Assembly (NCBI RefSeq): GCF_001194135.2
Contig: NC_068988.1
Coordinates: 42,862,470 to 42,924,841, forward strand
Length of the DNA stretch: 62,372 nt
Direction: 5' to 3'
DNA from: Octopus bimaculoides
Taxonomy: Eukaryota
Positions 1 through 62,372 of this stretch are shown in pieces (the first letter of the stretch is position 1; each line of letters opens with the position of its first letter). Under the pieces are notes generated by a model. That model had not been told where the DNA came from. It searched no databases and was given only the letters and a program-made list of their open reading frames with translations. A program made the translations under genes and the position numbers.

Positions 1-19
1 TATATATATATATATATAT

Positions 20-255
20 GTTGGCGCGAGGCATCGTGTGTTGCATTCACGAATGCGAGATCGTGGTTTCAACTCCTAGACCGGCCGTGCGTTTTGTTCT
101 TGAGCAAAACACTCCATTTTACGTTCCTCCAGTCCACTCAGCTGTAGAACAGTAACCCTACAACTAACTGACGTTCCGTTTCCGGAAGATGTTACCTGCC
201 TTGCCAAGTCAGTGAGGTGGCATCATTTGAAAACTAAAACAATTCGAAGCGATAT
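20..255 (+). mobile_element. Decayed tRNA-derived SINE (shared core, tail type 3)
   Basis: tRNA-like head, then core GTTCTTGAGCAAAACACT..CCAGTCCACTCAGCTG matching the copies at 5215 and 21414, but with a different 3' tail. Confidence 0.6.
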
Positions 256-837
256 ATAACAACATTCATTAATCTGGTTGATTATAAATGCTAACTGCGA
301 ACTCTACAGAAATAATGTTTGCCAATGTATCTGTGGTCTGATGAGTAGATAGTGGAGTACCCCTCGTTAAGTAATTACTGTTTCCGAGGTTCCGCTAGTT
401 AAACAACATATGTAGCCTGGATTCTACCTGCTTTATTCCAATAATTTGGATTTTTATTCGCATACATAGCAACCCCAGTTGCTAACTGAGAACTATAAAA
501 TAACTATTTTTCAGCTTATTGTACTTGAATGAGGGAAAAAAATTACAATCTTCTACGTCAACGAAACACTATTGTTCCTAAAAGTTGCTTTTTTATACTT
601 TCTACGGATTGCTCGAAGATTACTAGCTTGCTACACCTGGATCCTTGGATCTTACCCATCAGGATATTTTTTTTATTTCCAATTATAACTAATCAATTAC
701 ATGACTAGTCAGAGGGATTTGTTAGTAGTCAAGGATGGGTGAGACAATCGATTATATTGACCAGATTACTCGACTGGTACTCATACTCTCACAAGAAGGT
801 AGGAATTGAAGTCGGAACACTCCTTTGCAAATACGGA

Positions 838-877
838 CCACCACCACCACCACCACCACCGCCACCACCACCACAAT

Positions 878-908
<31 letters not shown>

Positions 909-972
909 GCAGCAGCAGCAACAACAACAACAACAGCATCAGCAGCAGCATCAGCAGCAGCAACTACAACCA
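838..972. repeat. Compound trinucleotide microsatellite (CAC)n(CAA)n(CAG)n
   Basis: Directly visible; explains the homopolymer ORFs at 752-1031. Confidence 0.95.
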
Positions 973-984
973 CTATCTCTCGAC

Positions 985-1912
985 CTTTTTTTGCGCAGTT
1001 TTTAGAAATTCTGGTCTTTGAGTACTCTTAAATAAAAAGTTCAGATGTTGGAGAATGCAGTGATTCATTTAGCTTCTATGTGTGTTGACTGTGTGTTGCT
1101 GATTTTGTCAGGCTCTGGGATCTCGAATTAGTGAATTCCTTTTTTGTGTTTCTTTCTTTGTACGGTTTTATTGACATATGTTTGCAGAGAGAGAAAAAAT
1201 AATTGATAAGGGCGTTTTCTTGCTGTTGGATTGCGGATACATCATCTGAAGTAAAACGTGATGTGGTGTGGCCATTGCTGGAGTGCCTGATGCTGCTAAT
1301 TACTTTGTATAATTTGTAGTGATTTTTACTTGATTTGTTTATGTTAGAAATAAATATTTACTACCCTTTCCGTTTTCCTTTGGTTTAATATTTCTTTTCG
1401 TTGTATTCTTGTTGCAGAGTTTTCTTTCAGCATCAAGAAACTAAACATATTAGATGTTGGTATAATGTGTTTGAAGTTATCTCTTAGTTTTTATCTCGAT
1501 AGCTGTCTCAGTTGTGTAATTTGAGTTGCACTATGTATGTTGCTTTATGGGATATGTTTATTTTGCAAGCATTTATAATTATTTTGTTGAATGTATGTTC
1601 TGCAATGTTTATGTTGGCGACTGCGGTGTTTAGTTCTGTGAAATTTATTTTAGTTTCTTGATGGAATTGTCCCATATCTACATTTTTCTGTTTTTATTGT
1701 AGTTTATGAAAGTGTTTTGCTTCATTGGTTGATGCATCTCTTGTGATGATGATTGCTACGAGAGTAAGCGTAGAATTGGGAATTCCTTGTTACATGTTTG
1801 CGTAGAGCAGAAGGCAATGTCTCTGAAGGCTTTATGTAGTTAGCTTGGTGAATTGTGTGATTATCTTGGTGTAGTTTGTTCAATGGCATTCTATAATCAC
1901 TTATGATATCAA
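985..1912 (-). mobile_element. Decayed LINE ORF2 remnant (end of APE endonuclease plus linker, I/jockey-like)
   Basis: Minus-strand translation across stops and frameshifts gives DIAFCS, IIIT, TFINYNK and FHQETKINFTELNTAVANINIAEHTFNKIIINACK, resembling the EN-RT linker; A/C-rich sense strand. Confidence 0.5.
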
Positions 1913-1913
1913 C

Positions 1914-2215
1914 TTTTCTCTTTGACTTGTTCGTGTGATTGGATTGCGGCCACGCTGGGGCATTGCTTTGAAGCGGGGTTTAGCCGAACCCACTTCGAGG
2001 ACTTATTTCTAAGTCTAGTATTTATTTTATCGTATTTTTTTGTCGAACTGCTCAGTTAAGATGTAAACAAACTAACACCGGTTGTCAAACGATTGGGGGA
2101 AACACATACATATACACATTTACATGCACATACGACGGGCTTCACCACACTTTCCGCCTACCAAATTTAGTCACATGACATTGGTTAGTAGACAACACAG
2201 CCATGCTTACACCTA
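1914..2215 (-). mobile_element. SINE-B (CORE-like) decayed copy
   Basis: Reverse complement of the family seen at 46525-46860. Confidence 0.7.
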
Positions 2216-2368
2216 TATTCGTATTGTTCTTCTTTTTTATAGCAGAACGTGTTATATCCATTGACGACCCTCCAATTATATTTAAGAAGGAATTAATTTG
2301 TTGCGATTGGAATGTGTAACCTGGTGAGACAGTTGGTGAGGTTAACGGTTGTATATATATATATATAT

Positions 2369-2655
2369 NNNNNNNNNNNNNNNNNNNNNNNNNNNNNNNN
2401 NNNNNNNNNNNNNNNNNNNNNNNNNNNNNNNNNNNNNNNNNNNNNNNNNNNNNNNNNNNNNNNNNNNNNNNNNNNNNNNNNNNNNNNNNNNNNNNNNNNN
2501 NNNNNNNNNNNNNNNNNNNNNNNNNNNNNNNNNNNNNNNNNNNNNNNNNNNNNNNNNNNNNNNNNNNNNNNNNNNNNNNNNNNNNNNNNNNNNNNNNNNN
2601 NNNNNNNNNNNNNNNNNNNNNNNNNNNNNNNNNNNNNNNNNNNNNNNNNNNNNNN
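2369..2655. other. Assembly gap flanked by (TA)n
   Basis: Run of N. Confidence 1.
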
Positions 2656-3590
2656 TATATATATATATATATATATATTATATATTGGTTTCGGCTGTTA
2701 TGCCTATCCTGCTATATTGAGATATAATATAATTCAAGATTCGAAAAGGTTTGTGTTAAGCTTACAACTTCGTTTCTTGAACAATAGCGACGTGAATGCC
2801 ATGCATATTCAGGAGTTATTCGTTTCATTTTGTGTTTTTATGACCGCTAATATTCCATTGTAGTAGGTTTTGTTATTTTTCTGATTTTGTTTACGCGGTT
2901 TTACTGTCATTTTAGTTTTTACTTTGTAATATGCATACATACATACATACGTACGTATGTGTGCACATCTAGTTATCTATCTATCTACACAGATGCACAC
3001 ACTCTCTCACACACACAAACACACACACACACAAACACACACACACACGGTGTGTTAAAAACATCGACAAATCGTTTAGTTGTTGGTTCTTATCTCTAAC
3101 GAACTTATATAACAATAGTATTATGGAAAAAGATTTCCATTTCGTGTGACGATATAGACAAATCGCTTTGAGGAACACTGAAAAGAAGATACTTCTAAAA
3201 TATTTCTTTCTCTAAGCTTTTATATTCATCTGTCAATGTATCGAATTTACCGAATATTAATAATAATAAAATTACGAATATAGAATTAAATTAAAAAAAA
3301 CTTAAGAAATAAATCTGCGTATTCTATATTCCATAATATTTCTATTAGGCTGTAATTAATTATGGTACCTTTACAGCTAAACAGATCTTGAATCTGTACG
3401 TGAACTCTACTCAATGTCTAGTGGTATGTTATCTCTTTCAAAGCAAAGAAAAGAAAATACTACACCAGTGGTTTTCAATCATCTTTCCCTATGGTCAACT
3501 TTTGATTTTTATTTCATTCGAGTGGACCTCATAGTCATTCGATATTAGAAGAAATTCTATTGTATTATAATTAAACATTACTAGGGATTA

Positions 3591-4141
3591 CAGGTAAGTT
3601 CACCGCCATCAATTCACTGCCATCAGTTCACCGTCATCAATTCATCGTGAAGAAAGTTCACCTTGAGGAAAGTTTACCGAGTGGTTAGGGCAGCGGACTC
3701 GCGGTCATAGGATCACGGTTTCGATTCCCAGACAGGGCGTTGTGAGTGCTTATTGAGCGAAAACACCTAAAGCTCCACGAGCCTCCAGCAGGGGATGGTG
3801 GCGAACCCTGCTGTACTCTTTCACCACAACTTTCTCTCACTCTTACTTCCTGTTTCTGTTGTGCCTGTAATTCAAAGGGTCAGCCTTGTCACACTGTGTC
3901 ACGCTGAATATCCCCGAGAACTACGTTAAGAGTACACGTGTCTGTGGAGTGCTCAGCCACTTGCACGTTAATTTCACGAGCAGGCTGTTCCGTTGATCGG
4001 ATCAACTGGAACCCTCGACGTCGTAAGCGACGGAGTGCCAACAGCAACACCATTAACAGTTAAAAACTATTTTATTGAACCCCCCCCCCCGAAAAAACAA
4101 ACAAACAAAAATCGCAGAATTAATGACGGTGAACCTACCGG
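3591..4141. mobile_element. Mutator-like MITE nested in the hAT MITE
   Basis: 25-bp TIRs (21/25): CAGGTAAGTTCACCGCCATCAATTC vs revcomp of GAATTAATGACGGTGAACCTACCGG; subterminal 14-bp repeats TTCACCGCCATCAA x3; both flanks contain GATTAC. Confidence 0.6.
3680..4049 (+). mobile_element. SINE-A, 5'-clipped, nested in the Mutator-like MITE
   Basis: Near-identical to 28714-29101 and 49123-49509 but lacks the first ~17 nt. Confidence 0.9.
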
Positions 4142-5214
4142 AGATGATTACAAAGAATTGTATGAAAACAAAAAAATTAAAATCTTTTGTGTATTGTTGA
4201 AGTATAAAAAGCACTTTATTGCACATAAATTTTAGTGACTAAAGATCTAATATGTACCTCCAAGGGTCATATGGTGCATCAAAGGTAATATGGATCCCGG
4301 CTGAGAACCACTGCACTATACCGTTTCTGTTCACAACTAAGAGGCCCGTATCTCTGCACATTGTACCGAATTTTCAGTCAAACCGATTGATTCAATGTTG
4401 GTCATGGAACATCTAGTGTCTGCACAGTAGTGTAGCAAGAAGTAGAGGTAGAGGTGACGGCGACACCAGCGGGTAGGGAGGTGGTCTGTCTCAGCGAGTG
4501 TGCTTTTATGGGGGCAAACTCTTGGGCTGCCCCTGGAGGCATACACTCTCGCTACGCTACCCGTCTGAAGCACCAACCTTTGTTAGTCTGAAAAAAAATC
4601 GATATAGCCGTATGAGACGCTGTTATTATATCATTTGTAACATTACCAGAGAGCATCCGGGAACCTTATCTATTCTCGAATGATCATTGTACGTCCTCCC
4701 TTCATTTTCACCTTTTGATCTCGGAACTGTAGCTGTTCTTCTCTAAAAATCTCTCTTCAGCTAATGCTTTTGTCTGTCTCCCTCCCCACCTTTCAATTTG
4801 CGACCTTGAAACGTTCAAACTGAACATTAACCGCATTAACCCCATTTAAAAATCTCGTTTCCAGTCGACTCCTCCTCCACCACAAACCTATTCGCTTGGT
4901 TAAGAAGTTAGAAGACAAGGAACAAGCATCGCTTCTCCCTCCCCATGCTAACTAATAAAAAGCAAAACAATAAAAAAATAACTCACTGAACCAACGCCCA
5001 CTTTGAGAAACCGTTTATAATTTTATGTAAATATGTAAACATATGCTAATATATACACTATATGCAAATTAATGAATAACTATTTCGTTTCGTGTTAATA
5101 ACCGACCGAAATATTTAAATATCGTTGGTATTGTTAATGCTGTTGTTGATGTAGATGTTTTATTTTGATTACATCTAAATTTGCGTCTTATATAATACTG
5201 TTCGCTGTTAAGTG

Positions 5215-5514
5215 AAGGCACGTCGTTTGGTGGTTCAGATATTCAGCTCATGATCGCAAGGTCGTGAGTTCGATTCTCGTCGGCGCGTTGTGTCCTTGAG
5301 CCAGATGCTTTATTTCACGTTGCTCCAGTCTACTCAGCTGGCAAAAATAAGTTGTTATTTCAAAGGGTCAGACTTGTCACATCCTGTGTCACGCCGAATC
5401 TCCTTGAGAACCACGTGAAGGGTACGCGTGTCCGTGGACGGTAATTTCACGAGCTGGTGGCTCCGTTGATTGGATCAATTGGAATTCCTCAACGTCGTAA
5501 CGGACGGAATGGCA
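5215..5514 (+). mobile_element. SINE-A2 (shared core plus SINE-A tail)
   Basis: tRNA-like head, core TGTCCTTGAGC..TTTCACGTTGCTCCAGTC, and tail homologous to SINE-A. Confidence 0.8.
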
Positions 5515-5584
5515 GTTTGCTACTGTTTATTGCCTTCATCGTTATTATTGATTTTGTAGGTGATATTTTCTTGTTACAGTTATT

Positions 5585-6945
5585 ATGTGTGTTGTTATTT
5601 AGGGTCAAATCAGTCCTGATTAAGCAAAGTTGTGGGTTAAAGGTATTCTAGCCGCGACCATCTGGTACTTTTGTATATCAGGGACTACATCAGCGAGTGT
5701 ATCTTTTTTTCATTATTTAAGACATTTTGGTGTTATTTGAGGGAGATTTGGCAGATATTCCTAACAAATTGACTATGACAAGCTCAGTACTGCTTGTCCT
5801 AGTATTTTTTAACCCCAGGAAAGGTTAAAAAATGATGTTCAAACTACGACCATTTTATTTTTCTTTCAGACGCAATGCTTATAAAATCACACAATCCTTT
5901 GCGTTCTTAAGATAGTAGGGCATAAGTTAAACGAGATTATGCTGCTATTTCTAGTACCTCTCGATACCTTCTTGATTGTGTTGATGTTATGGTAAGTAGT
6001 CTTATAATTTTGTTGCTGTTGTTTCGTACTCGGTCAAGCTTGCTCCAGCAACACCATGATCAAAGACATTTTCTTTTTCGTTTCAGGCATAATGTATCTA
6101 GGACTACACTATCAAATGTATTCTTCCCATTGTTGTTTTGAAGACGGTTGGGTGTGATCTGAGGGAACTTTAGTTACTACTTTTAGAATACTGAGAGACA
6201 GCATTGAGGCTTCCTCAAAAGTTCTTGTTAACATTTTTTAACCCTGGGTCCCTCCTAATTGAACAAACTTATGATCAAAAATATTCTTGCAATGCCCACT
6301 CCAATTTCTATTTTCCAGATAACACGTACTTGATACTACATTATCCAAGACTACCTAAGATATGGTTTCTAAGACTAGAATATAATTTAAGAGAATTTGG
6401 TTGCTGTTTCTTGCAAGTCAAGCGACCATGTGGAGTTTCCCTACGTTATTGTTGTTGGTATTATTGCAGTCATTGTTTTATTAGTTTGTTTTTGGTATTA
6501 TTGTTGTTGTTTAACTATGATAGGCAGAGCAATAATCAAAGGAGTTCAATCTCTAATCATATCCGTATCTATGACTATATTTTTCCACCGTGTCCTACAT
6601 TTTTTAAAGGACAGCGAGTGATTGGCGGAAGATTTGGGTACTATTTCCAGGAAGTCAAGGAACCACGTAAAACCATCTTCACTTGGTCGTTACTGTCGCT
6701 GAGAACATTTAGTACGAAACAATCTACTTGGGTTATATAAATTAAAGCCAACGAGAGAGCCTCTTTGTGGCACACTTGACCTACCAGAAATAACAAAATC
6801 CAAGACGTTAAATTATGCAATCACTGGCATCCCTACAAACATGGCAGAGACAGGATAGTCACGGCTGGAGTGCTTTTAATCAGTCTTCAAAATCTTCAGT
6901 GCGGTTCCATTAATGCTGATCTGGTGCTAAGCAGCAAATTGATAC
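5585..6945. repeat. Array of six old copies of ~200-bp repeat E (five in one orientation, the last inverted)
   Basis: Copies at ~5590, 5800, 6010, 6215, 6495 and inverted at 6745; shared motifs TGATCAAAG, GGACTACA, TAAGAC, GCTATTTCTAG. Confidence 0.7.
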
Positions 6946-8661
6946 TATTGGTTCTTATGAGTTATTTCCCTTAGATCACTTTTTGTAATTATGAAAATTA
7001 CTTTGGCTAAAAATATTCGTACCTTTTTTCTACTTTAGTAGAATCTATATTCACTGATGTAAGTAGATCTAGGAGGACTGTTTCGCAGAGAAAGTCTGTA
7101 AGACAGAAGCTACCATCTTTCATTCTAACAAAGATCTTAGGTATAAAAAGTAACTTTTCTATAAAATTCTAAATTCGAAATCCATTTTCTTTGAGAGCAG
7201 CTGACAGGTGATTTAGGTCTTAGTTGCTCTTGATGTCCAATTCCATTTCATAAAAAATTATTTTGCGTACGTCGTTTGGTGCCTACCTGATAAATAATGT
7301 CTCCAATTTGGCCGCCACTCAACACGCTATTCATATTGAAAGTGCTGGTGCTGGTGCTGGCTGCGTGACCTGGAAGACTCCGCCCGGTGACCGAAATTGA
7401 TAAACAACAATAATACACACAACAACACGTCAGTCACTTAATAGTCTTTAATTGCTCTTCAGAACCATTGAAAAACATTTTTATAGTGTGTGTGTGTGTG
7501 TGTGTGTGTCCCTAGAGAGTAATATATATGTCTGTAGATGTAGTAGATGTGTGTTTTTGTAGTTGTCTGTAAGCAGTGTATATGTATTTTGGGGTAAATA
7601 TGTTTATATGCATATCTCATTGTCTGCTTGTTGATGTGTATGTAAAGATATCTTGTGTATGCAGGTGTACATATGTGTATGTGCATGCGTGTATATTCTT
7701 TGTGTGATTGTGTTGTATGGTTTGGTATTGTGCAGTGATGTGATTTGATGTGGTGTGGTTGTATATGTGTATGTTAGTGTTTGAAAAATTATAGGATTTT
7801 GTTATAAACTGAAAATTCAGAGATTAAAGTGTCTAGTGAAACCAGACAAAAGACATAATTGCCATTATTGATATAAATGTACAATTGTTGTATGAAAATG
7901 TCTATATAGATCTGACAAAGGAGACACTGTCTCTTTTAGTACAGATGTAAACTTTGGCATATTAAAGAGTAGACAAGAGGGGCAGTTCCTCTCTTGGTAC
8001 ACATATGCAAATTTGCCATATATTCAAGACGTGCTGCTGAAGGGAAAAAAACTGAACAGAACTGTTTTATACATAGTTAAAATGAAATAACAAAGCAAAG
8101 GAACTCAAGTAAAACAATGCGTGACATCTCAGATGCAACCGACACCAGAGATACACATGACAGAAAATGGCATACACTTTTTTTTCCATTTATATATCAT
8201 ACTCATAGTGAAATTTATTAAATGAAAAATGAAATAAAACAGATAGAATTATAAACAAATAAAACTTATATCAAAATAACATAATTGACTTTGTCTCTTT
8301 CGGAAAAGATTATAGGATATAATATTGATATGATGCATTTTGGGTAATTATTTTATCAAACCTGGTGAAATAGTGAGAAAAGCCGACCCCAACAGAATTA
8401 TTATAGCAAAGCTTTTAGTTCGATACTTCTGTTGATTCCAGTACTTTACAACTCTAATAATTATAATAGCTTATTATAGACATCAAATCAGATATCTGCA
8501 GAAAGAGTTAGTCGATTATATGAACCCCAGAACTTGTACATTGTTTTATCGACTATGGTGGGAGATAAAAAGCAGTTTACTTGTGTGCAATTTGAGTTCA
8601 GGACGTACTGAGACATAACTAAATACTGCAGAGGTATTTTTTCTCGCTAATAATTATAATT

Positions 8662-8850
8662 ATTTCTAACATGGATACTAGGCCTGAAATTTAGCGGGAG
8701 TGCTCAGTCGATTAAATCGACTCCAATACTTGACGGGCATTTTATTTTATCGATCACTGAAGAATGAAAAGCAAAGTTGACATTGGCATAATTTGAACTC
8801 ATTACATAAAGAACTAAAACTAAATATTGCTCCAAACATTTTACCAATGC
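8662..8850 (-). mobile_element. SINE-C decayed copy
   Basis: Homologous to 45970-46186. Confidence 0.7.
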
Positions 8851-9507
8851 ACATCCCTTAATTTATTTCTGAAGCTCAAAACAACACATCATAGGGAAAT
8901 GATTGCAATCAATTAAATGGATCGCAATATATCACTGGAACTATTTTAACAAACCTAGCAGGATTTTACTCATTGCAATGAATAAGCGAGGCGTATTGAT
9001 ATGAAGCACTTCACAGATCCTACTACTCCACAGCCTTACTGAATAAAAATATATAAGAACTAAAAGTAATACATTAAAATGAAACAGTCAAAAGAAACAA
9101 TTTGAAGTGTCTGGGGTAAGTGTCCAAGACTGTGTATTCATAAAAAAAAAAACTTTAAGGATAACAAAGCCAGTCTGTTTTTTTCCTCTCAATAACAAAT
9201 AAAAAAAAAGTGGTACTTCATTTTATTGATTTCTGAAGGATGAAGAATAAAATCGACTGCAGTGGTATTTGAACTCATACAGTACATAACTAAATACTGC
9301 AAAACATTCCCACACACTTCGACTCTACAAATAAACCGCACTTGATAGTTTGGTAAAATCAAAAAGCTCATACTTTGAACTATAAATCCTATTTTGCTCA
9401 GAAACATATTAGAAATGCATTTAAATCAGAGGTTGCGAAGTAACCACTCCAATAGCTGATGATTCAATAAGTAGTGGTTAGAAAAACAAACAAGCAAAAA
9501 CAAGAAG

Positions 9508-9513
9508 TTTATT
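9508..9513 (-). terminator. Candidate polyadenylation signal of the ZNF gene
   Basis: AATAAA on the minus strand ~310 nt after the stop, followed by a U/GU-rich tract. Confidence 0.45.
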
Positions 9514-9562
9514 CATTAACATTAATACAGTTAGTTTTAATCCTGTAACGTAACTTTTTTTA

Positions 9563-9597
<35 letters not shown>

Positions 9598-9819
9598 CAT
9601 ACACACTGAATTTTTACCGACTTAGCAGAAAGCCTTATATTCTTTTTTAAAGGATAAAAATAGTTAGAGGAATTACGTTAACTCGCATCTATATTATTTA
9701 GTATTTTTCTTTTTTATCTATCTTGCAAAAATGAGCAGTAAATTTGACTTCGATGGAAGTTGACGTCAAAACTTAGTGACAAGAGACTCAGTATTACAAA
9801 GCAAATAGTCCAGCGCTCC

Positions 9820-12800
9820 TTAATGTTTTCTCTCATGTTTAACAAGGCTTTCATGAGTTCGAAACGTTACCGAACACTTCTGACATTTGAAGCTTTTGAT
9901 GCCCGAGTGTATATTTTCATGCGTCATCAAACTATAACGTTGAGAAAAACCTCGCCCACATGTATCACAAATATGTGACTTTACCGACGAATGTGTACGA
10001 GAGTGTCGCAACAGATGAGAATTGGATACAAACGCTTTGTCACACACATCACATTTAAATGGTCGTTCGCCTGTGTGACTACGGGTGTGATATAATAACT
10101 GAGAAGGTTTCGTAAACTGTTTAGAACAGTATTCACATATAAGTGGGGGTCGCTTTTTCTGTCTACGTGAGGTTCTTTCCGTATTACTGTGATTAACTTT
10201 ACTAGTTGATTTATTATCATTACTACTTGCATCTGATACGACATCTACGTGCATTATACCTTCATGAAAGTCAAGATTTTTAGAAGTTGAAGTCCGTGTA
10301 GAAGAGTCCGACTTCTTAATTCGAGAATCTTTGTGTGTGAACTCTTCGTTAATGTTAAAAAGTTTCTTTGAAATTCTTCCAGATTTTGTGGTCTTCACAG
10401 CAGAAATTGTTTTAGAATCTCTGTATTTATAATTTGATTCATTTACACGAATTTTCAGTTTACGGCTTTTTCTTGAACTTGCTTCCTCCTCGTCATTGTC
10501 TAGTGAGAAGCAAACTTTTTTATTTATACGCCGATCTTTCGGAGAGACATAATTATCTTTCAGTTTTCCTTTGCAGGCGAAGTTTGGTTTCATTTTCGTG
10601 TCAGAGTTGGTAATGCTACCTGTACATTCGGAAGACTGTAACGAGTAAGAATTGCTTAAATTATTCTCCAGTCTACAGCAGTTCACTACTAAAGTTTTCC
10701 GATCATTACCAGCGTTTAATCTAGCAGTTTTCAAACGATTTGGTAGTACTGGAAGTTTGGAAGATTTAGAGTCCCATACCTTTAATAAATTAACATCAGA
10801 TTTCGAATATTGACCATTTCTGCAGTTACTGCTAGAACTTTCTAAACTGTCCATGGATTCAATTTGATTTGTTAAAGAAGTCTCATTGCCAGCTGTTGCA
10901 GCCGTCTGATACAACATATCAAATATGTTTTTCGTTTCATGAATTGTTTTAAAGCCTTCTTCTTCCTTTAAAAGTGTTGCAGTCTTAATAAGAAGAGGCT
11001 CTTTTTCAAAATTAATTGATTGAATTTTCAAAACTTCTCCTTTTCTCAAATTCGTTTTTTTGCTTTCTGGTGTCAATTTAGATGACAAACGACTATATTT
11101 TGCTCCGTTATCATTGGTCGATTGGCTTTGGCAAACAATGTTTGTTTTATCATATTTTATCTTATCATCAACTGTATTTTCAATAACTGATGCCACATTT
11201 TCAATAACTGATGCCACATTTTCCATCTCGGAAATATTCAGTACTCCTGTTGAGTTAGTTACTTTTGTGACGCTAACGTCTTTATTATTTTCTCTCTGAA
11301 GTGTCCGGTTGTAATTCCTTTTGGCATGTGGCCCAGATTTGGAAGATTTCTGGACAAATTTTAGATTCATTGAGTTTTTTCTTTCATTGGATTTATTCGA
11401 CGATTCCCCGAAATTACTGATGCAATTCTTCGAATGTTCACTGCTTTCTGCAGTAACCTTCAGGTCTGGAACTGAGAGGTCGATGTTTCTTGACCCTTCA
11501 ATATTTGTTCGCTTATTTCTCTCGTACTTTGCTCTTGGTGTGTTTTCATCAGCATCCGTAGAAATTTCTTTTGAATCTGATCTCAAAACTTCTTCCACCA
11601 TCCATTCATCATCATCACTTGTTAGGTTGTTTCCTACTTTTGGAATATAATCTTTAAATGACATATTTCTTTTCTGAGCATTTTGTTTTTGGAAATAGCT
11701 TCCGAAGGAGTTATCTGATACCAATGAGCGAGTGCTTAAAGAATTAAAATATTTTATAGAGATTATAGAATTATCTATCTGAGAGTGTTTTCGTTTTAGC
11801 TTTCTGTTTTCTTTCTTTACTTTCCAGCTTTTAACGGAATTAATATTAAATGTATCGAACATTTCAGTATCACTATCGACATACGTGAGATTTATATCTT
11901 CATCCGCGCAAGATTCTATTGGATTGACATTTTTCAATGCCTTAAGTTCATTCTTAGTATCTCTGATAATTGTAGGTTTCGTATTGTTTTCACATATGTT
12001 TGTATTATCTTTCATGCGATGGCTGTCTTTTACTGGCTTATCATCTATTTTCGTTGCATTTCTTTGCAACTTTGATTGCTTAACTTTCTGTGAATGCATA
12101 ACGAGTTTTCTCTGACGAATTTCTTTCGGAATAACGGCTGTTTTGGGTTTTATAATCTTCGATTGGTTGCGTATTTTAAAAGAAACATGTTCTTTAGCAG
12201 AGGGATCCGTCTGGATGTCAGTTTTACTACTCTTCCCGTCTACAGAAGACAAATCATAACACACTTTCCTTCTATTTCTGTTTGTCAATGACTGTCGGCT
12301 AGAAACTCTGGTATTTAACTTCCTAGGTGAAAGTTTCGAATTACTACATCCAATCTCATCTGTTCCGTCTGTTAATGCATGTTCTAGTGAGTCAGGGATT
12401 ATTCCCTTTAATTCATGTTGTTTGCAAATTTCAGTAGTAGAGGTCACAACATTTGAAAAGTTTTCCGTAACAGAATTTTCTTTTAAATCACTTTTCTCTT
12501 CTTCCACAGGACCTTTTGAGTCGTTCTCTGAAAAGTATGTTTGAAATTTTACAGAATTGAATAAAATATCGTCATCACTTTCTGTCCCCAAACCTAAGAT
12601 ATAATCCCCTGTGCTTTCTTCTACGAAACCACCATCACTAGAAGAGGATAATTCCACCACATACTCGTCTTTCTCAGAGTATTTCTCTTCCTCTTTCTTA
12701 CTACATTGTTTGTTTAAAACACCAGGACTTTCGCTGGTGGTATTTTTCCTTGGTCTACCAACTCTATTTTTCTTCAGTTTACCTGCTGATAAAGTATACT

Positions 12801-15800
12801 TCCTGTCACAGACCTTCGTATCAAATACATGATCAGCATAGGCTTTTTCTTCCAAATCAGATTTTCTCCGATTCGAAGCAATGTCTCGGCGATCTGTCTG
12901 TCCTTCGATCTCGTCGGAATTCAAACTCGCTAGAAATTTTGATGTTTTCTCTTTTTGACTACCCAGGGATTTCTTGATAGACCTTTTCCTTCTTTTTCTT
13001 CCTGCACCACGGGATTTGGTCAGTTTATTTCTAAATTTTTCTTCCATCATTACCATCTTACCCACATTTTCAAAATATGCTGCTAGCTTTGCTTTCTTTG
13101 CTTCTAGTTCCGCTTGGTTTGTGTTTTTGTTCACTATTTGTTTCATATCAGTACCACCGCAAATATTACGACTGATCACAAGTTTTATGTTCCTGTATTC
13201 ATCAGCACGACTAGTGAGAATGATTTTGACCAATTCAGTATAATCGTCAGTGAATTCATTCCTGTCTAGGGGCTTATCGTTAACGGACGAATCTCCTTGT
13301 GTGCTTAGCGCATCTATATCCGACAAAACCTTATTTTTACTTCTTTCACGAGTCATACCTTTTGTTTCTCCCCCATTTTCTGAAATTTCTGCTGTTACTA
13401 ATGACTGCTCAGCTCCTTTATTTTCAGACGATGTGTTATCGCCAATTGTTACTTTCATTTCAGATGTCTTCAGTAAAATTTCTTTAATACTACGATATCT
13501 TCCTGCCCCACAATGCTGCAAACCTTGAACAATGTTTGCGTAACTGATGAGAAAACTGTCAAAATCTGATTCAGCTTTTGATAATTGATGTTTAATGGCT
13601 TCATAACAAAGTCTCGCGTTTTCGACTATTGTTGGGTTGACATTTCGAGGTGTAACTTTTTTCTCTCGAAGCGGTGGTGGAGGAGGGAGTTTGAACAAAG
13701 GTGGAGGTGGAGGAGGATAAATAGGTAAAGGGATGCATGGGTGGATCATAGCAATCGGAGACGAACTTTTATTTTTGCAATTATGACTTAAATTTCGACT
13801 CCTATTTTGTTTCTCAGACAATGGTGGTTTTTGTCTAACAGAAGACCGGGAGCTTAGCTGGCGCTTCTTCGCCAAATCACTTAAGGTTTTAGATATTTTC
13901 TGTTGTTTTGTCTGTTCTGAAGCACTTATTCCATGCAATTCGATAGAGGACAATTCATTTCTGTTAGAAGTACTCATTATTTCGTTAGAGTTAAGATTGT
14001 TACTCGTTGGAGACATTTTGTCTTCAGCTGGCAGAGCCAGTTTCAAAGGTTCTTGCATTTCAGCTGTGCTACAAGAACTATTAAGGCCGTGCATGCTGTC
14101 TTCGTTTGTATCGATTGGTTCTTTCGAATTAGTAGAATTTCTCTCGGAATACCACCCCTTCGTTGATCCATAGTAATTTAACACAGACTTTCTCTTGGAA
14201 AACTTTCGCCGAGATTCCTCATTTTTCGTTTTAGACTGGAGATATGGACATTTCCATGGTGCTTTATTTGTCTTTTGTCGCTTGTCTAACTTCTTTTTCA
14301 ATTCAAGATAAGATTTCATCTGCCGTTCCTCCTGGCTTAGATTTGAACCTTCATCAAACCATCCGTCTTCTTCCAATTCCATTTTGCTTACTTTCTCCCC
14401 ATTTTCTTTTAAATGTTTTTCATTCGTCAATTGCAACGGTGTCTCCGAAAGATCTATATTTAAATTTGGTGTCAGTAGTGCCGCTTCACTTTCATTATTT
14501 TTCTCTTTTGCTTGTTCGTTAAATACTGAACTACCCGGATTTTCGATGTTTTCAGAATGTCCACTATCGTGTGTAACAATTATGGTGTCAGAATGTACTT
14601 GCGAAGCTTTATTATTGGCTGCCTCATTTCTGTGCTGCTGGGAATCCTTTGAAAGATTCAAATCAGTTTCTGAACTGCGATTTTTATTTGTCGGGTTACA
14701 AATTTGCTGAACTGTTTGCTCCTTTCCATTCATTTTTGCGCTATTTTTAATTCTAGTTCTTGGTGCAAATTTTGTTTGCAATGCTCTTTTCATTGCCCGT
14801 TCTCTTTTAACTTCCTCGCTTAATCGCGGTCTTCCGCGTGGTCTTCGAGGAACTTCTTTTACATTTTTGGTCTTATATTGTACTTTTTCAACGTTTGATG
14901 TTACAGATTTAGAAGGTATACCAGTATTCGAGGATTGTATTTCCGTAGAACGCTCATTAACATAATCGGTGTATCTGTTGCTAAATCCGCCATTATCAAC
15001 TGATAAAGACATCGACGACGTGTCATCAATCTTGGTTTCTGAGCCATTGTCATTTTTAAAACTGTTTTCTTTGGAGATTCGAGATTTCTTTACACATCTG
15101 CCTCTGTTGATTTCACATTCACTGATCGACTCAGCAAGTTGATAAGCTGTTTTCGAGGCGCATCGATCCGAGAACCTTTTTGTAACTTCTGGGTCATATG
15201 AAACATTTTTCTTTTCCTCCAAAACCACGGCTGACGAGCCCCTTACAGACCCAGTAGATCGGTTCCTTCTTTTTGAAGCATGCGGGTCGATATCGATTCG
15301 TGGAACCATATCTGCAGCGTATATAGTTTGTCCTGGAGTGCACTGGTAAGTTGCTGTTTTGCTTGGATATCGTTGTCTAATAATTCCACCTTGAGTTGTT
15401 GCACACTGACTAGTGTAAACTGGTTTTCTTGTAAACGAACCCAAGCTGTTATTGGGATACGTAGAATATTTCATTTGGTTATCATAGTGAAAATTTGATT
15501 TCTGATCATCGTTTGTAGATGACGACGTAACAGATATAGACGTATCGGAGGCTGCTTGAATATTGGACAAATTAATATGCTGGTTATTGTCGGAATTTTG
15601 AAGAACCATAATGTTATCGGGATTACGTGTGTCACTTTCAAAGCTGGAAACAATATTTTCTATAAAATCATTCTCAGTTTGAACTGAATTCGTCATAGTT
15701 ACAGAAGCAGCATCTTCGAACCCTTCGTCAAAAGCAGAGTTGTAATCATTGAAGGAGTCAAAATCATTGGTCAGTAAATTAGCCAGGAAGACTGGGTCGT

Positions 15801-18800
15801 AATCCGAGAACAAAAAGGATTCATCACTCATCATGTCAGAAGACTGACCGTTCTTAGATCCATCATATTTTCCATTAAATGCTGAAAGTGATTTACCTTC
15901 GTCATTTGGACTCTCTTTTAGATAGCCGTTATCTAAAAAGCAAAAATTGGATTCAGTTAGTTCTTGTAAAACATTTTCTGCTCTACACTGCTTCGAGTCT
16001 TGTATCGGCTGAGCATTTGAAGGCTCATTTACATTTACGGCTTGAAAATTATTATCAGCTAGTCCATTAAGGCCAGATGAATATTCTGACCCAAAGTAAT
16101 TAATTCGAGATCCTGAAGAATCGACTGGAGTTCGGATACTCGTATGAAAACACTGAGTAATCTCATTTTGCATTGTCTCTGTAGACGTTTCTGTAGCATT
16201 ACGCTCACTTGATACTGATGGCTGGGTATACCTTACAGGATGTTGCAGCTTAAATATTGAAGAGCTAACACCAGAGGCAAGATTTTGGTAGTGCCCCATG
16301 TTTTGGCTGAGCAGAGGCTGACTGATGTTGTACATTTGATTTTGCAAATACTGACCATTTTCAGAAATGTAGTCATTCTTTTTTATTTCAGACATCGATA
16401 AATTAGAACACTTTTGTGGTTGGACTTGGTAAGGTATTTTTGCTGTGTTTCCCATTTCTTTATTGATAACTTTAGTTGGATCACAAGGGACATTTCTGGG
16501 AGGTTTTGGAATCCATGCCATTATGTCTCTAAAATTGTCCGGATGAATAACTTCCGAGTTATAATGGCGCTGATGGAATTGTGGGAGCGAGTTGCCTGCG
16601 TTAATGCCGGTATTGAAAGGGTTTCTAAACGTGTTGTTTGCCGTAGAGTGAAATTGTATGTAATTGTTTGGTTTCAGATACCCGCTATTGTTTCTGTTGA
16701 TTTCACTGTCTTTTAAAGGATTTACAGAGCATCCAGTCGTTTTATTATATATGTCGATTCCAGCATGGCTTTTAACCTCATTTTGTATATTGGAATCAAA
16801 CCTTTCATTAATACTACTGTGTTGTGATAAGGGTTCCATTCTTGGTTGTAAGTTGTCCTGAGTCAAATATTGTTTTGGTGATGTCACATTGTCTGTTCTT
16901 ACATTTGAAATAGGATGTGACATGTTTTGTGCACTGCTATCAGCAGTCGGACACTGAATAGATCGAGCATTAGTCGGTGGCTTAGATTGAAAAAAGTCTG
17001 GATTATGAAGATTACTAGGATATTTCACAGTGGAATTATCAATTTGAGAATAAACCTCTTGGGAAGACATAAATTGATTAAAGTTCTTAATGCAATTATT
17101 AGAATTGTGAGCCAATCTATTTGTCTTATAAACCAAATAATCTGACTGGTTGCCTTTATTATACATATTTGGATATAATTGTTGCTGCCTTTGTTGAGGT
17201 GATGGTAAAACTGCATTCTGTAAGACTGTGTACTGATCCTGATTACTCATTTCTGGTACATTTACATAAGAGTTTTGTAGAGACTGGCAATTTTCTATAA
17301 ATCCGCGAATACCGTTTATGTTAGTTTTTTCCTCACTAACAGATGTTACCGATGGAGTGTTCTGCAAACAAACCATATAGGGAGAACTAAAAGGTTTGAA
17401 GTTGGTCCTTTGATGGTTACTGAAAATGTTAGATGACGTGGCCAAGCCATCGTTGCTTTTGCCGATGTAATTGCTTACAGAGTTATACTGGAATCGGGGA
17501 GAATAACAAAGCGTAGAAGACTGTGAGTTTACTGAATTAGGGTAAAAAATGTACTGTATATCAGAAGATTTGTTCATGGACATATTTGCAAAATATAATG
17601 GCTGACATTCTTGATAACATTGTTCTGGAATTTGACGACGATCATCATTGCTGGAACATGGTCTAGGATTCATGAACGAACTCTTGAACAGACTGCTATT
17701 ATAAGCCGAAGGGTAATTTGACATATTTCTTGTTCTGTAAATATCAGCTTCCTCACCGGCTGGGTTTGATAAATTTAATGGAGAATTCATTACTGTGTTC
17801 ATTGTGGAAAACTTATTCAAATGCTTTGCAGGATTTTCCTCTTTATCTCTAAAGTTTGGTCCTGTTTTAACAAATTTGTCATTAGCTTGTTCTGGATGTT
17901 TTATCATCACTTCATCCGAACCAAGTAAAGCATTCTGATCTGGTGCCTTATTTCCGTCAGTACTGTTCACAGATGAAGAAAGAGTACAGCAGTCTTCTTT
18001 CAAACTCTTATCTTGTATCTGGCTTGATTTTATTGTTGCCTCCTGAGTTTCTTCCACGATACTGAATGTTGAAGGTTTAGAGTCAGAACTGGAGTTCCTT
18101 ACAGAATCGCTCTCAACGTTTAATGTTTTACCTAAATATTGAGTGTTGGTATTCTTATAATTTAAAACAGTCTGTGGATTATCATTCGGATTTAAGTTGG
18201 AACTGATGTGCTTATTTTCTGGTGTGACTGAATATTTTGACTGAATAAGAGGCTGAGGTGAGTCGTATTGTTTGCTTTTATCACTCCCATTGACTGATGA
18301 ATCATTTATTCCAGTTGAATGTGAAGGTGTGTCAGAGGTAGCCTGTGGACATACTTTTCCAATTCCTGGAAAAAGATGGCCAGACACTCCGGAAAGAATT
18401 TCATTTGAATTTTCAGAGTGACATGTTTGTTCAGTAGGTATTTTATCACTGTCAACTTCTGTGACAACTTTTTCCTGTGATTGTTTCTTTAACGTTTTAC
18501 TAACACCAAAATCTTGTACAAAAATACTAGCAATCGATTCTTCGTCATTTTGATTCGTGAGAACCGATTTTGATTTAGAGATCATTTGACTTTCATCGTC
18601 AGGTGATTTTAGAGGATCTAGTGTTTTGCCTTCAACATTCGAAACATCTATACTTTCTTCAGCCACATCTTCTCCACCACCAACACCACCATCATCCCCA
18701 CTTTTACCACTGCCAGTAGCAGCAGCAGAAGCAGCAGTAGAAGAAGCAGCAGCAGCAAATTGGAGATTCTCAGATATTTCATCAGCACTGTCTTGCGGTA

Positions 18801-19281
18801 GATCACCATTCGCAGAAAAGGTTCTAGAACTAAACTTATCTTTCTCCTTTGGGCATGCAGAAGTATTTGCATTTTGTACATCATATGATTCTAAGCCTAA
18901 TTTAGTATTAGCAGTAATCTGCCGAGAATCAGTGTTCATTACTGAAAAGTGTTTCAATTCACAAATATTGCTGTCATTAGCCAAAGCGCAATTAATTTTC
19001 TCATCACACATCCTCGTATCGGACGTAGATGACGATGATGAAGTACTCATATTTTCGCAGCTTTTCACAATTGCTGGCGGAGAATCTAGACACGGATTTT
19101 TCCATGCAGGGTTAGACTTGCACTGCTTTAATTTGTTATCCATGGAATACTCCCCATGGCTTGATGAATTACCAAGATCTATTGATAATGATGGAGGATC
19201 TGATTGGGACTTACTCCCTTGGTAATCCTCGAGCCATTTTAAGATATTCAATAGACGCTTCTTGGAATCTTCATTGCTCAT
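9820..19281 (-). CDS. Giant single-exon C2H2 zinc-finger / AT-hook nuclear protein (3153 aa from the first in-frame ATG; frame open up to 19407)
   Basis: 9.46-kb stop-free frame in AT-rich DNA; four C2H2 fingers, GRP AT-hooks and basic NLS-like clusters (GRKRRKR, RRQKKRP); ATG context gaaataATGa. Confidence 0.95.
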   Translation of the reverse strand: MSNEDSKKRLLNILKWLEDYQGSKSQSDPPSLSIDLGNSSSHGEYSMDNKLKQCKSNPAWKNPCLDSPPAIVKSCENMSTSSSSSTSDTRMCDEKINCALANDSNICELKHFSVMNTDSRQITANTKLGLESYDVQNANTSACPKEKDKFSSRTFSANGDLPQDSADEISENLQFAAAASSTAASAAATGSGKSGDDGGVGGGEDVAEESIDVSNVEGKTLDPLKSPDDESQMISKSKSVLTNQNDEESIASIFVQDFGVSKTLKKQSQEKVVTEVDSDKIPTEQTCHSENSNEILSGVSGHLFPGIGKVCPQATSDTPSHSTGINDSSVNGSDKSKQYDSPQPLIQSKYSVTPENKHISSNLNPNDNPQTVLNYKNTNTQYLGKTLNVESDSVRNSSSDSKPSTFSIVEETQEATIKSSQIQDKSLKEDCCTLSSSVNSTDGNKAPDQNALLGSDEVMIKHPEQANDKFVKTGPNFRDKEENPAKHLNKFSTMNTVMNSPLNLSNPAGEEADIYRTRNMSNYPSAYNSSLFKSSFMNPRPCSSNDDRRQIPEQCYQECQPLYFANMSMNKSSDIQYIFYPNSVNSQSSTLCYSPRFQYNSVSNYIGKSNDGLATSSNIFSNHQRTNFKPFSSPYMVCLQNTPSVTSVSEEKTNINGIRGFIENCQSLQNSYVNVPEMSNQDQYTVLQNAVLPSPQQRQQQLYPNMYNKGNQSDYLVYKTNRLAHNSNNCIKNFNQFMSSQEVYSQIDNSTVKYPSNLHNPDFFQSKPPTNARSIQCPTADSSAQNMSHPISNVRTDNVTSPKQYLTQDNLQPRMEPLSQHSSINERFDSNIQNEVKSHAGIDIYNKTTGCSVNPLKDSEINRNNSGYLKPNNYIQFHSTANNTFRNPFNTGINAGNSLPQFHQRHYNSEVIHPDNFRDIMAWIPKPPRNVPCDPTKVINKEMGNTAKIPYQVQPQKCSNLSMSEIKKNDYISENGQYLQNQMYNISQPLLSQNMGHYQNLASGVSSSIFKLQHPVRYTQPSVSSERNATETSTETMQNEITQCFHTSIRTPVDSSGSRINYFGSEYSSGLNGLADNNFQAVNVNEPSNAQPIQDSKQCRAENVLQELTESNFCFLDNGYLKESPNDEGKSLSAFNGKYDGSKNGQSSDMMSDESFLFSDYDPVFLANLLTNDFDSFNDYNSAFDEGFEDAASVTMTNSVQTENDFIENIVSSFESDTRNPDNIMVLQNSDNNQHINLSNIQAASDTSISVTSSSTNDDQKSNFHYDNQMKYSTYPNNSLGSFTRKPVYTSQCATTQGGIIRQRYPSKTATYQCTPGQTIYAADMVPRIDIDPHASKRRNRSTGSVRGSSAVVLEEKKNVSYDPEVTKRFSDRCASKTAYQLAESISECEINRGRCVKKSRISKENSFKNDNGSETKIDDTSSMSLSVDNGGFSNRYTDYVNERSTEIQSSNTGIPSKSVTSNVEKVQYKTKNVKEVPRRPRGRPRLSEEVKRERAMKRALQTKFAPRTRIKNSAKMNGKEQTVQQICNPTNKNRSSETDLNLSKDSQQHRNEAANNKASQVHSDTIIVTHDSGHSENIENPGSSVFNEQAKEKNNESEAALLTPNLNIDLSETPLQLTNEKHLKENGEKVSKMELEEDGWFDEGSNLSQEERQMKSYLELKKKLDKRQKTNKAPWKCPYLQSKTKNEESRRKFSKRKSVLNYYGSTKGWYSERNSTNSKEPIDTNEDSMHGLNSSCSTAEMQEPLKLALPAEDKMSPTSNNLNSNEIMSTSNRNELSSIELHGISASEQTKQQKISKTLSDLAKKRQLSSRSSVRQKPPLSEKQNRSRNLSHNCKNKSSSPIAMIHPCIPLPIYPPPPPPLFKLPPPPPLREKKVTPRNVNPTIVENARLCYEAIKHQLSKAESDFDSFLISYANIVQGLQHCGAGRYRSIKEILLKTSEMKVTIGDNTSSENKGAEQSLVTAEISENGGETKGMTRERSKNKVLSDIDALSTQGDSSVNDKPLDRNEFTDDYTELVKIILTSRADEYRNIKLVISRNICGGTDMKQIVNKNTNQAELEAKKAKLAAYFENVGKMVMMEEKFRNKLTKSRGAGRKRRKRSIKKSLGSQKEKTSKFLASLNSDEIEGQTDRRDIASNRRKSDLEEKAYADHVFDTKVCDRKYTLSAGKLKKNRVGRPRKNTTSESPGVLNKQCSKKEEEKYSEKDEYVVELSSSSDGGFVEESTGDYILGLGTESDDDILFNSVKFQTYFSENDSKGPVEEEKSDLKENSVTENFSNVVTSTTEICKQHELKGIIPDSLEHALTDGTDEIGCSNSKLSPRKLNTRVSSRQSLTNRNRRKVCYDLSSVDGKSSKTDIQTDPSAKEHVSFKIRNQSKIIKPKTAVIPKEIRQRKLVMHSQKVKQSKLQRNATKIDDKPVKDSHRMKDNTNICENNTKPTIIRDTKNELKALKNVNPIESCADEDINLTYVDSDTEMFDTFNINSVKSWKVKKENRKLKRKHSQIDNSIISIKYFNSLSTRSLVSDNSFGSYFQKQNAQKRNMSFKDYIPKVGNNLTSDDDEWMVEEVLRSDSKEISTDADENTPRAKYERNKRTNIEGSRNIDLSVPDLKVTAESSEHSKNCISNFGESSNKSNERKNSMNLKFVQKSSKSGPHAKRNYNRTLQRENNKDVSVTKVTNSTGVLNISEMENVASVIENVASVIENTVDDKIKYDKTNIVCQSQSTNDNGAKYSRLSSKLTPESKKTNLRKGEVLKIQSINFEKEPLLIKTATLLKEEEGFKTIHETKNIFDMLYQTAATAGNETSLTNQIESMDSLESSSSNCRNGQYSKSDVNLLKVWDSKSSKLPVLPNRLKTARLNAGNDRKTLVVNCCRLENNLSNSYSLQSSECTGSITNSDTKMKPNFACKGKLKDNYVSPKDRRINKKVCFSLDNDEEEASSRKSRKLKIRVNESNYKYRDSKTISAVKTTKSGRISKKLFNINEEFTHKDSRIKKSDSSTRTSTSKNLDFHEGIMHVDVVSDASSNDNKSTSKVNHSNTERTSRRQKKRPPLICEYCSKQFTKPSQLLYHTRSHTGERPFKCDVCDKAFVSNSHLLRHSRTHSSVKSHICDTCGRGFSQRYSLMTHENIHSGIKSFKCQKCSVTFRTHESLVKHERKH
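9823..10137 (-). other. Four tandem C2H2 zinc fingers at the extreme C-terminus
   Basis: CX2CX12HX3H x4 at 28-aa spacing; linkers TGERP, SSVKS, SGIKS. Confidence 0.97.
11177..11223 (-). repeat. Perfect in-frame 21-bp tandem duplication in the CDS (ENVASVI x2)
   Basis: TTTTCAATAACTGATGCCACA x2 on the plus strand. Confidence 0.95.
12745..12765 (-). other. AT-hook-like motif RVGRPRK
   Basis: GRP core in a basic context. Confidence 0.7.
14824..14847 (-). other. AT-hook motif RRPRGRPR
   Basis: Canonical PRGRPR core. Confidence 0.85.
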
Positions 19282-19414
19282 TATTTCTGCTTGTTGCAAT
19301 GTAGATATATCAAAATGTTCATATGTAGAGCACCAGCCAATCACAATATCGAGTGGATTATTGAATAAATCAGAGTATTTACTGTCATCTCGGTCGAAGA
19401 TATCACTTCATAGA

Positions 19415-19440
19415 CTGTAAATGATAAAGAGAAAAAAACA
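19415..19440 (-). promoter_or_regulatory. 3' splice acceptor opening the giant exon
   Basis: TGTTTTTTTCTCTTTATCATTTACAG| on the minus strand; exon starts at 19414. Confidence 0.75.
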
Positions 19441-19493
19441 GAATAAAATAGTATAACTTAATTTAACAGAAGTTTATATAATATATATATTTT

Positions 19494-19729
19494 NNNNNNN
19501 NNNNNNNNNNNNNNNNNNNNNNNNNNNNNNNNNNNNNNNNNNNNNNNNNNNNNNNNNNNNNNNNNNNNNNNNNNNNNNNNNNNNNNNNNNNNNNNNNNNN
19601 NNNNNNNNNNNNNNNNNNNNNNNNNNNNNNNNNNNNNNNNNNNNNNNNNNNNNNNNNNNNNNNNNNNNNNNNNNNNNNNNNNNNNNNNNNNNNNNNNNNN
19701 NNNNNNNNNNNNNNNNNNNNNNNNNNNNN
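19494..19729. other. Assembly gap (in a putative intron)
   Basis: Run of N flanked by (TA)n. Confidence 1.
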
Positions 19730-19768
<39 letters not shown>

Positions 19769-19831
19769 TTGTGTGTATATTTAAAAAGTAATGGTGACTT
19801 ATTTGCAGTTTACAACCGAAAGACAGAAATA

Positions 19832-19972
19832 TCGACGTCACTAAAGTAAAAGCGACACAAAGCACTTATCTTTATAATTACTAAGTGGTTTCTGTGGATT
19901 TGAGTTGTTTTGACACTCATTTCTAGCAATACTGGTGCTGACTAGTATCCTTAGTGACTTTAGTGACGTCTA
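19832..19972. mobile_element. Possible TA-flanked miniature inverted-repeat element
   Basis: Perfect 14-bp inverted repeat GACGTCACTAAAGT (19834-19847 / 19957-19970); TA on both sides. Confidence 0.35.
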
Positions 19973-20440
19973 TATGTATTCGTACGTGTGCATATATAAT
20001 TGCAAACAACAGGAATGGAGTGAGCAAGTCTTTTTATCTCATGTAAATTGCTACATCATACAATAATATTCATTCCTGAAGTATCACTCCAATGAGAGAC
20101 ACCGAATCAGACTAATGCAAATTAAGTATAAAAATCATTTGCAAATGACTTTTACACATAATTCCGATTATCATTGGCGGAAGAAATCCAGAGAAGTATC
20201 CAACCTCTACTACCATCCCAAGGCGGAAAAACACCCTTCCTACTGCCATTTAGTAGCAACAACAATAACAATAGGCATGATGTGCGGATCCTGAAGAAAC
20301 GCAATGAAGCTGTTGCCTTAACAACAAGATTCTTTCTTAATGCCCAGGGTATCAACCCAGCTATCAAGGCTCAAAAATGGAAAATACCCTGCATTGAAGG
20401 GTGGATTGCAGCACACTCACATCAAATCCCTTTCTTTGTC

Positions 20441-20516
20441 CTATGCTTTCTTCAGCCACATCTTCTCCACCACCAGCACCACCATCATCCCCATCACCAC
20501 TTTTACCACTGCCAGT

Positions 20517-20547
<31 letters not shown>

Positions 20548-20581
20548 GCAGCAGCAGTAGAAGAAGCAGCAGCAGAAAATT
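20441..20581 (-). repeat. Direct duplicate of CDS segment 18648-18761 (Ala/Gly-rich)
   Basis: Shared unique stretches CTTTCTTCAGCCACATCTTCTCCACCACC and CTTTTACCACTGCCAGTAGC; differs by triplet expansions and about 3 substitutions. Confidence 0.95.
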
Positions 20582-20589
20582 ATTGTTCT

Positions 20590-20595
20590 ACTTAC
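20590..20595 (-). promoter_or_regulatory. Candidate 5' splice donor of an upstream non-coding exon
   Basis: ATC|GTAAGT on the minus strand after an A-rich UTR-like tract; a second donor GTGAGT lies at 20420-20415. Confidence 0.35.
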
Positions 20596-21413
20596 GATCT
20601 GACGAGTAGCTATATTTTTGAATAGAGTTTATTTTCGATAATTTCAATTGATTTTAATCGATTAAAATTTCTTTTCTATTTGAAAATTAGTTATGAAACA
20701 CGTGTAACCTTTTTATTATATTTATCTTATGATATTTACTTTACTTTATATTATACTCATTTATTGTGCTTTTAATTATTAATTTTTCTATATGTGATAG
20801 TGGATTTTCATCGATGAGTTCTTGAAACTTGGTTATTTCCCCTANNNNNNNNNNNNNNNNNNNNNNNNNNNNNNNNTATATATATATATATATATCCCCT
20901 TCACTTCATTTCCAAACATTGAAATTATTCTAAGGACGAGGAAAATATCTGAAATACACGGAACATACCATTGTAAGGGACATAGATGTTTTGACACCGT
21001 TTTTCAATTGAATATATTTTGTTTACTTAAAAATTGGAATTCTGGAAAATAAGTTTTTTTTCTACAACCGCTATTTCTGTTTTTGTTTACGTGAAATTAT
21101 AAAAAGAAATGTAAGATTTGGCTGTAAGATTTAGCATGTGGAGAGACCTTCTAGGCTTAACTTTGTGCTGGTTTAGAATCACCTAAAAAGATTCTGAATC
21201 AATACATTCGACTAAAAATTCTTCAAGGTGATGCCCCAGCATGGCTGCAGTCCAGTGACTGAAACAAGTAAAAAAAATTTTATAAAATAAAAAATAACGA
21301 AGAATTTATCTTCTTTAGTAATTTCCATAAAAATTTAACATTGGAGTCCATGAAAATATCTATAAAACGGTACATGGTGGGGGCAAGATAGTTTAGAGAC
21401 TATGGATAATATA

Positions 21414-21746
21414 GGGTAAAGACTGCCCTTCGGTCATGAATGACTATGGGATTGAAACTAGAAAGTTCCCCTCCGAGGCACAAATCTGGGTGAGGTTGTT
21501 TATGAAAGACCAGCAGTCGTTCATGCATACCAGCCTCCCCTCTCCACACCACCGATGTTATCCAAGAGAAAGACAAAGGCCGATACAGCTTGGCACCAGT
21601 GACGTCACAACTCATTTTTACAACCGAGTGAACTGGAGCAACGTGAAATAAAGTGTCTTGCTTAAGAACACAACATACAGCCCGATCCAGTAATCGAACT
21701 CACTACCCCATGATTAGAGTGCAACTCTCTAACCACTGAGCAATGC
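21414..21746 (-). mobile_element. SINE-D (shared core, tail type 2)
   Basis: tRNA-like head with GTTCGATT B-box, core CAAGACACTTTATTTCACGTTGCTCCAG, distinct tail ending GACCGAAGGGCAGTCTTTACCC. Confidence 0.8.
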
Positions 21747-22322
21747 TAACTTTACATAATTAACTTCCTTTTTCTTTTGCAAAACGTTTAAACAGAACGT
21801 TTGTAAAACGCCGTTCGCTGAATGGGGGCGCTAACCTTAAACTGGCTGAGAAGCCCTGTTCTCTAGAGTAACCTTTCGTCTTAGCAAGCCCGTTCACATT
21901 TCTCATGAAATATATTCATGCCTTGGAAATGATGACAGAGCCTGTTTAAGTCACACCAAATGACATGTTATTTTAAACCATCTTATGATTTAAAAAAATG
22001 TAGGTAGTCATCTTAAAGGCAGGGTGGTCTATTTTAATTGCGTCAATATTTTGTCCGATAGTGTGTTGGGTGGTAGTGATAAAGGTAAAAACATCCCATT
22101 TCCCCCGGTTGCTAACGCAAATATGAAATAACTTGCTATTAACTTACTATTGATTACACTTTCTCCTAAGAAAACGAAATCCTATTGTGAAATTCAGTCC
22201 AATGTTATTTAGTATAATGATTGATAAAAATCTGGGAAAGTTTGAGAAAATGACAAATTCTTATTATTATTGTGTAAATTCCGTCACTGTCAAATATAAG
22301 CATCCGCTCACACACGTTATCT

Positions 22323-22360
<38 letters not shown>

Positions 22361-23892
22361 TTCACACACATATACTCGCTCTGTCTGTCTCTCTCTCACA
22401 CACACACGCTCACACATATACATACATCATTGGGTACATTGATTCAATAGAAATACACCTATTACCCAATTGCGTATTATTCACACAAACAATGTGTGCG
22501 CGCGTGTGTGTGTGTGTTTGCTTGTGTAATTAGACGCATAAACACACTTGTTCATGTATATTAATGAAAAACAATGGGGCTTTGTTATTGACAAAGTGTT
22601 TTGAATTCTTTGTTATGAAAAACAGGACGTGTGTGGTGTTTTATTGGTGCGCTAACACACACAGTGTATCATGTTTGTGTGTATGTAACGGCGCGTGTAT
22701 GTGTGTTGTATATGTTTAGTGTATGAATTGGCGGTGGGGTGCTGTTCATAGTTAACTTCGTACCGTGGTATCTGTCATCACCATTTTCTTTTCTGAATCC
22801 AGCTGCAAGATTAGAACACGTTCCCTACATTCCCACCTGCACCCTGTCCTTTATTTCTTAAGTCTACATGACGTCAGATAGAAATGAATGCGCTAAGAAA
22901 TGTGTGGGTTTCGAAATTCTATCATCGGCCTGTATTAACCCTTAAACAATGGGAAAGGGTTACATGAATGTGTGTACCAACCGGGCTAAAATAAAACATA
23001 TATATCTTTTTCTTAAGAGTAATTTTTATACTTTCTTTCATTTTATATCGGTACAAAATCTATAATAATTGTTAGTTTCTCGTACAATAAAATTTGCTAT
23101 CACATTGTCGAAAAGTGCCGTAAAATATTCACTTTTATTTGACGAAGACAGTAGTAGTCTTGTAAAACTTTTGAAACACCAACAGACGATGTCCGCCGTT
23201 TAATGGTTAATTAATCTAACACAGTTTTCTAAACGTGAACAGTAGGTTACAATGGCGGGTCGTGTATAGGAACTATGGAACTGCAGTACTCCTATTTCCA
23301 CTCGATATTATCGATAACATTCAATATAATGAGTCCTTTTTCCTTAATTTTTTTCTTTCTACTTGTACATTATATAATCCTTAAGCTTAATGTTATTAGC
23401 CATCCCCTAGTTTATGAAAAAAAAAACCAAAATCCTTGTATAGAACTGTGCGCTTCAGAGTTCCAGCGACGCGGTGTTTGGCTGTTGTGCGCATGCACAC
23501 ATGTCCGAGATAGGAAGCTTCACTTAGGGAGAGAGAGCACTGCGTGAAAGTGTAGAGAGCACTGTGTGATAAAGTGTAGAATTAGATTATTATCCTGCTT
23601 CCAGCTTCAGTATTGCTACCAGGATTTGGAAAAAGGGCACCCCCTCCATTTTGTGTTTTAGGGGGTATTTTTGAAAAACAAGAGGGAAATCGCGGCGGTG
23701 TTCAGTGAACAAATTAAACACACTACCTGGCAGTGGCTAAAACGTAAACCGATCAAGTTTATGTATAAATTTTCTTTTTATATGTTTGTTTCCTTTTACA
23801 CAAAATTAAAGCATCGGCTAAAAATTTTCTGAAGCAGCACCCCTACTAATTTTATCTAGAAACCGCCACTGGTAGGTTGACTTGATAATATT

Positions 23893-24420
23893 TTCTTTTT
23901 CTACTATAGACACAAGGCTTGGAACTTTGGGGAAGTGTGTAAGTCAATTACATCGACTCCGGTGCTCAACTGGTACTTTCTTTTATCGACCTCGAAATGA
24001 TGAAAAGCAAAGTCGACCTAGGCGGAATTTGAACTCAGAACGCAAAGACTGACGAAATGTCACTAAGCATATTGTTAATTCCGGCGAGGTTGACTGTTCC
24101 TTTCGGGAGTCGATAAAATAAGTACTAGTTGAGCACTGGGGTCGATCTAATAGACTTAATCCACAACACCGAAATTGCTAGCCTTGAGTCAAAATTTAAA
24201 ACTGATATTACTTTTGTTGTCAAGGTGGTCAGCAAAATGCTTAGCGGCATTTCGACTGTCTTTACTTCTGAGTTCAAATTCCGCCAAAGTCAGCTTTGCC
24301 TTTTATTCTTTCAGGGTCGATAAAATAAGTACCAGCTGAGCACTGAGATCGATTTAATCGACTTACTCCTTCACCTAAATTTGCTGTCAAATTTCTGTTA
24401 AAATTTGAAACCGGTATTAA
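23893..24420. mobile_element. Cluster of three SINE-C copies (one minus, two plus, head-to-head)
   Basis: ~23893-24072 (-), ~24076-24200 (+), ~24222-24420 (+). Confidence 0.75.
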
Positions 24421-25591
24421 TATTGCTGTTTATTCCCGGGTTAAAACGTGATTAAAAAAGACCTATGACTGAAACCGTTCCAAACATAACAATACCATTA
24501 TTTTTATAGACAGTGCACCTAAGATCACAGTATGTAACATGAACTTTATATAAAACGGCAAGATAAAATTTGAGAAAAAGTCTGCATGGTCGCTCGATCT
24601 GCTAGAAATAGCAAGTCGAGCACGCAGAATTTTTCTCATTAATTTATATGAATAGTTTTGCTACTGCTACCGTTGCTGTTGTAGATAACGCTCTTCTTGA
24701 TTGTGACGTTGTGGTAGTGGTGGTGGTGGTGGTGGTGTAACTAAAGCTAAAAGCACTTAAATTCGCCTTTAACGCGGATGTCGCTTATCTACACGGATAT
24801 AACGTTTCAAACGCTTGCAATCTAGCCACAGGTCTCGATAGCAACACCGGATATTTCAGGCATTTGTCCGTTCTTTGACAACTCTTAGCTAGATGGCAAT
24901 GAGAAAGAGCATGTGGAATGTTGCGTGGTATTAAAGATACAAGAACCTTGTTGATGTAGTGTAAGGTGGTGCAAGGAAGACTATTTAGTGAGTTGTAGTA
25001 TAGTAATGGAGACAGTGTAGTGGTGGTGTTGGTTTTGAGTGTCAGTGCGTGGTAATGGAGACGCGTATTTTGAAGGTGGTGGTATAGTAGAGCGGTAGCG
25101 CAGACAGTGTGGTGGTGAATTAGTGCGATAGTGTAGGCATAGTTTGGTAGTGCAGGTATAGTGTAGTAGTAGAAACTGCTGTAGTGACGAGATGAAGTAT
25201 TAACAGAGACATAGTGTGGTGGTGGTGGTGGCATTGATGTAGTAGTATAGTTGTGGATTAGTCTAGTAATGGCGTCTGCGTGGTTGTTTAATGGCGTAGC
25301 CAGCTTCCATGAACATTTTATCGAGCTTCCGAGATGATGAGAGAGAGTAGAAAAGAAACTAGGCTTTGGTCCTTATGCTTGCAACAATTTATACTTTGCT
25401 GAAGGCACCTAGGAGTTATGTGGTGGTAAACCAAGAGACAAGGCTAAATGAAGTTATGATGTCAATGTTTTTGCCTTAACTGAATTTGTTGTATTGAAGC
25501 TGGGGGATAAAATGCAGCGGCGATCGCGTCAGGATTTGAAATCTGACTCGTAAAAGTATGGGAGTTGAACAAGACCAAATGAAAGCATATT

Positions 25592-25607
25592 GCGCGCGCG
25601 CGCGCGC
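25592..25607. repeat. (GC)8 alternating run
   Basis: GCGCGCGCGCGCGCGC directly visible. Confidence 0.98.
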
Positions 25608-26178
25608 CATGGAGTATTTGTCCAATGCTCTTGTGTGACTGGGTTACGCTCATTGGATGTAATGTGTGAGTGAGGGTTATTTGTGTGGAGTATAATGTGG
25701 AATTTATGGCATGTTGTATGAGTCACAGTATGGCTGTCAGTACTTAAGTGTTGTGTGGATGTAAGGAAATGTGTCAACTGCTGCGTGACTGCAAAGGAAT
25801 GTTCCGTGCCATGTAGCGTGGATTTGAAAATCTCGTGTAAGGTGTAAGGAAGATAGCCAGGGCTTATCTCATACAATTTAGTGAGGCATTCGGAGTATGT
25901 TACATGCGGTGAAGTAAATTTGTCATGACGTACCTCACCTGCTTTGCTATCAAGTCTACCTAATTGTAAATAGATACCAGAGGCTTGCATAACTGGCCGC
26001 TACACGTAGAAGCAACGTCGCCACCTTCATGTTCATGTGTGGATTTAAACCATTGTCATTATGTTAGCAGTGTAAACTAATAAACTATTCTAAACGGACA
26101 CAACCACTAGAACTGACAAATCAATCTTAACTCAACCGTTATGGATCCACTGCTGGATGCAGTTTCATTACGTATTCT

Positions 26179-26520
26179 GATTGTAGGCTCACTTGTCTAT
26201 CTTGATGGGTTATTTATGCTATTGTAGGGCTACCAGTTAATGTTACTGGTTTATCAATGCTGGCTTACCTATACTCAATTTCCGGAATACATCTCTGTCT
26301 TATTGGCTTATTTAAGCTGATTATTAGCCTACGTGTTCATAGTGCTGGCTTATCTACACTGATTGTAGGTCTACCTAGCCATGCTGTCGAATTATCTATG
26401 TTAGTTGTAGACCTAGCTTTCTATGTTGCTAACACGCCGATTGTAGGCCTACTTGTCCATGTTGCTGGTTCATCTATGCTGGATTATATTAATTTGATTT
26501 AAGCCTACCTGTTTATGCTG
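26179..26520. repeat. Decayed 42-bp minisatellite (~7-8 units)
   Basis: Units at 26179, 26221, 26319, 26361, 26403 and 26439; consensus ~GATTGTAGGCCTACTTGTCCATGTTGCTGGTTCATCTATGCT. Confidence 0.75.
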
Positions 26521-27664
26521 GCAAGTTGTTGGTTACAAGTGGGCTCCTGAGATTGGGTGATTAGCTCTGGCTATCGGCATCTAGATGGCATTTGGATTCA
26601 GAACTGAAAGTGTCGGAACGCATATTGCAAAACGTCTTGCATTTCATTAGTTCTGCGAAGCCACTGCCCCGGACTGGCAAAAGCGTCTTCGGTAGAATTT
26701 GAACTCAAAATTCAGACAGCCGGAACGAATAACGAACAACGTTCTATTCGATGCTCTTAGAATTGCCAAATCACCGCTTACTCATTAATTAATCACAACC
26801 ATCACGACTGTTTTCCATGAGCACTATAAACCCCACATCTATGTCAGGCCTATCAAGGGAGGCTCTACTAGAAATAGGGATAAAAATTACTTGTAAATCA
26901 AACCACATCTGAAAGAAGGAAAAATGATTAATGTAGCACTTGATACCTTTTCTGAAGGAAAAATGGAATGGTCACGGCTGGAACACATTTGATCATTGAT
27001 TTCCATGATGAGGTCAGGTTTAGACTTGAACCACATCTCTGTCTCAAACAGCACCACGAACAACAAGCAGACTACGTGGCCATACTGTGATTGTCCGACC
27101 GGCTAAAATGAAAATAAATGTAGTGATGACAGTTGGAACACATTTGATCATAGTCCTTATAATGGCTAACCTGGGGCTAAACTACCACTAACACAACTAC
27201 ACTTACAATCAAGGGGAAAAGGAAAATAAGATTACCGGTCTGTGTGTGATTTGAATTATTGATATATATTGCGGGAAATGTTCTGTTTATGAGAGACGCT
27301 ACTGTGGATTGGATGCAGATGAATGGTGACAGTAGATCTAATGATGAAAACATTTCAGCCATCACCATCATTGTTCAAATTGTTTTCTGCCTTGTTTAGG
27401 ACAGTTGGGAGCGGTTTCAGAGAAAATTTAACTTCTTTTCTCTTAGCAGTCTAAGCGAACACGCTGGGGCTCAAACATGCGCTCGTCAGAGTCGTGCATG
27501 TGCTGGGGGTAAAATCACAATATGGCTTGTGTTTTCCAAAGTTATTGTAGTGCTGTGAGTCGTTTAAGGTAAATCTTAATATAGTGTGTTGTCAGCAATA
27601 TTGTAGTGGTGGTTGAGGATCGTTGAGAGTAAATAACATCGTGATGTGCATGTTTTCTTTAATC

Positions 27665-27975
27665 TGTTTTGTTTGTTTCAGTTATTAGACCACCGCGATG
27701 CAGGGGCACTGTCTTGAAAAATTTTAGTCGAACGAATCGACTCTCATACTTATTTACGGGGACATAAACACACCAATATTGGTTGTCAAGCAGTGGTAGG
27801 ACACACGCATATAAACGATGGGCTTCAGTTTCCGTCTACCGAATTCCCCGACAAGGCTTTGTTTGGCCCATGGTTAGTGTAAAAGATACTTGCCCAAGGT
27901 GCCAAACAGTGGGACTGAACTCAGAACCATGTGGTTAAGAAGCAAACTTCTTATCATATAGCCACGCCTACGCCT
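27665..27975 (-). mobile_element. SINE-B copy
   Basis: Reverse complement of the 46525-46860 family. Confidence 0.8.
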
Positions 27976-28132
27976 GTATTGTTAGAAATAGTTTATTAGT
28001 GGTATTGGTAACGTTGGAACGGAGATATAATATATCTTTTGGGATGGGTTGTATGGTTTTGCAAAGTTTTACATTTCAAACACATTCAATATAAGAGGGA
28101 TGACAAAGGAATAAAAGATTATGAACTTCATT

Positions 28133-28213
28133 AACTTACGGTCGTTTCTGCTATAAGATGCAGTGGACTCAAAGTTGAGTGCCTGAATAACACTTTAAAG
28201 CTTCATCGGAGAC
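28133..28213 (-). ncRNA. Hammerhead-ribozyme-like motif (more decayed arm)
   Basis: GTCT-CCGATGA-A-stem II-A-GAAA-C-GACC-G-TA-AGTT. Confidence 0.45.
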
Positions 28214-28344
28214 TCGAATATGAAGTACTATTTATTTGGTAAAGAATTACATTTGTGCTTACATAGGGAACGGTATCAACAACATTATTCTCTACATAGG
28301 CACAAATGTAATTCTTTCCCAAATAAATTACACTCCGTATTTGA

Positions 28345-28425
28345 AGCTCCGATGAAGCTATAAGGTGTTATTCAGGCACTCAACTATGAGTCCATTGCAT
28401 CTTATAGCAGAAACAGTTGTAAGCT
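28345..28425 (+). ncRNA. Type I hammerhead-ribozyme-like motif, minimal stem III, U4C core variant
   Basis: Stem I AGCT/AGCT; core CCGATGA; 11-bp stem II GCTATAAGGTG/CATCTTATAGC; GAAA; C-AGTT-G stem III; GUA cleavage triplet ending at 28421. Confidence 0.6.
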
Positions 28426-28574
28426 AATGATGTTCATAAGATAATCTTTTTATTCTCTTATCTCTCTCTTATTACTGTTCTGTACTCAATCAACACTTCG
28501 TTCTGAAACACGTATATGGAGTTCTACATCGGGTTATCGGTCTCTCAATGCCTAAGCGAAAATTTGCACACACA

Positions 28575-28612
<38 letters not shown>

Positions 28613-28713
28613 AGGATGGCTGTATGGTCAAAAATGACAGTGGAGTGGTGTACGATCAACATTGGCTGAATGAGATTACCAGCAACTGTTAAGTGAAGAA
28701 TTATACGCTTAGT

Positions 28714-29101
28714 GGAGGCGCAATGGCCCAGTGATTAGGGCAGCGGATTCGCGGTCATAGGATCGCGGTTTTGATTCCCAGACCGAGCGTTGTGAGTGTT
28801 TTTTGAGCGAAATCATCAAAAGCTCCACGAAGCTCCAGCAGGGAATGGTGGCGAACCCTGCTGTACTCTTCCACCACAACTTTCTCTCACTCTTACTTCC
28901 TGTTTCTGTTGTGCCTGTAATTCAAAGGGTCAGCCTTGTCACACTGTGTCACGCTGATTATCCCCGAGAACTACGTTAAGGGTACACGTGTCTGTGGAGT
29001 GCTCAGCCACTTGCACGTTAATTTCACGAGCAGGCTGTTCCGTTGATCGGATCAACTGGAACCCTCGACGTCGTAAGCGACGGAGTGCCAACAACAACAA
29101 A
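28714..29101 (+). mobile_element. Full-length young SINE-A
   Basis: tRNA-like A/B boxes, (AAC)n tail, exact 11-bp TSD ATACGCTTAGT. Confidence 0.95.
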
Positions 29102-30265
29102 ATACGCTTAGTAATTATTGAGTTACATATTTTTATGAATCTAGGTTCAAATCATAACGAAGTCGACTTTGAAATTTATGTCTCTGTGTTGATAATTAAA
29201 TACCGAGATCAATATAATCAACCATTCTCCTGTATAAAATGTGTAGCACTATGCTTCTGTTAGAAATTCTTGTGTGGTTGTTGCTGTCATTTAGCTGTTG
29301 TAAGACCTAATCGAGCAGACTCGCAATCAAAGCCATCCCTGCCGTGACCTACCAAGTCTATTACTTGTGCGCAGTGGACCCAGAACATTATCCAATGTGA
29401 TCTTTTTTAATGCAGCTGATATGAGGATTAACTAGACTATAATTTCTAGAAAAGACTATCATTGGCACGATCAATGAAAATAAGGCAATTCTACAAGAGT
29501 ATTTTCATGTTGCGGATTATCCATAATTCTTCGCAGTTTGGTGGGGCACTATTGTAATGTACCCTATACATACTGATGATAGGTGTTCAGATTCGTTCTT
29601 TATCTATTAGCAATTTAGCTATTTCAGTTGTGTACTTGGAATTATAATTGTTTAGTGTAGCACTAAATATTGTTTCGTGCATATTGATGGATGCTGTTCG
29701 CTATTAACCATTATCCTTTATTAACGTCGCTATATCAGCTGGGACTGTTTATGTTGGCAGTTTTTCTTCATTACGTATCTCAGATATCTATCTTGTTATA
29801 TGTCAACACTTGATGAATGTGTGTTTGTATATGTGTACGAATTCGTGTGTGTGTGTGTGTGTGTGTGTATATAGATATGCGCGTCTTTGCTGGTATGAAT
29901 ATACGTGCGTATATGTGGGTGAATGTGTATTTTGTGAATTTCGGAGGCGTTAAAATCAATAGTAACAATTACCTTCGACTTTAGAAAACCACCGTCGATT
30001 ATTTTCGTTTACACTACCGCTGCTACTTCCAATACTACAGCATCGGAGTTTCGGCACGGTCACGTTAATCGACCCAAGTTTATTTCTGTTGCGGATTTTA
30101 ATCACTATTGAAGTGATAAACTGAATCCTGTGAGATTTGAAATTATGACTTGCCAGAGAGATTAGGGCAATTACCCCTTGACCTTTTATTTTTTAAGGGC
30201 TACGGGGATGGTGAGAAAAAGAAAAGAGATTATCTTCAAATAAAAAAAAAATAAATAAAATAATT

Positions 30266-30583
30266 GGCTGGCACTCCATCGGTTACGACGATAAAGATTC
30301 TGTTGGATCCGATCAACAGAATAGACTGCTTGTGAAATTAACGAGCAAGTGGTTGAACATTCCACAGATACGCGTACCCATAACATACTTCTCAGAGAGA
30401 TTTAGCGTAACACAGAAAGTGACAAGGCTGGCCCTTTGAAATACAGGTACTACTTATTTTTGAGTGGACTGGAGCAACGTGAAAGACATACACTTGCTCA
30501 AGGATACACTGCGCTACTGGGAATCGAACTCCCGATCTTACGGTCGTGAGCCGAATATCCCTAACCACTAAGCCATGTGCCTT
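30266..30583 (-). mobile_element. SINE-A2 copy
   Basis: Reverse complement of the 5215/49534 family. Confidence 0.8.
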
Positions 30584-31520
30584 GAGTGAATTAAGTCTAC
30601 CTCCTAAGAATCGAAAACGCGATGTACCAGATCAAATACCGCAAATTAATTCGTCAGACCTACTGACAGTTCCGAACTATCGTCCCAGACTTGCTATTGT
30701 ATTATATCGACTTCAAAACGATGAATGGTAAAACAGACCTCATCAGGATTTGAAATTAGAACGCAGAGATATGGAACAAATACTGCAAGGCATAAAAATT
30801 ATATAACGATGAAGAATTAAAATATGTCTATAAAAATAGCAGCTCAAATAAAGCCCTGCAGTCTAACTATCAAATACCCGACGCTAAATATCTGAAGTAT
30901 AATATAGTGGGGTAAAATTCATTTCCAACTAGACAGAAGTGGCATTAACTGATGTGTGTTCCGTTAGATTGCAGAACTGGTTAAAGATATCTCTGTATTC
31001 AAGATAAAAATGGGCTCTAATATGAAGGGCTTCCGGATTTTTTTTTTTGTGGTTTAGTCAAACAGGACGACAACGTCTATGACCTTTTTCAGGGCGGGAA
31101 AAATGCTTGAAATAAATTGTTAAACCAAGCAAAATGTTAAGACTACTACTACCTAAGATCAAGAACAATCCACGAGACACACTTTCGGGCCGTTTGCATC
31201 TGCTAAATTTTACCCACGGGCTTTAGTCAATCCGATGTTATAAAGCAGAGCAGTCGGGTCGAACCCGAAATCACGAAGTTGCAAAACCAACTTCTTAATT
31301 ACACACCCATGACTTAGACTGTTGGGTTAGTACACTTGATTAGATGCCTTGTAGTTTTTAGTCTCTATGGTCTCAGCTAAAAATTTACTGGGTCAACTCT
31401 CGTTTCATTTCCACGAAGCTGATTAAACTATTGTGGTTTAGTTCCAAGCCAGATCTGATGTAGCAAATCTATTGTCAAAAGCGTTCCAACCATGAATATC
31501 TCACATTTCTCCAGAATATT

Positions 31521-31733
31521 CTTTTCTACTTTTGGTACAAGGCCCGAAATGTTTTGGGAGGAGGCCAGTCGATTAGATCTACCCCAGTACGCAACTGGTA
31601 CTTAAATTATCGACTCCGAGAGGATGAAAGGCAAAGTCGACCTTGGCGGAATTTGAACTCAGAACGTAGAGAGACGAAATACCGCTTAGCATTTCACCCG
31701 ACGTGCTAACGTTTCTGCCAGCTCGCCATCACC
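31521..31733 (-). mobile_element. Full-length SINE-C
   Basis: Exact 15-bp TSD TTTCTCCAGAATATT (31506-31520 / 31734-31748). Confidence 0.95.
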
Positions 31734-32592
31734 TTTCTCCAGAATATTATTCAATGAATCCTTTTCTAAGACAGCAAGGTGTTTTCTTTTCGGTTGGGGG
31801 AAGAGAGATTTGGTTGCTATTTCTAGCATTTCCACCCGAAGATATACACATGCAGATGTCAAAGATAGAATCTCCCTACCACAGCGTATTACCAACGCTT
31901 TGCCCACCTTTGACCATAGATTTGCTGAATGTGGGTTGAGCTACGACTAGAATGTTATCAATGTGCATAGAGATCTTTTAATTCCTCACTGAAATACAAT
32001 CGTATAATTGATGTAGCGATTATTATTATTACTATTTTTTTAGGTGGAGTTGTCGCCTGACAGTATTTAGTTTCGTTCTAGTTTATGCTCTCAGTTGAAA
32101 CCCCGCTGGACTCGACTTCTTATCACTCGGGAGTCGATAGATAGATTGTGCAACAAATCGACTACACTGTTCTGTCAGAAATATATGCATTAATACCAAC
32201 GTGAGAAATCTTTATCACGGGATGGAATAGATCGGTTGGATAATGACCAAATGCATCATCCTATTTAGTCACGTCCCCTATCTGCTTTGAATTGAATTCC
32301 CGGCGAATTTGACTTTAATATTTCATCTTCCCAAGGCCTGTAAAACATGTAAAAAAAACAAACAAAAGATGGTGTCAATCAACAATACCCTCTCTAACAG
32401 TTTGCATACTTGCAACAATGTTATAAATTATAATAAATAACATTGAGAGCAGTGGAAGGCAGCGACCTTCGGGGTTCGATTAAATAAGTACCAGCTGAGC
32501 ACTGAGATCGATGTAATCAACTTATGCTCCACCCTCTCCCGACATTGTTGGTCTTGTGCTAAAATTTGAAACCAATATTATTAAGAGCAGTG

Positions 32593-32808
32593 AAAGTGGT
32601 AAGCTGGAGGAATCGTTTGCCCGACAGGAGAAATGCTTAGCAGCATTTCGTCCTTTTTTATGTTCCGAGTTCAAATTCTGCCGAGGTCGACTTTGGCTTT
32701 CGTCCTTTCGGAGTCGATAGAATAAGTATCAGTCGAGTACTAGGGTCGATGTAATCGGTTACACCCTTCCCCACAAATTTCAGTCCTTGTGTCTATAACA
32801 GAAAGAAT
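32593..32808 (+). mobile_element. SINE-C copy
   Basis: Head AAGTGGTAAGCTGG, B-box GAGTTCAAATTC. Confidence 0.85.
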
Positions 32809-34246
32809 TATTATTTCTGAGGAATGGATTACGTTTTTGTTTTGGCTTTGATGAAGCAAAGCTATAGAGAAAAGTTTTCCAACTCTACACTCGCGCCATC
32901 ATTTTAATATCAGTGTATCCAAGACTGCTTTATCCATGCTCTTTTAACATGTCAGGTGACCACATAAACATAATGGTTGATTACATTAACATCAGTCGTA
33001 TATTGGGATCAATTCACCTGATTGTACCTAACCCTGCGAATGTGAGATCTTGTAGCAATTTATTATATATATTAATTATAATTAATAATAAAAACTGCAT
33101 ATCATTATAAATATAAGTAGTCAATTGATAGACAAACTATTATAAAATATATTCCGGCGATGAACATCCCATCTTTTTCTCCTATAGAGCAACGAATAAA
33201 ATGACTTGTGATATTTGTTCCGGTTCCCTATGCGCTAAGATCAAATCCCGTCGAAGTTACTTTTGGTCTATATCTTTACGGAGTTGATAAAGCAGCCGCT
33301 TCACTCTCCTACTAGATGGGCAAATTGCTAGAGCGTTGGGTTACTGTTCCCGTGATTGGCGTTCGGGCAGCAACACCGGTGACGATTCTGTTAAAAAACT
33401 GTATCAGCGCTTTCCTTCCCATTGGACGTCATTAGTGACATGAAGACACGTATGCTTGTCTCCATTACATAAAATATAGTTGCACACGACTGTGCCTCGA
33501 AGAACAAACGGAGATATCGGGTTCCAAGCGCCAGCAAAATAGCCTCTATGAGTTCACTCAACCTGCTAGAAATAACAGCCAAATGACGTTGAAATCACAA
33601 TTTTTAATTTTAAAAGAAAAGGTAAAGCATATTGGATTATATAATCTTGGATATACACTGGAAGGAAAATACGAGATTGTCATAGTTGGTATCTCCTTTG
33701 ATTGTTAGCTAAATCTACTCCACCGGGTTTGATCTAAAAACTTAACAAGTGTAATATGATACAACTTCTGCTCCGAAAATTAATTTCTCAGTTATAAACG
33801 TAAGAAATTAGAAACTTGATAACTGAAGGATCTTAATTTCAATCGACAGTCGTGTTTGATAGTTATTTTCCTTTGTTATTTATTGCTAAAATCTACTTTT
33901 ATAGATTATAGATGGGATAGTTAAGGTAGGAACATCTTTGATCGTGTAAGTCTTCTCGGTCTAACCTAAAGAAATTCCAGTCACAAGGCAATGGTAAACT
34001 CCAGGTTACAGAAGACATATTTTTGTGAGTTTCTATTATTCTTTGATGTGTACAACTATTAGCGATATTAACTCCAACAGTTTTCAATAGATTGAAAATG
34101 AAAATAAACGAAAACCCAATGGATCCATGTTTCTGGGTACAAACGACGCAACTTGGTGTAACCTTTCCACATCAGAGAGAGAACCAAACTACATTGAAAA
34201 AGGCCGTTGTAAACGGTTGAGAGTCCTGATATACAAGGCGATCTTT

Positions 34247-34491
34247 CTCCTCCTCCTCACCACCATCACTACCACCAATCTTGCGCCAGCGTTAAGTTAT
34301 TGCTATTCCTTTTCTCTCAAAACTGGTGCAGTATTTGATTAAATGGAAATGCGGTGAAGTTGGAAGAGTGTAATTTAATTGAATCTTTTCATTTACTTTT
34401 GGACATCAAATCCTGCTGGGGGGTTGACTTTGTCTCTAATTCCTTTAGGGACGATAAAACAAAAGCTGGTACTAAACAAGGACTTATTAAG
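34247..34491 (+). repeat. Left arm of a 245-bp inverted duplication
   Basis: Reverse complement of 37827-38072, about 8 differences counted by eye. Confidence 0.95.
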
Positions 34492-34623
34492 TACGAAATA
34501 TCGGCCTTTTCCGTAAAAAGTGTTGGAAGAAAAGAAGGAAACGACGTCGTAAAAGCGAAAGAGATACAGAGAGCGCGATTTCTTTTGAAGGGGTTACGGT
34601 TAGGGTTTTAGGGTTAGGGAATT

Positions 34624-35297
34624 CCGAGATCTTTCTGATATTGACGGGTACCACTTTTCATTTATGTTTTATGTAGTGTTTTTGGTACCGAAACACTTTC
34701 AAACTTCGTATACTTGTATATTTTGTGTTATAGAACAGATAAAAAATTCTGTATTCCAAGTTATTTCATGTAAAAAATTGTCGTATTTCGGTAATTTCAA
34801 CCAATCACTGACGTCTATTGAGGTGAAAACAATTACTGCAGTGAATTGTGAACACAACACGTTGTGCGGTGTAATGGAATCTTTTCCCTTGAATAAAATT
34901 AGTGCCGTTGTTTGTCAACAACAACAACAACTATCAGCGGTACTGTTATTTATAACATCGTTCGTGCGTTTGTACTGGTTTTAGTTTTAGGGTTATGATT
35001 ATTTTTGCCATAACCTAACTCATAACCCTCACCCCTTACTAGGGAATAACGATCTTGACACCGGCAAAAATGATTGCTTACAAAAACAGCAGTAACTGTA
35101 TTCAGCTGAATAGACGTCAGTGATTGGTTGAAATTACAGAAATACGACAACTTTAACATGAAATAACCTGCAATATTGAAATTGTTAAGAAGGCTAAGAG
35201 AAAAAGATGTTTTATATGACACATTCTACCAGTATCCTAAGTTTGAAAGTGTTTCGTTAAGAAAACAAGTGGTGCCCGTCAATTCAGAAAGATCCGG
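34624..35297. mobile_element. Foldback-type element with ~210-bp terminal inverted repeats
   Basis: Arms 34624-34839 and 35089-35297 share GATCTTTCTGA..TTGACGGG, CGAAACACTTTCAAACTT and GTAATTTCAACCAATCACTGACGTCTATT; no TSD found. Confidence 0.8.
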
Positions 35298-36772
35298 CAA
35301 GTTTGCTGATTGAAAGCCCTTGCGGTATATTTCCGTTGCACCATGTTTTGACATCAAATATCAACGCCAACGATAAAATACCAGTAATATACTGTGAAGT
35401 TTATGTCGATTAGGTTGACTACACACTCGCTCAGAATAAACTGTAGCAGCTTAAATTCAAACTCCTCTAACAAGGGATAAGAAATAATCTAAATTCAGCG
35501 AACAAAAGTTCAGACATTAAAAGTTTGTACTCCTGCTTTAGCTGTGATGGATATAACTAGAAAATACTACCACACATGTATGTATGACTTAAGAAAAAAT
35601 ATTTAAATTGTTATTAAAGTTTACTAGTTAAATGAAACAAACTTCAACGTGTAAAACAGGACTTAATAGCCAGTGGAAGTTCCAACAGGTTGAAGAACTT
35701 GTGGACTCAAGATTTAAATGAAAAGCTCGTAATTGTATTAACACACTTTGTATAACCGCCCTGAGGCAAGTGTTTACAATATTAAATTGTAAACTATAAT
35801 TTTTAGTACGAGGAATATCCAGAGCAATATTAACCTGGGCCATCAGGTTATGTATGCTTGTGAACACCGTTGTTTATCCAGTGTATTAAGTCCGTTGTAG
35901 ATTAAAAAAAGAAATATTGTTCCTATAAAAATATTAATATCAAGATTGTGCACTAAGTCTCCCTTGTATGAAGACTTATTTCCATTCGTTTGTTCTGTTC
36001 GAACTTAACTTGCCAAAAGTACAGTGATACACTTCTATAAAGTTTGGTATTGTTCTTAAAACGAAGAAAAAAATATTTATTGAAATTGCTACGGAGAAAA
36101 AAAAATCTTTGACAGAATATCAACATTAAATGTTAAAAATAATTCATAAACAAAAGTAAATTTCAACACACTTTGAAGGTATTATTGAAGAATATTACTT
36201 CGCTAATTTTTGAGGCAACGTGCGTCAGCAAAAGCAAAAACAACAAAAAAAAAAAAACCAGAACAATTCAGTTTATATTTCAAACTCTTCTAACGTTGTT
36301 TACTAGAGACTGTGTAATAAAATACTTAAAAATCACTGCGAAGAAGAAACGTAAAAACAAAATATTTTAAAACTCACTGGAGCGAAGATTCGAACTTCAT
36401 TTATGCAATCTCCCGTCAGAAGATTTCAGCATGTCTTTGGAAACAAGAAAAATGTCAACAAGATGGCGTCAGCTTTATTTTAAAAGAGACGAGTTAATTT
36501 GAATAGAGACCACTTAGCCACACTGAGTCATCAGACGTTCTAACTGATTTAATGAATTTAAGAAAGGGCGAAGTGTTATTTTACAAATTAGTTAAGCAGT
36601 TTAACCAAGATATTATTTTAAAAAATAAACAACATATATATTGAATGTATTAAATTTTTTTATCACATTAAACATGCAATAATTTATTTTACAAAATTAC
36701 ATTTCCGTAGTGTTCAAATGAAATTCATTACTAAAATAACTGCTTATATTGCAACCACGTTTTATTAATATT

Positions 36773-36953
36773 ACTTTCAAATTTTTTGGCGCAAGGCCAG
36801 CTATTTCGGGGGAGGGGTTATGTCTATTACTTCGATCCCAGTGTTCAACTGGTATTTGTTTTGTCGACCTCGAAAGGCTGAAAGGCAAAGTCGACCTTGG
36901 TAGAATTTGAACTCAGAATGTAAAGACGATTCTGCCAGTTCACCGCCTTATGA
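36773..36953 (-). mobile_element. SINE-C copy (internally deleted)
   Basis: 12-bp TSD TTTATT(A/G)ATATT. Confidence 0.85.
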
Positions 36954-37600
36954 TTTATTGATATTAGATAGAAATTCGAGGTCCACTTTGCTTTTCCTCA
37001 TTTCGAGGTCGATAAAATAAGTACCATTGAACACTGGGGTCGATGAAATCGACTTACCCTTGTGCCAAAATTTGAAACCAATATAGGAAATGCAAAATTA
37101 GAAAAAATATAAATTAACATAATTTGTTTTTTAAGAAATTTGATGGTAAAAGTATTTGTTTTAGAATAAAAAAAAATAGCTGGTATCTTTATTTTGACTT
37201 GAGTTGCTGAAACTCATTCTATATCAACTGATTTATAATTATCAGTGCCGTAGCCTCATCCAAAACTGATTCCTTGGATATTACATTGAAGTCAAATATA
37301 GTCTGCTTATTTTATCCAAGATTTTCTCATTGTATCACAAAAAAAAAATTAAAAAATTTAGTGATGATCTGCATCTGTAAATAAAAAAGAAAAATGAAAT
37401 TCATAGATTAAGTTCATGTGATATGACAAGCAATGAATTTTTGCGTTTTAGGTTTACATCATTCTTTGAGAATATGAGAAAAGCTTCCATTTCTTTTCAA
37501 ACAGAAAGTGAGAGCTGTCAGCCTTTTCCATCAAAGAATACCTGACTTACAAAAAATGAATGTTTGAGACAAGATACAAGGCAATATTAGAAGTGAGTTT

Positions 37601-37811
37601 AAAGCGGTGATCTGGCAGAATCGTTAGCACGCCAGTGAAAATTTCCTTCGGTATTTCGTCTGTCTTTACATTCTGAGTTCAAATTTCACCGAGGTCGACT
37701 TTGCCTTTCATCCTTTCGGAATCGATAACATAAATACCAGTTGAACACTGGAGTCGATTTAATCGACTTACACCTTCCCCCGACCTTACTGGCCTTATGC
37801 CAAAATTTGAA
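37601..37811 (+). mobile_element. SINE-C copy
   Basis: Degenerate 18-bp TSD starting AATATT (14/18 match). Confidence 0.85.
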
Positions 37812-37826
37812 AATATTCGAACTAAG

Positions 37827-38072
37827 CTTAATAAGTCCTTGTTTAGTACCAGCTTTTGTTTTATCGTCCCCAAAGGAATTAGAGACAAAGTCAACCCCAG
37901 CAGGATTTGATGTCCAAAAGTAAATTAAAAGATTCAATTAAATTATACTCTTCCAACTTCACCGCATTTCCGTTTAATCAAATACTGCACCAGTTTTGAG
38001 AGAAAAGGAATAGCAATGACTTAACACTGGCGCAAGATTGGTGTTAGTGATGGTGGTGAGGAGGAGGAGGAG
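37827..38072 (-). repeat. Right arm of the 245-bp inverted duplication
   Basis: See 34247-34491. Confidence 0.95.
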
Positions 38073-39117
38073 GAAGTTGAAAAATTTAATCACTGTATTT
38101 GATTAGTATTATTTTATTGACCCCCCACCCCGTCACAGATGAATGAAGAGCAGAGCAGACTTCAAGGGGATTTGAATTGCAAATGTTAAGGGACATGGCG
38201 AATGACTGCAAGGCATTCTGTCCCTCGCTTTACCAATTCCAAACTCCATTGACTTTGTCTTTTAGTTCCTTTTTTTCCTTTCATAAAAAGAGTACCAGTT
38301 ATATCTGCAAATTTTCCCTCGTCTAAAACCTTTCCCATTGAACCTATGTCAGAAATCATCATCATCACTAGCATCATTGTTATTATTAAAGTAACAATCT
38401 GGCTGTGCCGGAAAACTGCTTAGTGATATGTCTTGAGACTCTTTACGTTATGAGTTTGAATCCTGACATAAGTTCAAAAGGTCAACTTTGCTTTTCATGT
38501 TTCGATAAAATAAAGTACCAGTCAATACTGGAATCGATGAAATCAAGTTGTCTCTCCTCTCGAAGTCGCTGGCTTTGTACCAAAATTAGAAAGAATCATC
38601 ATTATTGTAGGCCGGAGGCAAGAATGGTTATTTACTTGAAGTTTTACAGAAGACCATAATTGAAATTGACACCAAGTAATGGTAACCCCTTTAAATGTAT
38701 GATCTTGAGCGAAGACTAACAACTCCTTAAATATTTCTAACATATGAACTGGCTGGTCCCTTAGTCTCTGTAAAAGCATTATAAGTAGCAATTTGAGACA
38801 AAGCAGCATGTTCAATGAAAGAACACCACATTAAAACAAAAAGAATGGCAGATATTCTGTAGTAATATCAGCAATACGGTCACGTGGGAATGTCATGTGG
38901 TCTAGTCTCCTCTGTAGTCCTGTTTGTTTCTCAACTTACTGACTATAATGCCTATTCTAATTTACATCAAAATCTTATGAAAATTCGAGTTTGTTTTTGA
39001 AAGCACAAAATCTATTGAATCGTATCTCTGTTACATTATATTTTAGTTATGCATGATTGAGTAAATGTTTAAAGCGGTTTAGTACTTCTGACTTCCAATA
39101 CCTTCGAACTGTCAAGG

Positions 39118-39300
39118 TAACGGTTGCTCTCTGGCAGGATTATGATCGAGCTTGTGGCTGTAGAAACCTCCGGCTTTATCGGTCCCCGGACCATATCGCT
39201 GCTCACCGAGCCCCATGAGTCAGAGTGGCTGTTCCAACGCATCTCCGTCGCATCCTCTGGGGAAACGCCTTTCCTATTTTGTCTGCTGGGACCACAAGGC
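39118..39300 (+). mobile_element. 3' fragment of a CRE-like non-LTR retrotransposon (restriction-like endonuclease end)
   Basis: VAVETSGFIGP...ESEWLFQRISVA plus frameshifted GNAFPIL match the PxAxETxG...FQRLSxAxQRGNA pattern; locally GC-rich. Confidence 0.7.
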
Positions 39301-39678
39301 AGTCTGAATTACAGAAAAATGTACGTTCCACTCCTTAATGTATAATTACTACATTTTAAAAAGGAACAGGTTAAATACGTAGGTGAATGAAAGAAATTGC
39401 TCTTCAGGAGACCATGAAAAAGAAGAGACAACTAAATGGATAAATAAAAACCCAAAAGCAAAGCTAGAAAGTACCTTAGCTATATCTTTTACATGATGCC
39501 TATTCTGAGGATAACCTTTAATGAAATAAGCTGCACTTGTTTTGGATTCTTCAATGTTATATTAAATCTTAGTCCTTTTTCAAGGCAGTTGATGTGATTT
39601 GAAAGAAATCTTGTCATCCCATCCTACATATTTGTGTGTGTTTGTATGCGTTTGCATATATATATATATATATACATT

Positions 39679-39747
<69 letters not shown>

Positions 39748-40407
39748 NNNNNNNNNNNNNNNNNNNNNNNNNNNNNNNNNNNNNNNNNNNNNNNNNNNNN
39801 NNNNNNNNNNNNNNNNNNNNNNNNNNNNNNNNNNNNNNNNNNNNNNNNNNNNNNNNNNNNNNNNNNNNNNNNNNNNNNNNNNNNNNNNNNNNNNNNNNNN
39901 NNNNNNNNNNNNNNNNNNNNNNNNNNNNNNNNNNNNNNNNNNNNNNNNNNNNNNNNNNNNNNNNNNNNNNNNNNNNNNNNNNNNNNNNNNNNNNNNNNNN
40001 NNNNNNNNNNNNNNNNNNNNNNNNNNNNNNNNNNNNNNNNNNNNNNNNNNNNNNNNNNNNNNNNNNNNNNNNNNNNNNNNNNNNNNNNNNNNNNNNNNNN
40101 NNNNNNNNNNNNNNNNNNNNNNNNNNNNNNNNNNNNNNNNNNNNNNNNNNNNNNNNNNNNNNNNNNNNNNNNNNNNNNNNNNNNNNNNNNNNNNNNNNNN
40201 NNNNNNNNNNNNNNNNNNNNNNNNNNNNNNNNNNNNNNNNNNNNNNNNNNNNNNNNNNNNNNNNNNNNNNNNNNNNNNNNNNNNNNNNNNNNNNNNNNNN
40301 NNNNNNNNNNNNNNNNNNNNNNNNNNNNNNNNNNNNNNNNNNNNNNNNNNNNNNNNNNNNNNNNNNNNNNNNNNNNNNNNNNNNNNNNNNNNNNNNNNNN
40401 NNNNNNN
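39748..40407. other. Assembly gap between (TG)n and (TA)n
   Basis: Run of N. Confidence 1.
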
Positions 40408-40440
<33 letters not shown>

Positions 40441-40624
40441 GCATACATATGTGTATACATATGTGATATGTGTGCATACATGTGTACATATATTTTAGAG
40501 CAAACACATGTGCTAAGGATGCTGCTAAACTCAGTCTCTTAATGTAGGTGTCGAAGTCACACTATGCAGTGAAGCAGCTGCGTGCATGTGTGCGTGTAAT
40601 GTACGGTATATCTAGTATGCAAAA

Positions 40625-41356
40625 TCCATATAATAATCTGCTTGTTCGTTCACCTGTTATACATTAGTTAGTTGCGGAGGTAGAGAGAGAGAGAGGGGGG
40701 AGGAAGGATTGAAGAAAGAAGAGAGGAAGAAGCAGAGGAAAATGATTAATATTAATACACTTAAGCCAAATGGTCACATCGTCAGCTGAAGGTAGAGGCG
40801 AACAACGAGAGAAAAGAGAGATAAGTGTTAACGACGTACGGTGGGGGAGGGAATACTTATTACGTGGTTAAAAAGTTAGCTAAAGGGCAAGTTAGATAGA
40901 GAGAGATGGACAAGAGACGTTGTTATATTGAGAGAGAGAGAGAGAGTGTGTGTGTGTGTGTGTGTGTGTGGTGTGTTGATAATGAAAAGTATTTTTTTTA
41001 TTGAACTGATTTTTTTTACAGCAACCATCGCATACGCATAAGTGCAATTATATATCGTCTGCTCGCTTACAAAGTTGATATTTGTTTGTAAGGGTTAATT
41101 TAGCCTAAACTCTGGGTTCACAAGAAACACGGTTGCAAGCTCCCCGAGAAAGGGTGCGCAGATATAGAGCACAGATCAGAGAGGAACAGCAAGAAGATAT
41201 AATAAAAAGAGTCAAAAGACAACAGCAACGGTGACGTGAGGAAATAAATGTAGACGAACGTCAAGGATATTTTAAAAAAAGCTAAAGTATGAATGCTTTC
41301 TCTCTTAAGTCGTCTTAATTTTCTCCACTCAGTGGAATTTCCACGGGTCCTACTAG
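40625..41356 (+). mobile_element. Non-autonomous Helitron
   Basis: 5' A|TCCATATAATAATCTGCTTGT; 3' hairpin GTGGAATTTCCAC followed by CTAG|T. Confidence 0.75.
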
Positions 41357-41809
41357 TATAACTTGTATACTGCACACTGTTGTGTAATATTATTCATCAA
41401 CATACGTCATAGATGAGTTTAAAGAAATATTTTGTATACTTACATAGATCTACTGAAATCTTCTCGACCTGAAACTATATATCACATAATACAGACAATT
41501 TACTGTATAAATGTTATATATGTTTAAACATGAGCAGATGTACTCACATGTTTGAGTATGTTTGCGTGTAAGTGCGTGTGCACTAACGCGAGTTTGAAAA
41601 GTTTGTTTTCTAATCACATGAGTATATCTTCTATCCTATAGTGCGGCAACTTGGGCAAGTGACGTCTAATTTAATGCCAGGTAGAAAATCACATTTTCAC
41701 TGAAAACAGTTGTGAAAGTTTGTCTTCTGTAATGAATGCATGTTGCATCAGATGACAGATTTAGAGCATTGAATACACGAAACCCTGGGAGTTGCTACTT
41801 TCGAACCTG

Positions 41810-44060
41810 AAAATAAAATAAATTTACGCTCTTGGTTGATGTAAAGTAACCTCAGGATGAACAGCAGGTAAAACACGTAATCCGGATGCATCGCGTCTCG
41901 TTGTAAGTTTCGCAGCAGCATAAATGTTACCTTATAAATGTTAAGGGATTGCGACAGAAATCTTGATGGATTGAAGAGAGTTTCGAATTATTTGGGTGGA
42001 CGCAGAGTTTCTTTGAACATTTTATCAGTGTCCATGAAATTTCTCTCCTGATCCGGAAGCCATCGCTTCATGTACTTGTTGACGAGCTGCATGGTTCGTT
42101 TGTGGAGCTGATGATGATCCGATCAGCTAACTATACAGAGCTCGAAAATGTACTCGCACATGCCTAACATGTTCTCTTTTTTTCAGTTGCAGATCAGAAG
42201 CGAATAGTTTGAGTTTGAACTCCTTGATATCTTCCTTATAAAGTTTGCACTCAGTGCACGGAAGCTGCATTCTCAGCACTGTTAAGCCACAATAATCTAC
42301 ATTTTAGTGTTAAACTCCAGTGTCTCCATCCGATTTAAAATTTCATATCAATGTCGCCTGTACAAGCTGTGCTCTGGCTCTGTGTTCAATCCTCGGTGAA
42401 GTCTGTTTGCAGTCACTAGCCAAACAGTATGTTGATTACATATGCCTTATCGATAATACTACTAGTATTTAAACAGAATGTTTTACCCTGCAACGTATTT
42501 AAAGAATTGATCACATAAGTCCAACCACAGTTAAGGATTCGATGTTAGCATTCGCGTTGGCTTCCTTATATTCCCTCTCGGCAGCACCACATCATGTTCT
42601 GTCTCCTTCAGTTCGCTGATTAGCTGTGTCAATGCAACGATGTTTGTATTGGGTCTTGGTAACCCAAAGTTGGAATGAAGGTCCAATCTATGAAGCTCCA
42701 GACTTTCCTGAATGTTAAACAGTACCATATACACTGAGTTCTGACAATACCATCTCTTTTTTCTGTTACATGATGTCTTCGGATGTTCCAGAATTCCAGA
42801 CAGATTAAAGCAGGATAGGGCAGAAAGTGTCTAGAAATTGATCTAAATCGGATGTAACTTAATGATCTAGATATTTTCGTGAACGAGGCTCAGTTTGAAG
42901 CCCTGTCTTATGATGAAGAAGCATTCGCGGGTAATAGAGCTCAGCCTAAATTCGACTGGATGAGATTGTAGGAATGCATTCAAGTGAGCAGTCGTTTGCA
43001 CCTCTTATATATTTTATCCTATCAGAAAAAGTTCTTAGGAATGTCGGTGTGGAGATTGTATTGTGGTTTAGGGTTTCTCGCTTTCAACTGGAAATAATCA
43101 ATTACACTGCAAGTTTTTGTGCCAAAACGTCTGTCACTTCATCATGGCTGTTCGATTCTGTCTTTTGGTAGGTATTCTGTTTGGCCAAATTGTATGGGCC
43201 TTCTTTGTTTGAAGATCTTCGACAGTAATTCCAGAAATGAATTATTTCCATCAACCGGTCAGACCATGACTATCTATGCAGGAGTTTTTTGTGTGGCTGA
43301 GATCACTTGGTCCATGCATATTGTTTGTTAGGATGGCGGAATGGAGTTTCAAATTATTTTAATTGACGAGTATTTCACAGCACACCTCTTTTTCGATCGG
43401 TTGAAGTGTCTTTGGATTGCTGTCGTATTCCATGATAGGGATAATGTAAGATTGGTACAGCCACTGTATCTGCCCCTCGAATATAGTAAAATGGGCAAAC
43501 ATTTTGTTTAACACCTCTTTCTTTTGAAATCATCTAACAAACTGTCGGGTTTGATCATGAAAACTCGTACGCACTGATCATATCTCTTCTTGGCTTCCTC
43601 TCCAGAACTAAGACCAATTGTGATTTCAAGCTTCATGAGATTAGTGGTCATAGTGATGAGCTTTCCATTATCGTAGTTTTGAAAGAAGAATGTGGGCTTA
43701 GAATTATTACAGTCTCGTGTATTTTCTAGGAAACTTTATTCCGACTGCATGTTAAAATGTTTGATAATGGCTGGCAGTGGGCAGGCAATGAATGTAGCTT
43801 GACTTTTCCATCACAGATTAAACTGGTGTGAGCCCATCCTTCCAGTGATATGAGTTGCATTGGCTGCAAACAGTTAAGAAGTAGTCTCCAACGTTGTGTT
43901 ACAGCAAAACTGTTAAGGCTTTAATGTCGTAAAACACAGAAATCTCACTGGTTTTGTCAATTCTGCAGTTCAATAGTTTCTTGTTTGGAAAAAGAATCTT
44001 TTGTATTGAACCAGGTGAAAATTTCCGTCAAGAAAGATACGCCATAGCTTGTCTATTTTA
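41810..44060 (-). pseudogene. Decayed Helitron RepHel (Rep plus PIF1-like helicase), many stops, frameshifts and deletions
   Basis: Motifs in the expected order: KPTFF..ITMTTN, RYDQCVRVFMIKPDSLLDDF, NMHGP, ELYYPRMLLHH, NFGLPRP, QGKTFCLN..KAYVINIL (decayed Walker A), EYIFEL. Confidence 0.85.
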
Positions 44061-44221
44061 TTGAGTATAAAAGCGTTATTAGTCATCACTGTCATTGCCT
44101 CTCGGATTCTGATTCTTGATCTTGCTACTCACGTCGGGTGAGTTGGGAAAGCCGTCTTTCCTTCTGCTTTTGTCTGTTTCGTTTGTATGTTATGTTCTTT
44201 TTAACTCACTGATCTCCCTCT

Positions 44222-44286
<65 letters not shown>

Positions 44287-44864
44287 TCGTGTTAGTCGTT
44301 GTTCCTCAGTTTTGGTAATTTGTTTCTCCCGGTTATACTGATTTTTCAGTTTTCCTGTCCTCTTCGTCGACGTATTTCTTTGACCATCCTACTATTATAG
44401 AAAAAATATCTTCCGTTCTATAATCATCTGTTAAAAAAATAACTGACAATCTCGTTTAAAAAACTGTCATTAAACAAACATTCTCATGAAAAAAAAGTTG
44501 TATGTAAATTCAATATCACTGAAATAGTTACACTACATCTGTCTGGCAAAAATAACAGACTAAACAGTCACATTGTTAGCATCTGTACGTTTATTCATAT
44601 AGGACAATGCCATATGATCACTTTTAGCAGTTCTTGGACAAATTCTCAAGAAACAACTCAATTTCTGTAAACATTATCAGACATTCTTGCCCAAATAATT
44701 CAATATTAGCACAGGAATCGTCAAGAGCCTGCTCCTACCCAGTTATCCGGGTCTCAAACTCAGAATGACGTAAATATTAGGAAATATTCTTAGTGGTTAT
44801 TAACATATACAAAGAAATTCGGTTAACCTACTAAATTTCCCTTTCAGGAAGAATTAAATGTTCA

Positions 44865-45205
44865 GCTATATGGTAAGAAGTTTGCTTCCCAACCCCCACG
44901 GTGCCTTCTTCAGTCCCCTTGGGCAAGTGTCTTCTACTATAGCTCCGAGCCAACCAAAAACTTGTGAATGGATTTGATAGACGGAAACTGAAGGAAGCTC
45001 GTCGTATATGTTTGTTACCCAGCTGTCGCTTTAAAACGGGTGTTGAAGTGTTTACGTCCCTGTAAACCAGCAGTTCGGCAAAAGAAACCGATAGAAAAAG
45101 TACCAGGGTTTATAAAGATTTAAGTACTGGGTTCGATTCGTTCGAATAATTCTTCAAGGCTGTGCCACAGCATGTCCGCTATCTTATGATTGAAACAAGA
45201 AAAAA
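44865..45205 (+). mobile_element. SINE-B copy
   Basis: Core CCTTGGGCAAGTGTCTTCTACTATAGC. Confidence 0.85.
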
Positions 45206-45969
45206 CTTTGTTCACACACACAAAATCAATATCTTGGGTGAAAATGAAAGAAAAATTGCTCATTTGAGGTGAATTAGTCATTTGAGACGAATTGGATCCA
45301 TGGAATAACCAGCTGTTTTGTGAATGGTGATATCCAATTGACATACAAGAGCTTCGGATAAATAGTTGTAATCTCAACTGTTTTTGGAAGATAATAAATT
45401 CAAATTAATTATGCAATAAAACATGAATTAATTTTTCTCCCGAACTTAATGTTTAAATTTCAGTTTTATGGTTTAATATTTATAAAAATAAGATCCATTA
45501 ATTCTGTAGGTTTTGCTATGTTAAAACTACTACAGGAATTTAAATTGTAAATTTATATTCAAATATCACATATAAGATTTTCACTTTCCACTTAAACAAT
45601 TTCACATTTAAAAAAATTTTCGGTTCAGCCCGCCAATCACGTACGACCAGATAGCGTGCCATTAACGAACACATAGCAGAGAAAGTTCTCTTAACGAATG
45701 ATATACATGTAGTTGCCACCAGTTTATTTAGTCAAGCATTTCCAATCAAGATGAAAACGCAAAGAAACTAACTGAAAAATTGAAATAATAGACATAACTT
45801 AGATCAAGTCACTAGGTCACTCAGATTTTCCTAAACATTTGCAAGAAAGATTTACACTAATTAATGGACTAGCTTAATAATATTTATAATATACATCGAA
45901 ATGAATTATTTAATAGTGAATGAAATAACGTTATGAATGGGAAACGAAAAAACTTAACGGAATAATATT

Positions 45970-46186
45970 CTTTTCTACTCTAGATACAAGGCCAGAAATC
46001 TTTTGGGAGGAGGGGGCCAGTCGATTAGATCGACCTCAACACGCAACTGGTACTTAATTTATCGACCCCGAAAGGATGAAAGGCAAAGTCGACATCAGCG
46101 GAATTTGAACTAAGAACGTAAAGACAGACGAAATAGTGCTAAGCATTTCGTCCGGCGTGCTAACGTTTCTGCCAGCTCGCCGCCTT
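45970..46186 (-). mobile_element. Full-length SINE-C (left member of head-to-head pair)
   Basis: 17-bp TSD CTTAA(C/T)GGAATAATATT. Confidence 0.95.
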
Positions 46187-46213
46187 CTTAATGGAATAAT
46201 ATTGAAATATCGA

Positions 46214-46429
46214 TAAAGTGGTGAGCTGGTAAGACGTTAGCACGCCTGGCGAAATGCTAAGAGGTATTTCGTCTGTCTTTACGTACTGAGTTCAAATTCC
46301 GCCGAGATCGACTTTGCCTTTCATCCTTTCTGGGCCGATAAATTAAATATCACTTGCGTACTGGGGTCGATCTAATCGACTGGCTCCCTCCCCCAAAATT
46401 TCGGGCCTTATGCCTAGAGTAGAAAAGAG
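46214..46429 (+). mobile_element. Full-length SINE-C (right member of head-to-head pair)
   Basis: Exact 14-bp TSD TATTGAAATATCGA. Confidence 0.95.
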
Positions 46430-46524
46430 TATTGAAATATCGAAAATTGTGATATGTGAAAGTGCTTTCATTTCTTCTCCAAAATTATATTTATTATAAT
46501 GCAAAGAGAAAATTAACAACTTAC

Positions 46525-46860
46525 AGGCGCAGGCGTGGCTGTGTGGTGAGAATCCCAACCACATGCTTCCAAATTCAGTCCCTCAGTGTGGCACCTTGGG
46601 TAAGTGTCTTCTACTATAGCCTCGGGCCGACTAAAGCCTTTTGAGTGGATCAGGTAGGTGTGTGTCTGTGTTTGTCTCCTCACTATCGCTTGACAACCGA
46701 TGTTGGTGTGTTTACCTCCCCGTAACTTAGCAGCCCGGCAAAAGCAACCGATGGAATAAGTACTAGGCTTACAAAGAGTAAGTCCTGGAGTCGCTTTCTT
46801 CGACTGAAGGCGGTGCTCCAGCATGGCTGCAGTCAAATGACTGAAATAAATAATAAAATT
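46525..46860 (+). mobile_element. SINE-B (CORE-like), near full length
   Basis: Head GGCGTGGCTGTGTGGT, core GGCACCTTGGG.AAGTGTCTTC, tail GGCGGTGCTCCAGCATGGCTGCAGTC. Confidence 0.9.
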
Positions 46861-47747
46861 TCTGTAAACTGCAAACATATCAAAGAACTGCCAGAAAAGA
46901 GAAAAATGTAAATCGAAGCCTGAAGACAAAGGTAGAAAGATAACGTAATCGACGCTAATAAGAGTCAAAGAAAGTGTGATGTAGGTTTCGCGCACAACTG
47001 CCGTTTGTATTTTCTTTAATTAAAATGTATTAAAACAATGTTCATCTATAGTTATTTATCTCCATGTTGGCTCCAATTGAGAAAACCTATGATCAAGGAT
47101 ATTTCAACTATCCGTTTTTATTCAGACATAGTGCATCCCGGATTACAATATCCAAGGTATAGTGTTCTAGTAGGTTGAGGGATAAACAAGCCTTCACGTT
47201 AGCTTGTCATAGATTGATATATTGTAATAATGTTTCCTATGCAACAAACGATTGTTGTTTACCTCCGCGTCATCACTGATCGATCAGACCTATGATCAAA
47301 GGCTTTCCTACCGTGCCCAACTTGTTTTTATCTTTTCAGGCATAAAGCATTTAGTGCTGCAATATTCACTGTCTTTACGTTCTGAGTTCAAATTCCATCG
47401 AGGTCAACTTTGCCTTTCATCCTTTCGGCGTCGATAAATTAAGTACCAGTCGCGTACTGGGATCGATCTAATCGACTGGCCCTCTTCTCCAAAATTTCGT
47501 GCCTTGTACCTAGAGTAGAAAAGAATATTCACTGTCCTTTTTTAAGACGGTAGTGATATGAGGAAGATCTAGCTGCTATTTTTAGCAAATTTATCGACCA
47601 CGTAAGTTCCTCCTCCATGGTTCCGCATGTTGCTGACAGTGGTAGTCGTATTGTTACTGTTGAATAGTTCCAAATCAGCTCTGATCTAGATTAAGATCAT
47701 CTCTACAGATTTTCTATAGAAATTATAGCCAGCACTGATTTTGTTAA

Positions 47748-47866
47748 GACGTTTCGTATCCGAGACATCAGACGTAAACAAACAATGAGATCGAAGATGA
47801 AAAAATGGGTAATGGGCGTATATGCCGTATTTCAGGAGTGGAATTTTTTGCTCCTTCATCAGACAC
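47748..47866 (-). ncRNA. Two tandem hammerhead-like motifs (Penelope-like LTR remnant)
   Basis: CTGATGA-AGGAG-loop-CTCCT-GAAA (47862-47830) and decayed CTGATG..GAAACGTC (47771-47748); stem I imperfect. Confidence 0.45.
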
Positions 47867-48589
47867 TTCAGCCGTAACCATCTTGTCGTCTTTCCGTTAT
47901 ATGTATATGGGATTACATAATTCAATGTAGTCTGCCCATTTTAAGAAAAGTTGGTATTTAAAAGATATTTAGTTGTTATTTCCAGCATTTAACTCTTAAC
48001 AGCTAACAACAGAGATTCTACGTCAGTCTTGGGATACCATTATAGTAACAGGGGTTATTTTCAAGTATATAAGAGCTTGTTAGGATGAATATGTGCCGAG
48101 GAAGATAATAAATCTTTAATTTTCAAATTCATAGCCGTGAGTGCCATCACATTAATTCTTATAATTAAGAAAACAGTTAAAAAGGTTTAATTACCAAAAT
48201 ATCAAAGACATCACAGTGTATAATGTTTGGAAATAAGGAAATTTCTTGCTTCGCATTTTTTAAAGAAGGTTGGTTCTGTTTCGGATTGCAATTTCACAGA
48301 TGTTAGATGGAAACGAAAATCCAGCAATTTTTCGTATTTAAGATCCATAAGTCTCACACGCAGGTGTTACGATCCATTACGTTTCAAGTTCAAATCCTGC
48401 TGGTATCAACTTTGCCTTTCATCCTTACAAAACGGTTCGAATAGGCACCAAGTACGTAATAACGTTGATTAAATCGATTATATTTCCTGTAAACTGAGTG
48501 ACCTCTTAACAGTATTAGGTATCTCTATACACTATGATATAAGTTATCATCTGTTGTTAATGTAGTTAACAACAGACAATACATACGTA

Positions 48590-48629
<40 letters not shown>

Positions 48630-48639
48630 NNNNNNNNNN

Positions 48640-48676
<37 letters not shown>

Positions 48677-49122
48677 TCAAGGCGGTGCCCCAGCATGGCT
48701 ACTGTCTGATGACTGAAACAAGTAAAAGATATGTCTTACGTAAAAGGATGACCGTTTATCTTCATCTGTGTTTGAAAGCTTTGAACGCCCATGCGTGCAC
48801 GTCTCCCGTCTCCACACATCAATATTGTTAAAAGGTAACGCAGTCATTTTAGAACCGATATAGCTGGGCACCACAGTTGTCGCAAGCGTTGTTGTCAGAA
48901 CGCACGGAGCCGGGACATACCACCACAAGGTATCACGCCCGACATTGACACTTCTGCCACTTCTCCACCTGGATTGGTACTTTTTTTTCTTATTAGTCGA
49001 CTCTGAGAGGTTGAGAGGCAAATTTGATCTTGACGGGTTTTGAACTCAATTCAGTAATAGGCGATATATATATATATATATATATGTAAATTCCACAATG
49101 TAATGATGTTATATGAGAATAC

Positions 49123-49509
49123 GGAAGCGCAATGGCCCAGTGGTTAGGGCAGTGGACTCGTGGTCATAGGATCGCGGTTTCGATTCCCAGACCGGGCGTT
49201 GTGAGTGTTTATTGATTGAAAACACCTAAAGCTCCACGAAGTTCCGGCAGGGGATGGTGGCGAACCCTGCCGTACCTTTCCACCACAACTTTCTCTCACT
49301 CTTACTTCCTGTTTCTGTTGTGCCTGTAATTCAAAGAGTCAGCCTTGTCACACTGAATATCCCCGAGAACTACGTTAAAGGTACACGTGTCTGTGGAGTG
49401 CTCAGCCACTTGCACGTTAATTTCACGAGCAGGCTGTTCCGTTGATCGGATCAACTGGAACCCTCGACATCGTAAGCGACGGAGTGCCAACAACAACAAC
49501 AACAACAAC
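49123..49509 (+). mobile_element. Full-length young SINE-A
   Basis: Exact 10-bp TSD ATGAGAATAC; (AAC)n tail; small internal deletion. Confidence 0.95.
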
Positions 49510-49533
49510 ATGAGAATACATATGTTAATTCGT

Positions 49534-49843
49534 GAGGACGTGTGGCTTCGCGGTTAGGGTATTCGACACATGATCGTAAGATTGTGAGTTCGATTCCCGG
49601 CCGCGCGTTCTGTCTTCGAGCATGACAGTTTATTTCACGTTGCTGCTGGCAAAAGTTAATTGTGCATATAATTCAAAGGGCCAGCCTTATCACATTCAGT
49701 GTCACGCTGATTCTCCCTGGGAACTGCGTAAAGGTTACGACGTGTCTGTGGAGTACTCAGCCACTTGCACGTTATTTAACGAGCAGGCTGTTCCGTTGAT
49801 CAGATCAATTGAAACGCTCGCCGTCGTTACCGATGGAGTGCCA
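49534..49843 (+). mobile_element. SINE-A2 copy
   Basis: Shared core plus SINE-A-type tail. Confidence 0.8.
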
Positions 49844-50022
49844 GTGTAGCGTCTGTATATGATGATCCAATAACAAACCAAAATACGAAACGTTGTATTG
49901 GTGGAATTGATAAAGTAGTGATTAAATGTAGTCTAGAATACAGTTATGCTCATTTACATTCTCATTTCGATTACAGCCAAGGTCAGCTTTTTTTTTTGTA
50001 TTATCGGGTTCTATTCGATAAT

Positions 50023-50223
50023 CCAACAAGGCCTGAAATGTCGGAAGAGGGAGTTAGTCGATTACATTAACCCGAGTGCTCAACTGATACTTGTTTTATC
50101 AACCCTGTAAGCATGGCAGTCAAAGTCCACCTTGGAGGAATTGGAACTTAGAACGTAAAGACGGACGAAACGCCGCTAAGCATTTCGCCCTGCGTGATAA
50201 GAATTCTGCCAGCTCACCACATT
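50023..50223 (-). mobile_element. SINE-C copy
   Basis: 16-bp TSD GGTTCTATTC(G/A)ATAAT. Confidence 0.85.
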
Positions 50224-50585
50224 GGTTCTATTCAATAATATCAATGAAATAATGGTGGTCGATATAATTGACTACAACTTCTCTCAGATGTGAGATAATG
50301 TACTTATGACAGAAGCCAATAATATACAACAGATTTAGACTCAATAATACAAGGACCCTTTCATCTTTTGCACCTAGTAATCATTTTATAAGTTTACATT
50401 ATTCATACAAGTTCAATAATCATTTGTTTTTTTCTCAATTTGTGTTCATAATTACATTCATAATTATTTTTTCTCTCTCTTCTAACGGCCAAGGATCAAT
50501 TCAGCTGTTGTATACTATCAAATTAACATATATTGTATACTAATTAATTCAACTCACACACATACATACATACATATTTCATATA

Positions 50586-50807
50586 CTGATTTCAAATTTT
50601 GGCACAAGGCCAGAAATTTCAGGGGAGGGGATAAGTCGGTTTCATTCACTCCAGTGTCCAACTGGTACTTATTTTAATCGATCCGAAAGGATAAAAGGCA
50701 AAGTAGACCCCCGGCAGCATTTGAACTTAGAACGTTAAGTCAGTATTAATGCTGTTAAGCATTTTCCCGGCGCGGAAACGACTCTGCCAGCTCATTGCCG
50801 TACACAC
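50586..50807 (-). mobile_element. SINE-C copy
   Basis: 10-bp TSD ATTTCATATA. Confidence 0.85.
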
Positions 50808-51040
50808 ATTTCATATATTATTATATTGATATGAGCCGTTATTACGATATTAATTCCGATTCTCTACGCCCTGAGTTCAAATACGACTGAGGCCATTTTT
50901 GCATTTCATTTTTTTTTCCGAGGCGAATAAATAAAGTACCAGTCTAGAGATAAGTTTTTTTTACCTCTCTCCCTTTGTATCTGTCACGCTAAATCAGCTT
51001 AAGAATTGCGTCGAACAAATATCGCAAACATTTATTCTGA

Positions 51041-51505
51041 CTAGCGGGACCCGTGAATATTTCATGGAATTAATGGTAAACTTATTGGGTTATTTCTGCA
51101 AAATTTATCCAAAAAAACCTGAAAGCGTAGCTTGTGTTGTGTCTGTATCAAAAGATAGACGCTCATCTGCTTTTCATTGGAAAGTGAAGGAAATTGGGAT
51201 ATGGTGATTACTTAATGCTTTTTATATATACACTTTTCATACTTTATGCACAATTTTTTAGACTTAATACACAACACTCTCCCTCTTTCTCTCTCACTCT
51301 TCGCCTTACCCTCTTTTTCGCTCTCCTTTTTCTTTCGCTCTTCACCTTTCCCTTCAACTAATTACGTGAAGTAACGGGGTAAACACTTGGTTAAAAAAAA
51401 TTACACATTTCACTCACCACCAGCTCTCCTTCCCCCTTCAACTAATCATGTGGAAGCCTGACGGACGGGCTAAGTAACGGAGTGACAAGCAGAATTATAA
51501 TAAGA
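51041..51505 (-). mobile_element. Non-autonomous Helitron (same broad family as 40625-41356)
   Basis: Minus strand 5' A|TCTTATTATAATTCTGCTTGT; 3' CCATGAAATATTCACGGGTCCCG-CTAG|T. Confidence 0.75.
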
Positions 51506-51555
51506 TGTTTCAAAGATTCAGCCAGCTCGTCACTTTTCACTGGGTCAAATATAAT

Positions 51556-51763
51556 TCTTTGTACAATAGGCACAACGCCTGAAATTTTGAGGGAGAGGGA
51601 TAGTCGATTTCATCGATCCTTGACTGGTACTTATTTTATCAACTCCAGAGGGATGAAAGGCAAAGTCTAACTCGGTAGAATTTGAACTCACAACATAAAG
51701 CTGGAAGAAATGCCGCTAAACATTTTGTCTGGCATGCTAACGATTCTGCCAACTCGCCGCCTC
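51556..51763 (-). mobile_element. SINE-C copy
   Basis: 8-bp TSD AATATAAT. Confidence 0.85.
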
Positions 51764-52149
51764 AATATAATGATATTCAATATATATGTTTATATAAATA
51801 AATACACAATATATATGTTAATTCCATGTTATTCAGAATTAAGTGCAGCATAGTAGAATTGGCCTCTGATCGTGAGTGTAGTAAGAGAAACCACTCTGGA
51901 AACTAAATTATGAATGCAGCTGTGAACATTACAGGAATCCAGCAAAGCAAGTGATTACGCAGATAATGTAAACATATAAAAATGGCTGTTGGAAGGTGCA
52001 AAAGATAGGTGTTTCGTTTCTTTCATTATAGCGTGTCCATGGCAGAAGGTTTACAAGGAGGGTGAATAATGAATTTGGAAGCCTGTTTCTTTGAACGTCT
52101 GTATTATATATTCATGGAACAAGCTGAAAATGAAAGAAGTAATGTTAGT

Positions 52150-53000
52150 ATGCTTGAATAATTTTCGAGCTTAAACTTGATTATAATCTTGAACGACATA
52201 GATTTTCTTCACATCTCTTCTACTTCCATTCTAAGTGTCCGTCCAAAGTAAATTAAGTCTGACAAGATGGACGACAGAACCGTTGATAAAATTAACATAC
52301 CAGGTCGTAACTAAACCCTGAATACAGCACTTCATTTTGTGTCATGAAATAATTGCCTTCAATAGATTTTGACTGGAGTTAGTAGTCCTCACACTACGTC
52401 AGGAGACAACTTGTTCAGAGACGAATAAAAACTGATTAAAAAAAATTGAAACTAATAAAATGAGTTGATTGTCAATCACCATTTATATGTCGTTTTCATG
52501 TAGAAGAGCATAGTAGTTGAGTAGTTGCTTATCTTTCGTTTTTGATGGTGACTAAAACTCCACCTCTCATACTCCGTAACAATGAAAGATGCACCTGAAA
52601 ATTCGTGGCTGCTTCTGCATTGAACTACTGCAGGGGTTGTATTTCATTGTTGCAGATATTCGTCCTATGTCGATTGCTGAACCGAAAGGCCTGCCATCTG
52701 TCTCTGGTTTGAAGAATTTCGAGTCCTGACATATGCTGAACTTGGGTTATAGTGAGGAAGGGCTGGGCATGATGGCTAGCCTCACCCTCTCAGTGCTGAA
52801 TTCTTGTACCAGTGGCAAGGTGACCCAAACGACTGGAGTATATCAGGGATGCAGCATGGTTTATGTATCCCAATATGGTCTGAAGTGTGCACTCACAGCA
52901 GCGTCAAAGGATATCGCCTTTCTGCTCGTTGAAAGTAGTCTGATAGTTGATTTTCCTCTGCGCAAACTGCCGAAAATATAATCTCATGCATCTTTAAACA
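52150..53000 (-). mobile_element. Decayed LINE remnant (ORF1 knuckle-like region plus APE endonuclease)
   Basis: RLGHLA, then LQ*FNA, RGGVLVTIKN and NLLKAII..GSVVHL in the expected order. Confidence 0.5.
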
Positions 53001-54431
53001 TGAACAAATGCATAAAATTTAATGGTTATTGACACTCTTGAGTTCATCATTCTTTTGAAAGGTTTTTATTTTTCATCCCACGTGGTGTCCAAAAATTACC
53101 CTCCTCATCAAGCAGGGTTGACGGGGTCGAGGTTTATTTACTGATAACCGACCATGCAGTATATTGCACTGGGTTACAGCTTATTAGTGCTTACTATCGA
53201 CTTGCTAGACAAACGTAAGAAGCCAGTGGTAAATGGACAGTGTTATTTAAAAAGGACTATGTTAGATTTGATGTGCTTAAGATTGAGGAAGTCTCTCTCT
53301 CTCTCTCTCTCTATGTAGATATATATATATATATATATATAAATCAATAAATGAAGTGCAAGTCAATATCTTTGATTATTTTTCCTTTAGTCAGCAATCA
53401 CTATAACTTTGCAATATTCCTTCACATAAAACCTCATGTGGTATGTCTTTTGTATGTTTTCGATTGTAATTTACATTTTACTCGCAAATTTGTAAGTTTC
53501 TAAGTTCGTAGCCTTCGTACAAATCAACTGTGTATTTTCAGGTTATATAAGAGTCTGCTGAGCTACACAACTTAGAGAACACGATTCGTTACTGATTCAC
53601 CACTTCGGCTGAATATTTGAGCCTGACCTTGTCTGAGTATGCCTATGACCGTCAGAGCACGGAAATAAGTTCTGAGTGAATTCCTCCATTTAATGAAAAC
53701 AGTTTTTATATTTCTGTTACCAGCTCTGACTCCCTCAAAACCGATGAGAAACAGTCAATAGTATTTTTGTAGTAAAGCATAGTTCAAAGTACTTTCAAAG
53801 CAGAAATACTCCATCACATTTGATCTGAGGAAATAGCCAAAAAATAAAAGCATCTAATTTCAGTCTATATTTGTGTAACAAGTAAAGGAATTGGCAAGTT
53901 TGAAAGATGTTTGTAATTAGAAATTGGAAGTTCTTTACCTTTTGATGTATTCAGCTGGAATAGGAAAAAGGAGCTAGTGTATAAGTAATCAAGCATTTGG
54001 ATGCAGCACACGTCATTTTATCCAAGTCTCTGCACGCACAAATCACTTGTAGGCCATTTAGTCAGCATCAAGGGACGATGAAAGATCTGAAAATATATGA
54101 TAATAATGTTAAAACAGAGCAGTCACAAATATACTAATTAATGGTTCGTAATGAAGGTTTCATTAAACCAGAGCACGTCCTGTTCTACCAAAATACATTC
54201 TGGTGATGAGAATACATTCTTGTCACCGTTGCTGAGGAAAATGAAAGAAAGCCTACTTTGAATGCTAATCTGAACTTGATGTCAGTATCTAATAAAAATG
54301 ATATAAATAACGCAGAGTTTCAGAAAAGCATTCAACGAATTAAGAAGGATTTCTTTCAAAACTTTCCTTTCAATTCTAATGAAAAGATCTGAGCGAAATA
54401 GGTAGTGCATTGTCAACTCTATTTCATTATA

Positions 54432-54643
54432 CAGGGTGTCCACAAGGTCTGGGTACATGGAGTAAATAAAATCATAACATAAACAAGTAAATATAAGAAA
54501 TAATAATTTCTTAAAATATGTGTTAATCTCCATGTGGGTACATGGAGTAAATAAAATCATAACATAAACGATTAAATATAAGAAATAATAATTTCTTAAT
54601 GTATGTGTTAATCCCCATGTACCCAGACTTTGTGGACACCCTG
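54432..54643. mobile_element. Tc1/mariner-type MITE with an internal 85-bp tandem duplication
   Basis: 29-bp TIR CAGGGTGTCCACAA(G/A)GTCTGGGTACATGG (28/29), TA TSD; units 54451-54535 and 54536-54620. Confidence 0.95.
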
Positions 54644-55512
54644 TATTTCAGATTGTTTTATGGTATACAATAATTTGTTTTCTAATGAAAAGAATATATA
54701 TATTCGGTGGTATATACAATCAAGGATGAAAATAAACTAACGAAAGAAAGTGGGAGAAATTAGTTAATTAAATTGATTTTGTTGTTGTTGTTTCTTGGCT
54801 CTCAGTCAGTCTCAGGCAGATGTAGAATCAATCACATTCCAGCCTTGATATTTCCGTATTTTTCAGATATCCAATTCTTTTTAAGACGGTAGGGATGAGA
54901 AGTCTTTGGCACCTACTTTTACAAGATTGATTTGAATTACTACTTCATTGCTTCGCAGTTAGGATGTTTTTAATCTTATCTTTCTAAAATAACTTCCTGG
55001 TGTAAAGGAATTTAAAAAAAAAGAACATATGGAAAATGAAATTAAAATATAAATAGGAAAATATAAGAAAATGAAAAAATAAAAATATTATGTTGGTCAT
55101 GCAAATAATGTGGTCTGATAAGAAAAAAAAAAGGAAATAAATGTAGTTGTTAAAGGTGTAACGTGGTTTCCTACATTCTTTCAGCATTCATACATGGTTT
55201 GATTTAATAAACGCTTATCGCATTTTAGAGCGTTACCTAAAGATAGTAGATGATATCGTTTTACTACTTCTGAAAAAGGTTTTGGCTTCTGTTGGGTTCC
55301 TCCAAATTTTACTATATCTATTGTCATATAGATCTAACATACAATGCATAAGTTCTAAATATTCTTTTTAATTGCGCTTTTATAATATATTTTCACAATT
55401 AGTCAACATCAGATGTTACAATACATTTTCCATTAATTCCATTTAATATTTTGTGAAATTTCTCTTTTGTAAGTTTCTTTGTGAAGGAGACAAGTTGAAA
55501 TCTTAAAAAATA

Positions 55513-56666
55513 TCAGGTCAACCCATGAACATTGTCCTAAATATCATATATGTAATTTCTATCAAATTTTACAGATTTCTAAAATGTCAGATGGTATTGA
55601 CTGATACTCATATGGATTTGGAAACCTTTAACTTAATGCAATTTCTTTCTACAGAATAATCTAAATTAATAACTAATATTCATCCCTCAAAGATGGTCAT
55701 ATCGAAGGAGCATTTAAAGCACATAATAACTTAGGAGTTCAAAAGGGAAACAGTGCAGCAGAAGCAACCCGAAATAACCATTCAGTTTATAGGGAAGGGT
55801 GCTTGAACGAAAGAAGAAGATTGTTTACAAAGTTTTAAAATGCCCTGTTGAATTCGATAATGAGCTTAAGAATTGGTAAGCAAGCTCAATTCGAACCATT
55901 CAACTGTTCACCACCATCTTCAGCAACTTGGAAAGGTGCCCAAACTCGGAAAATGGGTTCCCCATGATTTGACAGAAGTCAACCGAAAATCTCGAGTGAA
56001 TATATCTTACCATTTTTAGACAGGTGAACGACTGATGAAAAAATGGATTTTTTAATGAAAATGTTAAGCAAGCAATGGCTTAGTTGTGGAGGACAGGTTA
56101 AACCCCAAACCCCAAAAGACTTCCGTGAAAAAAGGTTCTTCTTTCTGTTTGGTGAAATTGTATTAGAGTCATCCATTTTGAACTGTTACCAACTAATGCA
56201 ACAATTACTGCTCATACCTATTGGCAACAATTAGAGCGTTTAGATGCTGCTTTGAAGAAAAAAAAAAGACCTGCTTTGACGAATCATAAGAGAGTGGTGC
56301 TTCGTGATAATGCAAAGTCTCACACTGCAAAAATTACATCTGAAAAAAATAGAAGAACTTGGTTGGGAAAAATCCCTCATCCGCCTTATATCTCGGACCT
56401 CGCTCCTTCTGATTACCATTTGTTTCGAAGCTAACAAAATCATTAAAATGATTTGTACTCAAAAGCTCAAAGAAACTGACCTCTCTTCCTTCTTCTCATC
56501 AAAACCAAAAGACTTTTTCACTAAAAGAATTAAAAGGCTAATGAGCAGATGGGAGGAATTCATCAATAATGATGGGAATTATATACAGTATTAAATTTTA
56601 ATAAAATGCAAACTTAGGCCACTTTTTCCTTACCCAAACTAGGACATTACTTATGAGATGAACTGA
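55513..56666 (+). mobile_element. Decayed mariner transposon (transposase pseudogene ~55693-56594)
   Basis: KGNSAAEATRN, WVPHDL, DNAKSH, HPPYISDLAPSDYHLFRS, RWEEFINNDGNY; ~28-bp TIRs (21/28) with TA TSD. Confidence 0.93.
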
Positions 56667-58333
56667 TAATTATTCTAGAAGTGATGGATTGGCAAGATCC
56701 AGAGTCACGTTGAACAAATGTTTTACAATATTTAGTTACATTCTTTTACTTTCTGAGTTTTAATTCAACCTTTCGTGTTTTCCAGGATCCTTGTAATACA
56801 ATACCAGTTAAGTTTTCGGGTCGTTCTCCTCCTTTATACATCTCCCCAAATTTATGGAATGGCATCCATAATAGAAATTACTAATGTTATTACATCCCTC
56901 GAGGGAGGTGGATTAGCAGAACCATTAGAGTGTCAGATAAAATGCTTTTGAAGTATTTAAGTTACGATGCTTTATCTTAGAAGTTCAAATCCCGCCGAGG
57001 TCAACTCTGCTTTTCATCTATTCGGAAGCTAGCATAATAAACACCGGTCAGTTGCTGAAGTCGAAAATCAACTGGTCACCTCCTTTCAAAATTGCTGGCC
57101 TTGTGTCTAAAATAGAGTTTTTTTTACACAATTTTATATTTTAATTTCAAATCTCGCTAGGGTTGATGTTTCTCTTTGTCCTTTAAGAATTGATAAAATA
57201 CAGTACCAGTTAAATACTAGGGTCAATATAATCGACTATGTCCCACCTGAAATTTCTGGCCGTATGCATTTATGTATAAAATCGCTATCATTTTATCTCT
57301 CTACGTTCTGAGTTCAATTCCCGTTTAGGTTGATTTTTGACATTCTTCCTTCCAGGCTGATAAACTAGAGTACTAGGGAAATACTAATTAGATCTTCTCC
57401 TCATTTATACGGCTTTGGCATACATATTTGTAACATCGATTAATACAGGAAGCAGAATTAAATACATTTGCTTCTTTGCAAGCAAGTGGACATTAGTGGA
57501 CTTAAAGTAAAAAAATTGCTCAAGGGAAGAAAAATATACGAAGTCGCAAACATAGTTGTACGGTTAAGAAGTTCGCTTAGCAACCTCGTAACTTCAAGTT
57601 CAATCTCACTACACTGCATCTTGCGCAGAGGTTTCCTATTGTGGCCTAGGAGTGACAAATGCCTTCTAAGTGAAATTTGATAGCCAGAAACAGTTGTAAA
57701 GCCGAGTATATTTTATCGACCCCATTGAGGGTGAAAATGAGATTCGATTCAGGCCCAACTTGAAATCAGGATTTATCTTTTGAAGTGTTTTCTGAACTAA
57801 ATTGTGGATTTGAAGAAACTAAGTTGAATATACTTTATCCCAGTATACTGTATTGCATTTTCTCCCTCAAAACCCTACGTTTTCTCCTACAAAACAACTT
57901 TAAGATATTTTTCGTAATATGTAAGATGAAACACATTTTCTTCCCACAGAACATACTTGTAAAATAGCGTCCTATACGAGAGCGCAACATGATAAATGCC
58001 ACGATATATGGAAATATATAATAATATTCTAATAGGCCATTCACTTCTTCCGCTGTCACGATTTGAAGGCATGATCGACCTAGTATATGACATAACATTG
58101 AATGAATTGTGTTACATTGTATGAGGAATAGAACAAATGTAATGTCAATTTGCAGAAATGCAGAAACAATTGTAATGTCAATTTCACTTCTACTTCCCTC
58201 ATTTGAAATATATATATGTATATATATATATAAAAAATTAAGGTACTCAGAAACCTGAATGTTTGTACATTTACAGATTTTTATTAATGTCACATATTAA
58301 ATGAAGCGCTTTTCACCTAGTCGTGTAGGTTTT

Positions 58334-59108
58334 NNNNNNNNNNNNNNNNNNNNNNNNNNNNNNNNNNNNNNNNNNNNNNNNNNNNNNNNNNNNNNNNNNN
58401 NNNNNNNNNNNNNNNNNNNNNNNNNNNNNNNNNNNNNNNNNNNNNNNNNNNNNNNNNNNNNNNNNNNNNNNNNNNNNNNNNNNNNNNNNNNNNNNNNNNN
58501 NNNNNNNNNNNNNNNNNNNNNNNNNNNNNNNNNNNNNNNNNNNNNNNNNNNNNNNNNNNNNNNNNNNNNNNNNNNNNNNNNNNNNNNNNNNNNNNNNNNN
58601 NNNNNNNNNNNNNNNNNNNNNNNNNNNNNNNNNNNNNNNNNNNNNNNNNNNNNNNNNNNNNNNNNNNNNNNNNNNNNNNNNNNNNNNNNNNNNNNNNNNN
58701 NNNNNNNNNNNNNNNNNNNNNNNNNNNNNNNNNNNNNNNNNNNNNNNNNNNNNNNNNNNNNNNNNNNNNNNNNNNNNNNNNNNNNNNNNNNNNNNNNNNN
58801 NNNNNNNNNNNNNNNNNNNNNNNNNNNNNNNNNNNNNNNNNNNNNNNNNNNNNNNNNNNNNNNNNNNNNNNNNNNNNNNNNNNNNNNNNNNNNNNNNNNN
58901 NNNNNNNNNNNNNNNNNNNNNNNNNNNNNNNNNNNNNNNNNNNNNNNNNNNNNNNNNNNNNNNNNNNNNNNNNNNNNNNNNNNNNNNNNNNNNNNNNNNN
59001 NNNNNNNNNNNNNNNNNNNNNNNNNNNNNNNNNNNNNNNNNNNNNNNNNNNNNNNNNNNNNNNNNNNNNNNNNNNNNNNNNNNNNNNNNNNNNNNNNNNN
59101 NNNNNNNN
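58334..59108. other. Assembly gap
   Basis: Run of N. Confidence 1.
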
Positions 59109-59620
59109 ACACACACACACACACACACACACACATTAAAAAATGGACAGTAGGCCAACAAGGGAACATAGGAAAAAAATCCACGCACGAGACGTGGACA
59201 TAATAATCTCTGATCAGTCATCGGGCCAAAAATCATCACAATTTCGCGCCATTATGGATAACATTGTTCATTTTGGTGGCGTCAGAACACCTATACTGAA
59301 CTATTGAGAAATCTGTAGTTACTCTATCCATTCATCTCTAAAGTAAATAGATTCCCCTCATTATACCGTTTATCTATGTGGATACTACTCATTAATACGA
59401 TGCCCAAACAAGTTAAGTCATTAAAAACTGTACAAGGCCTCTCTACTAAATACGATTAAGTATTTAAATGCATTAAATGATATTAATTCGTAACTAGACA
59501 TAAACCTTTCAAATATGATGGTGTCTAATTACATTTGAAATGCCTGTGTATATGCATGTATGTTTATGCGTGTGTGTATATGTATATATATGTGTGTGTC
59601 CATATACATGTTTGTCCATA

Positions 59621-59651
<31 letters not shown>

Positions 59652-60326
59652 ACACACGCACACAAACATATGCATATACACATACACGTGCTGATACATA
59701 TATATATTTTTCTTATTGTCAACTATGATGCCCCCGATACTTTTAATTTCCTTGAAATAATAAAAAATGACAAAAACTTGCAGATGTCATTTAGAAACTA
59801 AAAATATAGGAAATTTAGTCGGTAGAAAGAATTTCAGTCTCGATTTTAACCGAAAATTGAGGGAAAATCTAGAATAGATAAAATTCTTTTGGCATTTGTA
59901 AATTATTTAGATAAAGCATTTAGCAATCCGATACACAATATGTTCGCGTCTGGTAGAGATATATTACTTATCTTATGACATGCGAACCGACCGAGTTCAC
60001 TGTGCATGATATAGTAAGTAATCTTAGTTGCTGATTGGTTGTAAAAGTTTGTATCCGGAACCCACCTATTCCAAGAAACTGTATAGTTTTCTCATCTTTT
60101 CTAATTGAAAATTAATCCTGATATATGTCTCTAATTTTGGAATGGCATTCAAGTACGCAACACAAATAATTCAAACAATACACTAACACACATCAAACAA
60201 GCATGCACATATAACCATATGTATGTCATTATTCTGTTTTTTCAAGATTTCTTGCCAATAGGGAAAGAACCGATTTCTAACCTATATCCAAGGCTCTTTC
60301 ATTAGAATTTCAACATCAACAACAGA

Positions 60327-60392
60327 GTATGTATGTATGTATGTATGTATGTATGTATGTATGTATGTATGTATGTATGTATGTATGTATGT
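60327..60392. repeat. (GTAT)n microsatellite
   Basis: Directly visible. Confidence 0.98.
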
Positions 60393-60394
60393 GC

Positions 60395-60948
60395 AGATTT
60401 GTATGTTTTATGTATGTATTCTCATGCATATAGTTCATATCTAGACATGCTCATATATATTTAAATGATTGACTTCTGGAAAGTTTTACAGATTTTTACA
60501 ATTCCAGTGATGGATTGGATCTGTAGTCTTCGAGTTAGCTTTCTCCTTTCTGGTTTTGAGAAGCCTAATTTCTCAAGATTGGTATTTAAGCAGTTTGTTA
60601 CATATCCTAAGGCCGCAATAATTACAGGTATAAACCTGAACTTGTAATCTGGATAGAGTAACTGCAGATTCCTCAATAGTTCAGCATAGGTGTTCTCTTT
60701 TCCACTGATCTTCAGCTTTATGTTAACACCTGCTGGGTAGCTAATTTCTACGGCTGTGCACAGTTTCTCTTCTCTATTCCAAATCACAATATCAGGTCTG
60801 TTGTGCTTACATTTTATTGAGGTCTTCACAGGTACATTCCACCAATATTCCTTTTTATTATGAGTGACTATGGCTTCTACCATATTATGGGTTCTTATTT
60901 CTTTGGCCTCGGGATTATCCTTCCAACGGATTTCATTATAGAGTGCCC
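60395..60948 (-). mobile_element. 5'-truncated R4/Dong-like non-LTR retrotransposon (RLE domain, stop at 60461)
   Basis: Open frame WWNVPVKT..HNRPDIVIW..VEIS..KENTYAEL..LYPDYKFRFIPVIIAALG. Confidence 0.9.
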
Positions 60949-61046
60949 TATGTATGTATGTATGTATGTATGTATGTAGGTATGCATGCATGCATGTATG
61001 TATGTATGTATGTATGTATGTATGTATGTATGTATGTATGTATATG
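60949..61046. repeat. (TATG)n microsatellite
   Basis: Directly visible. Confidence 0.95.
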
Positions 61047-61250
61047 CATGTTTCTATATATGTATGTGTGTGTGTATATATACATGTATGTATAGATAGT
61101 GTATGTGTGTGTATGCGCGCGCGTGTGTATATATAGAGAGAGAAAGAAAGGGAGAGAGAGAACACAATGCACAAATAATCCTGCTTACATATATTACACG
61201 CACACAAACACACTCATACACGCACACACATACATACACATATATAAAGT

Positions 61251-61570
61251 GCAAGCGTGGCTATGTGGTAATAAGCTTGCTTCTCAACATGGAATCTTAG
61301 CCGACCCAAGCCTTGTGTGTGTGTGTGTGTGTGTGTGTATTTTGTATGTTTGCATTTGTGTGTGTGCATTATTGTATTTGTAACCAACCACTATTTGACA
61401 ACTGGTGTTGGCTTGTTTACGTTCCAGCTTGATAAAAAGCGTCAGACAGAATAAGTACCAGGCGTAAAAATAAGTGGTGCGAACGATTTGTACAGCTAAA
61501 GCCCTCAAGGCGGTGCTCTAGCTTGGCTGCAGTCCATTGACAGAAACAAGTGAAAGATAACAGATAAAAG
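61251..61570 (+). mobile_element. SINE-B copy with internal deletions
   Basis: Head GCAAGCGTGGCTATGTGG, tail GGCGGTGCTCTAGCTTGGCTGCAGTC. Confidence 0.8.
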
Positions 61571-61669
61571 ATACACATACATACATAAAAATGAGGGTAA
61601 TGAAAATATCGAGCCATCGGCACGCTGGGCCGGTTATTGATCTCCCATTTACATGAGCAGCAAAGATGC

Positions 61670-61843
61670 TACTGAACGTAACGTTATGGTCAAAAGTAAA
61701 GCATTGGTGCGATCGCTAAATCCAATTGCTGAATCCTCTTTGGAAAAATTTAGGTGTACATACTTTCTTCATAAATACTTTCACCTCGTCTGTGTCAACC
61801 AAATCGTTGTCTCCGAAAACTGTACTTCATTGAATCGAAGAAG
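61670..61843 (-). mobile_element. Second mariner transposase C-terminal fragment
   Basis: FFDSMK..TDEVKVFMKK..FFQRG..W, similar to the mariner C-terminus. Confidence 0.5.
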
Positions 61844-62341
61844 TATGTATATGTATGTGTGTATGTATTGAGAGAAGTAACTCAGAGTGGCCAGTGACAC
61901 GTACATATATTGGACAAGTATAGTAATATCAAATAACATACAGCATAAATTCTTGAATTATTGGGGCTATCTCCATCTCCAAAGGACGTGCCCCAGTTAC
62001 CAAATGGTAGCTAAGACCAGCTCCATATTAGGAGAAATAATCTCAACAAATAAGAACATCTCCAAATTGATATGCCATAAAAAATAAAAAATAAACAAGA
62101 TACACTCACGTGCAACCACACATATTCGATATTTATATTTTGTTCGTTCGGTCATTGGACTGAACGAAAATCGATCCAATTACTTATTCTATCGGCATCT
62201 TTTGCCGAACCTCTACGTTACGGAGAACATAAGCAAACTAACACTCTCAATGGTCTCCAACAATCCATCAACGTCGTTGACTGTTCGCCAATAAATCAAG
62301 CTGTTTCTGAAAAACGGAGACAAAAATCGACAATTTATCTC

Positions 62342-62372
<31 letters not shown>

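What the first reader, a model, noticed from the sequence alone, without database searches (positions are those of the whole stretch)
9820..19281. ~9.5-kb single coding exon: 3,050-aa mostly disordered protein with AT-hooks and only four terminal zinc fingers
Seen: a stop-free, transposon-free 9.46-kb frame in a repeat-saturated scaffold, which implies purifying selection. The exon including 3'UTR would be ~9.9 kb. Established: coleoid genomes have a greatly expanded C2H2-ZNF family, typically with long finger arrays. This gene has the opposite design: four fingers (contact residues -1/2/3/6 = KSQY, SSHR, QYST, TESK; only the first linker is canonical), two AT-hooks and a huge S/N/Q/K-rich region. 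Inference: a chromatin scaffold or condensate-forming factor, possibly lineage-specific. I recognise no orthologue.
Basis: partly seen in the sequence, partly recalled or inferred. Interest (0 to 1): 0.7.

Follow-up and report, generated by a model that had tools for sequence, protein, structure and literature searches.

The report
Giant one-exon cephalopod zinc-finger gene
This is a real, intact gene whose single 9.5-kb coding exon makes a 3,153-residue, mostly unstructured nuclear DNA-binding protein; it belongs to an unnamed family detected only in coleoid cephalopods, so it is a modest find, not a new kind of system.

Summary
It ends in four C2H2 fingers and carries two AT-hooks. A strong splice acceptor and an in-frame TGA lie just upstream of the ATG.

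The gene is under selection. Against a related species (P0001, 84% nt identity), dN/dS is 0.46 (CI 0.40-0.52) and all 30 indels are in frame.

An exhaustive HMMER scan of 1.84 billion proteins with aa 1151-2300 found only three other representatives. These are P0001, a cuttlefish protein (90% cluster with Acanthosepion pharaonis CAE1293568.1, "unnamed protein product"), and a third species' ORF. All are 3.1-3.4k aa, in one ORF, with the same four terminal fingers.

Overall identity across the deep split is 26%. About ten short islands are conserved: an acidic/aromatic motif, the first AT-hook, a poly-proline tract, a two-part helical module, a basic cluster and the fingers.

No Pfam, PDB or fold match exists outside the fingers.

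Best reading: a DNA-anchored transcription or chromatin regulator that recruits partners through conserved short motifs. Condensate formation is untested. Expression and exon structure could not be checked.

The parts
9820..19281 (-). Complete coding sequence: ATG at 19281, TAA at 9820-9822, 3,153 aa, no internal stop
   Evidence: Collinear at 84% nt / 74-77% aa identity with the intact 3,136-aa ORF of L001.
19415..19440 (-). Polypyrimidine tract plus AG (TGTTTTTTTCTCTTTATCATTTACAG): the likely 3' splice site that opens the giant exon at 19414
   Evidence: Read directly. Conserved in the related species L001. Splicing itself is inferred.
19282..19414 (-). 5'UTR part of the giant exon. An in-frame TGA at 19408-19410 rules out an upstream coding exon joining through this acceptor.
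19132..19281 (-). N-terminal 50 aa (MSNEDSKKRLLNILKWLEDYQG...). 82% identical to P0001 but not conserved in the cuttlefish-type orthologues.
15682..15834 (-). Acidic/aromatic island, aa 1150-1200 (FLFSDYDPVFLANLLTNDFDSFNDYNSAFDEGFEDAAS). It has 11 D/E, 9 F/Y and no K/R in 44 residues. Proposed activation or partner-binding motif.
   Evidence: 66-68% identical to the cuttlefish-type proteins over 47 aa. Conserved in all four species. The function is inferred.
15115..15189 (-). Conserved island, aa 1365-1389 (KRFSD.C.SKTA.QLA)
14824..14847 (-). AT-hook 1, RRPRGRPR (aa 1479-1486). The RPRGRP core is invariant in all four species at the same alignment position.
14272..14349 (-). Conserved helix-like island, aa 1645-1670 (LS.EE..MK.Y.ELK.KL)
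13678..13734 (-). Poly-proline tract, aa 1850-1868 (PPPPPPLFKLPPP)
13471..13674 (-). Central module, part A, aa 1870-1937 (REKK..PR.V.PTIVENA..C.EAI...SDFDSFLISYANIVQGL..CG..RY..IK.IL). Predicted as three helices.
   Evidence: 63% of columns invariant in four species. About 50% identity to P0023 over aa 1869-2056. AF2 gives helices at pLDDT 61-67. No Pfam, PDB or Foldseek match.
13132..13245 (-). Central module, part B, aa 2013-2050 (VKIIL.SRADEYRNIK...SRNICGG). Predicted helical.
12982..12999 (-). Basic cluster RKRRKR (aa 2095-2100), a likely nuclear localisation signal
   Evidence: Aligned basic cluster KKRRKRK / KKQNKRK in the other lineage. The NLS role is inferred.
12745..12765 (-). AT-hook 2, RVGRPRK (aa 2173-2179). 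Shared with P0001. The cuttlefish-type proteins carry their second hook (KKRGRPRK) about 200 residues further on.
12565..12654 (-). Conserved island, aa 2210-2239 (SSD.GFVEESTGDY..GLG.ES)
12109..12186 (-). Conserved basic island, aa 2366-2391 (SFK.RN..KII.PK)
10912..10941 (-). Short conserved island, aa 2781-2790 (KNIFD)
9823..10143 (-). Four tandem C2H2 zinc fingers, aa 3047-3153 (ZF1 10075-10137, ZF2 9991-10053, ZF3 9907-9969, ZF4 9823-9885)
   Evidence: Pfam PF00096, E = 8.7e-15, 4 stretches. 66% identical to the P0023 fingers. dN/dS 0.19 for aa 3069-3153. AF2 pLDDT 70-90.
9508..9513 (-). First canonical AATAAA, 307 nt after the stop and followed by a T-rich run. Likely polyadenylation signal; the exon would then be about 9.9 kb.
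   Evidence: Inferred.

Best explanation
The region is the single coding exon of an intact gene. The gene belongs to an unnamed family of giant nuclear proteins (3.1-3.4 thousand residues) that could be detected only in coleoid cephalopods.

Proposed mechanism:
- The protein is anchored to DNA by its C-terminal four-finger C2H2 array. Fingers 1-2, joined by the only canonical TGERP linker, are the most likely base-reading core.
- Two AT-hooks add minor-groove contacts at AT-rich DNA.
- A conserved basic cluster probably takes the protein into the nucleus.
- The roughly 3,000 residues in front of the fingers are mostly unstructured. They act as a long tether carrying about ten conserved short docking sites.
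- The most notable sites are an acidic/aromatic motif of the kind found in transcriptional activation domains and a two-part helical module. Through these the protein would recruit partners to its binding sites.

Shown: gene integrity, selection, architecture, the conserved islands and the restricted distribution.

Inferred: DNA binding, nuclear location, partner recruitment, and whether the effect is activation or repression.
For: Gene integrity:
- ORF and start context are read directly.
- Chance of such an ORF is about 1e-101.
- Pfam finds four C2H2 fingers and nothing else.

Selection:
- The orthologue P0001, on a genomic contig, is collinear through the acceptor, UTR and whole ORF.
- dN/dS is 0.46 (bootstrap 0.40-0.52), 0.18 in the islands and 0.50 (0.44-0.58) in the rest. 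All 30 indels are in frame.
- In the second lineage pair, dN is 0.34, dS 1.10 and dN/dS 0.31, with 71 in-frame indels.

Distribution:
- An exhaustive HMMER scan of 1.84e9 representatives found four proteins only: P0001, P0023, and P0024 plus P0025.
- P0023 clusters at 90% with A. pharaonis CAE1293568.1.
- P0024 and P0025 are one ORF split by a 1-nt shift.

Shared architecture:
- Same four terminal fingers, two AT-hooks and the conserved islands across 26% overall identity.
- Finger contact positions are partly invariant: ZF1 K/S/Y, ZF2 S/H/R, ZF3 Q/Y.

Structure prediction:
- With only four sequences in the alignment, AF2 still folds the fingers at pLDDT 70-90. It leaves the preceding 300 aa at pLDDT 26-46.
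- The central module is predicted helical at low-to-moderate confidence.

Precedent:
- AT-hooks paired with major-groove C2H2 fingers are an established arrangement, as in PATZ1 and ZFAT (PMC11354804).
Against: - There is no expression, splicing or localisation data, so the transcript structure is inferred.
- Two of the three finger linkers are non-canonical. The array may therefore not bind DNA as a continuous four-finger unit.
- ZF1 also passes the Pfam cut-off for the JAZ dsRNA-binding finger type (26.7 bits against a cut-off of 22.6).
- The helical module has no fold or sequence match and only pLDDT ~60.
- Selection on most of the length is weak. Some 150-codon windows reach dN/dS of 0.8-0.96.
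- 'Coleoid-only' rests on one profile built from two close sequences and on what is in the library. Two follow-up word-index searches were uninformative.
Confidence: 0.7

Rival explanations
1. It is a fast-evolving orthologue of an already known bilaterian large zinc-finger regulator, such as a HIVEP/Schnurri-, PATZ1- or ZNF292-like protein. Its non-finger sequence would have diverged beyond detection.
For: - The protein diverges quickly: only 26% identity within coleoids.
- Finger-only similarity to 'Zinc finger protein 40' (HIVEP1) of a sea cucumber and to a sal-like protein.
- A weak PF25420 ZN292-like finger hit, E = 0.19.
- Giant exons and long disordered regions are typical of such proteins (own knowledge).
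Against: - All similarity to P0002-P0004 is confined to the fingers.
- The architecture differs: four tandem terminal fingers, no BTB domain and no separated finger pairs.
- The exhaustive scan with the central 1,150 aa found nothing outside four cephalopod representatives.
- PDB profile searches found nothing.
Confidence: 0.13
2. It is an offshoot of the expanded coleoid C2H2 repertoire that targets repeats or transposons. The long region would act as a silencing effector in place of a KRAB-like domain.
For: - Cephalopods have very large C2H2 repertoires, which have been linked to transposon load (PMC10547256).
- The genome context is repeat-rich.
- AT-hooks would suit AT-rich repeats.
Against: - Repeat-targeting families have long, rapidly changing finger arrays. 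PMC10547256 required at least 5 fingers.
- Here there are four fingers kept at 66% identity across the deepest split, with dN/dS of 0.19.
- That pattern indicates a stable target, not an arms race.
- Only one representative per lineage was found, not a multi-copy family.
Confidence: 0.08
3. The fingers bind RNA or mediate protein contacts. On this view the protein is an RNA-associated or structural scaffold, not a DNA-bound regulator.
For: - ZF1 passes the zf-C2H2_jaz cut-off.
- Two non-canonical linkers.
- AT-hooks can also serve protein contacts (PMC11354804).
Against: - The JAZ hit overlaps a stronger classical C2H2 hit.
- The best PDB relatives of the finger block are all DNA-bound arrays: ZNF568, PRDM9, CTCF and ZBTB24.
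- The RPRGRP AT-hook core is invariant.
Confidence: 0.07
4. The ORF is a non-functional accident, a decaying pseudogene, or repeat-derived sequence.
For: - Weak constraint over much of its length, with windows at dN/dS of 0.8-0.96.
- Low-complexity pieces and a recent internal duplication.
Against: - The chance of the ORF is about 1e-101.
- Four species keep it open over 9.4-10.2 kb with about 100 in-frame indels.
- dN/dS is significantly below 1 even outside the islands.
- No transposon-type domain was found.
Confidence: 0.02

Closest known systems
Unnamed coleoid orthologues: P0001 (Logan SRR11869391), P0023 (Logan ERR12370320 and others; 90% cluster with Acanthosepion pharaonis CAE1293568.1 'unnamed protein product'), and P0024+P0025 (ENA ERZ21867824)
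   Same: - One uninterrupted ORF of 3.1-3.4k aa.
- The same order of conserved islands.
- Two AT-hooks and four terminal C2H2 fingers.
   Different: - Only 26% overall identity to the cuttlefish-type proteins.
- The N-terminus is not conserved.
- The second AT-hook sits at another position.
- The octopod-like pair has an extra predicted helix after module B.
- The only named public record lacks the fingers.
- None of these proteins is characterised.
PATZ1 (ZBTB19) and ZBTB24: BTB + AT-hook + C-terminal C2H2 factors
   Same: - AT-hook(s) in the middle with a short C2H2 array at the C-terminus. PATZ1 has 4-7 fingers (PMC11354804).
- The ZBTB24 fingers are among the PDB matches.
- Likely the same logic: minor-groove plus major-groove reading with partner recruitment.
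   Different: - No BTB/POZ domain.
- About five times longer.
- No similarity outside the fingers.
- Not a member.
HIVEP/Schnurri (ZNF40) large zinc-finger proteins
   Same: - More than 2,000 aa and mostly non-globular with few fingers.
- A sea-cucumber 'Zinc finger protein 40' is among the finger-level hits.
- A very large coding exon (own knowledge).
   Different: - HIVEP proteins carry two widely separated finger pairs (own knowledge). Here four tandem fingers sit at the extreme C-terminus.
- Similarity is confined to the fingers.
AHDC1 / PRR12 / SETBP1-type AT-hook proteins
   Same: Long, mostly disordered nuclear proteins with AT-hooks, encoded largely by one giant exon (own knowledge).
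   Different: - Those proteins have no C2H2 array and carry their own conserved domains (own knowledge).
- No such Pfam domain is hit here.
Expanded coleoid / KRAB-type poly-zinc-finger families
   Same: - The C2H2 finger fold.
- The first linker is of the TGEKP type.
   Different: - Those families have long, fast-changing arrays and many paralogues (PMC10547256).
- Here there are four slowly evolving fingers, one representative found per lineage, and a 3,000-aa non-finger region.

Membership tests
C2H2 zinc-finger proteins (Pfam PF00096) | C-X2-C-X12-H-X3-H units that score above the Pfam gathering threshold | tested here: met
   54.7 bits against a cut-off of 25.2, with 4 stretches. The pattern is found four times. 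AF2 gives beta-beta-alpha units at pLDDT 70-90.
AT-hook-containing proteins | A G-R-P core flanked by R/K (and P) residues | tested here: met
   RRPRGRPR and RVGRPRK. The first hook is invariant in four species. This is a motif-level test only; no binding was tested and no Pfam AT_hook hit was reported.
Unnamed coleoid giant ZF/AT-hook family (P0001, P0023/CAE1293568.1, P0024+P0025) | A single ORF of about 3.1-3.4k aa with the same ordered islands (acidic/aromatic motif, RPRGRP, poly-Pro, SDFDSFLISYANIVQGL module, SRADEYRNIK module, GFVEESTGDY) and four terminal fingers | tested here: met
PATZ1 / ZBTB (BTB-ZF) family | N-terminal BTB/POZ domain | tested here: not met
   A Pfam scan of the whole protein at E <= 1 lists only finger models.
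HIVEP/Schnurri | Two widely separated pairs of C2H2 fingers (ZAS domains), with homology outside the fingers | tested here: not met
   There are only four tandem fingers, at aa 3049-3153. BLASTP to P0003 ('Zinc finger protein 40') aligns only the fingers.
KRAB/SCAN/ZAD/FiNZ-type poly-ZF repressors | An N-terminal effector domain plus a long tandem array (five or more fingers) | tested here: not met
   No such domain, and only four fingers.
AHDC1/PRR12-type AT-hook proteins | The family-specific conserved C-terminal domains (Pfam DUF models) | tested here: not met
   No non-finger Pfam family at E <= 1.
Intrinsically disordered / condensate-forming scaffold | Experimentally or predictor-verified disorder, and phase separation | tested here: inconclusive
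   Supporting disorder:
- The composition is polar-rich.
- AF2 pLDDT is 26-46 for aa 2740-3040, with folded fingers as an internal control.
- The linker in aa 1945-2005 is at pLDDT ~31-39.

Limits: only about 680 of 3,153 residues were modelled, no dedicated disorder predictor was available, and phase separation cannot be tested here.

The most novel reading that the evidence does not exclude
The gene arose in the coleoid stem lineage and has been kept as an intronless ~10-kb ORF ever since. It would be a cephalopod-specific chromatin organiser: the fingers and AT-hooks tether it to AT-rich or repeat-rich DNA, and its new helical module and acidic motif assemble lineage-specific regulatory complexes. 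It might also be a major substrate of cephalopod A-to-I recoding. On this reading it is tied to the reorganised coleoid genome or to neural novelty.
Probability: 0.12. Interest if true: 0.6.

Novelty: new variant of a known kind. Interest (0 to 1): 0.35.

Why it matters
- It defines a previously unnamed orthologous family. The only public named record is a truncated 'unnamed protein product' that lacks the fingers.
- It gives the family a correct full-length architecture and a set of conserved motifs to test.
- A 9.5-10 kb intronless ORF kept open across the deepest split among the four orthologues, despite about 74% sequence turnover, is a clean natural example. It shows selection acting on reading-frame continuity and short linear motifs, not on overall sequence.
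- If the family really is coleoid-restricted, it is a candidate lineage-specific regulator in a clade known for genome reorganisation and large zinc-finger repertoires.
- Functionally it is most likely an ordinary type of DNA-bound regulator, so the interest is moderate.

Tried and rejected
- **P0002 as an orthologue (rejected).** This 3,072-aa protein looked like one by length and E-value. BLASTP shows it is a poly-finger protein that matches only through repeated fingers.
- **Finger-block search in the 5.8-billion-protein index.** Only 20 candidates were scored, all generic ZNFs at 47% identity or less. It did not even return P0001, so it says nothing about finger orthologues.
- **Concatenated four-species island profile in the same index.** 6,289 candidates and no hit, again not recovering known orthologues. 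This is a limit of the word index, not evidence of absence.
- **PDB sequence searches.** The finger block gave only generic DNA-binding arrays. The island and central-module profiles gave nothing significant, with best E values of 0.09 and 0.56.
- **Structure of the central module.** AF2 gave pLDDT 50, and Foldseek against PDB gave zero matches.
- **Exact look-up of the window's own protein.** Neither start variant is on record, so the source species could not be named.
- **Source lineage.** That the window is octopod-like is only inferred. The cuttlefish protein and the third species are 53% identical to each other but 26% identical to the window protein.
- **Literature.** A search for run accession SRR11869391 returned 0 papers. 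A search for a described cephalopod AT-hook/C2H2 single-exon gene found nothing relevant.
- **Pfam scan of six other window ORFs.** No families were found, so there is no neighbouring gene to help identify the locus.
- **Logan contigs L004-L006 as transcripts.** They end in T-rich low complexity without a poly(A) signal, so they cannot be used as expression evidence.
Full report
**1. Observation**

The minus strand of the window is stop-free over 9820..19344. The first ATG is at 19281 and the TAA stop is at 9820-9822. That gives 3,153 residues, about 354 kDa, with a pI of 8.7.

From the local base composition a random codon is a stop with p = 0.0715. The chance of 3,153 stop-free codons is therefore about 1e-101.

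Immediately upstream lies a textbook 3' splice site, TGTTTTTTTCTCTTTATCATTTACAG, with the AG ending at 19415. An in-frame TGA follows at 19408-19410. No upstream coding exon can therefore join through this acceptor, and ATG 19281 (A at -3) is the start. Any upstream exons would be non-coding and lie beyond the N gap at 19494-19729.

The first canonical AATAAA is at 9508-9513, 307 nt after the stop, and is followed by a T-rich run. Splicing and polyadenylation are inferred, not shown.

**2. Content of the protein**

Pfam finds only C2H2 finger models, in four stretches at aa 3047-3153. The protein ends on the last histidine of finger 4.

So is the remark that only linker 1 (TGERPF) is canonical; linkers 2 and 3 read SSVKSH and SGIKSF.

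Other features found:
- Two AT-hooks: RRPRGRPR at aa 1479-1486 and RVGRPRK at aa 2173-2179.
- A basic cluster, RKRRKR, at aa 2095-2100.
- Two poly-proline runs around aa 1856-1870.

Composition is S 13.6%, N 9.5%, K 9.0% and W 0.3%.

The window around the gene carries several interspersed repeat families and six N gaps bordered by TA/CA microsatellites. None of those repeat families enters the ORF.

**3. Is it a gene under selection?**

The full-length search returned one true relative, P0001. It is 3,136 aa long and aligns at 74% identity (BLASTP) over 100% of the query. It is encoded on a 9.7-kb Logan contig, L001.

L001 is genomic. It aligns at 84% nt identity from the intron and acceptor, through the 5'UTR, to the end of the ORF.

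Nei-Gojobori estimates over 3,085 aligned codons:

| Region | dN/dS |
|---|---|
| Whole ORF (dN 0.117, dS 0.256) | 0.46 (bootstrap 95% CI 0.40-0.52) |
| Finger block (aa 3069-3153) | 0.19 |
| Conserved islands | 0.18 |
| Remaining 2,655 codons | 0.50 (CI 0.44-0.58) |

Some 150-codon windows approach neutrality, at 0.8-0.96, yet remain stop-free in both species. All 30 internal indels are whole codons.

In the second lineage pair (P0023 against the merged P0024/P0025 protein, called M3 here), dN is 0.34, dS is 1.10 and dN/dS is 0.31, with 71 in-frame indels.

The ORF is therefore maintained by selection. Most of that selection acts on frame continuity and on short islands, not on the bulk sequence.

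**4. Relatives elsewhere**

A profile of aa 1151-2300 (window protein plus P0001; alignment A1) was scored against all 1.84 billion representatives. Four proteins reached E <= 0.001:
- P0001.
- P0023, 3,397 aa, E = 2.9e-79.
- P0024, 1,887 aa, E = 3.2e-56.
- P0025, 1,439 aa, E = 2.2e-14.

P0023 shares a 90% cluster with Acanthosepion (Sepia) pharaonis CAE1293568.1, labelled 'unnamed protein product'. That public model is collinear with P0023 aa 24-2972 in a single alignment, but it is truncated and lacks the fingers.

P0024 and P0025 are adjacent, overlapping calls on one 124-kb ENA contig. They are two halves of one ~9.95-kb ORF split by a single 1-nt shift. That shift may be an assembly error.

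All of these proteins end in the same four fingers. The window protein's fingers are 66% identical to those of P0023 over 110 aa.

Overall identity is 26% between the window pair and the cuttlefish-type pair, and 53% within the latter. This suggests the window comes from the other coleoid branch and is octopod-like, but the source species could not be identified.

P0002, which looked promising, is a poly-finger protein that matches only through its fingers. P0003 (HIVEP1-like) and P0004 (sal-like) also match only through fingers.

**5. Conserved islands**

The four-way alignment has 491 invariant columns, concentrated in about ten islands:

| Residues | Conserved pattern or feature |
|---|---|
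| 1150-1200 | FLFSD[YF]DP.F..LLTND...NSAFD..FEDAAS.TM |
| 1365-1389 | KRFSD.C.SKTA.QLA |
| AT-hook 1 | RPRGRP core |
| 1645-1670 | LS.EE..MK.Y.ELK.KL |
| 1850-1868 | poly-proline tract |
| 1870-1937 | REKK..PR.V.PTIVENA..C.EAI...SDFDSFLISYANIVQGL..CG..RY..IK.IL |
| 2013-2050 | VKIIL.SRADEYRNIK...SRNICGG |
| 2210-2239 | SSD.GFVEESTGDY..GLG.ES |
| 2366-2391 | SFK.RN..KII.PK |
| 2781-2790 | KNIFD |
| 3045-3153 | the four fingers |

The first island has 11 D/E, 9 F/Y and no K/R in 44 residues.

The second AT-hook is present in both lineages but at different positions. The basic cluster is aligned in both.

Several finger contact positions are invariant: ZF1 -1 K, 2 S, 6 Y; ZF2 -1 S, 3 H, 6 R; ZF3 -1 Q, 2 Y. 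This points to a conserved binding target for at least fingers 1-2.

**6. Structure**

AF2 was run on aa 2740-3153 with the four-sequence alignment. It folds the four fingers at pLDDT 70-90. The preceding ~300 residues stay at block means of 26-46. This is an internal control showing that the low confidence is not merely an effect of the shallow alignment.

AF2 on aa 1845-2110 predicts helices across islands 1870-1937 and 2013-2050. Their pLDDT is about 55-67, and the linker between them is at 31-39.

Foldseek against PDB found nothing. Profile searches of PDB sequences with the islands or the central module found nothing significant.

'Mostly disordered' is therefore supported for the parts tested and by composition. 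However, the protein does contain a small, novel and probably helical module.

**7. Mechanism**

*Shown:* an intact, selected gene; a four-finger array that folds as classical beta-beta-alpha units; invariant AT-hook cores; a conserved basic cluster; conserved short islands in a polar, low-confidence background.

*Inferred from established knowledge of these modules:*
- C2H2 arrays read the major groove, about 3 bp per finger, best when joined by TGEKP-type linkers.
- AT-hooks insert into the minor groove of AT-rich DNA, often beside a major-groove domain (PMC11354804).

On that basis the protein enters the nucleus and is anchored to DNA by fingers 1-2, possibly also 3-4, together with the hooks. 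It would then use the acidic/aromatic island as an activation-type docking site, and the helical module and other islands to recruit partners.

I put this at about 0.7. Whether it activates, represses or merely organises chromatin is open. Condensate formation is possible for any protein of this composition but has no specific support.

**8. Comparison with known families**

It works like the AT-hook plus C2H2 factors PATZ1, ZBTB24 and ZFAT, and like giant few-finger regulators such as HIVEP/Schnurri. It is not a member of any of them:
- There is no BTB domain.
- There are no separated finger pairs.
- There is no long finger array.
- There are no AHDC1/PRR12-type domains.
- There is no similarity outside the fingers.

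It also differs from the expanded, repeat-linked poly-finger families. Its four fingers evolve slowly, and only one representative per lineage was found (PMC10547256).

It is a member of an unnamed coleoid family defined here by island order and terminal fingers.

**9. Verdict**

Novelty lies at the level of a new, lineage-restricted family with an unusual build: a ~10-kb intronless ORF with 3,000 aa of tether in front of four fingers. It sits within a well-known functional kind.

The main limits:
- No expression data are available.
- 'Coleoid-only' rests on one exhaustive search with a two-sequence profile.
- Two further index searches were uninformative.
- The source species remains unidentified.

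Noticed in passing
window 18648-18757 and 20441-20556: A 116-nt piece of the ORF has a 90.5% identical same-strand copy about 1 kb upstream of the exon, beyond the N gap. The piece covers aa ~176-211, an Ala/Ser/Gly-rich run with local dN/dS of about 0.96 that is length-variable in P0001. The copy would read ...AAATGSGKSGDGDDGGAGGGEDVAEESI. Its origin is unexplained; it could be a recent fragment duplication or an unstable CAG-type tract.
   Followed up: partly
window 11176-11223: A perfect 21-nt tandem duplication (2.3 copies) encodes ENVASVI-ENVASVI-EN in frame. It is absent from P0001, so it is a recent in-frame expansion.
   Followed up: yes
window 3677-4058, 8706-8812, 23942-24386, 28727-29108, 31514-32809, 36784-37817, 45982-47530, 49136-49861, 50019-51762 and others: Several short interspersed repeat families are present, 100-300 nt long, 60-95% identical and on both orientations. 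All lie outside the ORF. Two similar copies sit in the 3' flank at about 9240-9300 and 8706-8830.
   Followed up: partly
window 2369-2655, 19494-19729, 20845-20876, 39748-40407, 48630-48639, 58334-59108: Six assembly gaps (runs of N), most bordered by TA or CA/TG microsatellites, as read around gaps 2369-2655, 19494-19729, 39748-40407 and 48630-48639. The gap at 19494-19729 hides the intron only about 80 nt upstream of the giant exon's acceptor.
   Followed up: no
window 19282-19414: The 5'UTR part of the exon holds two short upstream ATGs: ATGAAGTGA, out of the ORF's frame, and GAGATGACAG. The second lies in a stretch conserved with L001 (GACCGAGATGAC). These may be uORFs.
   Followed up: no
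window 18626-19225 (+): A 199-aa antisense ORF lies opposite the N-terminal low-complexity part of the gene. It is most likely a by-product of the GCN/CAG-rich sequence.
   Followed up: no
window 60461-61213 (-): A 250-aa ORF whose C-terminal half looks like a mobile-element protein tail (…DIVIWNREEKLCTAVEISYPAGVN…). It has no Pfam match.
   Followed up: partly
L003 9960-10060: The orthologous ~9.95-kb ORF on ENA contig ctg112646l is split into two gene calls (P0025 and P0024) by a single 1-nt frameshift near CCACCCGAAGCC. It may be an assembly error or a real lesion.
   Followed up: partly
P0026 (CAE1293568.1, Acanthosepion pharaonis): This is the only public named record of the family. It is truncated: collinear with P0023 aa 24-2972 at 93.6% identity, then it ends in unrelated residues and lacks the four fingers. 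Databases therefore misrepresent the architecture.
   Followed up: yes
L001 9603-9647: P0001 continues 13 residues past the last finger histidine (HQQQICNPKTKTT), and the cuttlefish-type proteins continue about 20 residues. The window protein stops exactly at the finger.
   Followed up: no
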